NCBI GenBank assembly: GCA_964509765.1
Contig: CAZDYI010000049.1
Coordinates: 3,405-67,404, forward strand
Direction: 5' to 3'
DNA length: 64,000 nt
From: an uncultured Gammaproteobacteria bacterium
GTDB taxonomy: Bacteria; Pseudomonadota; Gammaproteobacteria; Tethybacterales; Tethybacteraceae
Part shown: positions 1 to 64,000 of the stretch, one piece after another
Layout of the letters: every line of letters starts with the position of its first letter
Position numbering within the stretch: position 1 is the first letter of the stretch
Translations under genes and position numbers: made by a program
Notes under the pieces: generated by a model
What the model was told of the DNA's origin: nothing
Seen by the model: only the letters and a program-made list of their open reading frames with translations
Database searches by the model: none

Positions 1-21
1 GGCTGTTACTAGGAGGAAAAA

Positions 22-2055
22 ATGCAAAGCAGAAATACAGGCGCCGTGGTCGCAGGCGTGGTGGCGGGCGGTGTGTCCGCGCTGGTCGCCGGCGTCGCGC
101 TCGCCGACCGCATTCCGTCCGAGACGCCGATGTCCACGCTGAAGTGGGACCTGATCGGGAAGGACGAGCTGTGGTACTACAAGGCCCTTCCGAGTTACTC
201 TGAGGCTCCGATCCTGGCCGACGCGGTAAGCGCCGGCAAGCTTCCCCCCGTCAAGGACCGCCTTCCGGACGAGCCGCTGGTCTTCGCGACCGGCGCGATG
301 TCCGACGGCGTCGGCGAGTACGGCGGCGTTTTCCGCCACGTGATCGGCGGGCGTCCCGAGGGCTGGAACTGGATGGCGGGCCTGCACCAGGGCTGGGGCG
401 GGATAAACATCACCATGCAGGAGTGCCTGGTCCGGGTCGGCCCGCTGTGGCAGGTCAAGCCCGAGGAGCAGGACGGCCCGCTGCCGAACCTGGCGAAGTC
501 GTGGTCGTGGAGCGGCGACCGCCGGGAGCTGACTCTTAACCTCATCGAGGGCGCGAAGTGGTCCGACGGCGACCCGTTCGACACCGATGACATCGAGTTC
601 TGGTGGGAGGACAACGTACAGGACCCGAACGTCCCGTCGCGGATGGACGTCAACGGGATGGGCGAGGGCACCCGCATGGAGGTCACCGGCCCGTACTCGT
701 TCAAGTTCGTCTTCAGCGAGCCACAGGGACCCGCGCGCGTCGCGACGCTCGCGTACATCCAGGGCTGCCCGGGCCCGAGCCACGTGCTCAAGCCGCAGCA
801 CCCGAAGTACTCGAGCAACTCGTACGACGACTACATCAACATCATGCCCGCCGAGGGCAACAACGGCGACATCGACGTCCCGGTGATGGGGATGTTCGTG
901 CCGGTGCTGCACAGGCCCGACGAGATCGTGGTCATGCGCCGCAACCCGTACTACTGGAAGGTGGACGAGCGGGGCCAGCAGCTGCCGTACCTCAACGAGA
1001 TGCACTTCAAGCTGTCTACCTGGTCCGACCGGACCACCCAGGCGGTGGCGGGAACCGGCGACTTCTCGAACATGGAGAACCCGGGCAACTACGTCGAGGC
1101 GCTCAAGCAGTCGCAGGCTGCCGACAGCCCGACGCAGGCGAACTTCGGCTCGCGCGCGCTCGGCTGGAACATCGAGATCAACCTGTCCGAGACCGTCGGG
1201 GTCAACTCCGACCACGACCGCAACCTGCGGGCGCTGTTCCGCGAGCGCGACTTCCGCGAGGCGATCAGCCGCGCGATCGACCGCGTCGCGGTGGGACAGT
1301 CCGTCGCCAGGGGTCCGTTCACCCACCCGTGGGCGGGCGGCTTCACCTCGGGCTCGCCGTACTACAACGAGGACGTGATCACGTTCTACGGCTTCGACAA
1401 GGACCGGGCGAACTCGATCCTTGACGGCATGGGCCTGTACGACACCGACGGCGACGGCATCCGCAACCTCGCGGACGGCGGCGAGAACCTCGAGATCGAC
1501 ATGTGGTACGACACCTCGGAGCCGACCGACAAGAAGCAGGCCGACGCCGTGGTCGCGATGCTCGGCGAGGTCGGGATCAACCTGATCCTCAACCCCACCG
1601 ACGACATCGACCCGCCGGCGCGCTCGGGAACCTACAACTTCCTGCTCCGCCGCAACCACTGGCTGATCCCGACCCGCGAGACGATCCGGTACATCCCGGT
1701 CTCGCCGAACGGCCCGGGCTTCCACCTCGAGGACGAGAACGGCGAGCGCAAGCTGTTCGGCTTCGAGAACCAGATCCTGCGCGCGTACGAGACCTTCTCG
1801 TCCTCGTGGAACCAGGACGAGGTGGTCGCCGCGGCCAACGAGATCAACAAGCTGTGGACCGAGAACATCTACACGATCGGCCTGATCCAGGCGCCGGCCG
1901 CGCTATTGGTCAACAAGCGGATCAAGAACGCCCACCCCGGCGTTCCGGTGTTCATGTTCGAGTGGGCCGAGGACTCGCTGGTGCGCGAGCGCCTGTGGAC
2001 CCCGAAGGGCGACCAGCTCGACGAGCTGCTGCCCGACGTCGTCCCGCACATATAG
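22..2055 (+). CDS. ABC transporter substrate-binding protein, family 5 (peptide/nickel/opine type), 677 aa
   Basis: AGGAGG lies 5 nt upstream of the ATG. The N-terminus has a hydrophobic signal/anchor (AVVAGVVAGGVSALVAGVALA). Size fits the family, and it is the first gene of an operon with DppB/DppC-like permeases and a fused double ATPase. Confidence 0.8.
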   Translation: MQSRNTGAVVAGVVAGGVSALVAGVALADRIPSETPMSTLKWDLIGKDELWYYKALPSYSEAPILADAVSAGKLPPVKDRLPDEPLVFATGAMSDGVGEYGGVFRHVIGGRPEGWNWMAGLHQGWGGINITMQECLVRVGPLWQVKPEEQDGPLPNLAKSWSWSGDRRELTLNLIEGAKWSDGDPFDTDDIEFWWEDNVQDPNVPSRMDVNGMGEGTRMEVTGPYSFKFVFSEPQGPARVATLAYIQGCPGPSHVLKPQHPKYSSNSYDDYINIMPAEGNNGDIDVPVMGMFVPVLHRPDEIVVMRRNPYYWKVDERGQQLPYLNEMHFKLSTWSDRTTQAVAGTGDFSNMENPGNYVEALKQSQAADSPTQANFGSRALGWNIEINLSETVGVNSDHDRNLRALFRERDFREAISRAIDRVAVGQSVARGPFTHPWAGGFTSGSPYYNEDVITFYGFDKDRANSILDGMGLYDTDGDGIRNLADGGENLEIDMWYDTSEPTDKKQADAVVAMLGEVGINLILNPTDDIDPPARSGTYNFLLRRNHWLIPTRETIRYIPVSPNGPGFHLEDENGERKLFGFENQILRAYETFSSSWNQDEVVAAANEINKLWTENIYTIGLIQAPAALLVNKRIKNAHPGVPVFMFEWAEDSLVRERLWTPKGDQLDELLPDVVPHI

Positions 2056-2101
2056 GGAAGGGCGCGGACACGGCTTTCCCCGGCCGCAAGAGGGGACAGG
2101 C

Positions 2102-2148
2102 AAGCCGCCGGACCGGCCGACAGGGGCAGGTCCGGCGGCTTCATTTTT
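2102..2148 (+). terminator. Intrinsic terminator/attenuator between the binding-protein and permease genes
   Basis: A 13-bp perfect stem AAGCCGCCGGACC / GGTCCGGCGGCTT with a 14-nt loop is followed by CATTTTTAA. Confidence 0.6.
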
Positions 2149-2182
2149 AAGGCACGGGGGAGAAGGTCCGGGGCAATAGGCT

Positions 2183-3208
2183 GTGCTCGGCTTCCTGGAG
2201 TTCCTCGGCAAGAGGGTCCTTGCGACGGTCCCGCTGCTGGTCGGGATATCGTTCGTCTCGTTCTCGATAATCTACGCGGTCCCCGGGGACTACGTGGACA
2301 CCTGGATCTCGCGCACCGCGGCGTTCACCGGGCAGACCATCGAGGAGCTCGAGCCGCAGGCCGAGGCGCTGCGCAGGAAGTACGGACTCGACAAGCCCTT
2401 TTTGCAGCAGTACGGCTCCTGGCTGTGGGGGATAGTCTCCGAGGGCGACTTCGGGCCCTCGTTCAGCCAGTCGCGCGAGGTCGCGGACGTGATGAGCCAG
2501 AGGCTCGGGCGGACGCTGCTTCTCGCGGTCATCACGCTCGTGATCGGCCAGGTCACGGGCGCGCTGCTCGGGATCTACGCGGCGCTCAACCAGTACAAGA
2601 TCGGCGACGTCGCCGCGACCGTGCTCGCCTTCACCGGGATAACGATACCGAAGTTCGTCATCTCGCTGATCATCCTCTACTTCATGGCGTTCGTCTTCCA
2701 CTCGCCGTACATCGGGGCCTTGCTCTCGCCGCAGTACCAGATCGCCGACGAGATCACCTGGGGGATGGTCGGAAACTACTTCCTGCACGTCTGGCCGGTC
2801 ATCCTGATCTCGGTCTGGGCGGGCCAGGCATACACGCTGCGGATGATGCGCGGAAACCTGCTTGACACGATGAACCGGCAGTACGTCGAGACCGCCAGGG
2901 CAAAGGGGCTGTCGAACGGCAAGGTGATCTTCCTGCACGCGGTCCCCAACGCGCTGCACCCGATCATCATGAACCAGGGCGCGCGCTTCGACTACATGGT
3001 CAAGGGCGAGATCGAGATCGCGATCGTGCTCGGCATACCGACGATCGGCCCGCTGATCCTCAACGCGGTCTACCAGCGCGACAGCTACCTGGTCGCGGCG
3101 ATCTTCCTCGCGGTCGCGGTCCTGCTCGTGATCGGCAACCTGATCGCGGACCTGCTGCTCGCGCTGCTCGACCCCCGCGTGCGGCACGCGACTATGAGGC
3201 AGCACTGA
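2183..3208 (+). CDS. ABC transporter permease (DppB/OppB-like), 341 aa
   Basis: GTG start and multi-TM hydrophobic profile. The N-terminus (MLGFLEFLGKRVLATVPLLVGISF) and operon position are typical of peptide-type permease 1. Confidence 0.85.
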   Translation: MLGFLEFLGKRVLATVPLLVGISFVSFSIIYAVPGDYVDTWISRTAAFTGQTIEELEPQAEALRRKYGLDKPFLQQYGSWLWGIVSEGDFGPSFSQSREVADVMSQRLGRTLLLAVITLVIGQVTGALLGIYAALNQYKIGDVAATVLAFTGITIPKFVISLIILYFMAFVFHSPYIGALLSPQYQIADEITWGMVGNYFLHVWPVILISVWAGQAYTLRMMRGNLLDTMNRQYVETARAKGLSNGKVIFLHAVPNALHPIIMNQGARFDYMVKGEIEIAIVLGIPTIGPLILNAVYQRDSYLVAAIFLAVAVLLVIGNLIADLLLALLDPRVRHATMRQH

Positions 3209-4347
3209 TGGCGGCGGAGGCAGCGGTCGACTCGGGAGGTGCGGGTCCTGCGGAGGAGCGGCGCACCTCGCTCACGTACTGGCAGCTCGTCCGGCGAAGG
3301 CTCGCGGCCAACCGCTATGCGATGACCGGCCTCGTGCTGGTCGTCGCGATCCTCGCGATCGGGATCTTCAACCCGTTCCTGACCCCGTACTCGCCGCTGA
3401 CGAACAACACCGACCGGCAGTACTACCCGCCGCAGGGGATCAACTGGATCTACACCGACGGCGAGTTCCACCTGCGGCCGTTCGTCTACGGCCTGACCGA
3501 GGTGATGGACCCGGTCACCTTCGAGTTCAGCCACGAGAACAACCCCGAGGAGAGGTTCCCGGTGCGGTTCTTCACCGAGGGCGACGAGTGGACCTTCCTC
3601 GGTATCGAGGGCAGCACGCGGCTGTTCGGTGTGGACACGGAGGCCGGCCACTACATGCACCTGCTCGGGACCGACAACCTCGGCCGCGACGTCTTCAGCC
3701 GGATGCTCGCGGGCACGACCATCACGCTCCTGATGGCGTTCACGGTCGTGCTGCTTTCAGCTGTGATCGGCCTTGCCGTGGGCCTGTGCGCGGGCTACTT
3801 CGCCGGGACATTCGACCTGGTCTCTCAGCGGATAACCGAGTTCATCCAGTCCTTCCCGGACCTGCCGCTGTACCTCGCGCTGCTCGCGCTGCTGCCGACG
3901 AGGGCGGACAAGACGGTGGTGTTTTTGATGTTCGCGGGCATCCTCGTCCTGCTCCGGTGGGCGCCGTTCTCGCGCGAGATCCGCGGGATGGTGTTCGCGA
4001 TCCGGGGGATGGACTACGTGCGCTCTGCGGTCGCGGTCGGCGCGAGCAGGACCCGGATCCTGGTCCGCCACATCCTGCCGAACACATTGACCCAGGTGAT
4101 CGTCTGGGTGACCTACGCCTTCCCGGAGATCATCCTGCTCGAGACCTTCCTGTCGTTCCTGGGCGTCGGCATCCAGCAGCCGCAGATCTCCTGGGGGCTG
4201 ATGCTCAACCAGATCCTCGACTTCCAGTCCTTCGGCGCTGCGCCGTGGATGATGTCGCCGGTGGTGATGATAGTCCTGTCGGTGTTCGCCTTCAACGCCT
4301 TCGGCGACGGGCTGCGCGACGCGATCGACCCCTACCACGATGTCTGA
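3208..4347 (+). CDS. ABC transporter permease (DppC/OppC-like), 379 aa
   Basis: The ATG overlaps the upstream stop (TGATG). There is an N-terminal TM, then a long loop, then a permease core. Confidence 0.85.
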   Translation: MAAEAAVDSGGAGPAEERRTSLTYWQLVRRRLAANRYAMTGLVLVVAILAIGIFNPFLTPYSPLTNNTDRQYYPPQGINWIYTDGEFHLRPFVYGLTEVMDPVTFEFSHENNPEERFPVRFFTEGDEWTFLGIEGSTRLFGVDTEAGHYMHLLGTDNLGRDVFSRMLAGTTITLLMAFTVVLLSAVIGLAVGLCAGYFAGTFDLVSQRITEFIQSFPDLPLYLALLALLPTRADKTVVFLMFAGILVLLRWAPFSREIRGMVFAIRGMDYVRSAVAVGASRTRILVRHILPNTLTQVIVWVTYAFPEIILLETFLSFLGVGIQQPQISWGLMLNQILDFQSFGAAPWMMSPVVMIVLSVFAFNAFGDGLRDAIDPYHDV

Positions 4348-6004
4348 GTCGGCGGCGGGGGGTAACGGCGCGGCGCGCCCGCTGCTAGTCGCGGAGGGCG
4401 TCGACGTCAGGTTCCCTTTGATCGACCACACCCTGCATGCGGTCAAGGGGGTGGACCTTATGATCGAGCGCGGCAAGACGACGGCCCTCGTCGGCGAGAG
4501 CGGATCGGGCAAGTCGGTCACGGCAAGGGCGATCATGCGCATGCTGCCCGAGCGCGCGCAGATCGACCCCAAGATAAGGGTCGAGCTCGCCGGCGACGAC
4601 CTGATGGCGCTCGACGAGCTCGAGATGCAGAAGGTGCGCGGCAACCGGATCACGATGATCTTCCAGGAGCCGATGACGAGCCTCAACCCGCTGTACACCA
4701 TCGGCAGCCAGATCGTCGAGGTGATCAGGGCACACCGCGACATCGACAAGAAGGAGGCGACGGCCGAGGCCCTGCAGCTGCTCAAGGAGGTGCACATCCC
4801 GCAGCCCGAGGCGCGCCTGCGGCAGTACCCCCACCAGCTGTCGGGCGGCCAGCGCCAGCGCGTGATGATCGCGATCGCGATCGCGAACAAGCCGGAGCTC
4901 CTTATCGCCGACGAGCCGACGACGGCGCTCGACGTCACCGTCCAGGCGCAGATCCTCAAGCTGATCAAGGAGCTCCAGGACAAGTACGGGATGGCGGTCC
5001 TGTTGATCACGCACAACCTGACGGTGGTCGAGCAGACCGCGGACTTCGTCTGCGTGATGCGCCACGGCGAGATAGTCGAGCGGGGGCAGACCAAGGGGAT
5101 CTTCTCGGACCCGAAGCACCCCTACACGATCCACCTCATCGAGAGCGAGCCGAGCGGCGAGCCGGACCCGCTCCCTGCGGACGCCGGCGAGATCGTCCGC
5201 GGCGACGCGATCAAGGTCCGCTACCAGCTGGTGACCGGGAGCATGTTCAACCGGAAGAAGGTCGAGCTGATGGCGGTCAACGACGTGAGCCTCGAGGTCC
5301 GCAAGGGCGAGACGCTCGGCATCGTCGGCGAGTCGGGATCGGGAAAGACCACGCTCGGGATGACGCTGATCCGCCTCAACGAGGCGACCGCCGGCGAGGT
5401 GCGCTTCTGCGGCAAGCGGATCGACGACCTGAGCCACAAGGACCTCCTGCCGTACCGGCCGCGCATGCAGGTCGTGTTCCAGGACCCGTTCTCCTCGCTC
5501 AACCCGCGGATGATCGTCCGGCAGATCATCGCCGAGGGCCTGATAGTCAACAACCTGTGCAAGACCGGCAAGGAGGTGACCGAGCGCGTGGCGCGCGCGC
5601 TGCGCGAGGTGCGCATGGAGCCGGAGATGATGGACCGCTTTCCGCACGAGTTCTCCGGCGGGCAGCGGCAGCGCATCGCGATCGCGCGGATGATCGCGAT
5701 GGACCCCGAGTTCGTTGTCCTCGACGAGCCGACCTCGGCGCTCGACCTGTCGATCCAGGCGCAGATCATCGACCTGCTCCGCGAGCTGCGGCGCAACCAC
5801 AGCCTGAGCTTCGTTTTCATCAGCCACGACCTCAAGGTGATCAAGGCGCTCTGCCACCGGGTGATGGTCATGGAGCACGGCGTGGTGGTCGAGGCCGGGC
5901 CGACCAAGGAGGTCCTCGAGAGCCCCAAGGAGGAGTACACCGCCCGCCTGGTCGAGGCGGCGTTCAAGGTCATACCCCGGGAGGAATGGGAGGAGGCCGC
6001 CTAG
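4340..6004 (+). CDS. Fused double ABC ATP-binding protein (DppD/DppF-like halves), 554 aa
   Basis: Two Walker A motifs (GESGSGKS, GESGSGKT), two LSGGQRQR signatures and two Walker B motifs (LLIADEPT, FVVLDEPT). The start overlaps the upstream gene end. Confidence 0.9.
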   Translation: MSESAAGGNGAARPLLVAEGVDVRFPLIDHTLHAVKGVDLMIERGKTTALVGESGSGKSVTARAIMRMLPERAQIDPKIRVELAGDDLMALDELEMQKVRGNRITMIFQEPMTSLNPLYTIGSQIVEVIRAHRDIDKKEATAEALQLLKEVHIPQPEARLRQYPHQLSGGQRQRVMIAIAIANKPELLIADEPTTALDVTVQAQILKLIKELQDKYGMAVLLITHNLTVVEQTADFVCVMRHGEIVERGQTKGIFSDPKHPYTIHLIESEPSGEPDPLPADAGEIVRGDAIKVRYQLVTGSMFNRKKVELMAVNDVSLEVRKGETLGIVGESGSGKTTLGMTLIRLNEATAGEVRFCGKRIDDLSHKDLLPYRPRMQVVFQDPFSSLNPRMIVRQIIAEGLIVNNLCKTGKEVTERVARALREVRMEPEMMDRFPHEFSGGQRQRIAIARMIAMDPEFVVLDEPTSALDLSIQAQIIDLLRELRRNHSLSFVFISHDLKVIKALCHRVMVMEHGVVVEAGPTKEVLESPKEEYTARLVEAAFKVIPREEWEEAA

Positions 6005-6120
6005 GCCGGGCGCCGCGTCCAATGGTCGAGGAGATCAGTAACCCCCGGGGCAGGAGTCCGGCGCCGCTGGCGGCCATGCGGATAAAATGCGGAGCAGGAC
6101 TGAACTGACGGAGGATTGAC

Positions 6121-7467
6121 ATGTCCGGCAACCGAACTCTCGCCGCGCTCTGCGCAGCCTCCCTGGCCTTCGGGCCGGGATTCGCCGCAGCGGACACGAT
6201 CCGCTTCTGGACCACCGAGGACCTGCCTGACCGCATGGCCAAGCAGGAGGCGATGGCCTAGGCGTTCAAGGAGAAGACCGGGCACGAGGTCGAGGTGATA
6301 CCCGTGTCCGAGCCCGACCTCGGCCAGCGCGCCACCGCTGCGTACGCTGCGGACGACCTGCCCGACGTCATCTACCACACGCTGCAGTACGTCCTGCCGT
6401 GGGCCGAGGCCGGCATCCTCGACGTCGAGACCAACGACGACGTCGTGCAGCGACTCGGCGAGGGGACGTTCGCGCCCGGGGCTGTGGGGATGGCGAGGTT
6501 CGACGGCCAGGTCGCCGCGGTCCCGGTCGACGGCTGGACGCAGATGCTCGTCTACCGCAAGGACCTGTTCGACGCCGCGGGGCTCCCGGCGCCGGACACC
6601 TACGCGAACATCGAGCGCGCCATCGACGCCCTGCACAGCCCGCCCGGGCTGTACGGCTTCGTCGCTGCGACCAAGGTGGACGAGAACTTCATGAGCCAGG
6701 TCCTCGAGCACGTCTTCCTGGCGAACGGCGTCACGCCGGTCGACGGCAACGGCTTCCGCGACCTCGACGAGAAAGCCACGATCGAGGTCCTTGAGTTCTA
6801 CAAGAAGCTCGCTGACGCCTCGCCGCCGGGCGAGCTCTACTGGCAGCAGTCGCGCGAGCTGTACTTTGCGGGCAAGGCCGCGATGATCATCTGGTCGCCG
6901 TTCATCCTCGACGAGCTCGCCGGCCTGCGCGACTCGGCCCCGCCGACGATCAACGACGACCCGACCTCGCCCGAGCTCGCAGGAAAGACCGACGTGGTCA
7001 CCTCCTTCAGCGGCCCGTCGAACAGCGCCGGCGCGGCCTGGGCCGACATCCGCTACTTCGGGGTGACCTCGTCGGCCAACACCGACGTCGCCGCGGCCTT
7101 CGTGGAGTTCGCAATGGACGAGGAGTACATGAAGACCCTGTCGATCGCGCCGGAGGGCAAGTTCCCCGTGCGGCGCGGAACCGCCTCGGACCCGGAGAGG
7201 TTCGTTGAGGCCTGGTCGAAGCTTCCCGTGGGCGTCGACCGCAAGGCGCCCCTGTCCGAGCTCTACCCCGAGGAGACGATTGCCCGGATAGTCGCGGGCC
7301 TCGAGCAGGCCGCGCGCTGGGGCGTCAGGGAGGGCCAGCTCTCGCTCGCGTCCAAGATCATCAACAGCCAGGCGATCAACCGCATCGTCCGCCAGTACAT
7401 CGACGGCGAGATCGACGGCAAGGCCGCTGTCGGCCGGCTCAACAGCGAGCTTTCCAAGATAGGCTAG
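6121..7467 (+). pseudogene. CUT1-type sugar ABC substrate-binding protein interrupted by an in-frame TAG (6259-6261)
   Basis: GGAGGA lies 5 nt upstream of ATG 6121. The frame encodes a signal peptide (MSGNRTLAALCAASLAFGPGFAAAD), then TIRFWTTEDLPDRMAKQEAMA, then TAG. It continues in the same frame (AFKEKTGHEVEVIPVSE...) into the 390-aa ORF 6295-7467. Confidence 0.7.
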
Positions 7468-7527
7468 CGGGCCGCAGGCCCGCGCCAGGCCGCGGGACCC
7501 AAGGCCTGGAACGGGGAAGAGGGGCCG

Positions 7528-8823
7528 ATGCCCGCGGAAGCAGCAGGCCCTCCCGGCGTTGCCGTCCCCCCGCAGGGGACGGGGCAGCTGGCCCGGCGCG
7601 AGAGGCGCCTCGCCTACGCCTTCCTGCTGCCGACGATCCTGATTGTCCTGGCGATCGTCCTCGGGCCGCTTCTCGCGAACGTCTGGATCTCGGTCAAGTC
7701 GGTCAGGCTGGCCGACCTGCGCCCGCCGACTCTGTTCGTCAACGAGCGCATGCGGGGCAGCCCCGTGGCCGCGGGCGACGCCGCGACGCTCCAGTACCGG
7801 CTGCGCAACTCCTCCCAGGACCGGCCGCTCGAGGACGCCTCGTTCGCCGACAGGGTCCCCAACGGGCTCCGGGTCGTCTCGCACGACTCCCGCTGCGCGC
7901 TCGAGGGCCGCGACATCCGCTGCGGCATCGGCTCCGTGGCGCCGGGGCAGCGACTGACGGTCGCAGTCGAGGCGGTCGTCGAGAGACTGCCGGTCGGCAA
8001 CGTCCGCGACAGCGAGCCGGAGGTGTCTGTCGTCGCGGGCAACGTCCTCACGAGCCTCGAGTTCACCCTCGACAACTTCCGCCTGGTGTTCTCCGCCGAG
8101 GAGTTCTGGGACGTCCTGAGGGTCTCGGTCTACTACACCGTTTTCGGGACGATCGGCGCGCTCGTGCTCGGGCTCTTCGCGGCCCAGATGCTCAACACCG
8201 CCTTCGCCGGCAGGGGGATCCTGCGCGGCCTGTTCCTGTTTCCCTACGTCGCGCCGGTGGTCGCAGTCGCGTTCGCGTGGCTGATCCTCCTCGACCCGTT
8301 CACGGGCTCGGTCAACGCGATGCTCGTGAGCATGGGCGTGACCGACGGGACGATCAACTTTTTCGGCCAGCGGTACGTGGAGGTCGACTTCTTCGGCATG
8401 ACGTTCGAGTTCCCCCTGGCGCTGACGATGGTCATCGCCTTTGAGTCCTGGCGCTACTTCCCGCTGTCCTTCCTGTTCATCCTCGCGCGGATGCAGTCGC
8501 TGTCCCCGGAGCTCTACGAGGCCGCCGATATGGACGGCGCGACCCCGCTGCAGCAGTTCTGGTACATCTCGCTCCCGCAGATCGTCGGGATACTCGCGGT
8601 GCTGTTCCTGCTCCGCTTCATCTGGACCTTCAACAAGTTTGACGACATATTCCTTCTGACCGGCGGGGCAGCGGGCACACGGACGCTTACGGTGAACGTC
8701 TACGAGCAGGCCTTCGCGATCTCCAACCTCGGTGCCGGCGCCGCAGTTGCCGTGGTGATCTTCGCGATCCTGCTTTGCTTCTCGGTTGCGTTCGTAAGGT
8801 ACTCGCCGAAGGACGAGGGATGA
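7528..8823 (+). CDS. Sugar ABC permease (MalF/CUT1 type) with an inserted DUF11-like extracytoplasmic domain, 431 aa
   Basis: TM1 is followed by a ~120-aa insertion (GDAATLQYRLRNSS...VPNGLRVVSHDSRC...IRCGIGSVAPGQRLTVAVEAVV), then a normal 6-TM permease core. Confidence 0.8.
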   Translation: MPAEAAGPPGVAVPPQGTGQLARRERRLAYAFLLPTILIVLAIVLGPLLANVWISVKSVRLADLRPPTLFVNERMRGSPVAAGDAATLQYRLRNSSQDRPLEDASFADRVPNGLRVVSHDSRCALEGRDIRCGIGSVAPGQRLTVAVEAVVERLPVGNVRDSEPEVSVVAGNVLTSLEFTLDNFRLVFSAEEFWDVLRVSVYYTVFGTIGALVLGLFAAQMLNTAFAGRGILRGLFLFPYVAPVVAVAFAWLILLDPFTGSVNAMLVSMGVTDGTINFFGQRYVEVDFFGMTFEFPLALTMVIAFESWRYFPLSFLFILARMQSLSPELYEAADMDGATPLQQFWYISLPQIVGILAVLFLLRFIWTFNKFDDIFLLTGGAAGTRTLTVNVYEQAFAISNLGAGAAVAVVIFAILLCFSVAFVRYSPKDEG

Positions 8824-10046
8824 GCAGGGCTTGGGCATTTGCCGCCGCGGCCCTGTGCGGCTGCGTCTGGGGCGCGACCTGGATGGCGGCGGTCGGGACG
8901 GCCTTCTCGCTGTTCGGCAACGTCGCGCGGCCGCCGGTCGGGGCCGCGGCGCTTGCCGGCGCCGCGGCGGCGGTCGCGGTCCTGCTGTTCCCGCCGGGGC
9001 GCCGCACGCCGGCCCTTGCCGCCGGCTCGTTCCTCCTGGCGCTGTCCGCTCTTGCCGCCGCGACCGGCGGCAGGGTCCTCGGCATAGACCTTTCCGTCGC
9101 GCCGCTGTGGCAGGCCGCCGCCGCGGCGCTCTTCGCCGGGCTGACGGCCTGGTCGCTGTGGCTGTGCCTTGAGGGCTTCGGGCTCAGCAAGGTCACCCGC
9201 CACGCGCTCGAGACCGTCGCGGTGCGGCTGCTCAAGGGCCTCGGCCTCGTGCTGTTCTCGGTTTTCGTCGCGCTTCCGTTCTACGTGATGCTGATGACAA
9301 GCTTCAAGAGCCAGCAGTCGCTCCTGACCGACCCGCTGGACTACTCGATCGATTTCAGCCAGGACGCATCCGAGCTGTTCAGCTCGTACATCGAGCTGTT
9401 CGAGACGTTCAACTTCGGGACCTTCATGCTCAACTCGGCGATCGTATCGGTCGCGACGGTCGCGTGTACCCTGCTGATCGCGGTCCCCGGCGCCTACGCC
9501 GTCGCCCGGCTGCGCTTTCCCGGCCGGGCCTTCCTGAGCCAGTCGATCCTGCTGATCTACATGATTCCGGCGATAGTCCTCGTTATCCCGCTGTACGCTG
9601 TCTTCTCGCAGGCCGGCCTTCGCAACTCGCTTACCGGCCTGCTGATCGTCTACACCGCAACGACGATACCGGTTGCGCTCTACATGCTGCAGGGCTACTT
9701 CAGCGGGCTGCCGACCGAGCTCGAGGAGGCAGGGCTGATGGACGGCCTGCGCCGGATGGGGGTCATAGCCAGGATCACCCTGCCGCTTTCGCTGCCGGCG
9801 CTCGCCTCGGTCGCCTTGTACGTCTTCATGATCGCGTGGAACGAGTTCCTGTTCTCGTTCATGTTCCTGGACGACGTGAGCATATTTACTCTGTCGCGCG
9901 GGGTCGTCGCGCTGAACACCTCGGAGCTTCCGCGCCAGCACCTGATGGCCGGCGCGGTCGTCGCGACCGTCCCGGTGCTGGTGGTCTTCCTCGCATGCGA
10001 GCGGTTTTTGGTCTCCGGCCTCACTGCGGGGAGCGTCAAGGGCTAG
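8820..10046 (+). CDS. Sugar ABC permease (MalG/CUT1 type) with a ~135-aa Ala/Leu-rich multi-TM N-terminal extension
   Basis: ATGA overlap with the upstream stop. The extension keeps G/C-rich third positions. The core starts near RLLKGLGLVLFSVFVALPFYVMLMTSFK. An internal GTG at 9222 is an alternative start. Confidence 0.75.
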   Translation: MSRAWAFAAAALCGCVWGATWMAAVGTAFSLFGNVARPPVGAAALAGAAAAVAVLLFPPGRRTPALAAGSFLLALSALAAATGGRVLGIDLSVAPLWQAAAAALFAGLTAWSLWLCLEGFGLSKVTRHALETVAVRLLKGLGLVLFSVFVALPFYVMLMTSFKSQQSLLTDPLDYSIDFSQDASELFSSYIELFETFNFGTFMLNSAIVSVATVACTLLIAVPGAYAVARLRFPGRAFLSQSILLIYMIPAIVLVIPLYAVFSQAGLRNSLTGLLIVYTATTIPVALYMLQGYFSGLPTELEEAGLMDGLRRMGVIARITLPLSLPALASVALYVFMIAWNEFLFSFMFLDDVSIFTLSRGVVALNTSELPRQHLMAGAVVATVPVLVVFLACERFLVSGLTAGSVKG

Positions 10047-10050
10047 CGGA

Positions 10051-11319
10051 ATGGACGCCAAACTCAGGGAGCGGGCGGTCTCGACGATCAGGGCCAACGA
10101 CCGCGGCGGCTACACGGTTCCGACCGCGGGCCTGTACCCGTTCCAGTGGAACTGGGACTCGTGCCTCGCCGCGCTCGGCATTGCGCGGTTCGACCGCGAC
10201 CGGGCCTGGCGCGAGGTCGAGACCCTGATGTCCGCGCAGTGGCGAAACGGCATGGTCCCTCACATCGTCTTCTGGGCGGACGATGACGGCTACTTCCCCG
10301 GCAAGGGCGAGTGGGGCTCCGGCACGGAGCCGCCGACCTCGGGCCACTCGCAGCCTCCGGTCGCCTCGAGCGTTGTCTGGTCGCTGGTTCGCAGCGGCGG
10401 GGCAGAGGACGCCAGGAGGGCCCGGAAAGTGTTTCCTGCGCTGCTTGCCTGCCACCGCTGGTGGCACGAGCGCCGCGATCCGGACGGCACTGGCGTGGTA
10501 GCAGTCACGCATCCTTGGGAGAGCGGGCGCGACAACAGCCCTGACTGGGACGGGCCCCTGGCCGCGGTCGAGGTCCCGGAGGGCGTCAGGGGCTACAGGC
10601 GCCGCGACCTCGACCACGTCGACGCGGGCGCGCGCCCCACCGACGACCAGTACGACCGCTTCATGGTGCTGGTCGCCTTCGGCAGGGAGTGCGGCTGGGA
10701 CCCGGAGGAAATCTACCTCAACGGGCCGTTCCTCGCGGCCGACCCGGGGGTGCAGTTCATCCTGCTTCGCGCCGACCGCGACCTGCTGTGCCTCGCCGAG
10801 ACCCTGGGCGAGGACGGGGCCGCAGGGGAGCTGCGCGGCTGGGTCGCCGCGGCGGAGGACGGCAGCGAGTCGCTTTGGAGCGAGGACCTGGGCGGCTACT
10901 GCGCAAGGGACCTGCGCAGCGGAAACATGAGTCCGGGCCTGAGCAACGCCTCGATGCTCGCCTGGTACGCCGGCGTCGCGAGAGAGGACCGCCGCAAGCG
11001 GATGGCGGAGGCCGCGCGCGGCATGCTCGAGTGCGTGGAGTTCGGCATGCCGAGCTGGAAGGCGGGGACGGAGGGCTTCGAGCCTAGGAGGTACTGGCGC
11101 GGCCCGGTCTGGGCGGTGATGAACTTCATGGTCTCAGCGGGACTGGTCGAGCAGGGCGAGGCCGAGCTCGGGCGGCGGATAAGGTCGGACGCGCAAAGGC
11201 TGATCGGCGAGCACGGGTTCAGGGAGTACTTCGATCCCGAGACCGGGGACGGCGCTGGCGGCGGTGACTTCACCTGGACCGCGGCGATGGCCCTGGCCTG
11301 GGACGCAGAGGAGGGATAG
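10051..11319 (+). CDS. GH63-like glucosylglycerate/mannosylglycerate hydrolase family protein, 422 aa
   Basis: Motifs YPFQWNWDS, LMSAQWRNGMVPHIVF, HPWESGRDNSPDWD and RRYWRGPVWAVMNF match my memory of mycobacterial/Thermus GgH/MgH enzymes. Confidence 0.65.
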   Translation: MDAKLRERAVSTIRANDRGGYTVPTAGLYPFQWNWDSCLAALGIARFDRDRAWREVETLMSAQWRNGMVPHIVFWADDDGYFPGKGEWGSGTEPPTSGHSQPPVASSVVWSLVRSGGAEDARRARKVFPALLACHRWWHERRDPDGTGVVAVTHPWESGRDNSPDWDGPLAAVEVPEGVRGYRRRDLDHVDAGARPTDDQYDRFMVLVAFGRECGWDPEEIYLNGPFLAADPGVQFILLRADRDLLCLAETLGEDGAAGELRGWVAAAEDGSESLWSEDLGGYCARDLRSGNMSPGLSNASMLAWYAGVAREDRRKRMAEAARGMLECVEFGMPSWKAGTEGFEPRRYWRGPVWAVMNFMVSAGLVEQGEAELGRRIRSDAQRLIGEHGFREYFDPETGDGAGGGDFTWTAAMALAWDAEEG

Positions 11320-11324
11320 GGAGC

Positions 11325-12386
11325 ATGGGAGCGATCAGGCTGGAAGCCGTGGAGAAGTGGTTCGGGAACCTGCAGGTGATCAAGGGCATCGACCTCGAGT
11401 TCTCCGACGGCGAGTTCGTGGTCCTGGTCGGGCCGTCCGGGTGCGGCAAGACCACCCTGTTGCGGATGATCGCGGGGCTCGAGGAGACGAGCAGGGGGAA
11501 GATCCTCATCGACGGCAGCGACGTCACCGACCGCGTTCCGTCCGAGCGCGAGCTGTCGATGGTCTTCCAGTCGTACGCGCTCTACCCGCACATGTCTGTC
11601 GGCGAGAACATGGGCTTCGGCCTCAAGACCGCGGGCGTGCCCAAGGGCGAGATCGACGGGAAGGTCGGAAAGGCGGCAGCGGTGCTCAAGCTCGACGCGC
11701 TGCTCGAGCGCAGGCCCAAGGCCCTGTCTGGCGGACAGCGCCAGCGCGTCGCGATCGGCAGGGCGATCGTCCGCGAGCCGAAGGCGTTCCTGTTCGACGA
11801 GCCGCTGTCGAACCTCGACGCCGCCCTGCGGGTGGAGATGAGGCTCGAGATAGCGCGGCTCCACCAGCAGCTCGGCACGACGATGGTCTACGTCACCCAC
11901 GACCAGGTCGAGGCGATGACGCTCGCCGACAAGATCGTGCTCCTCGAGGGCGGGGTGGTCAAGCAGGTCGGCACGCCGCGCGAGCTCTACGAGAGCCCGC
12001 AGAACGAGTTCGTCGCTGGCTTCATCGGCAGCCCGAAGATGAACTTCGTCCTGTGCTCGGTCGAAGGCAGCAGGTTCGAGATCCCCGGCCAGCCCGGCGG
12101 CGAGCACAGCCTTGCTCAGCCGCCGGCCGGGATAGCCCGCCTCGGCATCAGGCCCGAGCACATCGCGCTGACCGACGGCGACGACGCGCACTGCAGGGGC
12201 GTCGCCGAGGTGGTGGAGTACCTCGGGGCCGAGTCCTACGTTTTCGTAAAGAGCGACGGCCTTCCGGAGATGACCGTCCGGGTCGCCGACTTCGACATGT
12301 CAAGGGAAGGGTCGGACATCGGCCTGCGCTTCGACTGCGCGCGGATTCATTTCTTCAACGAATCCGGAGATGTTGTAGGGCAGTGA
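11325..12386 (+). CDS. Sugar ABC ATP-binding protein (MalK/UgpC/MsiK type), 353 aa
   Basis: Walker A GPSGCGKTT, signature LSGGQRQRVAIGRA, Walker B FLFDEPLSNLD, and a C-terminal regulatory/TOBE-like domain. Confidence 0.9.
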   Translation: MGAIRLEAVEKWFGNLQVIKGIDLEFSDGEFVVLVGPSGCGKTTLLRMIAGLEETSRGKILIDGSDVTDRVPSERELSMVFQSYALYPHMSVGENMGFGLKTAGVPKGEIDGKVGKAAAVLKLDALLERRPKALSGGQRQRVAIGRAIVREPKAFLFDEPLSNLDAALRVEMRLEIARLHQQLGTTMVYVTHDQVEAMTLADKIVLLEGGVVKQVGTPRELYESPQNEFVAGFIGSPKMNFVLCSVEGSRFEIPGQPGGEHSLAQPPAGIARLGIRPEHIALTDGDDAHCRGVAEVVEYLGAESYVFVKSDGLPEMTVRVADFDMSREGSDIGLRFDCARIHFFNESGDVVGQ

Positions 12387-12391
12387 AAAAT

Positions 12392-13924
12392 TCACATTAG
12401 TTTCAGCTGACCATTGTCATCGGTCGAAGTTTGCTGTATGTCTGTCCGTGTCGAGGCATGCACTTCGTTGACTTTGTCGTGTCCGGGTTTCCACAAGCGG
12501 GAATAAACACCCTTGGAATACACCTCCATCCCCAACAGCAAGCAGTACTGTGCCACAGGCAGAAACGTTGCTTTACCTGATTCGTCAAGGTTGGCTGGAT
12601 AGGTGCTTCTTGTCGTGCAGTACATTCCGTCTAAGTGCTTCTTGTTGTTGATCACGGATGAGAAGTGCGACAGATTCTTGGCAGCCTCCTTCAGTGTTGA
12701 TTGCTTGTCGCTCCATTTGACTTCTGTTATCCTGGTAATCAAGTCGGAAAACTTGTACCGGTGAATCATGTCGATCTCGTACAGCTTTTCTCCCCTCTTG
12801 AAGGAAAGAAAATGTATTTCATCAGTCAAGGGCGGCAGGGTTTGCGTGTAGACTGTTGCCTCGACGATGTGACCCGCGCGGTCTTCGTTCGGGTCCAGAG
12901 GTCCGAACAGCGAGGTGTGGTGTGCCGTGTTTTCCAGCAAGTACTTGTGCTTGAAGTCCCTTTGGAGCCTTTCAAGCTCGTTGCCTGCGCGTGGCACGGA
13001 TCGGACCAGAAAAGAGTCCTTCAGGTATTCCATGTAGGTGTCGACGGTGGGGAACTGCACACCCGAAGCCTTTGCCATGCCTTCCTTGGACAGCTCCTGG
13101 CCGTCGTGCCTTGCTATGTACTTGTACAGCAGTTCAAGGGCCCGGGTTTTCCTCAGTTCGTAGTGCATCGGTATCTCGCGGACGGCGGCCCTCTGGATTG
13201 TGTCCGCGTATACCTCTTCGACGTCTGTTTCGCTGTAGCCTGTTCCCAGCAGCTCAACGAACGAGCCGAAGTTCATGTAGTCCAGGAAATTGTCATTGAG
13301 CTCCTCGATCTGTTCGCGGCCAAGCCGGTGCCGCCTCAGGGAGTCAGGCTCCCTGGGCAACCCGTCCGGCCACTTCCCCCTAGCGTCAAGGTACTCGAAG
13401 AACATCAGCGGAGGGGCGTACAGGTCGCGCACCCGTCCGTGCCCGGTTTCCAGGTGCTTCGGGTTCAACACAACTGACACCGAGCCGGACGCAACGAAGG
13501 TTGTGTCCTTTTCGTGGTCGGTAAGCGTCTTCAGATGGTGGGGCCAGTCCTCGGCGAACTGAATCTCATCGAAGATCACGAGCTTGTCGCCGTCCCCAAC
13601 GGCCGGAAGGCCCTTGAAGGCTTCGAGGATTTCGGTCAGGCTCGGCGAGCTCGGACTCAGCTTCTGCAAGTCCACGAAGCAGACATGCCGGCGCTCGATC
13701 AGTTTTGCCTCGAGGACGCGGCCGAGGAATTGCTTGAGGACGACGGTCTTCCCCACCCTGCGCTGGCCGTACAGGACAACGGTTCTCCTCGGAACCTTTT
13801 TCAGCGCCAGGCTTCCTAGCGGGTTGATGATCCTGCGCTCGAATCCGAAACTGGATTCTTCCGGCAGGACCTCGCTGCCCCACCAGGGATTTTGCTTGGC
13901 AATGGCGTCCTGCAACTCGGTCAT
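12392..13924 (-). CDS. AAA+ ATPase / wHTH / PD-(D/E)xK nuclease-like protein (COG1373; AAA_14 + DUF4143), paralog P1, ~510 aa
   Basis: NPWW motif, Walker A GQRRVGKT and Walker B LVIFDEIQ. The C-terminal triad is IVEAT...YEIDMI...TEVKWSD. Start chosen at ATG 13924 (MTELQDAIAKQNPWW). Composition is visibly AT-richer than the flanking operons. Confidence 0.8.
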   Translation of the reverse strand: MTELQDAIAKQNPWWGSEVLPEESSFGFERRIINPLGSLALKKVPRRTVVLYGQRRVGKTVVLKQFLGRVLEAKLIERRHVCFVDLQKLSPSSPSLTEILEAFKGLPAVGDGDKLVIFDEIQFAEDWPHHLKTLTDHEKDTTFVASGSVSVVLNPKHLETGHGRVRDLYAPPLMFFEYLDARGKWPDGLPREPDSLRRHRLGREQIEELNDNFLDYMNFGSFVELLGTGYSETDVEEVYADTIQRAAVREIPMHYELRKTRALELLYKYIARHDGQELSKEGMAKASGVQFPTVDTYMEYLKDSFLVRSVPRAGNELERLQRDFKHKYLLENTAHHTSLFGPLDPNEDRAGHIVEATVYTQTLPPLTDEIHFLSFKRGEKLYEIDMIHRYKFSDLITRITEVKWSDKQSTLKEAAKNLSHFSSVINNKKHLDGMYCTTRSTYPANLDESGKATFLPVAQYCLLLGMEVYSKGVYSRLWKPGHDKVNEVHASTRTDIQQTSTDDNGQLKLM

Positions 13925-13931
13925 GGGAACA

Positions 13932-13960
13932 AGTATAACATTAATTGAAGTATAAATCAA
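13932..13960 (-). promoter_or_regulatory. Putative leaderless promoter of P1 (TTGATT-N17-TATACT)
   Basis: On the minus strand, TTGATT (13960-13955), a 17-nt spacer, then TATACT (13937-13932). The -10 ends exactly 7 nt before ATG 13924 and there is no Shine-Dalgarno. Confidence 0.5.
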
Positions 13961-13969
13961 TTACCGTGT

Positions 13970-13988
13970 GATATGTCGTAACCAATTG
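13970..13988 (-). promoter_or_regulatory. Conserved distal motif CAATTGGTTACGACATATC upstream of P1
   Basis: A near-identical motif (CAATTGGTTGCGAATATC) sits at 29065-29048 upstream of P4. In both cases it ends exactly 45 nt from the start codon. Confidence 0.5.
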
Positions 13989-14237
13989 TATATTCATGAA
14001 TAATCAATAATCCTACAACAATTGATTTGTATTTCAATTATCGTTTTCATGCATGTATCTTATTGATATCATTCATTAAAATAGTCAATGAAAACTATGT
14101 GCATATGTTAACAAAAGAGGGTGATGCATGGGAAGGTCAGGTAAAGAGCAAGTGTTGACGGAACATGGAATCGTGATTGCAAGGAAGAATTTTGGATGGA
14201 CCCGTGGAGGAGTTGGCGGATGCCGGAGAGGAGGCGG

Positions 14238-15692
14238 CTACAGGACATTCCACTGTTCGCAATACACATCGTCATTGCTGAAAATTTCCATTCCCAGCAG
14301 CAGGCAGTACTGCGCCGTCGGCATGAACCGGACGCGGCCTGTGTCGTCAAGGTCGTCGGGGTAGGTGGACTTGGTCGTGCAATAGCAACCGTCAAGCCGC
14401 TTGCCATGCTTGCCCTTTATTTTTATTTCGAAATGGACAAGATTTTCTGCGGCTGCACGCAGATTGGCTCTGTGATCGCTCCACTTGACTTCCGTGAGCC
14501 TGGTGACCTCCTCGCTCCTGCCGAAGCGGTGGACCATGTCTATTTCGTATTTCTTGTCACCCCTCTCGTAGAGTGCGTAGTTGATTTCGTTTTCTGCAGG
14601 AGGAAGGGTTTGCGTGAACACTGTTGCCTCGACTATGTGCCCGAACTCAGGTTGACTTGAAGGCGGATTGCCGTGCAGGAGTGAACTGTGTGAGGCGTGC
14701 TCCAGCATGTATTTCGTTCCTGCGTCGATCTGCAGCCGTTTCAGCTTGTTGCTGGAGCGATGCACTGTTCGAACAAGAAACGCCTCGCACAGGTAATTCA
14801 GATAGGAACCTACCGTCTCCTTGTCCAATCCCGAAACCATGGCGATGTCGTTTTTCTTCAGTTCCCGGCCGTTGTGTTGGGCAATGTGCCTGAACATTGT
14901 TTCCAGCCCGTCAATTTTTGTGATTCCATAGTGCAGCGGGATGTCCCGGATTATGGCCCTGTCAACCGCGTCTCTTCTCACCCTCCTGATTGCTTCCGGA
15001 GTGTAGCCGTGCTCGAGCAATTCCAGGAATGCGCCGTGTTTGACGTACTCAAGGAAACTGTCGTTCAGCGATTCGATGGCTGGGTCGTCCAGGCGATGAT
15101 CCCGCAACCCATCTGGGTCGCGCGGCAAGCCAGTTGGCCATTTGCCATTTGCCAACAAGTATTCGCAGAATAAAAAAGGAGGCACATACATGTCAAGAAA
15201 GCGCCCGTAGCCGGATTCCCTGTGTTTTGGATGCAGCACAGCCGAGACGGATCCGGAGACAACTAAGGCTGTGTCCTTTTCATGATCGGTCATGGTCTTG
15301 ATTTGGATTGGCCAGTCACTCGCAAACTGAATTTCGTCGAAGACCAACAGTTTCCTTCCCTCGCCGACAGAAGGCAGCTTCTTGAAGGCGCGGACAATGT
15401 CCTTGAGGATGCGTCCGCTGGTGAAGACCGCACCGAGGTCAACATAGCATGCGTGCTCCCGCTTGACGAGATTGTTCTCAATCGCCAGGCCAAGCATTTG
15501 CTTGAGCATGACTGTTTTTCCGGCCCGGCGCTGGCCGAACACCAGCAAGGACCTCCTCGGACCGTCGGAGAAAACATTGGCTCCGACTGGATGAAGGAAC
15601 ATCCGCTGGTAGTCGAGGCCGGTTTCCTCAGGCAGCTCGTTGCCTTCCCACCACGGGTTTTGGTTGACTAGATTGGACTGAAGCTCATCCAT
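14238..15692 (-). CDS. AAA+ ATPase / wHTH / PD-(D/E)xK nuclease-like protein (COG1373 type), paralog P2, ~484 aa
   Basis: NPWW, Walker A GQRRAGKT, Walker B LLVFDEIQ, IVEAT...YEIDMV...TEVKWSD. About half the N-terminal residues are identical to P1 by eye. Start chosen at ATG 15692 (MDELQSNLVNQNPWW); ATG 15704 is an alternative. Confidence 0.8.
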   Translation of the reverse strand: MDELQSNLVNQNPWWEGNELPEETGLDYQRMFLHPVGANVFSDGPRRSLLVFGQRRAGKTVMLKQMLGLAIENNLVKREHACYVDLGAVFTSGRILKDIVRAFKKLPSVGEGRKLLVFDEIQFASDWPIQIKTMTDHEKDTALVVSGSVSAVLHPKHRESGYGRFLDMYVPPFLFCEYLLANGKWPTGLPRDPDGLRDHRLDDPAIESLNDSFLEYVKHGAFLELLEHGYTPEAIRRVRRDAVDRAIIRDIPLHYGITKIDGLETMFRHIAQHNGRELKKNDIAMVSGLDKETVGSYLNYLCEAFLVRTVHRSSNKLKRLQIDAGTKYMLEHASHSSLLHGNPPSSQPEFGHIVEATVFTQTLPPAENEINYALYERGDKKYEIDMVHRFGRSEEVTRLTEVKWSDHRANLRAAAENLVHFEIKIKGKHGKRLDGCYCTTKSTYPDDLDDTGRVRFMPTAQYCLLLGMEIFSNDDVYCEQWNVL

Positions 15693-15719
15693 AGGAACCG
15701 GCATCAGTATAACACATAA

Positions 15720-15737
15720 AAGCGGATGCATCCGCTT
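15720..15737. promoter_or_regulatory. 18-bp perfect palindrome AAGCGGATGCATCCGCTT upstream of P2
   Basis: Perfect dyad. It lies 8 nt upstream of a TATACT -10-like box (15711-15706, minus strand), so it covers the -35 position of the P2 promoter. Confidence 0.45.
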
Positions 15738-15836
15738 CTTTGTTATGTTTGTTGCAACTGTCTGTATTCATTGTTAAATTTCCTGATACTCACGAAGATG
15801 CGGATTAATCCGCTTCTCCGTTCATTGTTTTGCAAC
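15722..15836. repeat. Two copies of a ~37-bp hairpin-containing module, 78 bp apart
   Basis: Copy 1 is 15722-15758 (GCGGATGCATCCGCTTCTTTGTTATGTTTGTTGCAAC). Copy 2 is 15800-15836 (GCGGATTAATCCGCTTCTCCGTTCATTGTTTTGCAAC). They match at 28 of 37 positions. The 11-mer CTCACGAAGAT also occurs twice (15789-15799, 15862-15872). Confidence 0.6.
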
Positions 15837-16034
15837 ACATTGAAAAGATGGCAAAAAAACGCTCACGAAGATTATGTGAATATGTTGACTTTCACCGTCC
15901 GAAGCCGGCGTTTCTCGTTGGGTTCAGCCAGTCCTGCGAGCACATGACGCTCACTTGTAGATCCGTTCGGAGCGAGGGAAAATATAATCGGCAAGAGGCG
16001 AGGAGCGGACAGCGGAAACTAGTGGAGGCTGGCA

Positions 16035-18170
16035 GTGGCATCTGAAAAATCAACTTCGGGCGCGGTCTACACCTGCCCGATGCACCCGGAGGTCAAGCAG
16101 GACAGGCCCGGCGACTGCCCCAAGTGCGGGATGGCCCTGGAGTCCGCCGGGGTTCCGGGCGAAGAGAGCCTGGAGGAGCTGCGGGACTTCACCCGCCGCT
16201 TCGCGGTCAGCGCCGCCCTTGCGATCCCGCTGCTTGCGGTCTCGATGGGCCCGCTGCTCGGCCTGCCTCTGCGGGAGTGGCTCGGCGAGAGGGCCGCGGT
16301 CTGGACGGAGCTCGCCCTCGCGACCCCGGTCGTCCTCTGGGCCGGCTGGCCGTTCTTCGTACGCGGCGTCCGCTCGGTCGCCAACCTCAGCCCGAACATG
16401 TTCACCCTGATCATGATCGGCGTCGGGGCGGCCTACGGCTACAGCGTGGTCGCGACCGTCGCGCCCGGGCTGTTCCCGGAGGGCTTCCGCATGGAGGGCG
16501 GGGCAGTCGGCGTCTACTACGAGGCCGCAGCCGTGATCATCGCCCTGGTCCTGCTCGGGCAGGTGCTCGAGCTGCGCGCGCGCAGCAGGACCGGCGACGC
16601 GATCCGCGCGCTGCTCGACCTGTCCCCGGAGACCGCGCGCGTCGTCCGGGACGGGGCCGAGGAGGTCGTCCCGCTCGAGCAGGTGAAGGTCGGCGACGTC
16701 CTCAGCGTCCTGCCCGGGGAGAAGGTCCCGGTGGACGGGATCGTCACAGGCGGGGTGTCGTCGGTCGACGAATCGATGATCACCGGCGAGCCGCTGCCGG
16801 TCGAGAAGGCCCGGGGCGACAGGGTGGTCGGCGCGACGATCAACGGCCAGGGCAACCTGACCGTCGAGGCGAGCCAGGTCGGCTCGGACACGGTGCTCTC
16901 GCGGATCGTCGAGATGGTCTCCCGCGCGCGCGGCAGCCGCGCACCCATACAGGCGATGGCCGACCGCTTCGCGGCCCTGTTCGTTCCCGCGGTGCTGCTC
17001 GTTGCGGCGGCTTCCTTCGTCGTCTGGTCCCTGGTCGGGCCGGAGCCGCCCGTGACGCACGGGCTGGTCGTCGCGGTGTCGGTGCTGATCATCGCCTGTC
17101 CCTGCGCCCTCGGGCTTGCCGCGCCGATGTCGGTGATGGTCGCCGCCGGGCGCGGGGCCGAGGCCGCGGTGCTCGTCCGCGACGCGGAGTCGCTCGAGCG
17201 CCTTGCGTCGGTGGACACCCTGGTGATTGACAAGACCGGTACCCTGACCGCGGGAAAGCCGAAGGTCGTGTCCGTTGCCGCGGCCGAGGGCAGGGGCGAG
17301 GATGAGGTCTTGGGGCTCGCGGCGAGGCTGGCTTTCGGCTCGGCGCACCCGCTGTCCCAGGCGATCGCGAGGGCCGCGAGGGAGCGCGGGCTTGAGGTCT
17401 CCGTCGGAGTCGAGACGGTCTCGCATGCCGGGATGGGCGTGACCGGAACGGTTGACGGCGCTGAGGTCGCGCTCGGCAACGAGAGGCTGCTGGACAAGGT
17501 CGGCGCCGGCGAACACGGCTTCGGCGCCCGCGCCGAGGAGAGCAGGGGCTCGGGCGAGACCGCGCTGTTCGTTGCGTCCGGCGGCGAGGTGGTCGGCATG
17601 ATGGGCCTGGCCGACGAGGTCAGGGACGACGCCCCGGAGACGCTAAGGAGGCTGAGGGAGCAGGGGCTGCGCATCGTCATGGCGACCGGCGACAGCGCCC
17701 GCACCGCCGAGGCGGTTGCGAAGGGCCTCGGGATCGAGGAGATTCATCCCGAGGTGATGCCCGAGGACAAGGCGGCGCTGGTCAGGAGCCTGCAGGGGCA
17801 GGGCGGCAAGGTAGCGATGGCGGGCGACGGCATAAACGACGCGCCGGCCCTGGCCCAGGCCGACGTCGGGATCGCGATGGGCTCCGGCTCGGACGTCGCG
17901 ATCGAAAGCGCCGGCATCACCCTGATGGGCGGCGACCTCAAGGGCATCGTCCGGGCGAGGAACCTCGCGGTCGCGACCGTCTCGAACATCCGCCAGAACC
18001 TCCTGTTCGCCTTCGGCTACAACTCGCTCGGGGTGCCTGTTGCGGCGGGCGTCCTGTACCCGCTGATCGGGGTGTTCCTCTCGCCGATGATCGCGGCCGC
18101 GGCGATGAGCCTGTCGTCGGTCTCGGTCGTCTGGAACGCGCTCCGCCTCAAGGGGGTGTCCCTGGACTGA
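16035..18170 (+). CDS. copA: Cu(I)-translocating P1B-type ATPase, 711 aa
   Basis: GGAGG lies 6 nt upstream of the GTG. Motifs: TM4 CPC (IIACPCALG), [17 protein letters not shown]5 YN (GYNSLG) and TM6 MSLSS. The N-terminus has [24 protein letters not shown] and no GMTCxxC HMA domain. Confidence 0.9.
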
Positions 18171-18180
18171 GGGCCTCCGG

Positions 18181-18849
18181 TCAGTCGGCCGCGTGAAGAA
18201 GCTCCTCGCCGTCGTTCCTCGGGTTGTTGACCCGGGTCGAGACCGCGTGCCACGCAAGCGCGCGGTCGTCGGGCGAGGCGGCGGCCCCTTCAATCCGGTC
18301 CGCGTCGGCGCCGGGGTCCAGCCACTCCCTTGCTGCCTGCGGGGCGAGCGCGAGCGGCATCCTTCCGTGGATGTGCCCGATCTCGGGCCTGGCCTTCGTC
18401 GTCACGATTGCGAAGGTGGGCACTGCCCCCTCCGCCGCAGGCGCGGCATGCAGTCCTGCAAGAAGCATCGGCCTGCCGCACTCAAGGCCGATGCTCATCG
18501 GAACCTTCCCGCCGCCTTCCCGGACCTGCCACTCGTAGTAGCTGTCAACCGGGACGATGCACCGCGAGCCCTTCCAGGCTCCCTTGAAGTAACCCTTTGT
18601 AGGGGCAGTCTCGACCCTGGCGTTGATCGGGGTCGGCATCCCTTCCTTGGCCCAGGCCGGCCGGAAGCCCCAGGCCATCAGCATCGGCGCGGGTCCTCCG
18701 CCGCCGTCCGCCGCAACCCAGGCATCCTTGCTCGGGGCGACGTTCCATGACGGCTCGCGCTTCGGGAGGGAAGCCGACGGGTCCCAGCGCCCGAGCCAGT
18801 CCTCCAGCAGCTCCTGCGGATTGCTGAACTGGGCGAACCTTCCGCACAT
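18181..18849 (-). CDS. SOS response-associated peptidase (SRAP/YedK/DUF159), 222 aa
   Basis: N-terminal MCGRF (catalytic Cys2) and the HGRMPL motif. Size fits the family. Confidence 0.85.
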   Translation of the reverse strand: MCGRFAQFSNPQELLEDWLGRWDPSASLPKREPSWNVAPSKDAWVAADGGGGPAPMLMAWGFRPAWAKEGMPTPINARVETAPTKGYFKGAWKGSRCIVPVDSYYEWQVREGGGKVPMSIGLECGRPMLLAGLHAAPAAEGAVPTFAIVTTKARPEIGHIHGRMPLALAPQAAREWLDPGADADRIEGAAASPDDRALAWHAVSTRVNNPRNDGEELLHAAD

Positions 18850-19074
18850 GGCTTGTGATTATCCCAGCATCCTGGGCGGAGGCTGGGATCAGGCACCGCC
18901 CAGGCAGCCGGCCCCCGTACCGCACGGGTTTCGGCGACTGGCAACGGAGGCGTCATTTCCGTGCAGGTGTGATACGAATTCCAAGCATTGAGGCATCATT
19001 ATCCTTGGATTTGGTGATTTAAGTATTAGTGTGTTACAATTCGTCCCGTCCAACCACGTTTCCCGGAGGAGGAT

Positions 19075-20379
19075 ATGAGAAACAAGATAGTGTCGGCGGC
19101 AATCGCCGCATCCATGGCCGGCGTCGGGGCGATGCCTGCCGTCGCGGACCTGACGATCGCGACGGTCAACAACGGCCACATGATCGAGATGCAGAAGCTC
19201 ACGAAGCATTTCGAGGAGTCGACCGGCATCAAGGTCAACTGGGTGACGCTCGAGGAGGGCGTCCTCCGCCAGAGGGTCACGACCGACATCGCGACCAAGG
19301 GCGGCCAGTTCGACATCATGACGATCGGCATGTACGAGGCCCCGATCTGGGGCGCGAAGGGCTGGCTCGAGGAGCTGGACTTCGGCTCGTCCTACGACGT
19401 CAACGACATCCTGCCCGCGATGCGCGGCGGCCTGTCGGCCAACGGCAAGCTCTACGCCGCGCCGTTCTACGGCGAGAGCTCGATGATCATGTACCGCAAG
19501 GACCTGGTTGACAAGGCAGGCATGAGCATGCCCGACAACCCGTCCTGGGGCCACGTCCGCGACGTAGCCCAGGCGATCAGCGAGCAGAACCCCGGCGTGT
19601 TCGGCGTGTGCCTGCGCGGCAAGCCCGGCTGGGGCGACAACATGGCGTTCATCACCACGGTGGCGAACTCCTTCGGCGCGCGCTGGTTCGACGAGAACTG
19701 GATGCCCCAGCTCGACTCCCCGGCGTGGCACCACGCGGTCAGCTTCTACGTTGACCTGCTTGGCACCTACGGCCCGCCGGGATCGAGCTCGAACAGCTTC
19801 AACGAGATCCTCGCGCTGTTCAACGAGGGCAAGTGCGGGATGTGGATCGACGCGACCATCGCGGCGTCCTTCATCACCGACCCGGGCCAGAGCAAGGTAG
19901 CCGACAAGGTCGCCTTCGCGCAGTCCCCGATCGCGGTGACCAAGCGCGGCGCGAACTGGCTGTGGGCGTGGGCGCTTGCCGTTCCGGCCGGCTCCCAGCA
20001 GGTGGACGACGCCAAGAGGTTCATCGAGTGGGCGACCTCGAAGGACTACATCGAGCTTGTGGCCGAAAACAACGGCTGGGGCAACGTCCCGACCGGAACC
20101 CGCGACAGCACCTACAAGAACTCCAACTTCAGGAGCGCCGCGGTGTTTGCCGAGGCCGAGCTCAAGGCGATCCTCTCGGCCGACCCGAGCAACTCGACCC
20201 TGGACCCGACGCCGTACACCGGCGTGCAGTTCGCCTCGATCCCCGAGTTCCAGGCGATCGGCATCGCCGTGGGCCAGCAGATGAGCGCGGCGCTTGCCGG
20301 GAACATCTCGGTCGAGGAGGCTCTCGAGAAGTCGCAGGACGCGGCCGACAGGGAGATGCGCAAGGCAGGCTACTACTGA
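19075..20379 (+). CDS. Polyol (sorbitol/mannitol-type) ABC substrate-binding protein, 434 aa
   Basis: GGAGGAGGA lies upstream and a signal peptide is present. It sits in an operon with two CUT1 permeases, an AraC regulator, a mannitol 2-dehydrogenase and an MsiK-like ATPase. Confidence 0.8.
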   Translation: MRNKIVSAAIAASMAGVGAMPAVADLTIATVNNGHMIEMQKLTKHFEESTGIKVNWVTLEEGVLRQRVTTDIATKGGQFDIMTIGMYEAPIWGAKGWLEELDFGSSYDVNDILPAMRGGLSANGKLYAAPFYGESSMIMYRKDLVDKAGMSMPDNPSWGHVRDVAQAISEQNPGVFGVCLRGKPGWGDNMAFITTVANSFGARWFDENWMPQLDSPAWHHAVSFYVDLLGTYGPPGSSSNSFNEILALFNEGKCGMWIDATIAASFITDPGQSKVADKVAFAQSPIAVTKRGANWLWAWALAVPAGSQQVDDAKRFIEWATSKDYIELVAENNGWGNVPTGTRDSTYKNSNFRSAAVFAEAELKAILSADPSNSTLDPTPYTGVQFASIPEFQAIGIAVGQQMSAALAGNISVEEALEKSQDAADREMRKAGYY

Positions 20380-20410
20380 CCCAAGGCGCAAGCCGGCGGT
20401 CACAGCCAAA

Positions 20411-20446
20411 GGGGGCCGGCAAGAAGTTGCCGGCCCCCTTTTTTTT
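20411..20446 (+). terminator. Strong intrinsic terminator/attenuator after the binding-protein gene
   Basis: A 12-bp perfect stem GGGGGCCGGCAA / TTGCCGGCCCCC with loop GAAG is followed by T8. Confidence 0.8.
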
Positions 20447-20502
20447 GGCGTAGGATAACAGCCTGAGAGGGCGCGGGTCGAAGGGAGCGACACAGCAATC
20501 GA

Positions 20503-21363
20503 ATGAAGAAGCCGCTGTCACGGCTGCTGCAGGCGCCGAGCGTCGCCATGCTGCTCGTGTGGATGCTAGTCCCGCTGTCGATGACGCTGTACTTCTCGCT
20601 GCAGCGCTACAACCTGCTCTACCCGGACAGGAGCGGCTTCGCCGGCGGGTCCAACTTCGAGTTCTTCGTCACCGACACCGCGTTCGGGCCGGCGCTTCTC
20701 AACACCCTGCTCTTGGTCGGGACGATCCTCGTGTTCACGGTCGTTGCCGGGGTGGCGCTGGCCGTGATGGTCGACCGGGCCTTTCCCGGCCGGGGGATAG
20801 TCAGGGTGCTGATCATCTCGCCGTTCTTCGTCATGCCGACGGTCAACGCCCTGCTGTGGAAGAACATGTTCATGAACCCGGTGTACGGCCTGTTCGCCGT
20901 TCTCGCGGCCGCGGTCGGGATCGAGCCCCTCGACTGGCTTGCGGAGGCGCCGCTGCTTTCGCTGGTGATCATGCTCAGCTGGCAGTGGACGCCGTTCGCG
21001 TTCCTGATCTTCATCACCGCGATGCAGTCGATGGACGCCGGGCAGATAGAGGCGGCCAAGCTCGACGGCGCGGGCGCCTGGCACCGCTTCGTCTACCTGA
21101 CCCTTCCGCACCTCGCCCGGCCGATCGCGGTCGTGGTGATGATCCAGACGATCTTCCACCTGTCGATCTTCGCCGAGATCTTCGTGACGACGGGAGGGGG
21201 TCCGGGTCACGACTCAACGAACCTCGCGTTCATGATCTTCTCCCAGGCTCTGCTGCAGTTCGACGCCGGCGTCGCGTCGGCCGGCGGCGTGCTCGCGATC
21301 GTGCTTGCGAACCTGGTCGCCTTCTTCCTGATCCGCCTCGTCGGGCGGACGCTGGTGGTCTGA
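20503..21363 (+). CDS. Sugar/polyol ABC permease (SmoF/MtlF-like), 286 aa
   Basis: 6-TM CUT1 permease profile and operon context. Confidence 0.85.
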   Translation: MKKPLSRLLQAPSVAMLLVWMLVPLSMTLYFSLQRYNLLYPDRSGFAGGSNFEFFVTDTAFGPALLNTLLLVGTILVFTVVAGVALAVMVDRAFPGRGIVRVLIISPFFVMPTVNALLWKNMFMNPVYGLFAVLAAAVGIEPLDWLAEAPLLSLVIMLSWQWTPFAFLIFITAMQSMDAGQIEAAKLDGAGAWHRFVYLTLPHLARPIAVVVMIQTIFHLSIFAEIFVTTGGGPGHDSTNLAFMIFSQALLQFDAGVASAGGVLAIVLANLVAFFLIRLVGRTLVV

Positions 21364-21367
21364 AGAG

Positions 21368-22198
21368 ATGTCGATGCGCCGCCGGAGGAAGGTCGAGACC
21401 GCGGCGATCGCGGTCGTCGCCTGGACCGTCGGGATCCTCTACTTCTTCCCGCTGCTGTGGGTGTTCCTGACGAGCCTCAAGACGGAGCTGCAGGCGATCG
21501 CGGTCCCGCCGCTGTTCGTCTTCAAGCCCACGCTCGAGAACTTCGCACTGGTGCAGGAGCGCAGCGACTACCTCACCTACGCGGTCAACTCGGTCGTGAC
21601 CTCCTTCGGCGGAACGCTTCTCGCGATGTCCGTCGCGATACCGTGCGCGTATGCAATGGCGTACGCGCCGACGGACAAGACCAAGAGCGTCTTGCTGTGG
21701 ATGCTCTCGACCAAGATGCTCCCTGCGGTCGGCGTGCTCATGCCGATCTACCTGATCGCGCAGAAGCTCGACCTGCTCGACACCCGGATCGTGCTTGTGG
21801 TCATCTTCGCGCTGATCAACCTGCCGATAATCGTCTGGATGCTCTTTTCCTACTTCCGCGACATCCCCAGGGAGATCCTCGAGGCGAGCAGGCTCGACGG
21901 CGCGAGGACCCTCGACGTCATCCGCCACGTTATCGTGCCTCTTGCGTGGGGCGGGATCACCTCCACCGCGCTGCTGAGCATCGTCCTGTGCTGGAACGAG
22001 GCCTTCTGGTCGATCAACCTAACCGCCTCCGACGCCGGCACGCTCACCGCGCTCGTCGCCTCGTACTCGAGTCCCGAGGGACTGTTCTGGGCGAAGCTCT
22101 CGGCGGTCTCGGTCCTGTCGTGCGCGCCGATCGTCGTCTTCGGATGGTTCTGCCAGAAGCAGCTCGTTCAGGGCCTCACCTTCGGGGCCGTCAAGTGA
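21368..22198 (+). CDS. Sugar/polyol ABC permease (SmoG/MtlG-like), 276 aa
   Basis: 6-TM CUT1 permease profile and operon context. Confidence 0.85.
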   Translation: MSMRRRRKVETAAIAVVAWTVGILYFFPLLWVFLTSLKTELQAIAVPPLFVFKPTLENFALVQERSDYLTYAVNSVVTSFGGTLLAMSVAIPCAYAMAYAPTDKTKSVLLWMLSTKMLPAVGVLMPIYLIAQKLDLLDTRIVLVVIFALINLPIIVWMLFSYFRDIPREILEASRLDGARTLDVIRHVIVPLAWGGITSTALLSIVLCWNEAFWSINLTASDAGTLTALVASYSSPEGLFWAKLSAVSVLSCAPIVVFGWFCQKQLVQGLTFGAVK

Positions 22199-22235
22199 CG
22201 GGCGCGCTGCCCGCTGCGGGCGGGCGGGAAAGCCG

Positions 22236-23138
22236 GTGATGTCGGTGCTCGCGCCGGAGCTCGAGGTTGTCGACACCTCCGGGTCCAGCCTTCGCTACCT
22301 CGAGCACGGCTGGCCCACGAAGCTGTGCCGCTGGCACTGCCACGAGGAGTGCGAGCTCCACCTCGTCCTCGAGTCCTCAGGCAAGGCGCTCATCGGCGAC
22401 CACATCGGCCGGTTCAGCCCCGGCCAGCTCTTCCTCACGGGACCGATGCTGCCGCACAACTGGGTGTCGACCTCCAAGGGCCGCATCGAGATCCCGGTGC
22501 GCGACATGCTCGTCCAGTTCGCTCGAGGGACGCTGACGCGGGCGGCGGACGCGATTCCGGAGTTCGGGCAGTTCGAGGAGCTGTTCGACATGTCTGAGCG
22601 CGGCATCGAGTTCGTCGGCTTCGACCCCGGCGAGGCCAAGGGCCGCCTTGAGTCGATCCGCGACGCAAGCGGGCTTCAGCGCCTCTCGAACTTCCTGGGG
22701 TTCCTGATCCGGCTCCGCAATTGGCCGGACAAGCGCCTGCTGTCGTCGGTGAGGCTCGCGCCGAAGGGCAACGGCGACGCTCACGACAGGATCGGCAGGG
22801 TGGTCGACCACGTGGTGGGACACTTCGACGGCGAGCTGGACGCGACATCCATGGCGCAGATAGCCGGCATGAACCGCAAGACGTTCTCGAACCAGTTCCG
22901 CATCCAGACCGGCAACCGCTTCAAGGACTTCGTCAACCGCGTCCGGGTCGGGCAGGCATGCGTGCTGCTGCTCGAGAGCAACCTGCAGATCTCCGCCGTC
23001 GGCCAGGAGGTCGGGTACCGGAACATGGCCAACTTCAACCGCAACTTCCTGCGCTACGTCGGGATGTCCCCGAGCGAGTTCCGCCGCGCGAGGTACCTAG
23101 ACGGCGGCCTCGCGGGATCGAACGGGGCGCAGGGTTGA
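22236..23138 (+). CDS. AraC-family transcriptional regulator (cupin-like N-domain + HTH), 300 aa
   Basis: The C-terminus has a dual HTH (ISAVGQEVGYRNMANFNRNFLRYVGMSPSEFR). The gene is embedded in the polyol operon, as with MtlR-type activators. Confidence 0.8.
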   Translation: MMSVLAPELEVVDTSGSSLRYLEHGWPTKLCRWHCHEECELHLVLESSGKALIGDHIGRFSPGQLFLTGPMLPHNWVSTSKGRIEIPVRDMLVQFARGTLTRAADAIPEFGQFEELFDMSERGIEFVGFDPGEAKGRLESIRDASGLQRLSNFLGFLIRLRNWPDKRLLSSVRLAPKGNGDAHDRIGRVVDHVVGHFDGELDATSMAQIAGMNRKTFSNQFRIQTGNRFKDFVNRVRVGQACVLLLESNLQISAVGQEVGYRNMANFNRNFLRYVGMSPSEFRRARYLDGGLAGSNGAQG

Positions 23139-24571
23139 GCGGCGCGCCGCCGCTTCAGCGGCCGGGATACGACCCGGCCGACAGGACGCCGGGGATCGCC
23201 CACGTCGGCGTCGGAAACTTCCACCGCGCCCACCAGGCGGTGTACGTCGACGACCTGCTGTCCGACGCCGCCTGCGCCGGCTGGGGGATTTCGGGGATCA
23301 ACCTCGTCCCCGTCGGCGGCGCGCTGCTCGACGGGCTGCGCCGGCGCGGGATGCGCTACGTCCTCAAGACCGTATCGCCCGAAAGCGAGGTCAGGTACCG
23401 CGAGGTCGCCTCGATCCTCGACTGCGTTGACGCGACGGATGACCCCGGCGCGGCCGCGGCGCGGATTGCCGACGCGAAGACGAGGCTGGTCACCCTGACT
23501 GTGACTGGGGCGGGCTACCACCTGGCGTCGGGCGGAGAGCTCGACCTTTCCGCTCCTGCGGTCGCCGCCGACGTCGCCGGCGGCAGCTCGACGATCTACG
23601 GCTTGCTGCGCGACGGACTCAAGGCGCGGATGTCTGGCTGCTCTGAGCCGATCGCGGTGCTGAGCTGCGACAACCTGCGCGGCAACGGCCGCCTGCTCAG
23701 GGCGGCGACGGAGCGCTTTCTCGAGGAGGCGGGCGAAGGCGGCCTGAAGTCGTGGATGGCAGACAGCGCCTCGTTCCCCTGCTCGATGGTCGACCGCATC
23801 ACCCCGGTCACGCCCGAAGGCCTGTCGGGGGAGGTCGCCGCGGCGTTCGGAATCGAGGGCGACCCCTCGCTGATGGCCGAGGACTACATCCAGTGGGTGA
23901 TCGAGGACGACTTCGCCGGCGGCAGGCCGCCGCTCGAGGACGTCGGAGTCACCCTGACCGGCGACGTGCTCACACACGAGGAGGTCAAGATAAGGGTCCT
24001 CAACGCGGGGCACTCGGCTGTCGGCTACGTCTCCGCGCTGCGGGGCCACGAGTTCGTCTGGCAGGCGATGCGCGACGAGGCGGTGGCGTCGTTCCTTGAC
24101 GGCTTCGAGCGAGAGGAGGTCCTGCCCGGGCTCGGCAGCGCCGCGGACATAGACGTCGCGGGCTACTACGAGACGACCAAGGCGCGCTTTGCCAACCCGA
24201 ACCTCGATGATACCGTAGCCCGCATCTGCAGGCGCGGGACATCGAAGGTCCCCGAGTTCCTCGGCCCGACGATCAGGGCCTCCTACGAGGGCGGCAGGGT
24301 CCCGGCACGCGCCCTCACTGTCGTTGCCTCGTGGTACGAGGTCATGCGCCGATGCGCCGCGGGCAACTGCCCGATCAAGTACGAGGACTCCGGGTGGGAC
24401 GGGGTCAGGCACCACCTGTCGCCCGGCGGCGAGGAGGGCTTCGCGCGCGACGCGCGGCTGTGGGACGGGCTCCCGGAAAGGCACGCAGGCTTCGCGGGGG
24501 ACCTCGTCTCTAGGATAATTGAGGTCAGGAGTTCCGGCGGGGCCGGCCCCCTCGGCGGCAATTCCGGCTGA
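23135..24571 (+). CDS. mtlK: Mannitol 2-dehydrogenase (long-chain mannitol dehydrogenase family), ~478 aa
   Basis: N-terminal GIAHVGVGNFHRAHQAVYVDD motif. The only start candidate upstream of this motif is TTG 23135, which overlaps the AraC stop (TTGA). Confidence 0.8.
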   Translation: MSGAPPLQRPGYDPADRTPGIAHVGVGNFHRAHQAVYVDDLLSDAACAGWGISGINLVPVGGALLDGLRRRGMRYVLKTVSPESEVRYREVASILDCVDATDDPGAAAARIADAKTRLVTLTVTGAGYHLASGGELDLSAPAVAADVAGGSSTIYGLLRDGLKARMSGCSEPIAVLSCDNLRGNGRLLRAATERFLEEAGEGGLKSWMADSASFPCSMVDRITPVTPEGLSGEVAAAFGIEGDPSLMAEDYIQWVIEDDFAGGRPPLEDVGVTLTGDVLTHEEVKIRVLNAGHSAVGYVSALRGHEFVWQAMRDEAVASFLDGFEREEVLPGLGSAADIDVAGYYETTKARFANPNLDDTVARICRRGTSKVPEFLGPTIRASYEGGRVPARALTVVASWYEVMRRCAAGNCPIKYEDSGWDGVRHHLSPGGEEGFARDARLWDGLPERHAGFAGDLVSRIIEVRSSGGAGPLGGNSG

Positions 24572-24590
24572 CTGAACGGAGAGGAAAAAG

Positions 24591-25613
24591 ATGGCAAGCG
24601 TGGTTCTCGAGAAGATCAACAAGCACTACGGGGACGTGCACGCCCTCAGGGACATATCGCTGTCGATCGACGACGGCCAGTTCGTGGTGTTCGTCGGCCC
24701 GTCCGGCTGCGGCAAGTCGACCCTGCTGCGCACGATCGCAGGCCTCGAGGAGTGCAGCTCGGGCACCGTCAGCATCGGCGAGCGCGACGTCACCGACCTC
24801 GAGCCGTCGGACCGCGACGTCGCGATGGTGTTCCAGACCTACTCGCTGTACCCGCACATGACCGTGCGGCAGAACATGGAGTTCGGCCTGAAGGTCTCAG
24901 GCGCCAAGAAGGAGTTCCGCGACGGGCGGGTCGCCGAGGCGGCGCGGATACTCCAGCTCGAGGAGTACCTCGAGCGCAAGCCGGCGCAGCTCTCCGGCGG
25001 GCAGCGCCAGCGCGTCGCGATCGGCAGGGCGATAGTCAAGCACCCGAAGGTGTTCCTGTTCGACGAGCCGCTGTCGAACCTCGACGCGAAGCTGCGGGTC
25101 AGGATGCGCGTCGAGATCGAGGCGCTGCACAAGCAGCTCGGCGCGACGATGGTCTACGTAACCCACGACCAGGTCGAGGCGATGACGATGGCCGAGAAGA
25201 TCGTCATACTCAACGGCGGCGAGGTCGAGCAGGTCGGCTCGCCGCTAGAGCTCTACAACAGGCCGAGGACCGAGTTCGTAGCGGGCTTCATCGGCTCGCC
25301 GGAGATGAACATCTTCAATGCCGGCGAGCTGCCGACGCAGGAGGGGCTAGCGGTCAAGCCGGAGGCGAGCCGCGTCGGGGTCCGGCCTGAGCACATCGAG
25401 ACCGTTGCCAAGGGATCGGGCCTGTTCGACGCCTACGTCAGGGTCAAGGAGAGCCTCGGCAGCGAGAACTACCTGTACCTGGACGCGCCCAACGGGCTGA
25501 AGCTGATCGCGAAGACCGACGGGACCGACGGGACCGCGGCCGAATCCGACGTCGGCATCAGGATTCCGCCGGAGCGCCTTTACCAGTTCGGCAAGGACGA
25601 GGCTACGCTCTAG
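24591..25613 (+). CDS. Sugar/polyol ABC ATP-binding protein (MsiK/SmoK type), 340 aa
   Basis: Walker A GPSGCGKST, signature LSGGQRQRVAIGRA, Walker B FLFDEPLSNLD. Confidence 0.9.
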   Translation: MASVVLEKINKHYGDVHALRDISLSIDDGQFVVFVGPSGCGKSTLLRTIAGLEECSSGTVSIGERDVTDLEPSDRDVAMVFQTYSLYPHMTVRQNMEFGLKVSGAKKEFRDGRVAEAARILQLEEYLERKPAQLSGGQRQRVAIGRAIVKHPKVFLFDEPLSNLDAKLRVRMRVEIEALHKQLGATMVYVTHDQVEAMTMAEKIVILNGGEVEQVGSPLELYNRPRTEFVAGFIGSPEMNIFNAGELPTQEGLAVKPEASRVGVRPEHIETVAKGSGLFDAYVRVKESLGSENYLYLDAPNGLKLIAKTDGTDGTAAESDVGIRIPPERLYQFGKDEATL

Positions 25614-25652
25614 CGGGCCCCGGAACTTAAGCCGGCCGCACTGCCGGCGGCC

Positions 25653-27077
25653 TCATCCGGCCTGTTCGCCCTCCAGGCCGTCCATGCCGAGCGACAGGCA
25701 GTACTGCGACGTCGGAAGGAAGGTCACGTTGCTGTCCTTCGAGTCGTGGTAGACGGACTTCGTCGTGCAGAACACGCCCTCGAAGCCGCGCGCCTTCCTC
25801 AGCGTGCGGTGGAAGTGCTCGAGGTTGCCCTTTGCCCTGTCCAGGCTGCCGGTGTTGTCCGACCACTTGACCTCTGCGAGGCGGGTGACCTCGCGCGCGG
25901 CGTTGGTGTGGACCAGGTCGACCTCGCGCTCCCTGCCGCTGTCCGTCAGCCGGCAGTAGCGCACCGGCGGGGCGGCGCCGGGGTCGCCCTCGACCGGCGG
26001 GGCCTGGCACTGCGAGATGACCGTGGCCTCGATCCTGTGTCCCGCGGCGCTTCCCGAAAGCGAGGCCCTTTCCGAGAAGGCCCTGTGCATCGCCGGGCTC
26101 TCGAGCACGTACTTGTAGGGGTAGCGGTCGCCGCCGCGCCCGGCGTCGAAGTTGGTGACCTGCCTTACAAGGAAGGCCGCCTTGAGGAACTCCAGGTACT
26201 TGTTTATGGTCGGCCTCGTAATCCCGGTGTTCTTCGCAAGCTTGTCGAGCGCGATCTCCTGCGCCTCGTTTTTCGCGATGTGCCTCAGCACCGGGAGCAT
26301 GCGGTGCCCGGCGCTGATCCCGTAGTCGGCGGCGTGCTTCGTGAACAGGTCGTCGTCGAGGATGTTCAGCCCGAAGTCCCTGTCCCTCGAGAACCCGGCG
26401 TCGAACGCGGGCTCCGGGTAGCAGCCGAAGTTGATGTAGTCGACGAACAGCTCGTTGAGCCTGGCGACGTCGTCGCTGCCGAGCCTTTCGGTCCGGGCCT
26501 CGGCCGCCGTGCCTGGCAGCCTCCCGTTCCAGTCCTCGCGCACAAGGCAGAACTCGTGGAAGCTCAGCGGCGACAGCCTGAGCTGCAGGAGCCTTCGCCT
26601 GCGGCCTTCGCTGCCCTGTCGCTTGAGCGCCGGCGCGATCGAGCAGGCCGCGACGATCCTGATTCCCTTCCTGCCGCCTGCGATCCGCGCGAGGTCCCCC
26701 TGCCAGTCCTCGCAGTTCTGGATCTCGTCTAGGACGACCAGGCAGGGCCTGCCCGCCCCGGAGCCGGCCCGGAACTTGCGCGCGAGCGTCGAGGGGCGGA
26801 CTCCCGACAGCAGCGCGGCCTCCATGTTCGCGTAGCAAACGTTCCCCGGGCCGAAGGCGCCGCCCGACACGGCCTCGCCGATGAGCTGCTTGAGCATCAC
26901 GGTCTTGCCCACCTTCCTCATGCCCTGCAGGACCACGGGCTGCCCGGCCCCGGGCCCGAGCGCCAGCCGGGCGAACCGCGCGTACGGCTGCCTCCGCGCG
27001 AGGGCGCGCTCCGGCGGGGCGGCCTCGCTGCGCCACCACGGGTTCTCCTCCGCGAGCCGCGGGATCTCGATGTCCAT
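25653..27077 (-). CDS. AAA+ ATPase / wHTH / PD-(D/E)xK nuclease-like protein (COG1373 type), paralog P3, 474 aa
   Basis: NPWW, Walker A GMRKVGKT, Walker B LVVLDEIQ, RIEAT...REVDLV...AEVKWSD. Codon usage is host-like and G/C-rich, unlike P1, P2, P4 and P5. Confidence 0.8.
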   Translation of the reverse strand: MDIEIPRLAEENPWWRSEAAPPERALARRQPYARFARLALGPGAGQPVVLQGMRKVGKTVMLKQLIGEAVSGGAFGPGNVCYANMEAALLSGVRPSTLARKFRAGSGAGRPCLVVLDEIQNCEDWQGDLARIAGGRKGIRIVAACSIAPALKRQGSEGRRRRLLQLRLSPLSFHEFCLVREDWNGRLPGTAAEARTERLGSDDVARLNELFVDYINFGCYPEPAFDAGFSRDRDFGLNILDDDLFTKHAADYGISAGHRMLPVLRHIAKNEAQEIALDKLAKNTGITRPTINKYLEFLKAAFLVRQVTNFDAGRGGDRYPYKYVLESPAMHRAFSERASLSGSAAGHRIEATVISQCQAPPVEGDPGAAPPVRYCRLTDSGREREVDLVHTNAAREVTRLAEVKWSDNTGSLDRAKGNLEHFHRTLRKARGFEGVFCTTKSVYHDSKDSNVTFLPTSQYCLSLGMDGLEGEQAG

Positions 27078-27106
27078 CAGGGCAGGGGCGGCCGGGCTTG
27101 AGGCCG

Positions 27107-27451
27107 TCAGCAGCAGTCCTCCTCGCGCTTGGGAACGACGCCGTAGTCGAAGTCGTCGTTGACGACGGCCATCAGGTTCCGCGCGGCGTAGTCGAGGACG
27201 TCGAGCCAGACGAGCGCGTCGAACTTCTCGTTGACCGAGATGGTTTCCGACATGTCGCGCTTCGCGAGCTTGCCGTTGACCGTCTTGAGGACGTCGTTGA
27301 TGTCCTTGCGGAGCCGCTCCCTCTGGGCGTCCCCCAGCGTGTCGATCCGCTCGGTGGCGATGCTCCGCCTCGGCCCGCGCGTTGCGATGGCCCCGAGCGC
27401 CTCCTCGCGGCGGGCGAGGACCCGTTCCTGCTTGCCGTCGTCCGTGTTCAT
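27107..27451 (-). CDS. Hypothetical 114-aa charged protein co-oriented immediately upstream of P3
   Basis: GAGGAG lies 10 nt upstream of ATG 27451 and third positions are G/C-rich. It has no His residues and ends in EEDCC. I recognise no family. Confidence 0.6.
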   Translation of the reverse strand: MNTDDGKQERVLARREEALGAIATRGPRRSIATERIDTLGDAQRERLRKDINDVLKTVNGKLAKRDMSETISVNEKFDALVWLDVLDYAARNLMAVVNDDFDYGVVPKREEDCC

Positions 27452-27516
27452 CTGTCGTTCGCTCCTCGCCTCATTCGGGATCCGGGCTGCCGAAATCCCG
27501 AAAAGGGCGGTGTAGC

Positions 27517-27546
27517 ATGCTAGCACGGCATGCGGGCGGATTTCAA
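27517..27546 (-). promoter_or_regulatory. Putative promoter TTGAAA-N18-TAGCAT for the small gene and P3
   Basis: On the minus strand, TTGAAA (27546-27541) and TAGCAT (27522-27517). The -10 sits inside the palindrome TAGCATGCTA. The ~59-nt leader contains the hairpin TTCGGGAT-N13-ATCCCGAA. Confidence 0.4.
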
Positions 27547-27571
27547 GCGGAAGCCGTGTCCCGCGCGAACT

Positions 27572-29002
27572 TCATGTAGTTTTTTCCATGGATTCGAGTC
27601 CCAGCGACACGCTGAACTGCGAGGTGGGCAGGAAGGTCACCTCCTTCTTGCGGTCCTCTCCGTAGGCCGTCTTTGTGGTGCAGAAGCAGCCGTCGAAGGA
27701 CTTGGCCTTCTTCTTCCTGCTCCTGACGTGCGCCAGGCTGTCGGCGGACTTGGCATGGCGGTCCCTCTTGTCGCTCCACTTGATTTCGCAGAGCCTGTGG
27801 AGGTAGGCGGCGCCCCTCGGCGTGACAACCATGTCAACCTCCCTGTCAATCCCGTCGCGCCTGTACCTGCAGTAGAACACCTTTTTTCCTGTGACGCTCG
27901 AGGCCGCGAAGCAGTTGTGGTACTGAGTGAGCGCCGCCGCCTCGATGGCGTGTCCCGCATCGTCGTCGTCAATGGAGACCGGGTTGTTGTACAGGCCGTG
28001 CATGTTGGGATTGACCAGGTGGTACTTGCGCGCCGAGTCCTTCTGCAATGCCCGCAGGGCCGACCCGAGCTTGGGCACTTTCCTGATCAGCAGGCATGCC
28101 TCGAGGTACTTCAGGTACTTCTTGATGGTCTCGGGCTCCATTCCCGTCTGCTTCTCGATCGAGTCGATCGAGACCTCCTGGCAGTTGTGTCCGGCAACGT
28201 GCTCGAATATAGTCTCAAGCCCCTCAGCGTCGGTCACCCCGTACAGCTGCGGCAGGGTGCTGAACAGGTCCTTGTCCGGCATGTGCTGCTCATGGTATTC
28301 CCGACGGCCCCTGGCGATCTCGGGATGCAGCACCAGCGCGGGAAACGCGCCGTAGTTGATGTAGTCGATGAAGTCCTCGTTGAGCGAGTTGACCTCCTCC
28401 CGGCCGAGCCTGGCGGACCTGGCCTGCGCGGCGGTTCTCGGCAGGCCGTCCGGCCACTTGCCGGAAAAGTCCAGGTACTCGCAAAACAGAAGTGGCGGCA
28501 GGAAGAACCTGTAGAACCTGCCGGTTCCCGCCTCGGCGCTCTTGCGCTTGAGCTCCGACAGGGCCGATCCGGTGACCGCAAGGCTGATGCCCTTCTCGCG
28601 GTCGGTCAGGTCCTTGACCTCCCGCTCCCAGTCAAGCCGGAACTGGATCTCGTCGAGCACGAACAGCGCCGGCCTGCCCGGGTCCGCAACGGCCTTGAAC
28701 TGCTCCACAAGCGCCGACGGGGAATGCTTGCCCAGCAACGAGTTCTGGTACGACGCGAAGCACACGTTCCTCGGGCTGAACCTGCCGGACGAGATGGCCT
28801 GCCCGACCAGCTGCATGAGCATCACGGTCTTGCCCACCCTCCTCGGCCCGTGCAGCACGGCAGTGAAGGGCAGCTTCGGGTCCAGGGCGATCCGCTCCAC
28901 CTGGGGGTAAAGCATTCTCTTGTGCTCGAACGAGTGCTCCTCGGGGAGGATGTCCGCGTCCCACCAGGGATTGGTGATCCTCAGTATGTCGATGATGCCC
29001 AC
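27572..29002 (-). CDS. AAA+ ATPase / wHTH / PD-(D/E)xK nuclease-like protein (COG1373 type), paralog P4, ~476 aa
   Basis: NPWW, Walker A GPRRVGKT, Walker B LFVLDEIQ, AIEAA...REVDMV...CEIKWSD. Start chosen at GTG 29002 (VGIIDILRITNPWW). Confidence 0.8.
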   Translation of the reverse strand: MGIIDILRITNPWWDADILPEEHSFEHKRMLYPQVERIALDPKLPFTAVLHGPRRVGKTVMLMQLVGQAISSGRFSPRNVCFASYQNSLLGKHSPSALVEQFKAVADPGRPALFVLDEIQFRLDWEREVKDLTDREKGISLAVTGSALSELKRKSAEAGTGRFYRFFLPPLLFCEYLDFSGKWPDGLPRTAAQARSARLGREEVNSLNEDFIDYINYGAFPALVLHPEIARGRREYHEQHMPDKDLFSTLPQLYGVTDAEGLETIFEHVAGHNCQEVSIDSIEKQTGMEPETIKKYLKYLEACLLIRKVPKLGSALRALQKDSARKYHLVNPNMHGLYNNPVSIDDDDAGHAIEAAALTQYHNCFAASSVTGKKVFYCRYRRDGIDREVDMVVTPRGAAYLHRLCEIKWSDKRDRHAKSADSLAHVRSRKKKAKSFDGCFCTTKTAYGEDRKKEVTFLPTSQFSVSLGLESMEKTT

Positions 29003-29009
29003 GGAGTGG

Positions 29010-29065
29010 ATTATACACCAAACCGAATCGATTCGGCTTGATGGATGGATATTCGCAACCAATTG
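29010..29065 (-). promoter_or_regulatory. P4 upstream control region: TATAAT -10, 14-bp palindrome, conserved distal motif
   Basis: On the minus strand, TATAAT (29015-29010) ends 7 nt before GTG 29002 with no SD. The perfect palindrome CCGAATCGATTCGG (29023-29036) sits over the -35 position. The distal motif CAATTGGTTGCGAATATC is at 29065-29048. Confidence 0.5.
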
Positions 29066-29208
29066 ATAAAGCAAAGTAATTTACAATATCTGCTGACCAA
29101 TCGGCATCGTTCCGCCTTGTTGGATGATTTTTTACAACTCATTGATATGCTGAATTTAATTATGTCCGACCCGCCGCAACCTACGAACAGGGGCCGCACG
29201 GGGCTGTC

Positions 29209-30087
29209 CTAGCCCTTGACCCCGGTGCTTGCAACCGACGCGATGAAGGCCCGCTGCAGGCTCAGGTAGAAGGCCAGCACCGGAACCGTGATGATCGACA
29301 GGTATGCCATGACCTCGCCCCAGGCGACGTTCAGCTGGAAGAAGTAGAGCAGGCCGACCATGACCGGACGCACCTCGGACTCCTGCGCGACCATGATCGG
29401 CCACAGGAGCTGGTTGTTGTACATGAACAGGAACTTGAGGATCGCCGCGGTCGCGAAGACCGGCCCCGACAGCGGGACGATGACCAGCAGGTAGATCCTA
29501 AACCAGCTCGCGCCGTCGACGCGGGCCGCCTCGATGAACTCCCTCGGCAGGTCGCGGAAGTACTGCACGAACAGGAAGACCGTCAGCGCGTCGGCGATGA
29601 ACGGGACGATCTGCACGTGGTACGAGCTGATCCAGCCGAACTCGATCCCGTCCGCCCCGACCCACGGCAGCTCGTTTACTATCAGAAGCAGCGGGATCGC
29701 GACCGTCTCGAACGGCAGTATGTAGGTCGCCAGGATCACCGTCAGCACCGCTCCGCGCCCGCGCCACTCGAGGAACACGAAGCTGAAGGCGGCAAGCGAG
29801 CACAAAAACAGCGACAGCGCGAGCGTCACCGAGGTGATCAGCACCGAGTTCCCGACGAAGCGCAGCACCGGCGCCCGGTCGAAGGCCTCCCGGTAGTTGT
29901 CGAGCGAGACGTCCCCGACGGGCAGGAAGGCGCGGAACGAGCCGCTGTCGCGCAGCAGCTGCAGGTCCGGCTTGAGCGACGACACCACCATGAACACCAT
30001 CGGGAAGACGAACACGAGCGCGATCCACGCGAGCAGCGTGTAGCGCAGGGCCAGGCTCGCCGCGCTCAGCCGGCGCACGGGGGTCAC
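29209..30087 (-). CDS. Sugar ABC permease (MalG/CUT1 type), 292 aa
   Basis: 6-TM permease profile. It overlaps the upstream permease by 4 nt. Confidence 0.85.
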   Translation of the reverse strand: MTPVRRLSAASLALRYTLLAWIALVFVFPMVFMVVSSLKPDLQLLRDSGSFRAFLPVGDVSLDNYREAFDRAPVLRFVGNSVLITSVTLALSLFLCSLAAFSFVFLEWRGRGAVLTVILATYILPFETVAIPLLLIVNELPWVGADGIEFGWISSYHVQIVPFIADALTVFLFVQYFRDLPREFIEAARVDGASWFRIYLLVIVPLSGPVFATAAILKFLFMYNNQLLWPIMVAQESEVRPVMVGLLYFFQLNVAWGEVMAYLSIITVPVLAFYLSLQRAFIASVASTGVKG

Positions 30088-31181
30088 TCCCTCTCCCTCG
30101 TCAGGTAGCGCTGCAGCAGCGAGATCGACAGGACGAACAGGAACAGGAACACCGAGATCGCCGAGCCGCCGGCGATGTCCTGCTTGCCGTAGCCGCGCTC
30201 GACCATCTGGAAGACCAGCGACTGCGTCGAGTCAAGCGGACCGCCGTTGGTCATCACCGCGATCTGCGGGTAGAGCGTGAACGCCTGCATCGTGATGATG
30301 ACCATCACCAGGATAGCGGTGTTGCGCAGCCCCGGCCAGGTGACGTAGCGGAAGGTCTGCCACGTCGAGGTCCCCTCGAGGCGCGCGACCTCGTAGAGGG
30401 TCGGCGGTATCGTCTGCAGGCCGCCGAGCCAGATGATCATGTGGAAGCCGACCGACTGCCAGATCGACATCGCGATGATCGCGCCGAGCGCCGTGTTCGT
30501 CTGCCCGAGCCAGTCGACCGGCTCGAAGGCCCCGAAGGTGAAAAAGCCGAGCAGGGTGTTGAGTATCCCGTTCTCCCCGTCGTAGATGAAGCGCCACAGC
30601 ATCGACACCACGACGATCGAGATGACCGTCGGCATGAAGTAGATCGTCCGGAATATGTTGATCCCGCGCAGCGGCTGGTTTATCAGCAGCGCAAGCAGCA
30701 GGGCGAGCGCCGCCTGGGTGGGCGCGACGATCGCGACGAAGGTCACCGTTATCGTCAGCGCCTTCATGAACAGGACGTCGCGCGCGAGTACGACCAGCTG
30801 CCGGTCGTCCCGCAGGGAGAACCGCATCCACTCCCGGGTCTTGTTCAGGTGGGGGTAGTCGGGGTTGTTCCGTGTAAACGTGCGCAGCCTCGGGTACTTC
30901 GGGCTGCCGTCCTCGCCGCGGACGACCGTCCCGTCGCCGGCGCGCTCGGGCTCGAGCGCCAGCGTGTGCACGCCGAGCATCTCCTGGAAGTTGCGCAGCC
31001 CGACGTACTCCGCCGGGTTGGGCGAGAACAGGCGCTGGTTCGTGAACGCGAAGACGAACGCAAGCAGGAAGGGGATGACGAGAAAGCACAGCAGCAGCGC
31101 AGTCGCCGGCGCGGCGAACGCGACGCCCGCTGCGGTCTGGCTCCTCTTCCGGGGCCTGGGCCCGGCGCTGTCCGCCGTCAT
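30084..31181 (-). CDS. Sugar ABC permease (MalF/CUT1 type) with an enlarged first extracytoplasmic loop, 365 aa
   Basis: Permease core plus a ~80-aa loop after TM1 (HTLALEPERAGDGTVVRGEDGSPKYPRLRTFTRNNPDYPHLNKTREW...). Confidence 0.85.
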   Translation of the reverse strand: MTADSAGPRPRKRSQTAAGVAFAAPATALLLCFLVIPFLLAFVFAFTNQRLFSPNPAEYVGLRNFQEMLGVHTLALEPERAGDGTVVRGEDGSPKYPRLRTFTRNNPDYPHLNKTREWMRFSLRDDRQLVVLARDVLFMKALTITVTFVAIVAPTQAALALLLALLINQPLRGINIFRTIYFMPTVISIVVVSMLWRFIYDGENGILNTLLGFFTFGAFEPVDWLGQTNTALGAIIAMSIWQSVGFHMIIWLGGLQTIPPTLYEVARLEGTSTWQTFRYVTWPGLRNTAILVMVIITMQAFTLYPQIAVMTNGGPLDSTQSLVFQMVERGYGKQDIAGGSAISVFLFLFVLSISLLQRYLTRERE

Positions 31182-31270
31182 GGCGTCACGGCCTCGGCGC
31201 TGACGGGTTCAGGCCCGCCGGCGTTCCCTGGGCCGGCGGGCTGGCTTTTCAGGCGTCGCGCCCGCGCGCC

Positions 31271-32530
31271 CTAGCGGTAGCCGTTGTTGCGCTCGACGTC
31301 CGCGTCAATGGCGTCCGCCGCTGCGTCAAGCGCGTCGGCGACGTCCGCGCCGTTGGAGATGTCGGCCATGGCCTTCTCGAACTCCTTGGCCGCGACGACG
31401 TAGGCCGGGGTGACCGCGCGCAGGGTCGCCTGTTGCCTGGACAGCTCGAAGAACGGCTCGAGCGGCCCGCCGCTGCTGTAGTTCTCGGTCATGGCCGTGG
31501 CCGCTCCGGTCGCAGGTATCAGGCCGATTCCGTCAGAGAACTTGGCGAGGTACCTGTCCTGGATGGCGTACTCTATCCATGCACGCGCGCCGTCGGGGTT
31601 CTTCGAGGTCGACGAAACTGCGAACTGCCACGAGGCCGCGCCGATCTTCGGACCGTTGCCGAAGTCGACCGCCGGCAACGCTATGAAGTCGTCGCCGAAC
31701 TTCTCGACCGCCGGCAGGACCGCCCAGTTGCCGTTGAGCTGCAGGGCGTACTTGCCGTCGAGGAAGCCGGTCTCCCTGTCTGCGCCGTCCTGGCTGGTGC
31801 CGGGCGCGTAGCCCTCGGCGAACAGCATCTGCCACCACTCGCCGAAGCGCAGGCCGGCGTCGCCGTTGAGCGTTCCGTCGGCCTTGTTCGCCCTCGCGTC
31901 GAGGATGTCGCCGCCGGACGACTGCAGCATCGGGCCGAAGGCGTAGGGGTACCACTCGCCGGTCCAGGCCATCCCGACGTCGAAGGCGTAGTCGAACTCG
32001 CCGGAGTCCTTGAGCTTCTTGAGCACGCCGTTGAACTCGTCGACGGTCCACGGGTTGCCCAGCGTCGGGATGCGGATGCCGTTCTTCTCGAGCACGCTCT
32101 TGCGCGCGAAGATCGCGCAGGCCGCGTCCCACAGTCCGATGGCGTAGATCGTCCCGTTCCACTCCCCGACGGCGCCGGGAAGGAACGCGTCGATCTTCGA
32201 GCGGTCGATGTTCAGCGGCTCGAGGTAGCCCGCCCATGCCCAGTTCGGCATGATCGGACCGTCAACGTCGATGATGTCCGGCAGGTTGCCTGCAAGCGCC
32301 GCGGCCGAGACCGAGTCGTTGTAGGACTCCTGCGGGAACTCCTCGATGACGACCTTCCAGTCTCCCTGCGAGCCGTTGAAGTCGTTGATGATCTCGAGCA
32401 GGATGGCCCGCTCGGTGTCGCTGCCGGCGCCGTGGTACCACATCGAGATCTCGGTCTGTGCGGACGCGGATCCCACGAGCAGCAGCGGGGCCGCCGCAAC
32501 GGCAACAAGGGCGCTTCTTCCTAGCTTCAT
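31271..32530 (-). CDS. Sugar ABC substrate-binding protein (CUT1), ~419 aa
   Basis: GGAGGA lies upstream of ATG 32530. The signal peptide is MKLGRSALVAVAAAPLLLVGSASAQ. The gene is divergent from the GH32 gene. Confidence 0.85.
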   Translation of the reverse strand: MKLGRSALVAVAAAPLLLVGSASAQTEISMWYHGAGSDTERAILLEIINDFNGSQGDWKVVIEEFPQESYNDSVSAAALAGNLPDIIDVDGPIMPNWAWAGYLEPLNIDRSKIDAFLPGAVGEWNGTIYAIGLWDAACAIFARKSVLEKNGIRIPTLGNPWTVDEFNGVLKKLKDSGEFDYAFDVGMAWTGEWYPYAFGPMLQSSGGDILDARANKADGTLNGDAGLRFGEWWQMLFAEGYAPGTSQDGADRETGFLDGKYALQLNGNWAVLPAVEKFGDDFIALPAVDFGNGPKIGAASWQFAVSSTSKNPDGARAWIEYAIQDRYLAKFSDGIGLIPATGAATAMTENYSSGGPLEPFFELSRQQATLRAVTPAYVVAAKEFEKAMADISNGADVADALDAAADAIDADVERNNGYR

Positions 32531-32652
32531 GAACTTCCTCCGTTGTGAGACAAGCCGATAAATTGTATAACCTGTCCGGCGCGCCCTGCAGCAGGCGCGG
32601 TCGCAACAGAGCAGCATGAAAAAAAGGGCCTCACGGTTGCAGGAAGGGGAGC

Positions 32653-34368
32653 ATGGCTGAGCAGGCCGTCAGCTTCCGGGCCGGAGAGCGCCTTGAGCTG
32701 TGGCTCAAGAACGCAGGGGCCGGTGGCGACGCGGCCTTCAGGCTTTCCGCAAGGGGGAAGGTCCTGCACGAGATGCGGCCGGGGGGCCACTTCGCGCACC
32801 ACTGCCTCGAGGTGTCCGAGGCCGGGGCGGTCCTGGTTGAGTGGGACGGCGCGGCGACCGCGTTCGGCTACGCATGCAGCTACGTCCCCGAAGCGGTTGC
32901 GGAGGAGGGCGTCACCCTCTGGGAGTTCGGCGAGGACGGGATCGAGACGCGCTCGGGCGCGGAGCTCGACAGGTGGATGAGCAGCGATCCCCGCCGGCCA
33001 GTCATGCACTTCTCGCCGCCGAGGTTCTGGACGAACGACCCGAACGGCCTGTGCAGGATCGGCGACGTCTGGCACATGTTCTACCAGTTCCATCCCTGCG
33101 GGACGGAGTGGGGCCCGATGCACTGGGGCCACGCGGCAAGCAGGGACCTCTTTTCCTGGACCCACCTGCCGGTCTTCCTCCATCCGGAGAGCGACCTCTA
33201 CGCCCTCGGCGCCGACGGCGGCGCGTTCTCCGGCGGCGCGTTCCCCGGCGGCGACGGGGGGATTTCCTTCTCCTACACCGAGCGCCTGCCGTTCACCGAC
33301 GAGAAGGTCTTCACCGAGGTCCAGAAGGTCGCTGCAGGCGGCGGCCTGGTGCATGCCGGCGCAACGCGAATCGCGGTCGGCTCGCCGCCGCCCGGGGCGG
33401 GCCCGCACTTCCGCGACCCGAGGGTGGTCAAGCTGGAAGGCGGCGGCTGGCGCATGGTCGTCGGAAGCGTCCTCGACGGCAACCCGGCCGCGCTCATGTA
33501 CGGCTCGGACGACCTGGACTCCTGGACTTACATGGGCCCGCTGTACGTCGCGCCGGAGCGCTTCGGGCGGGAGGGGGCAGCGGCGCTCGAGTGCCCGGAC
33601 CTGGTCGCAGTCGGCGGCAGGCACGCGCTGGTCTTCAACATGTACGGGCACAGTGACCCCGCGACCGGGCTGCGCAACCCGGTGCTTTCCCTCGTCGGCG
33701 ACTTCGACGGCGAGCGGTTCGAACCCGCCGGGGACGAGCCGCAGCTGCTCGACTTCGGCGGCGACTTCTATGCCTTCCAGTCCTTCCTTGTGCCCGACGG
33801 GGAGCGTGCCGTTGCCCTGGCATGGGTCAACAACTGGATGTCGGACGGCGGGGGAGGCGGCATCTACACAGGCGAGATGTCCCTGCCGCGCGAGCTGTCC
33901 CTCACCGAGGACGGCTGGCGCCTTCGCATGCAGCCCGCGCGAGAGGTCGACGAAGCCTGGCCCGCGTCGCCCCTTGAGGCGGGCGCAGGCGGCGGCTGCG
34001 CGCTGCCGGGCGGCCCCTTCGAGGTCAGGGTCACCGGGATCGGCGCCGGGGATGCGGTTCGAATAGCCGCGACGGAAGGAGGGCAGGAGTCGTTCGCGGT
34101 CGAGCTCGGGGAAGGCAAGATCTCGATTGCGGTCCCCGGCGACGGCGGGCCGTCGCGCCGAAGCGCCGCGACGGACGGCATCCGCGACCTGCGCGTCTTC
34201 TTCGACCGAGGCATAGTCGAGGTGTTCGCCGCCGGCGGGGAGGTCTGCGGAACGGCAAGGATCCGAGAGGCGGTCGCGCCCGACCGCCTCGAGGTGCAGG
34301 CCGCCGCTGGCGACGCCGGGGTTTTCCGCCGCCGCCGTGCGGCGGGGGCCTCTACGGGCGCGGGCTGA
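32653..34368 (+). CDS. GH32 beta-fructofuranosidase (sucrose/fructan hydrolase) with a ~115-aa N-terminal extension, 571 aa
   Basis: GH32 catalytic motifs WTNDPNG, FRDP (HFRDPRV) and ECPD (LECPDL). There is no signal peptide. Confidence 0.85.
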   Translation: MAEQAVSFRAGERLELWLKNAGAGGDAAFRLSARGKVLHEMRPGGHFAHHCLEVSEAGAVLVEWDGAATAFGYACSYVPEAVAEEGVTLWEFGEDGIETRSGAELDRWMSSDPRRPVMHFSPPRFWTNDPNGLCRIGDVWHMFYQFHPCGTEWGPMHWGHAASRDLFSWTHLPVFLHPESDLYALGADGGAFSGGAFPGGDGGISFSYTERLPFTDEKVFTEVQKVAAGGGLVHAGATRIAVGSPPPGAGPHFRDPRVVKLEGGGWRMVVGSVLDGNPAALMYGSDDLDSWTYMGPLYVAPERFGREGAAALECPDLVAVGGRHALVFNMYGHSDPATGLRNPVLSLVGDFDGERFEPAGDEPQLLDFGGDFYAFQSFLVPDGERAVALAWVNNWMSDGGGGGIYTGEMSLPRELSLTEDGWRLRMQPAREVDEAWPASPLEAGAGGGCALPGGPFEVRVTGIGAGDAVRIAATEGGQESFAVELGEGKISIAVPGDGGPSRRSAATDGIRDLRVFFDRGIVEVFAAGGEVCGTARIREAVAPDRLEVQAAAGDAGVFRRRRAAGASTGAG

Positions 34369-34726
34369 ACGCCGCGTAGATCATCGCCGCGATGTCGCCC
34401 TCGAGCGGGAACGAAAGCATGCCGAGGACCGAGTAGCCGAGGATCCACGGCATCACATAGAAGCGGAACATGAAGAAGAACCAGGCGACGTAGAACGGCA
34501 CCAGCGGCCTGACGAGGAATCCCGGCGTGATGGGCCGGAACAGCCTGATGATCGGGTCCGTGGACCTCACGAACACCCTCATGAAGAAGAAGCTCGAGTC
34601 CTCCGGCAGGAAGACGTTCATCGCCGCCCGGCCGATCAGGGTCCACATCACCATGCCGAGTGCGTAGTCGACGACGACCGCCCACAGCGGGATGAACTCC
34701 GCGATTGCGGCGTCGTCTATTTCCAT
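34352..34726 (-). CDS. YggT-family-like small membrane protein, 124 aa
   Basis: Hydrophobic segments, plus STDPIIRLFRPITPGFL resembling the YggT/YlmG TxPxLxPxRxxxP motif. Confidence 0.45.
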   Translation of the reverse strand: MEIDDAAIAEFIPLWAVVVDYALGMVMWTLIGRAAMNVFLPEDSSFFFMRVFVRSTDPIIRLFRPITPGFLVRPLVPFYVAWFFFMFRFYVMPWILGYSVLGMLSFPLEGDIAAMIYAAFSPRP

Positions 34727-34761
34727 CGGGCCTCGCCTGCTGCCTCAGCCCGGAAGGGCGT

Positions 34762-34804
34762 CAAGACAAAGGGGGAGGGGAGCGCCCGGGCGCTCCCCTC
34801 CCCC
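34762..34804 (-). terminator. Terminator-like GC hairpin after the symporter gene
   Basis: A 34-bp near-perfect palindrome GGGGGAGGGGAGCGCC-CG-GGCGCTCCCCTCCCCC (34771-34804) is followed on the minus strand by TTTGTCTTG. Confidence 0.55.
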
Positions 34805-34830
34805 GATGCGGGCGAATGCCAGGAGTTTCC

Positions 34831-36651
34831 TCAGTGGGTCTCCGCGAGCACGCTCTCCCCGGCCGGGTAGCGGACCTCGTCGACCATCCTCTGGGTCTCC
34901 TCGTCCGGCTCGGCGGTCATCAGGCTCACTGCGACCATCGCGACGAGGCTCACCGGCATGCCGATGATCCCGAAGCGCAGGTGGTCGATCCCGAGGACCG
35001 GGTCGCCGCCGGTGCGCACGTACACCAGGTAGGCCGTGCCCGACAGGAACCCGAGCGCCATGCCGGCGATCGCGCCCTGGGTGTTGGCGCGCTTCCACCA
35101 CACGCCGAGCACCAGCGGGAAGAACAGCCCCGAGCACGCGAAGCAGAACGCCCATGCGACCGCCCCGAGGATCCCCGTCAGCTGCAGCGACGCTATGAGC
35201 GCGGCCAGGGCCCCGATCACGATCAGCAGGATCCGGGCGACGATCAGGCGGTGCTTGGTGTCGGCCTTCGGGTCGATGATCTTGTAGTAGAGGTCGTGGC
35301 TGAGCGCGTTCGCGATCGCGAGCAGCAGGCCGTCGGCCGTCGACATCGCAGCGGCCATCCCGCCGGCTGCGACCAACCCCGAGATCACGTACGGCAGGCC
35401 TGCGATCTCCGGCGTCGCGAGAACGACTATGTCAGCGCGCATGAAGAACTCGTTGAGCTGCAGCACCCCGTCGCCGTTGCCGTCCTCGAGGAACAGCATC
35501 TTGACCGCGGTCCACTTCTGCACCCAGTCGAGCGCCATGACGTCCGCGAAGGTCTTGCCGATGATCGCCGTCGGCAGCTCCGCGTCGAGAAGCTGGAGCT
35601 TCGTGAGCGTCGCGAGCGCGGGCGCCGTGAAGTACAGCAGGAAGATGAACAGCAGCGAGAAGGCGACCGACTTGCGCGCCTGGCGCACCGACGGGGTCGT
35701 GAAGTAGCGCATCAGGATGTGCGGCAGAGAGGCGGTGCCCGCCATCATGCAGAGCGCGAGCGTGACGAAGCCCCAGCTCTGCGCGCCGCCCTGCGGGTCG
35801 TTGTGCGGGGTGGAAAGGATGCGCACGCCGCCGAAGTCCGGCTTGACGGTCGCGGGCTCGCCGAGGCCGACCACCGGCTCGAGCTCGGCGATCCTCTGGA
35901 CCGCGTCGCCGTAGCTGAAGTGCGGGATGATCCCGAAGCCCTGCTTGTTTGACATCCAGATCACGGGAACCAGGTAGGCGATGATCAGCACGATGTACTG
36001 CGCGACCTGCGTCCAGGTGACCGCCCGCATGCCGCCGAGCATCGAGCACAGCAGGATGCCGATCAGGCCGAACCACACGCCGGCCTCGAACGGGATCTGC
36101 AGCGCGCGCGCGGCGATCGTCCCGGTCGCGTTGATCTGCGCGGTCACGTAGGTGAACGACGCGACGACCAGGATCAGGACCGCGATCAGCCGGGCAACGT
36201 TTCCGCCGTAGCGCGTGCCGATGAAGTCGGGGACCGTGTAGCAGCCGAACTTGCGCAGGTACGGCGCCATCAGCGAGTTGACCAGCACGTAGCCGCCGGT
36301 CCAGCCGACGACGAAGCCGAGGTAGCTGTACCCGCCGAAGTAGACCCCGCCCGCCAGCGCGACGAAAGACGCGCCGGACATCCAGTCCGCCGCGGTCGCC
36401 ATGCCGTTGTAGACCGCGGGCACCTCGCGTCCGGCGACGTAGTACGCCCCGACCTGCATGGTCCGCGACAGCCAGCCGATGGCGGCGTAGATCAGGATGG
36501 TGAAGGCGACGAACAGGATGCCGATCGCCTCGGCCGAGACGCCGACCTGCTCGAGGATCGCCATGAGGATGACGAAGACGAGGAAGCCGCCGGTGTACAG
36601 GCCGTACACCTTGTTGAGGTTGTCTACGAACCTCCCTTTGATGAAAGCCAT
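34831..36651 (-). CDS. Sodium:solute symporter (SSF; VC_2705/ActP-like subfamily), 606 aa
   Basis: ~13-14 TM profile. The N-terminus is MAFIKGRFVDNLNKVYGLYTGGFLVFV. It lies directly downstream of a DUF4212 small-subunit gene. Confidence 0.85.
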   Translation of the reverse strand: MAFIKGRFVDNLNKVYGLYTGGFLVFVILMAILEQVGVSAEAIGILFVAFTILIYAAIGWLSRTMQVGAYYVAGREVPAVYNGMATAADWMSGASFVALAGGVYFGGYSYLGFVVGWTGGYVLVNSLMAPYLRKFGCYTVPDFIGTRYGGNVARLIAVLILVVASFTYVTAQINATGTIAARALQIPFEAGVWFGLIGILLCSMLGGMRAVTWTQVAQYIVLIIAYLVPVIWMSNKQGFGIIPHFSYGDAVQRIAELEPVVGLGEPATVKPDFGGVRILSTPHNDPQGGAQSWGFVTLALCMMAGTASLPHILMRYFTTPSVRQARKSVAFSLLFIFLLYFTAPALATLTKLQLLDAELPTAIIGKTFADVMALDWVQKWTAVKMLFLEDGNGDGVLQLNEFFMRADIVVLATPEIAGLPYVISGLVAAGGMAAAMSTADGLLLAIANALSHDLYYKIIDPKADTKHRLIVARILLIVIGALAALIASLQLTGILGAVAWAFCFACSGLFFPLVLGVWWKRANTQGAIAGMALGFLSGTAYLVYVRTGGDPVLGIDHLRFGIIGMPVSLVAMVAVSLMTAEPDEETQRMVDEVRYPAGESVLAETH

Positions 36652-36657
36652 TTCCGT

Positions 36658-37089
36658 CTACTCCTTCGCGGCGGGCTGGTCCTGCGGACCTTCGGCCTGC
36701 TGCCCCTCGGCGGTTTCCGCCTCGGGCGCCGGTTCGGGCTCGGGGCTTGCCGGCTCCGGCTCCGGATCAGGGGCCGCTGCCGCAGTTGCGGTTGCGGCAG
36801 GCGCGCCTGAGGCCGCGGGTCCCGTCCCTCCTTCCGTGATCCCGGCCTCCTCGTCGATCTTGTCCTGCATGAAGTTCTGGAAGAAGATCAGCACGACGAA
36901 GATGATCAGGGATCCCTGCACGCAGAAGTAGTATCCGAGGGGGAATCCCAGGAAGCTGGCCGAGTTCAGCTCCTTGGCGAACCAAGGGACCACGAACCCG
37001 AAGATGAACCAGGCCACGAGGACCCCCACGGTCAGGTTCCTGGACTTAGCCCAGTGCGTCTCGCGCACCGACTGGGTGTCTGCGTTCAT
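36658..37089 (-). CDS. DUF4212 (putative solute:sodium symporter small subunit) with a Pro/Glu/Ala-rich C-terminal tail, 143 aa
   Basis: The two-TM core WAKSRNLTVGVLVAWFIFGFVVPWFAKELN...FLGFPLGYYFCVQGSLIIFVVLIFFQNF is typical of DUF4212. The tail is APDPEPEPASPEPEPAPEAE... Confidence 0.8.
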   Translation of the reverse strand: MNADTQSVRETHWAKSRNLTVGVLVAWFIFGFVVPWFAKELNSASFLGFPLGYYFCVQGSLIIFVVLIFFQNFMQDKIDEEAGITEGGTGPAASGAPAATATAAAAPDPEPEPASPEPEPAPEAETAEGQQAEGPQDQPAAKE

Positions 37090-37170
37090 TGTTGCCTCCC
37101 AACAACTGACGTGTTGACGCCGGATTATAGGACAGTTTAACGATTAACTCCCCGGCCGGCCTGAGGCAGG

Positions 37171-38175
37171 TCAGCGCCGCGCCTTCTTGCCGGCAAGCTC
37201 CTCGATCTCGCGAAGTGTTTCCTCGCGCACCGGGATCCCTTCGAAGAAGGAATCGCTGCGGGACCTGAGGCGTCCTGTTCCGGGCATCCTCACGCCTTCT
37301 TCAGAGGTCACCGAGGCGACCAGTTCCTCGATCCGCGCCTGGAACTCCCCGCCTGCGGTCCATTGCGGGTCGATCGCGATGATTGTGTGTCCGACGCCCG
37401 GCGGCTTCCCTTTGCCGTCGAAGAATGAGCTCGCGTCCCGGGAGTGGTTGGCCCCGGTCAGGGTGGCCGACATTATCTCTACCATCAGCGCAAGGGCCGA
37501 TCCCTTCGCTCCTCCCGCAGGGAGCATTGATCCCTCCAGAGCGGCCTTGGGGTCCGTGGTCGGTTTGCCGTCCGAATCCAGCGCCCAGCCCTCCGGAATC
37601 TCCTCGCCTGCCTGCGCGGACGCCATCACCCGGCCGCGCGCGACCTCGGACAGGGAGAGATCGATGACTACGGGGGGTTCCATCCTGCGAGGCGCGGCAA
37701 AGGCAATCGGGTTGGTCCCGAGCAGCGGCCTTGTCCCGCCCCACGGCGCCATCGCCTTCGGCGTGTTCGAGAACATCAGCGCGACCAGGCCCATCTTGGC
37801 GATCCTCTCGACATGGGCTCCGAGCTGACCGGCGTGGTGTGAGCGGAACACGGTCGCTGCGGAGATCCCGTTCTCGGGGGTCCCGAATCCCAGGTTCTCG
37901 ACCGCGAGGTCTATTGCAGGGTAGGCGAATCCGTTCCGGGCATCCACAGCAGACACTGCCGGGGCGCGCACCTCCAGGTGCGGCTCGGCGTAGCCGTCGA
38001 CCTTGCCCGAGCGTGCCTGTGCGGCGTAGGCCGCGACACGCGACAGCCCGTGCCCCCTGTGCCCGTCGCACTCGGCCGCGACCAGGGCCTTCGCGACGCA
38101 TGTTGCGTTGTCCTTGGAGACGCTGTTCGCCTCGAGCGCCCGCGCGACGAGCGCCTCGGCATCCTCCTCGGACAG
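37171..38175 (-). CDS. Ldh_2 family (malate/L-lactate/sulfolactate) dehydrogenase, ComC-like; start codon unresolved
   Basis: The family motif CDGHRGHGLSR and ~65 further conserved N-terminal codons lie upstream of the first canonical start (GTG 37971). The frame is open from 38289 with no ATG/GTG/TTG. The 5' end is placed provisionally at CTG 38175. Confidence 0.7.
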   Translation of the reverse strand: MSEEDAEALVARALEANSVSKDNATCVAKALVAAECDGHRGHGLSRVAAYAAQARSGKVDGYAEPHLEVRAPAVSAVDARNGFAYPAIDLAVENLGFGTPENGISAATVFRSHHAGQLGAHVERIAKMGLVALMFSNTPKAMAPWGGTRPLLGTNPIAFAAPRRMEPPVVIDLSLSEVARGRVMASAQAGEEIPEGWALDSDGKPTTDPKAALEGSMLPAGGAKGSALALMVEIMSATLTGANHSRDASSFFDGKGKPPGVGHTIIAIDPQWTAGGEFQARIEELVASVTSEEGVRMPGTGRLRSRSDSFFEGIPVREETLREIEELAGKKARR

Positions 38176-38191
38176 CCGCCTGGTTTTTCCG

Positions 38192-39118
38192 TCAGCCAGC
38201 GCCGAGTTCCTGCAGCACGTTCGCTACGGTCATGGCCGACACGCGCACGTCGCCCTCCTTGGTTACCCCCGCGACGTGCGGGGTGAGGATCAGGTTCGGG
38301 ACGCCGGCGAACTTCGATCCGGCATCCTCGGTAAGCGGCTCGGTCTCGAAGACGTCGAGCGCCGCCCCGCCGAGCGCGCCCGAGCGGAGCGCGTCGCATA
38401 CGGCATCCTCGTCGACGACCCCGCCGCGAGCGGTGTTGACAAGGACGGCGCCAGGGCGCATCTTGGCGAGCGTTTCCGCCCCGACCATCCCGCGCGTCCC
38501 GTCGGTGAGCGGGACGTGCAGCGACAGCGCGTCAGCGGACTCCAGCAGCGAGTCTGCGTCCTCGCACCTGCGCGCGCCGGACCAGGACGGGTCGTCCGCG
38601 GCGACGAAGGGGTCATGCGCGCAGACTTCCATCCCGGCCGCGGCGGCGAGCTCCGCGACCTTGCGGGCGACGCTGCCGAAGCCCCACAGGGCGAGCGCCT
38701 TGCCGCCGGCCTCCCTACCCATCAGCTCGGATCGCGGCCACTTGCCGGCCGTCATCGCCTCGTTCGAGCGGTAGGCCCCCCGAAGCAGCATCAGCGTGAC
38801 CGTGACCACGTACTCGGCGACCGACTGCGCGTTCGCCCCGGTCGCGGGCCGGACCGCGACGCCGCGCTCGCGGCAGGCGCCGAGGTCGATGTTGTCGAGC
38901 CCCACCCCGAGGCGGCCGACGACCTTGAGGTTCGGGGCCGCGTCGAGCAGCTCGGCCGTGACCTGCGTCCGGTTGCGGACGATCAGCGCCTGCGCGTCGG
39001 CGAGCGCCTCCTTGAGCGCGGGCAGGTCGCCGAACAGCTCCGGGTCGTGCAGGACCTCGCCGGGCTCGAACCCGCCGAGCGCCGCCGGGTCCATGAACTC
39101 GGACACGACGACCCTCAT
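38192..39118 (-). CDS. D-isomer-specific 2-hydroxyacid dehydrogenase (PGDH/SlcC-like), 308 aa
   Basis: NAD-binding site GFGSVARKV, NTARGGVVDE, and catalytic His in LTPHVAG. Confidence 0.85.
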   Translation of the reverse strand: MRVVVSEFMDPAALGGFEPGEVLHDPELFGDLPALKEALADAQALIVRNRTQVTAELLDAAPNLKVVGRLGVGLDNIDLGACRERGVAVRPATGANAQSVAEYVVTVTLMLLRGAYRSNEAMTAGKWPRSELMGREAGGKALALWGFGSVARKVAELAAAAGMEVCAHDPFVAADDPSWSGARRCEDADSLLESADALSLHVPLTDGTRGMVGAETLAKMRPGAVLVNTARGGVVDEDAVCDALRSGALGGAALDVFETEPLTEDAGSKFAGVPNLILTPHVAGVTKEGDVRVSAMTVANVLQELGAG

Positions 39119-39121
39119 CGC

Positions 39122-40318
39122 TCAGGCCGAGCGGTAGAGCTTCGTCATCGAGTACTCGCGGTGGCCTAGGGCCTCGGCTGCCGTTGCGCGGCCGTTGGCG
39201 GTGCGCGCGACCATGTCGATGAGCGCGTCGCCGGCCTCGGATATCGTCATCTCGCGCGTGAGCACCCCCGTCACGTCGACGTCGATGTGCTCGGACATCG
39301 TCCGCAGCGTGCGCGGGTTTCCGGAGATCTTGACAACCGGGACGATCGGGTTGCCGATCACGTTGCCCTGTCCGGTCGGGAAGGTGTGGATGACGTAGCC
39401 CGCGGCCGCCATCAGGGTCACGCACTCGGCCGCCGCAGACGAGGTGTCCATGAAGTACAGGCCGGGGCCCTTCGCCGGCGCCTCGGCCGGGCCGAGCGCG
39501 TCGACGTAGGCCGAGGTCCTGCCGATCTTCTCGAGGTTGCCGAGAGCCTTCTCCTCGATCGTCGTCAGCCCGCCGAGGATGTTGCCCTTGGTCGGCTGGC
39601 TGTCGCTGAGGTCGTCGGTCTTGTGCGCCTCGATCACCTCGTCCTGGTACGCCTGCCAGATCCTCCTGAACTTGGCCCCGGCCTCGGGCGTCGCCGCGCG
39701 GCCCTCGCAGATGTGCTCGGCGCCGGTTATCTCGGAGGTCTCGCCGAAGCAGCCGTGCAGGCCGTGCGGCAGGAGCTTGTCGTACATGTTGCCGACCGCC
39801 GGGCACGAGCTCAGCCCCGTGGTCGTGTCGCTCTCGCCGCACTTGGTCGACACCCACAGGTCCGAAAGCGGGCACGCCTCCCTCTGCAGCTCTGTCGCGA
39901 AGTGCACGAACTCCTTTGCCTTCCAGCTCGCCGCGCGGATCGTCTCGAGGTCGCCCTTTTGCTCGATGGAGAACGCCGCGACCGGCTTGCCGGTCTTCGC
40001 TATCCCGTCGGCAACCGTGGCGGTCCACGACGGCTCGATCCCGATGACGACGGCGGCCGCGACGTTCGGGTTCGCGCCGGTCCCGATCACGGTGCGGAAG
40101 TGCAGCTCCAGGTCCTCGCCGAACTGCAGGCGCCCGTAGGCGTGCGGGATCGCCATCGTCCCCTTGACGTTGTTGGCCACCGCCTCGCATGCGGCGTTCG
40201 AGATGTCGTCGACCGGCAGGACCAGGACGTGGTTGCGCACGCCGACGCGGCCGTTCTCGCGCCGCCAGGCCCGGACCTCGGTCCCGGCCCAGCCGCCTGC
40301 TGACTTCTCCCTCACCAC
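39122..40318 (-). CDS. UxaA-family (altronate dehydratase-type) large subunit, SuyB-like, 398 aa
   Basis: N-terminal [13 protein letters not shown] typical of the UxaA C-terminal domain. The ~42 kDa size fits. It overlaps the preceding SAF-domain gene by 7 nt. Confidence 0.75.
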
Positions 40319-40599
40319 CTCTTGGTCTTGCAGTTGTGGGTGTGGACGTGGCCGCCCTTCTCGACGGCTGCGACGATCTTCCCTGCGTCCTCGCCGTACT
40401 TGACCATGGTGTCGCCCTCGGCGAGGTCGCTCAGCGCAACCTTGTGGCCGATCGGGATGTCGGACTTGGCGGTGAGCCGGAAGTCGGAGTCGTCCTCAGT
40501 GACCACGCAGAGCATCTCGGTGCCGGCCTTCAGGCCCTCGACGACCACGACGCCGACGTTGTCCTTGCCGTCGTGGACCAGAAGCTGCGGGGCTGCCAT
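40312..40599 (-). CDS. SAF-domain small subunit of a split UxaA-family lyase, SuyA-like, 95 aa
   Basis: DNVGVVV...[27 protein letters not shown]...GGHVHTHN is the UxaA N-terminal/SAF pattern. Start is ATG 40599. Confidence 0.75.
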
Positions 40600-40734
40600 G
40601 CTGCGCTCATGCCGGCCGTCGTTTCGCAGCCAAGGGGCTGCGGCCGGACGGGTCATTCTACTTTTCGCCCGCGCTCGTGGCCGCCGCCGGCGTGGGAAAA
40701 TCCGCCTTTTCACGCCGCGACCACACCCCTCGAG

Positions 40735-41397
40735 ATGCCGGGCATCGCAGAACTCTGGCGCAGCTTCATGCCGCGCGTCCTGCGCAGGGACGAGCGCGAG
40801 CCGGTCGACGGCGTCGACTCGCTCGAGCGGTTCGTTTCGACCCGCGCGGCCTACGTCGCGCAAAAGAGCCTGTACGGCTACCTCAAGACCAGGATGGGCG
40901 TGCAGTTCCCGCAGATGTTCGAGGACGACCGCTTCGGGGAGTCGATCAACATCGCCAAGCGGAACGTCTTCGAAGCGTGCCTGTCCGACCTCGCGGTCCA
41001 TGCCGTCGCCGTGGCGACCGAGGGCTCGGGCTTGTCCGACTCGCAAAGGCGGGCCCTGGCCGCAGGCTGCCACGAGAGGGGCCTTGCCGACAACGGCCTC
41101 GAGGAGTCGGAGCGCTTCTCGCCCGAGGCGGCCCGGGCCTCGTTCGCGGCGAGGCTGTCGGCGTCGGACTGGCGGGGCAGGGCTCTCGGCCGCGACGAGT
41201 TCGAGCGCAGCCCCGAGGCGCTCGTGAGGTGGGCGCCGATCGTCAAGGAGCACAAGGACCTCGACGCCGAGTTCGTCATGAACTCGATGCGGTACGCGTG
41301 GATCGACGTCCGCAGGACCTTCCGGCGCAAGATCGACCGCGCCGCGGTGGCGGCCGACGCGCAGGCGCGCGGCAGGGAGGCGGGGGAGGAAACGTGA
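40735..41397 (+). CDS. Hypothetical protein, 220 aa, translationally coupled to the exonuclease-CBS-DUF294 gene
   Basis: ATG 40735. The stop overlaps the downstream GTG (GTGA). Third positions are G/C-rich. I recognise no family. Confidence 0.55.
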   Translation: MPGIAELWRSFMPRVLRRDEREPVDGVDSLERFVSTRAAYVAQKSLYGYLKTRMGVQFPQMFEDDRFGESINIAKRNVFEACLSDLAVHAVAVATEGSGLSDSQRRALAAGCHERGLADNGLEESERFSPEAARASFAARLSASDWRGRALGRDEFERSPEALVRWAPIVKEHKDLDAEFVMNSMRYAWIDVRRTFRRKIDRAAVAADAQARGREAGEET

Positions 41398-43505
41398 CCT
41401 TCCCGAAGTCGGACGTCGACCTCTCGGGGATGCCGCTGTCTTCCCTGCGCGCCGTCGTCCTCGACACCGAGACCACCGGCCTCGACGTCGCCAAGGACAG
41501 GGTCGTCGAGATCGGCGCGACGCGCATCGCCGAAGGCAGGGTCGACGCCGACGGCGGCTTCACCCAGCTCGTCAACCCCGGGGTGCCGATCCCCGAGCTC
41601 TCCCGCGAGGTCCACGGCCTGACCGACGCCGACGTCGCCGGAGCGCCGGCGTTCCCGGAGGCGATGGGGAGGTTCGTCGCCGAGATGGGTCCCGTCGTCG
41701 TCCTCGGCTACTCGCTCGGCTTCGACATGGGAGTGCTCAAGGCCGAGCACGACCGGCACGGGATGATCTGGAGGGCGCCGCGCACGGTCGACGTCGCGCA
41801 CGCGGTCCGGGTGATCAACCCGCAGCTCCCGAACCACTCGCTCGACGTGGTCGCGCAGTGGCTCGGCGTCGCGATCGAGGGCCGGCACCGTGCGATGGCG
41901 GACGCGCGGGCGACGGCCGAGGTCTACCTGCGCCTCCTGCCGCTGCTGCGCGAGCGCGGGATCGAGAACCTCGCTCAGCTCGAGCGCCGCGTGCGGGAGC
42001 ACGCACACCGGCTCGGCGAGGAGGAGGGCATGGGCTGGGTCGGCCCGGCGTCGGTCGACGACGAGGCGGTCTACGCCGGCATCGCACGCCTCGACAGCTT
42101 CCCGTACCGCCACCGCGTGGGCGACATCATGTACAAGCCGAAGTACGTCGACGTCCGCAGCACGCTGTCCGAGGTCATGCACCTGATGGACGAGCTCAAG
42201 ACCAGCTCGATCTTCGTAGCCGACGGCAAGAGGCCCGTGGGGATAGTCACCGAGCGCGACGTGCTGCGGACGATAAAGGACCGCGGCGCGGACGCCCTGC
42301 GCGGCGACCTGTCGTTCGCGGTGCGGGACTCGCTGTTCTCGGTCGCAGAGGACGAATTCGTCTACCGCGCGCTGCTGCTGATGGACAGGGAGCGGGTCCG
42401 CCACCTCGCGGTGCTCGACGCAGCCGGCGAGATCGTCGGGGTGGTCACCACCCGCAGCATGCTGCGGGTGCGCGCGGAGGACGCGATCATGCTCGGCGAA
42501 CGGATCGAGGCGGCCGAGAGCGTCGACGAGCTCGGCAGGGTCTGGGGCGAGCTAGTCCCGGTCGTGCACACCCTCCGGGTCGAGGAGGTCGACGCGCGCG
42601 ACATCGCCGGCGTGATCTCCCGGGAGCTGCGCGCGCTGACCAGGCGCGCGTGCGAGATTGCCGAGCGGGAGATGCTCGACGAAGGCCTCGGCCCGCCGCC
42701 TGCAGACTACGCGATGATGGTCCTCGGCTCCGGCGGCCGGGGCGAGAGCCTGCTCGCGATGGACCAGGACAACGCGATCGTCCACGAGGCCGGCGACGAC
42801 CCTGACAGGACGGCGGAGTGGATGGCCGAGCTCGGGGGGAGGGTGTCGGGGATGCTCGGCAGGGCGGGGCTGGCGCTGTGCAAGGGCGGCGTGATGGCCT
42901 CGAGCGCCGAGTGGCGGATGGACCTCGAAAGCTGGCTGCGCAAGGTCGACTCCTGGGTCGCGCGCGCGGGCCCCGAGGACTTCCTCAGCAGCGACATCTT
43001 CTTCGACGGGGTCTGGGTGCACGGCAGGCGCGAGCTCGCAGACGGGCTCCTTGCCAAGGCGCGCGCAAAGGTCGGCGCGTCGGCGAACTTCATCCGGTAC
43101 CTGTCGCTCAACGCGAGCAGGTTCGACAGCGCGGTCGGCGTGTTCGGCAAGGTCCGGACCAGGGGCGGCAGGGTCGACCTCAAGCTGCGCGGCGTGCTGC
43201 CGGTCTTCAGCGCGGCCCGGGCGGTGGCGCTGCGCCACGGCGTCGCCGAGAGGTCGACCGCGGGCCGGCTGCGCAAGTGCGTCGAGCTCGGCCACGCCGA
43301 GGGCCGGGTCGCGGACGGCCTGCTCGAGGCGCAGCGCGTCATGATGGGGCTCATCCTCTCGCAGCAGCTGCGGGACATCAAGGACGGGATAGCCATGGGC
43401 ACGGGGGTCGACGTCGGGGCCCTGTCGAGCAGGGACAAGGACAGCCTGGAGTGGGCGCTGTCGAAGGTCCCCGACATCAGCGACCTGCTCGGGACGCCGG
43501 TGTGA
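41394..43505 (+). CDS. DEDDh 3'-5' exonuclease / CBS pair / DUF294 nucleotidyltransferase fusion protein, 703 aa
   Basis: GGGGGAGGA lies upstream of GTG 41394. Exo motifs are VLDTETTG, GYSLGFDMGVL and HRAMADA. Two CBS modules follow. The NTase motif is GSGGRGESLLAMDQDNAIV, followed by a DUF294_C-like tail. Confidence 0.75.
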   Translation: MTFPKSDVDLSGMPLSSLRAVVLDTETTGLDVAKDRVVEIGATRIAEGRVDADGGFTQLVNPGVPIPELSREVHGLTDADVAGAPAFPEAMGRFVAEMGPVVVLGYSLGFDMGVLKAEHDRHGMIWRAPRTVDVAHAVRVINPQLPNHSLDVVAQWLGVAIEGRHRAMADARATAEVYLRLLPLLRERGIENLAQLERRVREHAHRLGEEEGMGWVGPASVDDEAVYAGIARLDSFPYRHRVGDIMYKPKYVDVRSTLSEVMHLMDELKTSSIFVADGKRPVGIVTERDVLRTIKDRGADALRGDLSFAVRDSLFSVAEDEFVYRALLLMDRERVRHLAVLDAAGEIVGVVTTRSMLRVRAEDAIMLGERIEAAESVDELGRVWGELVPVVHTLRVEEVDARDIAGVISRELRALTRRACEIAEREMLDEGLGPPPADYAMMVLGSGGRGESLLAMDQDNAIVHEAGDDPDRTAEWMAELGGRVSGMLGRAGLALCKGGVMASSAEWRMDLESWLRKVDSWVARAGPEDFLSSDIFFDGVWVHGRRELADGLLAKARAKVGASANFIRYLSLNASRFDSAVGVFGKVRTRGGRVDLKLRGVLPVFSAARAVALRHGVAERSTAGRLRKCVELGHAEGRVADGLLEAQRVMMGLILSQQLRDIKDGIAMGTGVDVGALSSRDKDSLEWALSKVPDISDLLGTPV

Positions 43506-43544
43506 ACAAACTGTCCGCCGGCACGGCGGGCAGGGGCCGCGCCG

Positions 43545-43574
43545 TTGATTTACCGCCCCCGGAAAGGGTAGAAT
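43545..43574 (+). promoter_or_regulatory. Putative promoter TTGATT-N18-TAGAAT of the TRAP operon
   Basis: The hexamers are at 43545-43550 and 43569-43574, ~45 nt upstream of the dctP ATG. Confidence 0.4.
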
Positions 43575-43618
43575 CACGGCAAGCCAAATCGAGCGCTGGT
43601 TCGGAGGTCAAGGTCAGA

Positions 43619-44650
43619 ATGTTCAACCAAGTTCCCGCACGTTTTTTCCGGGCCGCTGCGGCCCCCCTGGCCCTTGCGGCCCTGGCGCTCGGCGCGGCGC
43701 AGCCCGCGCTCGCCGACTGCGACGCGGGCGAGACCGTGATCAAGTTCAGCCACGTCACGAACGCCGACCGGCACCCGAAGGGCATCGCCGCCTCGCTGCT
43801 GCAGAGCAGGGTCAACGAGGAGATGAACGGGACGGCCTGCATGGAGGTCTACCCGAACTCGATCCTCTACGACGACGACAAGGTCCTCGAGGCGATGCTC
43901 CAGGGCGACGTCCAGCTCGCGGCCCCGTCGCTGTCGAAGTTCGAGGCCTTCACCAAGCAGTTCCGCCTGTTCGACCTGCCGTTCATGTTCAAGAACATCG
44001 AGGCGGTCGACGCCTTCCAGGCGTCCGGCCACGGCCAGGCGATGAAGGACAGCATGCGCCGGCGGGGCATACAGGGCCTGGTGTTCTGGCACAACGGGAT
44101 GAAGCAGATGTCGGCCAACAAGCCGCTGATCCTCCCGTCCGACGCCGACGGCCTGCTGTTCCGCGTCCAGAGCTCGGACGTGCTGGTCGCTCAGATGGAG
44201 GCGATCGGCGGCATCCCGCAGAAGATGGCGTTCTCCGAGGTGTACGGCGCCCTGCAGCAGGGCGTGGTCGACGGCCAGGAGAACACCTGGTCGAACATCT
44301 TCGGCCGGAAGTTCTTCGAGGTCCAGGACGGGGTGACCGAGACCAACCACGGGATACTCGACTACCTGGTCGTCGCGTCGACCGAGTGGCTGGACGGGCT
44401 CGAGCCCGCTACGCGAAACCAGTTCCTGACCATCCTCACTGAGGTCACCGACCTGCGCAACAAGGAGTCCTTCGCCGTCAACCAGCAGGCGCGCCAGGCG
44501 ATCATCGACGCAGGCGGGGTCGTGCGCGAGCTCTCCGACGAGCAGCGCGAGGCGTGGCTCGAGGCGATGAGGCCGGTCTGGGACAGGTTCGAGGCTGAGG
44601 TCGGGCGCGAGAACATCGACGCCGCCCAGGCCATCAACGCCAGGGTCTGA
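43619..44650 (+). CDS. dctP: TRAP transporter substrate-binding subunit, 343 aa
   Basis: Signal peptide present. The DctP-family pattern (IKFSHV...HPKG..., FRLFDLPFMF) is followed by DctQ and DctM genes. Confidence 0.85.
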   Translation: MFNQVPARFFRAAAAPLALAALALGAAQPALADCDAGETVIKFSHVTNADRHPKGIAASLLQSRVNEEMNGTACMEVYPNSILYDDDKVLEAMLQGDVQLAAPSLSKFEAFTKQFRLFDLPFMFKNIEAVDAFQASGHGQAMKDSMRRRGIQGLVFWHNGMKQMSANKPLILPSDADGLLFRVQSSDVLVAQMEAIGGIPQKMAFSEVYGALQQGVVDGQENTWSNIFGRKFFEVQDGVTETNHGILDYLVVASTEWLDGLEPATRNQFLTILTEVTDLRNKESFAVNQQARQAIIDAGGVVRELSDEQREAWLEAMRPVWDRFEAEVGRENIDAAQAINARV

Positions 44651-44719
44651 ACGCAGGCCCTCCCCGCCCCGGGCCGGGAGGGCGGGACCGCGACCGAAGG
44701 CAGCCCGCCGGCTCGTGAG

Positions 44720-45361
44720 GTGACCGGGCGCGTGCCGCCGGGCGGCGCGCTCGCGCGGCTCGAGGAGAACCTGATCGTCGCCCTGCTCGGGGCGATGACG
44801 CTGCTTACCTTCGCCAACGTCATCGCGCGCAAGGTCCTGAGCTCGAACATCCTGTGGGGCGTCGAGCTCACCGTCTTCCTGTTCGCCTGGCTGGTCCTGC
44901 TCGGGGCCTCGTACGCGGTCAAGACCGGAGCGCACATCGGCGTCGACGCGCTGGTCGACGCCGTCTCGGCGCCGGCCCGCAGGATCCTGGCGCTGGCCTC
45001 GGCGGCCCTGTGCATCGCCTTCACCCTGCTGCTTCTCAAGGGCTCCTGGGACTACTGGGCGAACTTCGTAAACCTGCCGGCGACCGAGGGCAGGTGGCTG
45101 CCGACCGGCTTCGAGGACAAGTTCCTGCCCAAGGGCTGGTACGAGGTCGACGACATCCCGCACCCGGCGGCGCTTGGCTGGCTCGCCGACGTCCTCAACG
45201 AGGGCGAGCCGTACGACAAGCTGCCGCGGGCGATCCCGTACTCGGTTCTGCCGCTTTCGATGGCGCTGCTGCTTTACCGCTTCGCGCAGGCGGCCGCCGC
45301 GGTGTGGAGGGGCGAGCGCGACCGCATCGTCGCCGGCCACGACGCGGGGGAGGACGGCTGA
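44720..45361 (+). CDS. dctQ: TRAP transporter small permease, 213 aa
   Basis: 4-TM small-subunit profile. The stop overlaps the dctM start. Confidence 0.8.
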   Translation: MTGRVPPGGALARLEENLIVALLGAMTLLTFANVIARKVLSSNILWGVELTVFLFAWLVLLGASYAVKTGAHIGVDALVDAVSAPARRILALASAALCIAFTLLLLKGSWDYWANFVNLPATEGRWLPTGFEDKFLPKGWYEVDDIPHPAALGWLADVLNEGEPYDKLPRAIPYSVLPLSMALLLYRFAQAAAAVWRGERDRIVAGHDAGEDG

Positions 45362-46755
45362 TGTCGGTGGTCCTGCTGTTCGTCCTGCTGATCGGCTTCA
45401 TGATGATCGGCGTCCCGGTCGCGTTCGCGATCGGGCTGTCGTCGGTCCTGTACCTGCTGATGTTCTCGGACGCCTCGCTCGCGTCCGTCGCCCAGACGAT
45501 CTTCCAGGCATTCGAGGGCCACTACACGCTGCTTGCGATCCCGTTCTTCATACTCGCCTCGATGTTCATGTCGACGAGCGGCGTCGCGCGGCGGATCATC
45601 CGCTTCTCGATCGCCTGCGTCGGCCACCTGCGCGGCGGGCTGGCGATCTCGGGGGTGTTCGCCTGCATGATGTTCGCCGCGCTGTCGGGCTCGTCGCCGG
45701 CGACGGTGGTCGCGATCGGCTCGATCGTGATCGCCGCCATGCGCCAGGCAGGCCACTCGAGGGAGTTCTCGGCAGGTGTGATCTGCAGCGCGGGCACGCT
45801 CGGCATCCTGATCCCGCCGTCTATCGTCATGGTCGTCTACGCCGCCGCGGTCGAGGTCTCGGTCGGCCGGATGTTCCTCGCCGGGATACTTCCCGGGATC
45901 CTCGCCGGGCTGCTCCTGATGGCGTCGATCTACGTCATGGCGAGGGTGAGGAACATGCCCAAGGGCGAGTGGAAGGGCTGGGGCGAGGTCTGGGAGTCTT
46001 TCCGCGACGCGTCGTGGGGGCTGCTGCTGATCGTGGTGATCATGGTCGGCATCTACGGCATCCCCGGGGTCACCGCCGCGTTCTTCACGCCGACGGAGGC
46101 GGCCGCGGTCGCCGCGGTGTACGCCTTCGTCGTCGCGACCTTCGTCTACCGCGACGTCGGCCCGCTCGCCGCCCGCGGGGGAGCCGGGAGGGCTGGGCTC
46201 GTCCGCCGCCCGCAGGCGCTGCTCACTTCCTTCGTCCACCCGGACACCCGCAGGACCCTGCTCGAGGCATCGCGCCTGACAATCGTCCTGATGTTCGTGA
46301 TCGCCAACGCGCTATTGCTCAAGCACGTGCTGACCGAGGAGCAGGTCCCGCAGCAGGTCGCGGGCGCGATGGTCTCTGCGGGCCTCGGCCCGATCGCCTT
46401 CCTCGTGATCGTCAACGTGATCCTGCTCATCGGCGGCCAGTTCATGGAGCCGTCGGGGCTGCTCGTGATCGTCGCGCCGCTGGTGTTCCCGATCGCGATC
46501 GAGCTCGGCATAGACCCGATCCACCTCGGCATCATCATGGTCGTCAACATGGAGATCGGGATGATCACCCCGCCAGTGGGCCTGAACCTGTTCGTCACCT
46601 CGGGCGTCGCCGGGATGCCGGTGATGGGGGTCGTCAAGGCCGCGCTGCCGTTCGTCGGGGTGCTGCTGGTCTTCCTCGTGCTGGTCACCTACGTCCCGGC
46701 GCTGTCGACGACCATCCCGAACGCGCTGATGGGGCCGGAGATCGTCTCGAAGTAG
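45361..46755 (+). CDS. dctM: TRAP transporter large permease, 464 aa
   Basis: The ATG overlaps the upstream TGA. Profile is a 12+ TM DctM type with one ~40-aa Arg-rich insertion (VGPLAARGGAGRAGLVRRPQALL...). Confidence 0.85.
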   Translation: MSVVLLFVLLIGFMMIGVPVAFAIGLSSVLYLLMFSDASLASVAQTIFQAFEGHYTLLAIPFFILASMFMSTSGVARRIIRFSIACVGHLRGGLAISGVFACMMFAALSGSSPATVVAIGSIVIAAMRQAGHSREFSAGVICSAGTLGILIPPSIVMVVYAAAVEVSVGRMFLAGILPGILAGLLLMASIYVMARVRNMPKGEWKGWGEVWESFRDASWGLLLIVVIMVGIYGIPGVTAAFFTPTEAAAVAAVYAFVVATFVYRDVGPLAARGGAGRAGLVRRPQALLTSFVHPDTRRTLLEASRLTIVLMFVIANALLLKHVLTEEQVPQQVAGAMVSAGLGPIAFLVIVNVILLIGGQFMEPSGLLVIVAPLVFPIAIELGIDPIHLGIIMVVNMEIGMITPPVGLNLFVTSGVAGMPVMGVVKAALPFVGVLLVFLVLVTYVPALSTTIPNALMGPEIVSK

Positions 46756-46815
46756 TGCGGAAGCCCCAGGGTGGGTATAATTTCCCGGTTGCAACCGCAC
46801 AGGAGGACGGGAAAA

Positions 46816-48147
46816 ATGGTCAAGGGAACGAAACTGGGCGCTTCCGCGCTCGCTGCCGTAATGGTCGCAGGGCTGGCCCTGCCGGCGAACAGGGCGCAGG
46901 CCCAGGAGCTGACGCTGTGCTGGGCGGCGTGGGACCCGGCCAACGCGCTCGTCGAGCTCTCCAAGGACTTCACGGCCGAGACCGGGATCGCGATGAACTT
47001 CGAGTTCGTCCCGTGGACCAACTTCACCGACCGCTTCCAGAACGAGCTCAACTCCAAGGGCGACCTCTGCGACCTCCTGATCGGCGACAGCCAGTGGCTC
47101 GGCGGATCGGCCGAGAACGGCCACTACGTCAAGCTCAACGACTTCTTCGACCGCGAGGGGATCTCGATGGACGACTTCCTCCCGGCGACGGTCTACGCGT
47201 ACTCGACCTGGCCGAAGGGCAGCCCGAACTACTGGGCCCTGCCGGCGATGGGCGACGCGCTCGGCTGGGTCTACCGCAAGGACTGGTTCTCCCGGCCCGA
47301 GCTCCGCAGCGAGTTCAAGTCGAAGTACGGCCACGACCTCGAGCCGCCCAAGACCTGGGACCAGCTGCGCAACATCGGCGAGTTCTTCCAGGGCCGCGAG
47401 ATCGACGGCAAGACCGTCTACGGCATGGCGATCAACACCGAGCGCGGCTCGGAGGGGATCACGATGGGAGTGACCGCCGCGATGTACGCCTGGGGCTTCG
47501 AGTACGACAACCCGAACCGGGACTACGAGATGGACGGCTACACCAACGGCCCGGACGCGGTCGCGGGGCTTGAGTTCTACAAGTCGCTCTACGAGTGCTG
47601 CGTCCCGCCCGGCCACTCGGACGCCTACATGGTCGCCAACCTCGACGCCTACAAGTCGGGGACGGTCGCCCTGCAGATGAACTGGTTCGCGTTCTTCCCG
47701 GGAATCGCCAAGGACCCCGACGTCGGCGGCGACAAGTCGGGCTTCTTCGTCAACCCGGGCCAGAAGATCGAGGCCTCCACCCTCGGCGGACAGGGGATCT
47801 CGGTGGTCTCATACTCGCAGAACCAGGACGAGGCGCTGCAGTACATCAAGTGGTTCGCGACGCCCGGCGTCCAGGCCAAGTGGTGGGAGCTCGGCGGCTA
47901 CTCGTGCCACAACTCGGTCCTCAAGGACCCGGGCTTCGTCAACTCGGCGCCGTTTGCGGCCGACTTCCTGCTCGCGATGAGCGGCGTCAAGGACTTCTGG
48001 CAGGAGCCGGCGTACGCCGAGCTGCTCCAGGCGATGCAGAAGCGCGTCCACGACTACGTCGTCGCCGACAGCGGCACCTCGCAGGAGGCCCTCGACAAGC
48101 TCGTCGAGGACTGGACCGAGATCTTCGAGGACGAGGGCAAGATCTAA
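46816..48147 (+). CDS. Sugar/polyol ABC substrate-binding protein, 443 aa
   Basis: AGGAGG lies 9 nt upstream of ATG 46816. The signal peptide is MVKGTKLGASALAAVMVAGLALPANRAQA. It is the first gene of an operon ending in dha genes. Confidence 0.8.
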   Translation: MVKGTKLGASALAAVMVAGLALPANRAQAQELTLCWAAWDPANALVELSKDFTAETGIAMNFEFVPWTNFTDRFQNELNSKGDLCDLLIGDSQWLGGSAENGHYVKLNDFFDREGISMDDFLPATVYAYSTWPKGSPNYWALPAMGDALGWVYRKDWFSRPELRSEFKSKYGHDLEPPKTWDQLRNIGEFFQGREIDGKTVYGMAINTERGSEGITMGVTAAMYAWGFEYDNPNRDYEMDGYTNGPDAVAGLEFYKSLYECCVPPGHSDAYMVANLDAYKSGTVALQMNWFAFFPGIAKDPDVGGDKSGFFVNPGQKIEASTLGGQGISVVSYSQNQDEALQYIKWFATPGVQAKWWELGGYSCHNSVLKDPGFVNSAPFAADFLLAMSGVKDFWQEPAYAELLQAMQKRVHDYVVADSGTSQEALDKLVEDWTEIFEDEGKI

Positions 48148-48216
48148 GCCGGAAGCGCCCGGCCGGGAGCCGGGCCGCGCACCCCGCGCGCGTCCGCCGC
48201 GCGCGGGAGGAAGCAC

Positions 48217-49122
48217 ATGACAGCGGGGGCCGCCGGCAGGTTCAGGGGGCTGACCGACAGGGCGGTCGCGAACCTGTTCGTCTGGCCGACGATCGTCCTC
48301 CTGCTGGCGATCAACATCTTCCCGCTGCTGTGGACGATCTGGCTCAGCTTCACGAACTACCGGGCCAACCGGCCCAACCGCGAGGTCAAGTGGGTCGGCC
48401 TGCGCAACTACGAGCGCATCCTCGGCGACGAGGAGATCTGGCTGAACCTGCAGCACACCGCGCACTTTCTGTTCTGGACGATGTTCCTGCAGATCGTCCT
48501 GGGTCTCGGGCTCGCGCTCCTGATCAACAAGCAGTTCCGCGGCCACAGCTTCTGGACCACCGCGATCCTGCTGCCGATGATGCTCTCGCCGGCTGTGGTC
48601 GGCGTGTTCTGGACCTACCTGTTCCAGCCGCAGATCGGCATAGTCAGCTACATCGTAAACGCCTTCTACGAGATCGGCCCGCTTGACATGATCGGCAGCG
48701 TCGAGCTCGCGCCATGGGCGATCATCCTCGTCGACACCTGGATGTGGACGCCGTACGTGATGCTGATCTGCCTCGCAGGGCTGCGCTCGATACCGGGGTA
48801 CCTCTACGAGGCGGCCGAGATCGACCGCGCCGGAAGGCTGCGGCAGTTCTGGTCGATCACCCTGCCGATGGTCCTGCCGTTCTTGATGCTCGCGATACTG
48901 TTTAGGGCGATCGAGAACTTCAAGATGTTCGACATGGTCGTCGAGCTGACCTCGGGCGGGCCGGGGTCGACGACCGAGCTCGCGTCGATAACGCTCAAGC
49001 GGGAGGCATTCGAGAAGTGGCGCACCGGCTACAGCTCGGCGTTCGCGATCATCCTGTTCGTGACGGTCTTCGGCGCGGCTAACATCTACGTCAAGGCCCT
49101 CAACGCGGTCAAGCGAAGGTGA
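48217..49122 (+). CDS. Sugar ABC permease, 301 aa
   Basis: 6-TM CUT1 permease profile. Confidence 0.85.
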   Translation: MTAGAAGRFRGLTDRAVANLFVWPTIVLLLAINIFPLLWTIWLSFTNYRANRPNREVKWVGLRNYERILGDEEIWLNLQHTAHFLFWTMFLQIVLGLGLALLINKQFRGHSFWTTAILLPMMLSPAVVGVFWTYLFQPQIGIVSYIVNAFYEIGPLDMIGSVELAPWAIILVDTWMWTPYVMLICLAGLRSIPGYLYEAAEIDRAGRLRQFWSITLPMVLPFLMLAILFRAIENFKMFDMVVELTSGGPGSTTELASITLKREAFEKWRTGYSSAFAIILFVTVFGAANIYVKALNAVKRR

Positions 49123-50054
49123 GCGCGCGCGGACGCGGGGGAACGCTCGCGCGGCGGCTCGCCGCCGCCGCGGTGATCGCCTACGCGCTGGTGACCCTCG
49201 TGCCGATGGTGTGGATCTTCATGACGGGGTTCAAGACCCCGCCGGACTCGATCGCCTACCCGCCGAAGGTCCTGTTCGACCCCTCGCTCGAGGGCTACGT
49301 CAACCTGTTCACCACCCGCTCGCGGCAGACCGACGAGTACATGGCCGAGCTCGGCCCGCCGACGACGTGGTACGACGAGCTCGTCCGGCAGCGCAACATG
49401 GTCATCACCGGCCCGTCGCGCTTCGGGCAGCGCTACGTGAACTCGATCATCATCGGCTTCGGCTCGACGTTCCTCGCGGTGTTCCTCGGGACGCTCGCCG
49501 CGTACGCGTTCTCGCGCTTCCGCGTCCCGCTCGCGGACGACCTGCTGTTCTTCATCCTGTCGACGCGGATGATGCCGCCGATCGCGGTCGCGATCCCGAT
49601 CTACCTGATGTTCAGGCAGGTGGGGCTGTCGGACACCGCGCTCGGGATGATCCTGCTGTACACCGCGGTAAACATGTCGCTGTCGGTCTGGCTGCTCAAG
49701 GGCTTCATCGACGAGATCCCGCGGGAGTACGAGGAGGCCGCGATGATCGACGGCTACACGAGGCTGCAGGCCTTCGTGAAGGTCGTCCTGCCGCAGGCGG
49801 GAACCGGCATCGCGGCGACGTCGATCTTCTGCCTGATCTTCGCGTGGAACGAGTACGCCTTCGTGCTGCTCCTGACCTCCGGGACCGCGCAGACCGCGCC
49901 GCCGTACATCCCGCTGATCATAGGCGAGGGCGGGCTCGACTGGCCGGCGGTCGCCGCGGGCACGACTCTGTTCCTGCTGCCCGTCGTGTTCTTCGCGATC
50001 GTCCTGCGCCGGCACCTGCTGCGCGGGATCACCTTCGGGGCGGTGCGCAAGTGA
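49119..50054 (+). CDS. Sugar ABC permease, 311 aa
   Basis: 6-TM CUT1 permease profile with a 4-nt overlap to the upstream gene. Confidence 0.85.
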   Translation: MSARGRGGTLARRLAAAAVIAYALVTLVPMVWIFMTGFKTPPDSIAYPPKVLFDPSLEGYVNLFTTRSRQTDEYMAELGPPTTWYDELVRQRNMVITGPSRFGQRYVNSIIIGFGSTFLAVFLGTLAAYAFSRFRVPLADDLLFFILSTRMMPPIAVAIPIYLMFRQVGLSDTALGMILLYTAVNMSLSVWLLKGFIDEIPREYEEAAMIDGYTRLQAFVKVVLPQAGTGIAATSIFCLIFAWNEYAFVLLLTSGTAQTAPPYIPLIIGEGGLDWPAVAAGTTLFLLPVVFFAIVLRRHLLRGITFGAVRK

Positions 50055-50239
50055 GCAAGGGCGGCGGCAGGCCGCGGTGGCTGCGGCGCGGGCCGAGCGA
50101 GATGGCGATGACGGTCGTCATCGCGGTCGGCTGCCTGATGCTCCTGCAGCCGTTCTCGATGTGGCTGTTCACCCACTCGTTCGTCGTCATCCTGTTCGGC
50201 ACGGTCGGCTTCATCGTCGTCAGCCACTTCAGGGAGTAG
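50051..50239 (+). CDS. Small two-TM membrane protein, 62 aa, inside the ABC operon
   Basis: The GTG overlaps the permease stop (GTGA). The hydrophobic core is MAMTVVIAVGCLMLLQPFSMWLFTHSFVVILFGTVGFIVV. It ends 3 nt before the next gene. Confidence 0.5.
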   Translation: MSKGGGRPRWLRRGPSEMAMTVVIAVGCLMLLQPFSMWLFTHSFVVILFGTVGFIVVSHFRE

Positions 50240-50242
50240 GGC

Positions 50243-51322
50243 GTGGCGAGCATCACGGCAACGGCGCTGCGCAAGGCCTTCGGCGACTTCGTCGCCGTCG
50301 AGGAGTCCGACTTCACGATCGCCGACGGGGAGTTCTTCGTCATGCTCGGCCCGTCCGGCTGCGGCAAGACGACGACGCTGCGGATGATCGCCGGCCTCGA
50401 GTTCGCGACCTCGGGGACCATCAAGCTCGACGACAAGGACGTCACCGACCTGCCGGCGTCGGCGCGCGACATCGCGTTCGTCTTCCAGCTGTTCGCGCTC
50501 TACCCGCACATGGGCGTGCGCGGCAACATCGGCTTCCCGCTCAAGTGCCAGGGCATGCCCGCGGCCGAGGTGCGAAAGAGGGTCGACGACGCGATGAGGG
50601 TGCTGCGGATCGGGCACCTCGCGGACTCGCGGCTGTCGGCGCTGTCCGGCGGCGACAGGCAGCGCGTCGCGCTCGGCCGGGCGATCGTCCGCGAGCCGGA
50701 GGCGTTCCTGCTCGACGAGCCGCTCGGCGCCCTCGACGCGGAGATGCGCCAGGTGATGTGCGGCGAGCTGCGCACGCTCCACGACCGGCTCGGGACGACG
50801 ATGGTCTACGTCACCCACGACCAGCTCGAGGCGATGTCGATGGCCGACCGGGTCATGGTGATGAACCACGGGATCATCGAGCAGGTCGACACCCCGCAGC
50901 GGATCTACGACAGCCCGTCGACGATGTACGTCGCCGACTTCATCGGCAGCCCGCCGATGTCGTTCCTGGACGCGAGCGGCGCGCTCGGCTCAGCGGCCGG
51001 CGCGGTCAGGGTGGGCGAGGGCGAGGTGAAGGTCCCCGCGGTCGCGCGCGAGCGGGCCGCGGGAGCCGTGGTCGTCGGCGCCCGGCCCGAGCACGTCAGC
51101 CTCTCCGGCGAGGGCGCGCTGCGCGGCCGGGTCTACGGCAGCGAGTACCTCGGGACGACTCAGATCGTCTCGGTCGAGACGCCCGGCGGGATGGTCAGGG
51201 TGCGCGCGGCTGCCGGCGAGAGGGCCTCGCCCGGCGACAGCGTCGGGCTCGACTTCCGCACCGAGCGGCTGTCGCTCTTCGACCCCGCGACGGGCGAGGC
51301 GCTGGAGCTTGCCGGTGGCTGA
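50243..51322 (+). CDS. ABC ATP-binding protein 1 (MalK-like), 359 aa
   Basis: Walker A GPSGCGKTT, signature LSGGDRQRVALGRA, Walker B FLLDEPLGALD. Confidence 0.9.
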   Translation: MASITATALRKAFGDFVAVEESDFTIADGEFFVMLGPSGCGKTTTLRMIAGLEFATSGTIKLDDKDVTDLPASARDIAFVFQLFALYPHMGVRGNIGFPLKCQGMPAAEVRKRVDDAMRVLRIGHLADSRLSALSGGDRQRVALGRAIVREPEAFLLDEPLGALDAEMRQVMCGELRTLHDRLGTTMVYVTHDQLEAMSMADRVMVMNHGIIEQVDTPQRIYDSPSTMYVADFIGSPPMSFLDASGALGSAAGAVRVGEGEVKVPAVARERAAGAVVVGARPEHVSLSGEGALRGRVYGSEYLGTTQIVSVETPGGMVRVRAAAGERASPGDSVGLDFRTERLSLFDPATGEALELAGG

Positions 51323-52328
51323 GGTCGCGCTGCGCGCGGTGAGCAAGAGCTTCGGGGAAACCGAGGCCGTGCGCTCCATGGACCTGACCGTCGCTGACGG
51401 AGAGCTCGTCGTGCTTCTCGGCCCGACCGGCGCGGGCAAGACTACGACCCTGCGCCTGATAGCCGGCCTCGAGAGGGCGGACGCCGGAACGGTCAGCATC
51501 GGCGGCAGCGACGTCACCTCGGCGCCGCCGGCCGGCCGCAACGTCTCGTTCGTCTTCCAGCAGTACTCGCTGTACCCGCACCTGACGGTGTTCGACAACC
51601 TCGCCTTCCCGCTGCGCTCGCCGCTGCACAGGGTGGACGAGGACGGGATCAAAAAGCGCGTCGGGGAGATCGCCCGCCTGCTCCACATCGAGTCCAAGCT
51701 CGGCAACAAGGCGACCGAGCTCTCCGGCGGCGAGATGCAGCGGGTCTCGATCGGGCGCTCGCTCGTTCGCTCGCCGGACGCCTACCTGATGGACGAGCCG
51801 CTGTCGTCGCTCGACGCGAAGCTGCGCGCCGAGCTGCGCCTGGAGATCAAGCGGATCAAGGACGAGCTCAAGGCTACGATGGTCTACGTGACCCACGACC
51901 AGATGGAGGCGATGACGATGGCCGACCGGATCGGCGTGATGCGCGAGGGCGAGCTGGTCCAGGTCGGGACCCCGCAGGAGATCTACGAGAGGCCCGCGGA
52001 CACCTACGTCGCGTCGCGCCTCGGCCAGCCGCAGATCAACCTCATCCCGCGCGACCTCCTCCCTGCGGACGGCATGCCCGCCGGGACCGAGCAGCTCGGG
52101 GCGCGCACCGAGCACCTGCGGATCGAGCCCGACGAGAGCGGGGACGCCAGGGTCAACTGGATCGAGCACCTCGGCAACGAGAACCACCTGCATGTCGTCC
52201 AGGGCGAAACGGAGATGGTCGTGCTCGCCGAGCCGGTCTCGACGGTCGGCCCCGGCGACCGGGTGAGGGTAAGCCTGCGCGACCCGCTGTTCTTCGACGC
52301 GCAGGGCGCAAGGCTGGAGGCGGCATGA
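51309..52328 (+). CDS. ABC ATP-binding protein 2 (MalK-like), 339 aa
   Basis: Walker A GPTGAGKTT, signature LSGGEMQRVSIGRS, Walker B YLMDEPLSSLD. Start is TTG 51309 or GTG 51315. Confidence 0.85.
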   Translation: MPVAEVALRAVSKSFGETEAVRSMDLTVADGELVVLLGPTGAGKTTTLRLIAGLERADAGTVSIGGSDVTSAPPAGRNVSFVFQQYSLYPHLTVFDNLAFPLRSPLHRVDEDGIKKRVGEIARLLHIESKLGNKATELSGGEMQRVSIGRSLVRSPDAYLMDEPLSSLDAKLRAELRLEIKRIKDELKATMVYVTHDQMEAMTMADRIGVMREGELVQVGTPQEIYERPADTYVASRLGQPQINLIPRDLLPADGMPAGTEQLGARTEHLRIEPDESGDARVNWIEHLGNENHLHVVQGETEMVVLAEPVSTVGPGDRVRVSLRDPLFFDAQGARLEAA

Positions 52329-52939
52329 CTGGAGGCAAGGACAGGTTCGCCAAGGCGGTCGCAGGCTGCTGCGAGGCGATCGTTTCCCATGCCGACGAGC
52401 TCACCGACCTCGACCGCGCGATCGGCGACGCCGACCACGGGATCAACATGCGCCGCGGCGCGGAAGCGGTCAGGGAGAGGCTTGCGGAGCTGGAGTCGAT
52501 GGAGCCCGACCGGGCGCTGGTCGAGATCGGCAAGACGCTCGTGATGAAGGTCGGCGGCGCGTCCGGCCCGCTGTTCGGGACGCTGGCGATGTCGTTCGGA
52601 AAGGCCCTTGCCGAGTCCGGCGGCAGCCCTGCGGGCGCCGCCGCGGCCTTCGCCGTCGCGGTCGAGGCCGTGGCCAAGCGCGGTAAGTCGCACCGCGGGC
52701 AGAAGACGATGCTCGACGTCCTCTACCCGATCACGGAAGGCTTCTCGTCCTCGCCGGAGGATTTCGGATCGCTGCCCGGGGTTGCAGAGAGCTCGGCGCA
52801 GGCCACGGTCCCGATGCAGGCCGAGCGCGGCCGCGCGTCGTTCCTCGGCGAGCGCAGCGTCGGCCACATGGACCCAGGGTCGAGGTCTGTCGCGCTGCTG
52901 GTCGCTGCGGCTGTGGAGGCGTACCGAAGCGATGGCTGA
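52325..52939 (+). CDS. dhaL: Dihydroxyacetone kinase, ADP-binding subunit, 204 aa
   Basis: DRAIGDADHGINM motif and ATGA overlap with the upstream gene. Confidence 0.85.
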   Translation: MTGGKDRFAKAVAGCCEAIVSHADELTDLDRAIGDADHGINMRRGAEAVRERLAELESMEPDRALVEIGKTLVMKVGGASGPLFGTLAMSFGKALAESGGSPAGAAAAFAVAVEAVAKRGKSHRGQKTMLDVLYPITEGFSSSPEDFGSLPGVAESSAQATVPMQAERGRASFLGERSVGHMDPGSRSVALLVAAAVEAYRSDG

Positions 52940-53330
52940 GGAGCCGCGGGTCGGCATAGTCATCGTCTCGCACTCGAGCGAGGTTGCGAGCGGAACGGCG
53001 GCCCTGGTCCGGCAGATGGTCGGCGACGAGGTCCCGCTTGCGCACTGCGGCGGCGACGCAGACGGCGGCCTCGGCAGCGACGTCGGGAAAATCGGCGAGG
53101 CGATCGGCGCGGCCTGGTCCGATGCCGGCGTGCTCGTGATCTACGACCTCGGCGGGGCGGAGACCAACGCGGAGATGGCGGTCGAGATGCTCGAGGGCGA
53201 CAGGCAGGCGAAGGTCGCGGTCAGCGGCGCGCCGCTGGTCGAGGGATCGTTCATGGCCGCGGTCGAGTCATCCGGAGGTGCGTCACTCGACGAGGTGAGA
53301 AAGGCGGCCGAGGAGGCGTGCCGTGACTGA
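52932..53330 (+). CDS. dhaM: Dihydroxyacetone kinase phosphotransfer subunit (EIIA-mannose-like domain only), 132 aa
   Basis: N-terminal VGIVIVSHSSEVASG carries the phospho-His. The domain stands alone rather than as the E. coli triple fusion. Confidence 0.8.
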   Translation: MAEEPRVGIVIVSHSSEVASGTAALVRQMVGDEVPLAHCGGDADGGLGSDVGKIGEAIGAAWSDAGVLVIYDLGGAETNAEMAVEMLEGDRQAKVAVSGAPLVEGSFMAAVESSGGASLDEVRKAAEEACRD

Positions 53331-53613
53331 CGGCGGCTCGGCGAGCGAGGAGGTCACCATCACCAATCCCACCGGCCTTCACGCAAGGCCCGGGGTGAGG
53401 TTCACCAAGCTTGCGAAGACGTTCGGCGCCGAGACCGAGATAACCTGCCGGGTCCTGCCGGACGGCGAGCCGTTCGACGCGAAGAGCATCAACATGGTCA
53501 TGAAGGCCAAGGCCAGGCAGGGAGCGACCCTGAGCATCGAGGCCAGCGGGCCCGACGCGAAGGCCGCGGCCGCGGCGCTCGCCGAGCTCGTGCGCTCGGG
53601 CTTTCCCGACTGA
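53323..53613 (+). CDS. ptsH: HPr-like phosphocarrier protein, 96 aa
   Basis: TNPTGLHARPGVRF (His15 motif). Confidence 0.8.
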   Translation: MTDGGSASEEVTITNPTGLHARPGVRFTKLAKTFGAETEITCRVLPDGEPFDAKSINMVMKAKARQGATLSIEASGPDAKAAAAALAELVRSGFPD

Positions 53614-55205
53614 TGGCTGAAGGCGTGAGGCTGGAGGGCCGCTGCGCCTCTTCCGGCCTTGCCCGGGGAAGGGCGCTTGTCCTGGCCCGGGTCGAGAGCG
53701 GCGGCGAGCGGCTGTCGCCGGAAGAGGAGGAGGCCAAGCTTTCCGGCGCGCTTGAAAGCGCCGCGGAGCAGATTGAAGGGATCATGGCGGACTCGGACAG
53801 GGAGGCCGCCGAGATCCTGGAGTTCCAGGTCGAGCTCGCCAGGGATCCCAGTCTGGCCGAGGACGCAGTTGCCGCGGTGCGCGCAGGCAAGAGCGCCCTC
53901 GAGGCCTGGCGCGAGTCGATGGACGCGCAGGTGGCCGAGTACGAGGCGGGCGACGACGAGTACTTCCGGGCCCGCGCCGCCGACCTGGCCGACCTGCGCG
54001 ACCGGGTCGCGCTTGCCATCACCGGCGGAAGCGAGCAGCCCATACCGGACGGCGCCCTGGTCCACGCGGACGACCTGACCGCGAGCAGGTTCCTGTCGGC
54101 ATCGTGGGAGGGAGGCGGGATTTTCCTCGCGCGGGGGAGCGCGGCGAGCCACGTTGCGATGCTCGCGCGCTCGCGCAACGTCCCGATGGTCGTCGGCGCC
54201 GGCTGGCACCCGGAGGTCGACGGCGAGGAGTGCCTGCTGGACGCTTCGGAGGGATCGGTCGTCTCGCATCCGGACGGGGCGGCCGTCGCGCAGTTCGACG
54301 GGAGGATGGCCGCCGAGCTCGAGCGCGCGAAGGAGGCCGAGCGCCACCTGAGGCTGCCTGCGAAGACGGCAGCCGGGGAGAGGGTACTGACCGCGGTAAA
54401 CGTCGCGTCGGCCGAGGACGCCAAGTACCTCGACCCCTCGTTCGCCGACGGGATCGGCCTTGCCCGCACCGAGTTCCTGTTCAAGGGCAGGCTTGCCGGC
54501 GAGGAGGAGCAGCTTGCCAGTTACCGCAGCCTGGTCAAGTGGGCGGACGGCAGGCCGGTGACGATCAGGACGCTCGACGCCGGCGGCGACAAGCCGATAC
54601 CCGGCTTCACGGTCGACGGCGAGAGCAACCCGTTCCTCGGAACGCGCGGACTGCGGCTGTCGCTGTCGCGCCCCGAGGTGTTCCGCGTCCAGGTGCGCGC
54701 GATCCTGCGCGCGGCCGAGGAGGGCCCCGTGAAGCTGATGCTGCCGATGGTGACGCTTGCGGACGAGCTCGCGAAGGCGCGGGACGTCATTGCCGACGAG
54801 GCAAAGGCGCTCGGCATGCAGGACCTCCCGCCGGTGGGGATCATGGTCGAGGTCCCCGCCGCGGCGATGACGGTCGACGCGTTCGACGCCGACTTCTACT
54901 CGATCGGCAGCAACGACCTCACGCAGTACGTGGCGGCTGCAGGCAGGGACGTCGCGGGCCTCGAGGGCCTGGCCGAGGGCAGCCTGCCCGCGGTGCTCGA
55001 GCTCGTGCGCAGGGTCGCCGAGCACGGCAGGAGAACGGGCAGCGAGGTCAGCCTGTGCGGCGAGCTCGCGGGCGACCCGGCGATGACCGCGGACCTGCTC
55101 GGAGCCGGCCTGCGGTCGCTGTCAATGGCGCCCGGCAGGCTCGGCGCGGTGAAGGCCGCGATCGCGAAATGGGGCTCCGCGGGCGCCGCAGATGATGGGG
55201 TATAA
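53613..55205 (+). CDS. ptsI: PEP-protein phosphotransferase (Enzyme I), 530 aa
   Basis: Active-site His context GSAASHVAMLARS, C-terminal CGELAGD, and a TGATG overlap. Confidence 0.85.
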   Translation: MAEGVRLEGRCASSGLARGRALVLARVESGGERLSPEEEEAKLSGALESAAEQIEGIMADSDREAAEILEFQVELARDPSLAEDAVAAVRAGKSALEAWRESMDAQVAEYEAGDDEYFRARAADLADLRDRVALAITGGSEQPIPDGALVHADDLTASRFLSASWEGGGIFLARGSAASHVAMLARSRNVPMVVGAGWHPEVDGEECLLDASEGSVVSHPDGAAVAQFDGRMAAELERAKEAERHLRLPAKTAAGERVLTAVNVASAEDAKYLDPSFADGIGLARTEFLFKGRLAGEEEQLASYRSLVKWADGRPVTIRTLDAGGDKPIPGFTVDGESNPFLGTRGLRLSLSRPEVFRVQVRAILRAAEEGPVKLMLPMVTLADELAKARDVIADEAKALGMQDLPPVGIMVEVPAAAMTVDAFDADFYSIGSNDLTQYVAAAGRDVAGLEGLAEGSLPAVLELVRRVAEHGRRTGSEVSLCGELAGDPAMTADLLGAGLRSLSMAPGRLGAVKAAIAKWGSAGAADDGV

Positions 55206-55250
55206 CTTCAACGGCGCGGCCTGTGGCCGCGCGGCAAAGAGGAGGGAGAG

Positions 55251-56234
55251 ATGAAGAAGTTCATCAACGAGGTAGACAAGGTTCTCGACGAGAGCGTTTC
55301 CGGCTTCTGCGCGGCGCACGCCGACCTGGTTGAAAGGGGCGAGGGGCACGTCCGCCGCAAGGGCCTCAAGCAGGGCAAGGTCGCCCTGGTCTCGGGCGGA
55401 GGCAGCGGGCACGAGCCCCTTCACGCCGGCTTCGTCGGCCACGGCATGCTCGACGCCGCGTGCCCGGGCGAGGTGTTCACCTCGCCGACGCCGGACCAGA
55501 TGGCAAACGCAGCAAGCGCGGTCGACACCGGGGCCGGCGTGCTGTTCATCGTCAAGAACTACGAGGGCGACGTGATGAACTTCGAGATGGGCGCCGAGGT
55601 CTGCGAGGCGGAGAACGCGTCGGTGCTCGTCAATGACGACGTCGCCGTCGAGAAGTCGACCTACTCGGCCGGCAGGCGCGGGGTCGCCGGGACGCTGGCC
55701 GTCGAGAAGATCGTGGGCGCCGCGGCGGAGCAGGGCGCGGGACTCGGCGAGCTCAAGGCGCTCGGCGAGGCGGTCAACGAGGCGACGAGGTCGATGGGCG
55801 TCGCGCTCACGAGCTGCACGGTCCCGGCCGCCGGCAAGCCGACGTTCGACATCGGCGACGGGGAGATCGAGATGGGAGTCGGCATACACGGCGAGCCCGG
55901 CCGCAGGCGGCTGCCGCTGGCCTCCGCCGACGAGATCGTCGGAGAGATGGTCGACGCGATCGTCGGCGACCTCGGCGACCGCGCCAACGGCGAGGCGCTC
56001 CTGCTGGTAAACGGCTTCGGCGGGACTCCGGCGATGGAGCTCTACCTGGTCTGCGACTCCGTGCTGCGCAAGCTCAAGGGCACGGACGTCAAGGTCGAGA
56101 GGTCGCTCGTCGGCAACTACGTGACCTCGCTCGACATGGCGGGCTGCTCAGTGACCCTGACCATGCTCGACGGGAAGGCCAAGGAGCTCTGGGACGCGCC
56201 CGTCCACACGCCCGCGCTTCGCTGGGGGATGTGA
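55251..56234 (+). CDS. dhaK: Dihydroxyacetone kinase, DHA-binding subunit, 327 aa
   Basis: GGAGGGAGAG lies upstream. The motif is SGGGSGHEPLHAGFVG. Confidence 0.9.
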   Translation: MKKFINEVDKVLDESVSGFCAAHADLVERGEGHVRRKGLKQGKVALVSGGGSGHEPLHAGFVGHGMLDAACPGEVFTSPTPDQMANAASAVDTGAGVLFIVKNYEGDVMNFEMGAEVCEAENASVLVNDDVAVEKSTYSAGRRGVAGTLAVEKIVGAAAEQGAGLGELKALGEAVNEATRSMGVALTSCTVPAAGKPTFDIGDGEIEMGVGIHGEPGRRRLPLASADEIVGEMVDAIVGDLGDRANGEALLLVNGFGGTPAMELYLVCDSVLRKLKGTDVKVERSLVGNYVTSLDMAGCSVTLTMLDGKAKELWDAPVHTPALRWGM

Positions 56235-56288
56235 CCGCACCCGGCAGGCCCGTGCTTCATGCTGGAGCGCCGGCCGCGGCGGCCGGGT

Positions 56289-56361
56289 GAACAGAGGCGG
56301 GATTCGAACCCGCGACCTCCCGCTTAAAAGGCGAGAACTCTGACCCCTGAGCTACTCTGTT
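56289..56361 (-). tRNA. tRNA-Lys (anticodon UUU), 73 nt, CCA not encoded
   Basis: Hand-folded cloverleaf: AACAGAG-TA-GCTC-AGGGGTCA-GAGT-T-CTCGC-CTTTTAA-GCGGG-AGGTC-GCGGG-TTCGAAT-CCCGC-CTCTGTT-C. Confidence 0.85.
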
Positions 56362-56461
56362 CGGCTTTGATTATGGCATGCTCCGGGCGCGCCGCGCGCA
56401 TGATGTCCCCTGCGTCCGGCGGCATGCGCCCGTCGCTGACAGAGGCGCAGAAATCCGGTTT

Positions 56462-56489
56462 TTGATTTCCGGCGGTTCTGGTGTATAAT
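56462..56489 (+). promoter_or_regulatory. Putative rRNA promoter TTGATT-N16-TATAAT
   Basis: Near-consensus hexamers at 56462-56467 and 56484-56489, ~93 nt upstream of the mature 23S 5' end. Confidence 0.6.
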
Positions 56490-56508
56490 TTGCCTCTTGC
56501 TCTAAAAC

Positions 56509-56581
56509 AAGGCGAAACAAGCGAAACCAAAGCGGTAAAACGCTTCGCAAAGGGTCCCTGGCCAGCGAGCCAGGACTATGA
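56509..56581 (+). other. 23S leader arm of the long processing stem
   Basis: AAGGCGAAACAAGCGAAACCAAAGCGG (56509-56535) and GCCAGGACTATG (56569-56580) are complementary to the trailer segments 59518-59546 and 59478-59489. Confidence 0.7.
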
Positions 56582-59478
<2,897 letters not shown>

Positions 59479-59546
59479 ATAGTCCTGGCAGCGGCCGGGG
59501 CCTGGCCGAGGCGTTTGCCGCCTTTGGTTTCGCTTGTTTTTGCCTT
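59479..59546 (+). other. 23S trailer arm / 23S-5S spacer
   Basis: It pairs with the leader (see 56509-56581). The shared core is 17 nt of exact complementarity (AACAAGCGAAACCAAAG). Confidence 0.7.
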
Positions 59547-59557
59547 TTCGTTTCGGC

Positions 59558-59672
59558 TTGGCGGCCAAGGCGAGGTGGTACCACCCCTTCCCATCCCGAA
59601 CAGGACCGTGAAACGCCTCAGCGCCGATGGTAGTGCAGGATCAGCCTGTGTGAGAGTAGGTCGCCGCCAAGC
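59558..59672 (+). rRNA. rrf: 5S ribosomal RNA
   Basis: TTGGCGGCC...CCCATCCCGAACAGGACCGTGAAAC...CGCCGATGGTAGTG...GAGAGTAGGTCGCCGCCAAGC. Confidence 0.95.
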
Positions 59673-59706
59673 TTTTTTTTTGCCCGGATCTTCCGGGATT
59701 TTTATT
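59673..59706 (+). terminator. rRNA operon terminator region
   Basis: A T9 run follows the 5S terminal helix directly. Then the hairpin CCCGGA-TCT-TCCGGG (59683-59697) is followed by ATTTTTATT. Confidence 0.7.
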
Positions 59707-59845
59707 CTCGGACATGCGCCCAGGCATCTTGTTGCCGGAGCCTGTCTTCCATCGCCGCAGCGACAGGCTCTGGAGCGAGGCCGGAGGGACGCCGGAATAT
59801 TAATGAAACTTTTTCAAATAAAAATATCAAATTTAAAAATAAAAT

Positions 59846-59874
59846 TTCCAAATTCGCGATTTTCTTGGTAAAAT
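59846..59874 (+). promoter_or_regulatory. Putative promoter TTCCAA-N17-TAAAAT of P5, preceded by an A/T-tract (UP-like) region
   Basis: The -10 TAAAAT (59869-59874) ends 10 nt before ATG 59885 with no SD. Positions 59810-59845 are almost pure A/T (AAATAAAAATATCAAATTTAAAAATAAAATT). Confidence 0.5.
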
Positions 59875-59884
59875 ACATTTTGCC

Positions 59885-61159
59885 ATGGCAAAGAGGAAGC
59901 GGTTTGCCCGGGAGATCGAAGGCATGATCAGGAGCGGCCTGAAGAAATTTCCTGTCGTGCTGCTCGAGGGGTCGAGGCAGGTCGGCAAGACCAACACCGT
60001 TGAGGAAATCTGTGCCGAGCTTGGAGGAGCCTACATCACCCTCGACGACATGGATTCGTGGCTCAAGGCCAAACAGAAGCCGAAGGACCTCCTCCAGGGA
60101 GCCGAGTCCGGCTTCGTGGTGGTGGACGAGATCCAGCGCGAGCCGCTGCTTTTCATTACCGCGAAGCGGTACGTTGACATGTACCGGCGTCCGGGGATGT
60201 TCCTACTTACCGGTTCTTCCAAGAGGTACAAGTCGAAGAAAAACTACGAGTCGATGTCCGGAAGGCAGCAGACGTTGCTGATGCGTCCGTTGAGCCAGGC
60301 CGAGATTGAGTCCGCCAGGACTGGCGGCGGTCCTGCGTTTGTGAACGTGATGGATGCGATCAGGGACGGCCTGAGCCCTCCTGACGCAAGCTGCGCCGGA
60401 TTGAAGCGCAGGATCTGGCTCGGTGGTTACCCGATAGTGGTTAACTCGCCAAGGGATAAGGACGAGAAAATCGAGGAATTCATCCTGAACGAAATCATCA
60501 ACGAGTTCCTGTTGATGGGAGGTGGCAAGTCAATTGCAATGCTGCCAAGGTTTCTCAGGAAGATGACGAGGAAGCAAGGCAAGGTCATCAACATCAGGGA
60601 GATCGCCAATGAGTGCGGGCTGAGCGGACAAGAAGGCAAGGCAGTGGCTGACATGCTGGACGACTCGTACGTCTTCGAGCCGCTGCCCAGCTTGGGATAT
60701 CCCCTCGGTGGGAAGCAGCTGGTGCGGAAAGCCAAGGTATACCTAAACGACACCGGGCTGTCCACCAATCTTCTCGAATTGGACGCCAAGTCGGTAGACT
60801 CCAGTCCATACTGGGGCACATTGCTGGAGTCCTTCGTTCTTGCTGAGTTGCGCAAGCACCTGACTACAAGTTATTTTTCTCGGCTGGCTCTTCCTTGCCA
60901 TTACAAGGAAACCGAAGGCATCGAGGTTGACATCGTGTTTTACGACTCGAAGCGAGACACGTACATTGCCATCGAGGTAAAGGCGTCAAACAGGGTGGAC
61001 CCAAGCGACTGGAGGCACCTGCAGTCGTTTAGGATGATGGCAGGTGACAAGTGCGAAAGGGCGATACTGTTCTACACAGGCAGAAAGGTTGAGAAGCTCA
61101 GCAAGGACGTCGAGGCCTGGCCTGTCTCGTGCCTTTGGAAGTGGAGGGAAAAGAAGTGA
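59885..61159 (+). CDS. AAA+ ATPase / PD-(D/E)xK (COG1373; AAA_14 + DUF4143), canonical-length paralog P5, 424 aa
   Basis: Walker A GSRQVGKT, Walker B FVVVDEIQ, C-terminal LLESFV...GIEVDIV...IAIEVKAS. Composition is AT-richer than the flanks. Confidence 0.85.
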   Translation: MAKRKRFAREIEGMIRSGLKKFPVVLLEGSRQVGKTNTVEEICAELGGAYITLDDMDSWLKAKQKPKDLLQGAESGFVVVDEIQREPLLFITAKRYVDMYRRPGMFLLTGSSKRYKSKKNYESMSGRQQTLLMRPLSQAEIESARTGGGPAFVNVMDAIRDGLSPPDASCAGLKRRIWLGGYPIVVNSPRDKDEKIEEFILNEIINEFLLMGGGKSIAMLPRFLRKMTRKQGKVINIREIANECGLSGQEGKAVADMLDDSYVFEPLPSLGYPLGGKQLVRKAKVYLNDTGLSTNLLELDAKSVDSSPYWGTLLESFVLAELRKHLTTSYFSRLALPCHYKETEGIEVDIVFYDSKRDTYIAIEVKASNRVDPSDWRHLQSFRMMAGDKCERAILFYTGRKVEKLSKDVEAWPVSCLWKWREKK

Positions 61160-61235
61160 GGCATTCCGCTTGGCGGCAATCGCAGGGTTGACGGCGAAAA
61201 AGGGATACAATTGACTAGCCTGAAAGGGGGAGCAG

Positions 61236-62573
61236 GTGAAAACAGAGGACGGGCTGCGCTCGGCGAGGCTGGCTGAAGGGGATCTGGCGGACAACTTCGC
61301 CGACATCCACCCGCCGCTCACCAAGGCCCAGGCATCGATCGAGGCCGAGCGGTGCTACTACTGCTTCGACGCGCCGTGCACGACGGCGTGCCCGACCGGC
61401 ATCGACATCCCGTCGTTCATCAAGCGCATCTCGACCGGCGACCTGTCCTCGTCGGCGAAGAAGATCCTCGAGGAGAACATCTTCGGAGGCATGTGCGCTA
61501 GGGTCTGCCCGACCGAGACCCTGTGCGAGGAGGCCTGCGTCCGCAACCTCAACGAGAGCCAGCCGGTCAAGATCGGCTTGCTGCAGCGCCACGCAACCGA
61601 CCACGCCATGGCGCTCGGCGAGCAGTACTTCAGCCGCGGCAAGGACAGCGGCAAGCACGTCGCAGTCGTCGGCGCGGGCCCCGCGGGCCTGTCCTGCGCG
61701 CACAGGCTGTCGATGCTCGGCCACAGGTCGACCGTCTATGAGTCCAAGCCGAAGCCCGGCGGCCTGAACGAGTACGGCATCGCCGCGTACAAGACCGTCG
61801 ACGGGTTTGCCGCAAGCGAGGTCGACTACATCCTGGAGATAGGCGGCATAGAGGTCGTCCACGGCAAGGGCCTGGGCGACGGGCTGGACTTGGCGAAGCT
61901 GCTGTCGGACCACGACGCGGTGTTCGTCGGCGTGGGCCTCGGCGGCGCGCGCGACCTGGGGATCGAAGGCTCGGACCTCGCGGGCGTCCGCCCCGCGGTC
62001 GACTTCATCGCCGAGGTCAGGCAGGCGGAAGCGCTCGGCAAGGTCGAGGTCGGGCGCAGGGTCGTAGTGATCGGCGGCGGAATGACCGCGGTCGACGCCG
62101 CGTCGCAGTCCCTGCGGCTCGGTGCAGAGGAGGCGCGCATCGTCTACCGCAGGGGGCCCGAGGGGCTGTCGGCGAGCGACAGGGAGATCTCGTTCGCGAA
62201 GGACACCGGCGCGCAGGTGCGCTACTGGTCGCAGCCGAGGAGGATCGTCGGCAACGGCTTGGTTGAGTCGGTCGAGTTCGAGTACACCAAGGCGGACGGC
62301 GACAGCCTGGTCGGAACGGGCGAGACCTATTCCCTGCAGGCGGACATGGTCCTGGTCGCGGCGGGACAGGCGCTGTCCGGCGATGCCCTTGGCGGCCTGG
62401 ACACCTCAGGCGGAAAGGTCGCGGTCGACGCCCAGCGCAGGACCTCGCTCGAGGGAGTCTGGGCGGGCGGAGACTGCGTAGCCGGAAAAGACCTGACCGT
62501 CACCGCGGTCGAGGACGGCAAGGTCGCCGCGCACTCGATCGACGCGTTCCTGCGCGGCGGGAAGGGAGAATAG
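61236..62573 (+). CDS. preT: NAD-dependent dihydropyrimidine dehydrogenase subunit PreT (GltD-like), 445 aa
   Basis: GGGGGAG lies upstream of the GTG. It has a Cys cluster (CYYCFDAPCTTACPTGIDIP) and a Rossmann motif (VAVVGAGPAGLSCA). Confidence 0.8.
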   Translation: MKTEDGLRSARLAEGDLADNFADIHPPLTKAQASIEAERCYYCFDAPCTTACPTGIDIPSFIKRISTGDLSSSAKKILEENIFGGMCARVCPTETLCEEACVRNLNESQPVKIGLLQRHATDHAMALGEQYFSRGKDSGKHVAVVGAGPAGLSCAHRLSMLGHRSTVYESKPKPGGLNEYGIAAYKTVDGFAASEVDYILEIGGIEVVHGKGLGDGLDLAKLLSDHDAVFVGVGLGGARDLGIEGSDLAGVRPAVDFIAEVRQAEALGKVEVGRRVVVIGGGMTAVDAASQSLRLGAEEARIVYRRGPEGLSASDREISFAKDTGAQVRYWSQPRRIVGNGLVESVEFEYTKADGDSLVGTGETYSLQADMVLVAAGQALSGDALGGLDTSGGKVAVDAQRRTSLEGVWAGGDCVAGKDLTVTAVEDGKVAAHSIDAFLRGGKGE

Positions 62574-62578
62574 GGAAC

Positions 62579-63895
62579 ATGGCCGACCTCGGAACGAGCT
62601 TCGTCGGGATCAGGACGCCCAACCCGTTCTGGGTCGCATCCGGCCCGCCGGCCGACAAGGAGTACAACGTCAACCGAGCCTTCGAGGCCGGCTGGGGCGG
62701 CGTGATGTGGAAGACACTCGGCGAGGACCCGCCGATCGTCAACATCAACGGCCCGCGCTACGGCGCGATCTACGGCGACGACCGCAAGGTCATCGGCTTC
62801 AACAACGTCGAGCTGATCACCGACCGCCCGCTGCAGGTCAACCTCGACGAGATCAGGCGCGTCAAGCGCGACTGGCCGGACCGCGGCCTGGTCGTCTCGC
62901 TGATGGTACCGTGCGAGCGGAAAAACTGGCAGGACATCATCGACAAGGTTGTCGACACCGGCGCGGACGGCATCGAGCTCAACTTCGGCTGCCCGCACGG
63001 GATGTCCGAGCGCGGGATGGGGTCGGCGGTCGGGCAGGTCCCGGACTACGTGAAGATGGTGACCGAGTGGTGCAAGGGCGCGTCCGACCTGCCGGTGGTG
63101 GTCAAGCTCACGCCGAACGTCGCGAGCATCTTCCCGCCCGCGCTCGCGGCGCACGAGGGCGGCGCGGACGCGGTCTCGCTGATAAACACGGTCAACTCGA
63201 TCATGGGCGTCGACCTCGACAGGATGGTAGTCGACCCGCCGACCGACGGCATGGGCACCCACGGCGGCTACTGCGGGCCGGCGGTGCGCCCGATCGCCCT
63301 GAACATGGTCGCCGAGATCAAGCGCAACCCGAAGACCGCGAACCTGCCGGTCTCCGCGATCGGCGGGATCGGGACCTGGTCGGACGCGGCCCAGTTCATG
63401 GCGCTCGGCGCGGCCAACGTCCAGGTGTGCACCGCGGCGATGCTGTTCGGCTTCAAGATAGTCGACGACATGATCGCCGGCCTCGAGTCCTTCCTCGACC
63501 GAAAGGGATTCAAGTCGGTCGACGACCTCGTCGGGGCGGCGGTCGGCTCGGTCACAGACTGGGGCAGCCTCAACCTCAACTACGTCGCCAAGGCGCGGAT
63601 CGACCAGGACCTGTGCATCAAGTGCGGCCGCTGCCACATCGCCTGCGAGGACACCTCGCACCAGGCGATCACCAGCAGCGCCAACGGCGAGCGGCACTTC
63701 GAGGTGATCGACGAGAAGTGCGTGGGCTGCAACCTGTGCACATGCGTGTGCCCGATCGAGGGCTGCATAACCATGGAGCACATCGAGACGGGAGTCGACG
63801 CCCGCACCGGACAGGAGATCACGGGCGAGAAGCTGGTGTGGGCGGACCACCCGAACAACCCCGACAGCGCATGCGGGGCTGCTCCGGGAAAGTAG
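62579..63895 (+). CDS. preA: NAD-dependent dihydropyrimidine dehydrogenase subunit PreA (DHOD-like + 2x[4Fe-4S]), 438 aa
   Basis: DHOD-like barrel (ELNFGCPHGM) and C-terminal ferredoxin motifs CIKCGRCHIAC and CVGCNLCTCVCP. Confidence 0.8.
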   Translation: MADLGTSFVGIRTPNPFWVASGPPADKEYNVNRAFEAGWGGVMWKTLGEDPPIVNINGPRYGAIYGDDRKVIGFNNVELITDRPLQVNLDEIRRVKRDWPDRGLVVSLMVPCERKNWQDIIDKVVDTGADGIELNFGCPHGMSERGMGSAVGQVPDYVKMVTEWCKGASDLPVVVKLTPNVASIFPPALAAHEGGADAVSLINTVNSIMGVDLDRMVVDPPTDGMGTHGGYCGPAVRPIALNMVAEIKRNPKTANLPVSAIGGIGTWSDAAQFMALGAANVQVCTAAMLFGFKIVDDMIAGLESFLDRKGFKSVDDLVGAAVGSVTDWGSLNLNYVAKARIDQDLCIKCGRCHIACEDTSHQAITSSANGERHFEVIDEKCVGCNLCTCVCPIEGCITMEHIETGVDARTGQEITGEKLVWADHPNNPDSACGAAPGK

Positions 63896-63906
63896 GGAGA
63901 AAGGCG

Positions 63907-64000
63907 ATGGCAAAGGTCAAGGTGGGACTCATCCAAATGTCGCTCAAGGGCGACACCGAGATGGCTCCGGAGGAGATCAAGGAGAGGATGATCGCGGCGC
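63907..64000 (+). CDS. Carbon-nitrogen hydrolase family protein (likely beta-ureidopropionase/N-carbamoyl amidohydrolase), 5' fragment running off the window
   Basis: MAKVKVGLIQMSLKGDTEMAPEEIKERMIAA is a typical CN-hydrolase N-terminus. It follows preT and preA. Confidence 0.5.
   Translation, partial: MAKVKVGLIQMSLKGDTEMAPEEIKERMIAA

Follow-up and report, generated by a model that had tools for sequence, protein, structure and literature searches.

The closest described relatives of the two genes analysed here belong to PDC-S01, a defence candidate that was found by its embedding in known systems and that ranks fourth by frequency among such systems (PMC12988326; bioRxiv 10.1101/2024.01.29.577857). 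It is described as unvalidated and has a single-gene ATPase plus PD-(D/E)xK architecture (PMC12988326). When one PDC-S01 representative was expressed in E. coli B, it did not protect against T4, T5 or T7 (bioRxiv 10.1101/2024.09.26.614923). A Thermus thermophilus AAA_14/DUF4143 gene was upregulated 6.6-fold after plasmid transformation (PMC4406477). DUF4143 has been entered in the catalogue of the PD-(D/E)xK superfamily (PMC3424549); a parallel fusion of an AAA+ ATPase to a PD-(D/E)xK-superfamily domain is ATPase_2 + DUF234 (COG1672) (PMC3424549). The first-pass annotation of this DNA had, correctly, counted the family among defence candidates (it is PDC-S01 in PADLOC; PMC12988326) and had stated that it has no demonstrated function; our literature search likewise found no demonstrated activity or function for the AAA_14-DUF4143 family.

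The window analysed is a stretch of 64,000 nt from an uncultured Gammaproteobacteria bacterium. Two minus-strand ORFs, 12392-13960 and 14238-15731, lie head-to-tail between an MsiK/UgpC-like ABC ATPase gene (11325-12386, plus strand; ABC_tran/TOBE_2 matches) and a copA-type P-type ATPase gene (16035-18170, plus strand), and the ORF scan found no others in this interval. According to ORF, domain and motif searches both encode AAA_14 + DUF4143 proteins. P1 (12392-13924, minus strand) has 510 aa from its likely start at 13924, with an alternative TTG at 13960; P2 (14238-15692, minus strand) has 484 aa from its likely start at 15692, or 497 aa from an alternative ATG at 15731. The likely starts agree with the NCBI-derived entries P0004 and P0001. 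The stop codon of P1 (12392-12394) is separated by 5 nt from that of the msiK-like gene (at 12386), the final gene of an ABC-permease/MGH1-like glycoside hydrolase operon. P1 and P2 are 51% identical over 480 aa (513 bits, BLASTP). The orientation of the pair, its distance from the msiK-like stop and the sharing of about half of the residues (first annotated for the N-terminal part) were all as noted earlier.

P1 and P2 are ordinary members of a known and very common family, AAA_14-DUF4143 (COG1373; PDC-S01). The window holds three further members: P3 (25653-27077, minus strand, 474 aa), P4 (27572-29002, minus strand, 476 aa from GTG at 29002 or 500 aa from TTG at 29074) and P5 (59885-61159, plus strand, 424 aa). 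The HMM search proposed earlier placed all five above the Pfam gathering thresholds (27 bits for AAA_14, PF13173; 28.1 bits for DUF4143, PF13635), with AAA_14 scores of 81.7 bits for P1, 74.6 for P2 and 71.6-79.5 for P3-P5, and DUF4143 scores of 48.4, 56.3, 37.8, 50.2 and 94.6 bits for P1 to P5. All five also match the PADLOC models of the single-gene system PDC-S01 (E 1e-28 to 5e-87); models, both Pfam domains and single-gene architecture are shared, and nothing fundamental differs. P1-P4 belong to a ~480-aa subgroup with an N-terminal NPWW motif, for which PDLC04787 is the best model (E 5.5e-36 for P1, 7.4e-40 for P2). P5, which begins 213 nt past a 5S rRNA gene, is devoid of NPWW and belongs to a different subgroup (PDLC04790, E 4.9e-87). 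P4 is 35-36% identical to P1 and P2, P3 is 31% identical to P1 and P2 and 37% to P4, and P5 has only a weak BLASTP match, to the N-terminal ~100 aa (ATPase region) of P3. P1-P4 were said to be ~60-90 aa longer than P5; they are longer, but at 474-510 versus 424 aa the excess is 50-86 aa. Other PADLOC matches in the window were cross-hits, to an ABC ATPase and a DEDDh domain.

All motifs listed in the first-pass annotation are present in P1-P4. In a 29-sequence alignment NPWW, Walker A GxR(R/K)xGKT, Walker B DEIQ, the series E / ExD / ExKW(S)D and TTK(S/T)...F(L/M)P are conserved; the invariant residues are G53, G58, K59, T60, D119, E120 and R164 in the AAA+ part and E355, E383-x-D385 and E401-x-K403 in the nuclease part. 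Catalytic residues are intact both in P1 (Walker A/B, E / ExD / ExK) and in P2 (all motifs). The whole-chain AlphaFold2 model of P2 (pLDDT 86.5, pTM 0.89) has as its best PDB matches the Orc1/Cdc6-DNA complexes 2qby_A (E 4.5e-9) and 2v1u, followed by Apaf-1, CED-4, ORC4, RFC and RuvB. The defining features of AAA+ proteins were found: an alpha/beta core with a helical lid after it, the Walker A (GxxxxGK[ST]) and Walker B (hhhhDE) motifs, and an arginine ahead of strand 5; by its position in the model R164 would be the arginine finger. The C-terminal domain is modelled (pLDDT 85) with the alpha-beta-beta-beta-alpha-beta topology of the PD-(D/E)xK superfamily, and its core carries the acidic/(D/E)xK motif. 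In Foldseek it matches Can2 and Card1 (their nuclease domains) first, then NucC, XisH and the type II restriction enzymes Bse634I, EcoO109I and SgrAI, the fold match being moderate (E 3e-3, TM about 0.5). The predicted order in one polypeptide is a short NPWW N-terminus, AAA+ ATPase, helical lid, winged helix and PD-(D/E)xK nuclease, so that Pfam, models and Foldseek agree with the AAA+/wHTH/PD-(D/E)xK architecture first proposed. The 'CTTK' strand, once taken for a subfamily-specific motif, is predicted to be part of the nuclease domain itself: the motif corresponds to strands four and five of the fold and is conserved across the widespread ~480-aa subfamily.

Among described proteins the P2 model shares with archaeal Orc1/Cdc6 (PDB 2qby, 2v1u, 1fnn) the order of AAA+ core, helical lid and winged helix; unlike these, P2 has a C-terminal nuclease domain and the NPWW N-terminus. 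An alignment profile of P2 and its homologues (A1) matched PDB chains weakly, over ~64 residues of the ORC4 P-loop region (E 5e-4). An Orc1/Cdc6 initiator was rejected: the resemblance is one of fold only, there is no Pfam Cdc6/ORC match and a close relative does without the gene. Genes of the P1/P2 type are accessory and multi-copy and therefore not replication initiators. The CRISPR ancillary nucleases Can2 and Card1 and the CBASS nuclease NucC, the best structural matches of the C-terminal domain, have the acidic/ExK catalytic arrangement in common with it. Their activation depends on cyclic oligonucleotides acting via CARF or allosteric pockets; the nuclease of P1/P2 instead shares its chain with an AAA+ ATPase and a winged helix, and no signalling partner lies nearby. 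NTP-dependent type IV restriction of the McrBC type also couples an AAA+ motor to a PD-(D/E)xK nuclease that acts on DNA, and its genes are often solitary with a foreign composition; however, McrBC has two subunits, uses GTP and has its own reader of modified bases, while P1 and P2 are each a single chain that includes a winged helix. STAND NTPases (Avs/Apaf-1/CED-4) have a core of NTPase, helical domain and winged helix that matches the P2 fold significantly, and some Avs proteins carry PD-(D/E)xK effector domains. A STAND/Avs-type sensor was nonetheless discarded, as the P2 model ends with the nuclease, with no C-terminal repeat (TPR/WD40-like) sensor, and the proteins are of 484-510 aa. ATPase_2 gave a weak sub-threshold match to P1; P1 and P2 fall below the cut-off, and their Pfam families differ from ATPase_2 + DUF234. 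One P1/P2 homologue is annotated as PF03008.

The GC content is 0.46-0.60 over 12400-15900 versus 0.67-0.75 outside, and GC3 is 0.735 in P1 (0.81 in codons 1-200, 0.69 in the remainder) and 0.661 in P2 versus 0.91-0.93 in the flanking genes; codon adaptation of P1/P2 is poor. The block is AT-richer than its neighbours, as first noted, but the remark that third positions are no longer G/C dominated was an overstatement, since about 70% of them are still G/C. The composition of P3 (GC3 0.94, fully host-like) and P4 (GC3 0.87) is not foreign. The AT-rich P1-P2 spacer (13925-14237, 37% GC) holds a promoter-like site of P1, TTGATT-17-TATACT with an upstream TG; its −10 element stops 7 nt short of the ATG, which would make the mRNA near-leaderless. 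The same spacer has a 26-nt inverted repeat (13937-13962 / 14020-14045). In the AT-rich region upstream of P2 (15693-15950), conserved in a close relative (L001), there are an extended −10 element TGTTATACT at 15706-15714, a palindrome AAGCGGATGCATCCGCTT at 15720-15737 over the −35 position and a palindrome GCGGATTAATCCGC at 15799-15812; both palindromes lie within a 46-nt direct repeat (15713-15758 / 15791-15836).

Comparison with relatives revealed the presence/absence polymorphism that the earlier synteny proposal had looked for: L001, whose flanking genes have 96-97.5% nucleotide identity, is without P1. The L001 homology ends exactly at the msiK-like stop codon (the last 489 nt are 96.1% identical), and the CopA protein is 99% identical to that of L001. 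The 5' 200 codons of P2 (15095-15692) are 98.3% identical to the L001 orthologue, versus 79% nucleotide identity over the 3' 60% of the gene (14261-15095, minus strand), which encodes the lid/helical region, winged helix and nuclease. Left of 14261 homology is absent save for 14020-14109, 75% identical to part of the L001 spacer. The dS value is 0.05 in codons 1-200 and 0.85 in codons 201-477, a 16-fold jump at codon 200, which places the recombination breakpoint near 15095, inside P2. Given this jump and the absence of P1 from L001, the segment swapped by recombination extends from the msiK stop codon to about P2 codon 200 and includes P1, the spacer and the lid/winged-helix/nuclease part of P2. 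The dN/dS ratio between P2 and its L001 orthologue is 0.21 overall (0.12 and 0.16 in the two halves); values of about 0.15-0.2 indicate selection for function.

A more distant relative (L083; CopA 74% identical) carries at the same msiK-copA junction a gene of the same clade, X83, 44% identical to P1 and to P2 and just as AT-rich, with GC3 0.54 versus 0.80 for copA. In a search of 5.8 billion proteins, nothing apart from sister-strain orthologues was more than 39% identical to members of the clade that P1, P2 and X83 form. The junction is, judging from these comparisons, a long-lived variable slot, filled in related genomes by one or two AT-rich members of a single clade. The first-pass suggestion of horizontal acquisition, if read as a recent event, oversimplifies: the block is not a recently landed island, as L083 carries a member of this clade at the corresponding junction. 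We consider the identity, architecture and variable slot of P1/P2, taken jointly, to be very nearly certain.

A mobile genomic island was considered and rejected, as there is no integrase/transposase, tRNA/attachment site or flanking direct repeat. The ORF scan found no integrase or transposase at the P1-P2 block, no tRNA is near it, and the repeat search found no flanking direct repeat or terminal repeats around it. A 15-nt inverted pair (12390-12404 / 15867-15881) is no better than 14 other chance pairs, and its left arm is P1 coding sequence. Neighbours of P1-P2 are the MGH1-like hydrolase, the ABC transporter, CopA and SRAP. The defence-island context expected earlier was found neither in the window, where P1-P5 adjoin no recognised defence gene, nor in other genomes at 11 loci with subfamily homologues, where housekeeping genes predominate and the sole defence-type neighbour is a type III restriction enzyme (two neighbouring ORFs). 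There were no family matches among 50,697 phage records, nor a PHROG match, and three among 72,556 plasmid records; this distribution is that of a host-side, chromosomal gene. No P1/P2 homologue was found in 80 loci with the orthologous glycoside hydrolase (986 kb), and P1/P2 are apparently not part of the neighbouring sugar-transport operon.

We tentatively favour, at somewhat less than even confidence for mechanism and defence role together, an ATP-dependent, DNA-sensing nuclease directed against foreign DNA. P1 and P2 would be solitary restriction-like or defence nucleases, separate from the neighbouring transport operons. ATP-bound protomers may assemble on DNA via the winged helix and the AAA+ interface, a step suggested by fold resemblance only, and this assembly would license the nuclease to cut DNA. 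What is recognised would be determined by the swapped C-terminal module, and the several paralogues of the genome would form a repertoire against incoming foreign DNA.

Alternatively, P1/P2 could be selfish, self-maintaining nuclease genes, addictive or homing-like, that spread via flanking homology with no host benefit; sharp breakpoints of the replaced segment at the msiK stop codon and inside P2, the lack of defence neighbours and the occurrence of the subfamily gene as a single-gene AT-rich islet amid housekeeping genes in 7 of the 11 other genomes would fit, as would the negative phage test of a PDC-S01 representative (bioRxiv 10.1101/2024.09.26.614923). We nevertheless find this unlikely: integrase, transposase, tRNA target and terminal repeat are missing, phages lack the family and plasmids hardly ever carry it, the whole protein is under purifying selection, and the old copy P3, though fully ameliorated, is still intact with all motifs retained. 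Known homing endonucleases have, to our knowledge, no AAA+ motor, which also counts against a selfish gene.

A cellular DNA-transaction or regulatory factor, Orc1/Cdc6-like, that regulates or maintains the chromosome, possibly in connection with the adjacent sugar-transport operons, and uses the nuclease-like domain for DNA binding or processing, is slightly less likely still. In its favour, the P2 model is matched best by origin-bound Orc1/Cdc6, the P2 promoter is overlapped by palindromes, the distant relative L083 has the slot too, and both tandem pairs (P1-P2, P3-P4) abut MalK/MsiK-type genes. With five ABC ATPase and ten permease genes in the window, however, such adjacency is expected by chance; the 80 loci with the orthologous hydrolase operon have no homologue, P1 is dispensable in L001, P1/P2 composition is foreign and the catalytic residues of the nuclease do not vary within the family. 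Low GC, poor codon adaptation and the absence from P2 of a C-terminal tail of ~15-30 residues, present in P1 and the L001 orthologue, could suggest that the genes are the decaying, now functionless remains of an old insertion; full-length reading frames with every catalytic motif intact, dN/dS of 0.12-0.21 and a promoter-like site for each gene make this highly improbable.

It is conceivable, albeit speculative, that the msiK-copA junction is a long-lived diversification slot for a nuclease resembling an immune receptor, in which the ATPase module is kept, the lid/winged-helix/nuclease module (presumably target-setting) is swapped by recombination and paralogues like P1 are gained and lost. 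Tandem copies could then be a cassette reservoir or Orc1/Cdc6-style hetero-oligomer partners. Such a slot, if true, would offer the first evolutionary handle on the specificity-determining part of the unvalidated PDC-S01 family.

Two open reading frames lie head to tail on the minus strand between the gene of an MsiK-like ATPase and copA, as the first-pass annotation had described: P1 (12392–13960) and P2 (14238–15731). According to alignments with homologues and to the database entries P0004 (510 aa) and P0001 (484 aa), they start at 13924 and 15692, respectively. The msiK-like gene ends at 12386 and the P1 stop codon occupies 12392–12394, which leaves the reported gap of 5 nt. The impression that about half of the N-terminal residues are shared was accurate as well: P1 and P2 are 51% identical across 480 residues. 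A recent tandem duplication of P2 as the origin of P1 was ruled out by this identity and a dS value of 1.8. Three further genes of the window encode AAA_14 and DUF4143 domains, namely the paralogues P3 (25653–27077) and P4 (27572–29002/29074), which form a second tandem pair, and P5 (59885–61159), a copy from another subgroup of PDC-S01, a phage-defence candidate family of PADLOC. P1 and P2 are 35–36% identical to P4 and 31% identical to P3; P3 and P4 share 37% identity, and P5 aligns weakly, with P3 alone, in the N-terminal ATPase region. The interval between P4 and P3 holds a GC-rich ORF of 113–114 aa (27113–27451, minus strand) in the same orientation; gene calls on two independent Logan contigs (L164 and L165) include it, it has no Pfam or PHROG match and it might be a partner of the pair.

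The expected Pfam assignment was obtained, with all five proteins (5/5) above the gathering thresholds for both AAA_14 and DUF4143; NCBIfam has no model for them. In the PADLOC library all five belong to PDC-S01 (best model PDLC04787 for P1–P4 and PDLC04790 for P5). Every motif listed earlier for the architecture of P1–P4 is present, and all are conserved when 29 members of the subfamily are aligned; in this alignment NPWW is nearly invariant and residues G53, R55, G58, K59, T60, D119, E120, Q122, W127, S148, R164, E355, E383, D385, E401, K403, W404 and P458 (P2 numbering) are invariant. The C-terminal CTTK...F(L/M)P motif does exist, C-terminal to the stretch that the Pfam DUF4143 model covers (P2 residues 262–417), but it is not specific to this genome, since TTK(S/T)...P is conserved through a widespread subfamily of ∼480 aa. 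The identity and architecture of the P1 and P2 proteins are established.

The AlphaFold2 model of P2, built from the 29-sequence alignment, is confident (pLDDT 86.5, pTM 0.89). Its best PDB matches are archaeal Orc1/Cdc6 proteins on origin DNA (2qby_A, E = 4.5e-9, then 2v1u), followed by Apaf-1, CED-4, ORC4, RFC and RuvB; the first ∼335 residues thus comprise an AAA+ core, then a helical lid and a winged helix, in the order found in Orc1/Cdc6. In the model R164, just before strand 5, would take the arginine-finger position of AAA+ proteins. The last 147 residues, modelled alone (pLDDT 85), form an alpha-beta-beta-beta-alpha-beta core followed by an extra strand and helix; strands four and five of the domain come from the CTTK...F(L/M)P motif. 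Its closest matches are nuclease domains of the PD-(D/E)xK type from Can2 and Card1, ahead of NucC, VC1899, XisH and a number of type II restriction enzymes, with moderate support (E = 3e-3, TM about 0.5). Structure prediction agrees with the proposed winged helix and PD-(D/E)xK nuclease domain. Sequence searches of the PDB found no solved structure of the family, and a sequence-profile search returned weak P-loop matches only.

Relatives are abundant. Among 1.84 billion cluster representatives, searched exhaustively with a profile, 20,731 had E ≤ 1e-3 and 2,220 had E ≤ 1e-30. Outside the strains of the contigs L001 and L083 (described below), the best P2 match among 5.8 billion proteins has 39% identity; a scan of genome contigs found no relative above ∼32% identity, and exact look-up of P0001 and of P1 returned no contigs carrying either. 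P2 relatives were found in none of 50,697 phage records, with no PHROG match, and in only 3 of 72,556 plasmid records.

A published catalogue of PD-(D/E)xK families lists DUF4143/COG1373 without a known function (PMC3424549). PDC-S01, in which an ATPase is fused to a PD-(D/E)xK domain, belongs to a set of 145 untested candidates drawn from genes that lie within known defence systems (bioRxiv 10.1101/2024.01.29.577857); it was reported to rank fourth in frequency among prokaryotic ‘defences’, with experimental validation pending for most such candidates (PMC12988326), and to be the commonest single locus of rumen genomes (PMC13356809). A PDC-S01 representative was one of eight candidates challenged with T4, T5 and T7 in E. 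coli B; four of the eight protected, and it was not one of them (bioRxiv 10.1101/2024.09.26.614923). In Thermus thermophilus an AAA_14/DUF4143 gene was up 6.6-fold after plasmid transformation (PMC4406477). The literature searched contained no functional study of DUF4143, COG1373, PF13173/PF13635 or AAA_14. P1 and P2 belong to a known, very common and uncharacterised family and do not constitute a new kind of system.

The block containing P1 and P2 is AT-richer than its neighbours, as had been noted: GC content falls from ∼0.69 to ∼0.50 at 12300–12400, recovers between 15900 and 16100 and drops to ∼0.30–0.39 (200-nt windows) in two intergenic stretches. The GC3 profile follows suit, with 0.735 for P1 and 0.661 for P2 vs 0.91–0.93 in copA, msiK and the MGH1-like glycoside hydrolase gene of the msiK operon; the composition of both genes is foreign. 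Given GC3 values of 0.75, 0.87 and 0.94 for P5, P4 and P3, the paralogues range from clearly foreign to fully host-like. P1 is itself uneven, with GC3 of 0.81 in codons 1–200 vs 0.69 in the remainder and GC (200-nt windows) of 0.60–0.65 at the 5′ end vs 0.46–0.51 at the 3′ end; it may be mosaic, its ATPase half being older than its C-terminal half. A low-GC stretch at 56–60 kb was rejected as a second island, as it consists of 23S and 5S rRNA genes.

Comparison with relatives showed that the island differs between strains. In the Logan contig L001 (SRR23238410), a close relative (CopA 99% identical as protein; copA 97.5% and msiK 96% identical in nucleotides), the gene order is msiK, 511 nt of non-coding sequence, a single P2 orthologue, copA and a SRAP gene. 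P1 is absent from L001, with no detectable remnant, and is therefore polymorphic. Codons 1–200 of P2 (N-terminus and AAA+ core) are 98.3% identical in nucleotides to the L001 orthologue with dS of 0.053, like the flanks (0.084 for copA, 0.12 for msiK); codons 201–477 (lid, winged helix and nuclease) are 78.9% identical with dS of 0.85. Homology between the window and L001 ends at 14261, 21 nt before the P2 stop codon, and restarts at the msiK stop. These limits and the jump in dS delimit a polymorphic segment of ∼12387–15095 that comprises P1, the spacer and the 3′ 60% of P2. P2 is thus a mosaic with a recombination breakpoint inside the gene. Both halves evolve under purifying selection (dN/dS 0.12 and 0.16), and selection for function is evident. 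The divergent half of the L001 allele was not derived from P1 by gene conversion, its nuclease domain showing 53% identity to P1 vs 56% for P2. A C-terminal tail ending in QLKL(M/V), common to P1 and the L001 allele, is missing from P2 of the window. The SRAP gene past copA (18181–18849 in the window, 288–956 in L001) has dS of 0.30 vs 0.08 for copA, and recombination mosaicism may reach beyond the msiK–copA junction.

A more distant relative, L083 (SRR11247072; protein identity 74% for CopA, 72% for MsiK and 56% for SRAP), also carries one AAA_14-DUF4143 gene, X83, between msiK and copA, the stop codons of X83 and msiK being 16 nt apart. X83 shares 44% identity with each of P1 and P2 and has GC3 of 0.54 vs 0.80 for copA. 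As the best outside match of P2 reaches 39% identity, one clade has long occupied this junction without acquiring host composition. Synonymous divergence of the flanks between the window and L083 is already ∼1, and P3 demonstrates that full amelioration is possible in the family; the lasting AT-richness therefore points either to alleles being replaced repeatedly from a pool richer in AT or to selection acting on composition. A single recent landing is not indicated, and the proposed horizontal acquisition is in that form too simple.

No integrase, transposase, tRNA or flanking direct repeat was found around P1 and P2 in the window. A 15-nt inverted pair at the island edges was rejected as mobile-element ends, as its left arm is P1 coding sequence and 14 other pairs in the region are as good. 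The rest of the window is devoted mostly to uptake systems and to sugar and organic-acid metabolism (ORF matches: ABC permease family 10, ABC ATPase family 5, solute-binding families 5). Beyond P1–P5, PADLOC gave cross-hits only, of a duplicated ABC ATPase (4340–6004) and a DEDDh exonuclease domain (40677–43505). The 942-aa ORF with this RNase T-like domain matches the PADLOC DEDDh and PDC-S48 models; a DUF294 match in the Pfam scan of the window may belong to it (L002, a contig treated below, has an RNase_T-CBS-DUF294 protein), and it is probably a housekeeping nucleotidyltransferase/exonuclease fusion, not a defence gene.

Homologues of the subfamily in 11 other genomes have GC3 well below that of their neighbours in 7 cases. 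The neighbours are mainly housekeeping genes (ATP synthase, cytochrome c1, ALAD), and a type III restriction enzyme is the sole standout; the suggested association with defence genes was not borne out, either at these loci or in the window, which is no defence island. No P1–P5 homologue was found in 80 metagenomic loci (986 kb) with an orthologous MGH1-like hydrolase (54% identity or less), hence the genes are not part of the hydrolase operon. The 141-kb contig L002 (ENA ERZ25070769 contig_6) carries several subfamily copies (P0005, P0010 and an AAA_14 fragment; 262–561, 4608–6098), likewise amid TctABC, Dak/PTS and sugar ABC genes, so multi-copy carriage among transport genes is seen outside the window as well. 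The subfamily gene of a gammaproteobacterial MAG chromosome (L008, 2797–8629) adjoins a 6-kb block of ORFs with low GC3 (0.30–0.42 vs ∼0.75–0.84), a foreign island larger than the single-gene islets of other genomes.

P5 starts 213 nt after a 5S rRNA gene (59557–59672) that follows a complete 23S gene (56582–59478); a tRNA-Lys gene (56286–56362, minus strand) lies just ahead of the 23S gene on the opposite strand. The 56 kb upstream of the 23S gene contain no 16S gene, so that the rRNA genes appear to be unlinked. No plasmid- or chromid-borne 23S exceeds ∼81% identity to this 23S gene, which indicates an organism from a poorly sampled lineage; the best named CopA matches are from Alphaproteobacteria (∼60–64% identity).

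P1 and P2 have their own promoter-like sites with an extended −10 element, TGTTATACT (13932–13940 and 15706–15714), which ends 7 nt before the start codon of P1 and 13 nt before that of P2; P4 has the extended −10 element TGTATAAT just upstream of 29002. Because the elements are so close to the start codons (∼7–13 nt), the mRNAs of P1, P2 and P4 are predicted to be leaderless or near-leaderless. Upstream of P2 a 46-nt direct repeat, 72% identical (15713–15836), contains in each copy a palindrome with GCGGAT half-sites (AAGCGGATGCATCCGCTT and GCGGATTAATCCGC), conserved in L001. The two palindromes lie at 15720–15737 and 15799–15812, and the former overlaps the predicted −35 position of P2, which makes it a candidate operator. 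No upstream motif is common to subfamily genes of other genomes, AT-richness being the sole common feature; the region upstream of P5 is AT-rich too (43% GC).

What the proteins do can be proposed tentatively. They would assemble on DNA in an ATP-dependent manner via the winged helix and AAA+ interfaces, and this assembly would switch on the fused nuclease; specificity would reside in the exchanged C-terminal module, and the paralogues would form a repertoire against foreign DNA. For this mechanism as a whole we see somewhat less than an even chance. The genes could instead be selfish elements, which we consider unlikely; that they encode a cellular DNA factor seems slightly less likely still. 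As for defence, the label derives from the PADLOC embedding argument alone, with a local context that is no defence island and the one published test negative.

The anatomy described in the first-pass annotation was correct and the finding is real, but ‘island’ describes the site less well than a long-lived, variable slot in which modules are exchanged within a gene, and this is the most useful new point. PDC-S01 is reported among the most abundant candidate defence families of bacteria and archaea and is not known to have an activity, which the locus leaves unchanged. The window does provide natural experiments on which functional work could draw: 64 kb with five paralogues that differ in age, the presence or absence of P1 between near-identical strains, and a pair of P2 alleles with the same ATPase half (98%) and a different DNA-binding/nuclease half (79%), which could map specificity if an activity is found.

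What the first reader, a model, noticed from the sequence alone, without database searches (positions are those of the whole stretch)
25614..29208. Island 2: second tandem pair of the same paralog family, one host-like and one AT-richer, again behind an MsiK-like ATPase gene
P3 (25653-27077) and P4 (27572-29002) repeat the arrangement of island 1. Both are on the minus strand and convergent with the 3' end of an MsiK-type ABC ATPase gene, with a gap of 39 bp here and 5 bp in island 1. Both are followed by the start of an unrelated operon.

P3 and the small gene in front of it use host-like G/C-rich codons, so they look like old residents. P4 is intermediate in composition and ends in an AT-rich 130-bp tract (29075-29208). 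The two islands are 11.7 kb apart. No integrase, transposase or flanking direct repeat is visible.

This suggests repeated capture or duplication of the family at equivalent operon-end positions, or recombination between the paralogous ATPase genes. The cause is not clear from the sequence.
Basis: partly seen in the sequence, partly recalled or inferred. Interest (0 to 1): 0.65.

Follow-up and report, generated by a model that had tools for sequence, protein, structure and literature searches.

The report
Paralogous ATPase-nuclease genes between sugar operons
Island 2 is an inherited three-gene block whose two large genes belong to a very common but untested family of ATPase-nuclease proteins (candidate anti-phage genes); this lineage multiplied them by duplication, and their position next to a sugar-transporter ATPase gene is mostly coincidence.

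Summary
The genes are real and sit at the stated coordinates. P3 (25653-27077, -) and P4 (27572-29002, -) are AAA_14 + DUF4143 proteins (COG1373, PADLOC candidate PDC-S01), as are P1, P2 and P5.

A confident model shows an ORC/Cdc6/STAND-like ATPase, a winged helix and a C-terminal PD-(D/E)xK nuclease-like domain. All catalytic residues are kept.

- **Inheritance:** Island 2 (P4, an orphan 114-aa gene, P3) has the same flanks in two relatives about 8-9% divergent. It is under purifying selection (dN/dS 0.08-0.32 for P3 and P4).
- **Origin:** P1-P4 fall in one small, lineage-restricted subfamily (98-100% bootstrap). This points to in-lineage duplication, not independent capture.
- **ATPase adjacency:** The two ABC ATPases are only 53% identical and the junctions share nothing. 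None of 80 family loci lies next to such an ATPase, and none of 80 homologous sugar operons carries a subfamily member.
- **One slot is old:** A more distant genome also has a family gene 13 bp behind the ATPase2 orthologue.
- **Correction:** The DNA upstream of P4 is the 3' end of a co-directional ABC operon, not the start of a new operon.

Verdict: new members of a known, uncharacterised family. Interest is modest.

The parts
24591..25613 (+). ABC transporter ATPase ('ATPase2', UgpC/MalK family). It is the last gene of the sorbitol/mannitol-type (Smo) operon 19075-25613: SBP, two permeases, AraC regulator, mannitol dehydrogenase, ATPase.
   Evidence: Pfam ABC_tran + TOBE_2. NCBIfam UgpC subfamily, 453.6 bits against a 432-bit cut-off. 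Operon content.
25614..25652 (.). 39-bp G+C-rich spacer (GC 0.79) between the convergent stop codons of ATPase2 and P3. It holds an imperfect hairpin that is no more stable than shuffled sequence.
   Evidence: z-score -0.01 and -0.54.
25653..27077 (-). P3: AAA_14 + DUF4143 ATPase-nuclease, subfamily clade A, 474 aa. Its composition is host-like (GC 0.69, GC3 0.94). It has no promoter-like site of its own and is probably co-transcribed with the small gene 29 nt upstream.
   Evidence: Pfam. PADLOC PDC-S01 HMMs, E 6e-28. Orthologues 95% and 87% identical at the same locus. dN/dS 0.18-0.32. Upstream scan.
27107..27451 (-). Orphan 114-aa ORF between P4 and P3. GC3 is 0.91 and a GAGG Shine-Dalgarno-like site lies upstream. 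It is intact and of the same length in both relatives. Function unknown.
   Evidence: dN/dS 0.34-0.62. Only its own cluster was found among 1.84 billion representatives. No Pfam, NCBIfam, PADLOC or PHROG hit. Unrelated to the family.
27452..27571 (-). 120-nt P4-to-small-gene spacer. It holds the only sigma-70-like site of the region (TTGAAA-18-TAGCAT, 27546-27517, minus strand) and is well folded (z -2.7). It is the likely promoter or leader of the small-gene/P3 unit.
27572..29002 (-). P4: AAA_14 + DUF4143 ATPase-nuclease, subfamily clade B, 476 aa, GTG start. Composition is intermediate (GC 0.62, GC3 0.87).
   Evidence: Pfam. PDC-S01 HMMs, E 2e-38. Orthologues 99% and 96% identical; dN/dS 0.08-0.12. 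AlphaFold2 model pLDDT 90.8.
27929..28177 (-). 249-nt stretch inside P4 (winged-helix region and start of the nuclease domain). It is identical in three lineages that otherwise differ by 8-9%. The cause is unexplained.
   Evidence: Permutation P = 2e-4. No RNA-structure or Rfam signal.
29003..29208 (-). A+T-rich (GC 0.45) upstream region of P4. A TATAAT hexamer ends 7 nt before the GTG start and there is no Shine-Dalgarno site. It is the least conserved part of the locus (77-83% identity to relatives), so it is non-coding.
29209..30087 (-). Last permease gene of the co-directional ABC operon B (SBP 31271-32617, permeases 30084-31181 and 29209-30087). The operon has no ATPase gene of its own. 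It forms the upstream flank of island 2.
   Evidence: Same arrangement in L003 and L004.
12392..13924 (-). P1 (clade C), for comparison. GC is 0.56. It is absent from a close relative, where a 511-bp A+T-rich spacer takes its place. Its reading frame runs about 35 aa past the family's usual end, to 5 bp from the ATPase1 stop.
14238..15692 (-). P2 (clade C), for comparison. GC is 0.54. Its orthologue is 85% identical at the same locus in a relative whose flanking genes are 97-99% identical.
59885..61159 (+). P5: a fifth AAA_14 + DUF4143 gene from a different, more typical PDC-S01 branch. It lies directly after the 5S rRNA gene.
   Evidence: (E 5e-87 to PDLC04790).

Best explanation
**What it is (shown).** Island 2 is a stably inherited three-gene block: P4, an orphan 114-aa gene, and P3. 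It lies in the gap between two convergent sugar-ABC operons.

P3 and P4 belong to the very large COG1373 / AAA_14-DUF4143 family (PADLOC candidate PDC-S01). From N- to C-terminus they carry:
- a conserved NPWW segment;
- an ORC/Cdc6/STAND-like P-loop ATPase;
- a helical and winged-helix region;
- a PD-(D/E)xK restriction-endonuclease-like domain.

**How it arose (shown to inferred).** P1-P4 belong to one small subfamily, seen only in this lineage and a few metagenome relatives. It expanded by duplication and divergence into clades A (P3), B (P4) and C (P1, P2). There are at least seven copies in this genome, often as neighbours. Copy content turns over: P1 is present here and absent in a relative.

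The copies sit in intergenic gaps at operon ends, probably because insertions there do no harm. In a region packed with sugar-ABC operons, such ends are often ABC ATPase genes. The slot behind the Smo operon's ATPase is old and inherited. The resemblance of island 1 to it is coincidental.

**How the proteins most likely work (inferred, not shown).** ATP binding or hydrolysis would control oligomerisation or a conformational switch, as in ORC/Cdc6 and STAND NTPases. The winged helix would bind DNA and the nuclease domain would cut it. That makes each protein a single-chain ATP-gated nuclease directed at foreign DNA, with the divergent paralogs giving different specificities.
For: **Family and architecture**
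- Both Pfam domains score above their gathering thresholds in P1-P5, and all match PDC-S01 HMMs.
- Walker A (G52, R54, G57, K58), Walker B (D117, E118) and the nuclease residues E354, D390 and K408 are invariant in 70 aligned family members, including P1-P5.
- The full-length P4 model has pLDDT 90.8 and pTM 0.91. Its best PDB matches are CED-4, Apaf-1 and archaeal and eukaryotic ORC/Cdc6.
- The C-terminal domain model has pLDDT 89.7 and an alpha-beta-beta-beta-alpha-beta order. Its best matches are the PD-(D/E)xK nuclease domains of Can2, Card1 and Cdn1, then EcoT38I and Bax1 (TM 0.55, probability about 1.0).
- DUF4143 is listed as a PD-(D/E)XK family of unknown function (PMC3424549).

**Inheritance**
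- The same SBP-permease-permease-P4-small-P3-ATPase2 arrangement occurs in L003 and L004, at 92% and 91% nucleotide identity.
- dN/dS is 0.08-0.12 for P4 and 0.18-0.32 for P3.

**Common origin**
- The subfamily has 100% and 98% bootstrap support. Clades B and C each have 100% and clade A has 68%.
- A third A+B pair occurs in the same samples as the window (L175).

**Turnover**
- L085 lacks P1 and shows no coding remnant.

**Old slot**
- L174 has P0261, 38% identical to P3, 13 bp behind the ATPase2 orthologue (78.5% identical). It also has a clade-C gene plus P0009 beside the SRAP remnant upstream of the SBP gene.

**Adjacency is not general**
-.
Against: - No member of PDC-S01 has been tested; the family is one of 145 'untested phage defence candidates' (bioRxiv 10.1101/2024.01.29.577857; PMC12988326). 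The defence role and the ATP-gated nuclease mechanism are therefore inference from domains only.
- No known defence gene is a neighbour; the neighbours are sugar-transport and metabolic genes.
- The trees are neighbour-joining with a simple distance correction. Deep nodes are weak: clade A has 68% support, and the sequences from the distant relative are unresolved.
- The taxonomic relation between the window organism and the L174 organism (GC 0.51) is unknown. The shared block could have been transferred as a unit rather than inherited.
- The lower G+C of P1, P2 and P4, and the A+T-rich promoters they carry, would also fit import from a lower-G+C relative.
Confidence: 0.65

Rival explanations
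1. The family is repeatedly captured at, or targeted to, the 3' ends of MsiK-type ATPase genes, or is moved between them by recombination between the paralogous ATPase genes.
For: Two of three family loci in the window are convergent with a MalK/UgpC-type ATPase gene, with very short gaps of 5 and 39 bp. A third case occurs in the distant relative L174, with a 13-bp gap.
Against: - The L174 case is at the orthologous operon end, so it reflects inheritance and is not a new event.
- The ATPases are 53% identical, and similarity stops at the gene ends.
- The junctions do not align (score 8, against a shuffle mean of 10.6).
- 0 of 80 family loci and 0 of 80 Smo loci show the association.
- Subfamily members occur beside His_Phos_1, GATase and other genes.
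- In L174 the island-1 slot borders an aldo-keto reductase gene.
- The chance expectation is 0.06-0.2.
Confidence: 0.07
2. P3-type (clade A) and P4-type (clade B) proteins form an obligate two-gene module, for example a hetero-oligomer. The module was duplicated as a unit, so the tandem pairing is functional and not an accident of duplication.
For: - Two separate A+B pairs exist in the same lineage: island 2 and L175/L091.
- Their topologies are congruent, and divergence is similar in both partners (P3 to L175a 44.5%, P4 to P0256 46.7%).
- Pairs are far commoner in the subfamily (3-4 of 7 loci) than in the wider family (1 of 80). Fisher P is 8e-5 to 1e-3.
Against: - Gene order is reversed: B-A in island 2 and A-B in L175.
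- An orphan gene and a separate promoter-like site split the island-2 pair.
- Single A or B genes exist (P0003 and P0140).
- Island 1 is a C+C pair and is a single gene in L085.
- The L174 pair is clade C plus an unresolved member.
- The wider family is essentially single-gene.
Confidence: 0.2
3. The genes are selfish, self-contained cassettes (promoter plus ATPase-nuclease gene). They spread within and between genomes and settle in harmless intergenic gaps, with no benefit to the host.
For: - Each first-in-unit gene brings its own A+T-rich upstream region with a -10-like hexamer 6-13 nt from the start codon.
- P1 is a presence/absence polymorphism between close relatives.
- P1, P2, P5 and, more weakly, P4 have below-host G+C.
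- Density is high: 5 copies in 64 kb.
Against: - There are no terminal repeats, target duplications or recombinase genes.
- P3 and P4 keep their locus and are under purifying selection across about 9% divergence, P4 strongly so.
- There are no PHROG matches and only two weak plasmid hits.
Confidence: 0.12
4. They are winged-helix regulators or accessory factors functionally tied to the neighbouring sugar-transport operons.
For: - They contain a winged helix-turn-helix.
- Family genes flank the Smo operon on both sides in two divergent genomes.
Against: - None of 80 Smo operons from other taxa has a subfamily member within 10 kb.
- No family locus is linked to ABC ATPase genes.
- The Smo operon has its own AraC regulator.
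- The strictly conserved nuclease and ATPase residues are not explained by a regulatory role.
Confidence: 0.03

Closest known systems
COG1373 / Pfam AAA_14 (PF13173) + DUF4143 (PF13635) 'ATP-binding protein', equal to PADLOC phage-defence candidate PDC-S01
   Same: P1-P5 have the same two-domain architecture, with both Pfam domains above threshold and strong PDC-S01 HMM matches. They are single-gene units, and the ATPase and PD-(D/E)xK residues are conserved. The family is described as an ATPase fused to a PD-(D/E)XK domain and as the fourth most common 'defence' call in prokaryotes (PMC12988326).
   Different: - P1-P4 form a divergent branch. They are 28-36% identical to the nearest named members, and the PDC-S01 HMMs cover them only partly.
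- The branch is known from about 27 sequences.
- It is unusually dense and is often in tandem pairs, which the wider family is not (1 of 80).
- The family itself has no tested function and no solved structure.
ORC/Cdc6 initiators and STAND NTPases (CED-4, Apaf-1, bacterial Avs)
   Same: These are the best structural matches of the P4 model. They share a P-loop NTPase followed by helical and winged-helix domains. In these families the nucleotide state controls assembly.
   Different: - TM-scores are low (0.35-0.45).
- Sequence similarity is marginal (ORC4 E 8e-4 with a profile).
- There are no sensor repeats as in Avs or NLR proteins.
- Here the effector is a fused PD-(D/E)xK domain.
- Membership of either clade is not established.
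PD-(D/E)xK nuclease effectors of CRISPR type III ancillary proteins (Can2, Card1, Cdn1) and type II restriction enzymes (EcoT38I)
   Same: These are the best structural matches of the C-terminal domain (TM 0.55 to Can2). It shares the alpha-beta-beta-beta-alpha-beta core and the E...D...ExK residue pattern.
   Different: - Foldseek E-values are weak (4e-3 at best) and sequence identity is 11-13%.
- The controlling domain is an ATPase, not a CARF domain.
- No cyclic-oligoadenylate system is nearby.
MsiK-type shared ABC ATPase
   Same: ATPase1 and ATPase2 belong to the same MalK/UgpC/MsiK sequence family. The neighbouring operon B lacks an ATPase gene, so it might borrow one (inference).
   Different: MsiK is defined by being unlinked to any transporter operon and serving several. 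Both ATPase genes here are the terminal genes of complete operons.

Membership tests
AAA_14 + DUF4143 (COG1373) | N-terminal AAA_14 P-loop domain above the Pfam gathering score | tested here: met
   P3 75.8 bits, P4 79.5, P1 81.6, P2 74.6, P5 71.6, against a cut-off of 27.
AAA_14 + DUF4143 (COG1373) | C-terminal DUF4143 domain above the Pfam gathering score | tested here: met
   P3 37.8 bits, P4 50.2, P1 48.4, P2 56.3, P5 94.6, against a cut-off of 28.1.
PADLOC PDC-S01 candidate | Match to PDC-S01 profile HMMs as a single-gene system | tested here: met
   Best E-values: P3 6e-28, P4 2e-38, P1 6e-36, P2 7e-40, P5 5e-87. PADLOC's own system-calling rules were not run.
PADLOC PDC-S01 candidate | Protection against phage or other foreign DNA | not testable with these tools
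   PDC systems are described as untested candidates.
P-loop NTPase (active) | Intact Walker A (GxxxxGKT) and Walker B (hhhhDE) motifs | tested here: met
   G52, R54, G57, K58, D117 and E118 are invariant in 70 sequences, including P1-P5.
ORC/Cdc6 or STAND clade of AAA+-like NTPases | NTPase, helical and winged-helix fold matching solved members | tested here: inconclusive
   The top Foldseek hits are CED-4, Apaf-1 and ORC2/ORC4, with probability 1.0 but TM only 0.26-0.45. The clade cannot be assigned.
PD-(D/E)xK nuclease superfamily | Alpha-beta-beta-beta-alpha-beta core carrying a conserved acidic/acidic/lysine triad | tested here: met
   Secondary-structure order comes from the model. E354, D390 and K408 are invariant. 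Best structural matches are the Can2, Card1, EcoT38I and Bax1 nuclease domains. Literature assignment: PMC3424549. Catalysis itself was not tested.
Defence island | Clustering with known defence systems | tested here: not met
   The neighbours within about 12 kb are ABC transporter, glycosidase, dehydrogenase, P-type ATPase and SRAP genes. No PADLOC hit occurs apart from the family itself.
Genomic island / mobile element | Integrase or transposase, flanking direct repeats, or a tRNA attachment site | tested here: not met
   No such genes are present in 1-34368. No junction repeats were found. The island is present with the same flanks in relatives.
MsiK-type orphan ATPase (neighbouring gene) | ATPase gene unlinked to any transporter operon | tested here: not met
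   ATPase1 ends the operon 6295-12386, and ATPase2 ends the operon 19075-25613.

The most novel reading that the evidence does not exclude
In this lineage the normally single-gene PDC-S01-type ATPase-nuclease may have become a multigene repertoire built from partnered A-type and B-type copies. The partners would work together as hetero-oligomers and would be duplicated as units. Fixed 'slots' on both sides of a sugar operon would be refilled over time. A related possibility is that the block 'family genes, SRAP, Smo operon, family gene' moves between genomes as a unit. It is shared by two genomes with 68% and 51% G+C and with different outer flanks.
Probability: 0.15. Interest if true: 0.55.

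Novelty: new member of a known kind. Interest (0 to 1): 0.3.

Why it matters
PDC-S01 / COG1373 is among the most frequently called 'defence' gene families in bacteria and archaea, yet nobody has shown what it does and no structure is solved.

This locus offers a compact natural comparison set:
- five intact paralogs within 64 kb, and more elsewhere in the genome;
- clear purifying selection on the copies;
- a presence/absence polymorphism (P1) between close relatives;
- recurrent A+B pairs.

That makes it a reasonable place to test whether these proteins are ATP-gated nucleases, and whether paralogs cooperate.

For the genome scan itself, the lesson is that 'same position behind the same kind of gene' was produced by inheritance plus a region saturated with ABC operons. 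It was not produced by a targeting mechanism.

Tried and rejected
- **First guess at taxon.** I assumed an actinobacterium from G+C and 'MsiK', and dropped this. The best matches of the Smo operon are proteobacterial MAGs. The 23S rRNA is only about 81% identical to the best chromid copies. The taxon stays unresolved. A search for the sample accessions in papers found nothing.
The downstream junctions scored below the shuffle mean. The upstream regions share only short A+T-rich matches of about 20 nt.
- **Flanking repeats.** Only the paralogous coding cores appear.
- **Remnant of P1 in the relative's spacer.** None was found. Only 91 nt of the P2-P1 intergenic region aligns.
- **Terminator in the 39-bp gap.** The hairpin is no better than shuffled sequence, and the terminator scan is at background.
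- **Small ORF.** It has no homologues outside its own cluster in 1.84 billion representatives. It has no family hits and is not a decayed family fragment.
- **Solved structures.** None for the family by sequence or profile.
- **Phage or plasmid carriage.** No PHROG family and two weak plasmid hits.
- **RNA element in the 249-nt invariant tract.** No structure signal and no Rfam match.
- **General link between the family and Smo operons.** Three of 80 loci have a distant P5-like gene within 10 kb, which is about what chance would give.

Full report
**1. What is in the sequence**

P3 is at 25653-27077 (-). A small ORF lies at 27107-27451 (-, 114 aa in the public gene call). P4 is at 27572-29002 (-, GTG start; the longest ORF reaches 29074). 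All are convergent with an ABC ATPase gene at 24591-25613 (+), across a 39-bp gap. Island 1 holds P1 (12392-13924/13960, -) and P2 (14238-15692/15731, -), 5 bp behind a second ABC ATPase gene at 11325-12386.

tblastn shows four paralogs:
- P1-P2 are 51.5% identical.
- P3-P4 are 37% identical.
- P1/P2 against P3/P4 are 31-35% identical.

A fifth, more distant copy (P5, 59885-61159, +) was found through Pfam.

Third-position G+C confirms the composition claim:

| Gene | GC3 |
|---|---|
| Host genes | 0.92-0.96 |
| P3 | 0.94 |
| Small gene | 0.91 |
| P4 | 0.87 |
| P5 | 0.75 |
| P1 | 0.72 |
| P2 | 0.66 |

The tract upstream of P4 (29003-29208) has G+C 0.45.

**2. Corrections to the description**

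- The DNA beyond P4's 5' end is not the start of a new operon. It is the stop codon of permease gene 29209-30087 (-). This is the last gene of a co-directional operon of SBP (31271-32617) and two permeases, which has no ATPase gene of its own. Island 2 therefore lies between two convergent ABC operons.
- Both 'MsiK-like' genes are the final genes of complete operons. One operon is SBP, two permeases, a glycoside hydrolase and ATPase1 (6295-12386). The other is a sorbitol/mannitol-type operon of SBP, two permeases, AraC, mannitol dehydrogenase and ATPase2 (19075-25613).
- The window holds at least five ABC ATPase genes.

**3. What the proteins are**

P1-P5 all carry Pfam AAA_14 plus DUF4143 above threshold. 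All match the PADLOC models of phage-defence candidate PDC-S01. NCBIfam and PHROGs have nothing for them.

An alignment of 70 family members shows these invariant residues: Walker A (G52, R54, G57, K58 in P4 numbering), Walker B (D117, E118), and E354, D390 and K408.

The AlphaFold2 model of P4 is confident (pLDDT 90.8, pTM 0.91). Its best PDB matches are CED-4, Apaf-1 and ORC/Cdc6 proteins, so it is an NTPase with helical and winged-helix domains. TM-scores are low (0.26-0.45).

Modelled alone, the C-terminal 142 residues (pLDDT 89.7) have the alpha-beta-beta-beta-alpha-beta order of restriction-endonuclease-like folds. They best match the nuclease domains of Can2, Card1 and Cdn1, then EcoT38I and Bax1 (TM 0.55).

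DUF4143 is catalogued as a PD-(D/E)XK family of unknown function (PMC3424549). No family member has a solved structure. PDC-S01 is reported as very abundant but is one of 145 untested candidates (PMC12988326, PMC13356809 and bioRxiv 10.1101/2024.01.29.577857).

**4. Is island 2 an island?**

The exact proteins occur on an NCBI contig of 76,248 bp and on short metagenome contigs.

Two relatives, at 92% and 91% nucleotide identity (L003, L004), have the identical arrangement: SBP, permease, permease, P4, small gene, P3, then the convergent ATPase2.

Nei-Gojobori estimates:

| Gene | dN/dS |
|---|---|
| P4 | 0.08-0.12 |
| P3 | 0.18-0.32 |
| Small gene | 0.34-0.62 |
| Flanking genes | 0.08-0.21 |

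So P3 and P4 are functional, resident genes on this time scale, and P4 is no less resident than P3. Only the more distant genome L174 hints that P4 and the small gene could be later additions (section 7).

The small gene has no homologue outside its own cluster among 1.84 billion representative proteins. It is not a decayed family fragment.

**5. Island 1 turns over**

In the same relative sample, the island-1 locus (L085) has the P-type ATPase (99% aa), SRAP (90%) and ATPase1 (97%). It has only one family gene, the P2 orthologue (85% aa, dS 0.42).

P1 is replaced by a 511-bp A+T-rich spacer with no coding remnant. Only 91 nt of the P2-P1 intergenic region aligns.

**6. Common origin**

Searches with P3, P1 and P4 find few close relatives, all from metagenomes. 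Everything else is 36% identical or less.

Neighbour-joining trees place P1-P4 in one subfamily:
- 19 of 98 sampled sequences, 100% bootstrap.
- 27 of 54 sampled sequences, 98% bootstrap.

Within it:
- **Clade C (100%):** P1, P2 and a gene of L174.
- **Clade B (100%):** P4, P0255, P0256/P0257, P0140.
- **Clade A (68%):** P3 and its orthologues, P0003/4, P0005/6, L175a.

A third tandem pair lies on other contigs from the same samples as the window (L175/L176). It consists of an A-like gene (44.5% to P3) and a B-like gene (46.7% to P4), 13 nt apart. It has an orthologue in the relative (L091).

**7. Is the position behind an ABC ATPase meaningful?**

For:
- A more distant genome (ENA contig, L090/L174, G+C 0.51) has the same Smo operon (SBP 86%, ATPase2 78.5%).
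- In it a family gene (P0261, 38% to P3) lies 13 bp behind the ATPase gene.
- A tandem pair (a clade-C gene 46% identical to P2, plus P0009) sits beside an SRAP remnant upstream of the SBP gene. This is the same relative place and orientation as P2 and P1.
- Both slots around the Smo operon are therefore old.

Against any targeting:
- The outer neighbour of that pair is an aldo-keto reductase gene, not an ATPase gene.
- L174 has no P4, no small gene and no operon B.
- Only the Smo operon, SRAP and the family genes are shared between the two genomes.
- ATPase1 and ATPase2 are 53% identical, and their nucleotide similarity is confined to the ABC core.
- The junctions do not align.
- None of 80 homologous Smo loci from GTDB genomes has a P1-P4-type gene within 10 kb.
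- None of 80 wider-family loci from metagenomes is within 1 kb of a MalK-type ATPase gene.
- Other subfamily members lie beside unrelated genes.

With about 3 of 14 transcription-unit ends being ABC ATPase genes, two of three loci at such ends is expected with P of about 0.06-0.2 (my rough estimate of unit ends).

**8. Tandem pairing**

Pairing is a property of this subfamily and not of the family. Three or four of seven subfamily loci are pairs, against 1 of 80 wider-family loci (Fisher P 8e-5 to 1e-3).

The two A+B pairs have congruent relationships and similar divergence, which fits duplication as a unit. However:
- gene order is reversed between them;
- single A or B genes exist;
- island 1 is a C+C pair;
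- the island-2 pair is split by the orphan gene and a separate promoter-like site.

I therefore rate an obligate two-gene module at about 0.2.

**9. Expression signals (inferred only)**

A -10-like hexamer, usually with an upstream TG, ends 6-13 nt before the start codon of P1, P2, P4, P5, P0140 and P0003. None has a Shine-Dalgarno site.

P3 has no such site. It follows the small gene by 29 nt. The small gene has a GAGG site, and the only sigma-70-like match of the region lies upstream of it (27546-27517).

**10. Verdict**

It is wrong about capture, about ATPase-mediated recombination and about equivalence of position.
- The genes are new, divergent members of a known but uncharacterised family.
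- The most likely mechanism is an ATP-controlled, winged-helix-guided PD-(D/E)xK nuclease acting on foreign DNA. This rests on domain content and conservation only.
- Interest is modest (0.3). The value of the locus lies in being a compact, naturally replicated test set for an abundant family of unknown function.

Noticed in passing
window 56286-59672: A 23S rRNA gene (56582-59478) and a 5S gene (59557-59672) have no 16S gene upstream. Instead a tRNA-Lys gene lies on the opposite strand (56286-56362), with protein genes before it. This is an unlinked rRNA arrangement. The 23S is only about 81% identical to the best chromid-borne copies, which are Burkholderia and relatives, so the taxon is unresolved.
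   Followed up: partly
window 27929-28177 (inside P4): A 249-nt run is identical in the window, L003 and L004, although the loci differ by 8-9% overall (permutation P = 2e-4). The whole P4 CDS is 98-100% identical to L003 (dS 0.034), while its flanks are 83-97% identical (dS 0.11-0.25). This could be gene conversion, recent exchange, or a nucleotide-level constraint. No RNA structure or Rfam signal was found.
   Followed up: partly
window 12387-14237 versus L085 4937-5447: P1 is a presence/absence polymorphism between close relatives. In L085 a 511-bp A+T-rich spacer takes its place. P1's reading frame also extends about 35 aa beyond the family's usual C-terminus, ending 5 bp from the ATPase1 stop.
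   Followed up: yes
upstream of window 13924, 15692, 29002 and 59885; L086 3742; L093 602: A -10-like hexamer (TATAAT or TATACT, mostly with an upstream TG) ends 6-13 nt before the start codon, with no Shine-Dalgarno site. These may be leaderless transcripts.
   Followed up: partly
window 29209-32617: ABC operon B (an SBP and two permeases) has no ATPase gene, and the same is true in L003 and L004. Island 2 sits exactly where an ATPase gene would be expected. The operon may borrow ATPase2 or another ATPase.
   Followed up: no
window 19075-25613 versus L005-L084 and L174: The Smo-type operon's SBP and permeases are 75-87% identical to those of taxonomically scattered MAGs (Ca. Amphirhobacter, Rhodobacteraceae, Cellvibrionaceae). 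The regulator and dehydrogenase are far less conserved. This hints at horizontal spread of the transporter genes.
   Followed up: no
L175 2-2905, L176, L091 2852-5701: A third tandem pair, of a P3-like and a P4-like gene 6-13 nt apart, lies elsewhere in the same lineage.
   Followed up: yes
L174 (ENA ERZ25070769 contig_6): At least five AAA_14-DUF4143 genes lie on one 140-kb contig: P0009, P0258, P0261, a 479-aa gene and a P5-like 436-aa gene. A D12 methyltransferase gene and a second SRAP gene lie near P0261.
   Followed up: partly
L017 5441-8526: A Rhodobacterales MAG has two tandem P5-like family genes 1.5 kb upstream of its Smo-type SBP gene. This is probably chance, given how common the family is.
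   Followed up: no
window 13969-13992 and 29050-29070 (minus strand): P1 and P4 share a motif of about 21 nt, TAT(A)CAATTGGTT(A/G)CGA(C)ATATC, at about -45 to -68 from their start codons (shuffle P = 0.004, uncorrected for five comparisons). It is only loosely kept in L003 and L004.
   Followed up: no
window 14238-15731 versus L085 3446-4936: P2 has diverged much more from its orthologue (85% aa, dS 0.42) than its neighbours have (97-99% aa, dS 0.08-0.12; SRAP dS 0.30). This suggests faster evolution or allele replacement at this slot.
   Followed up: no
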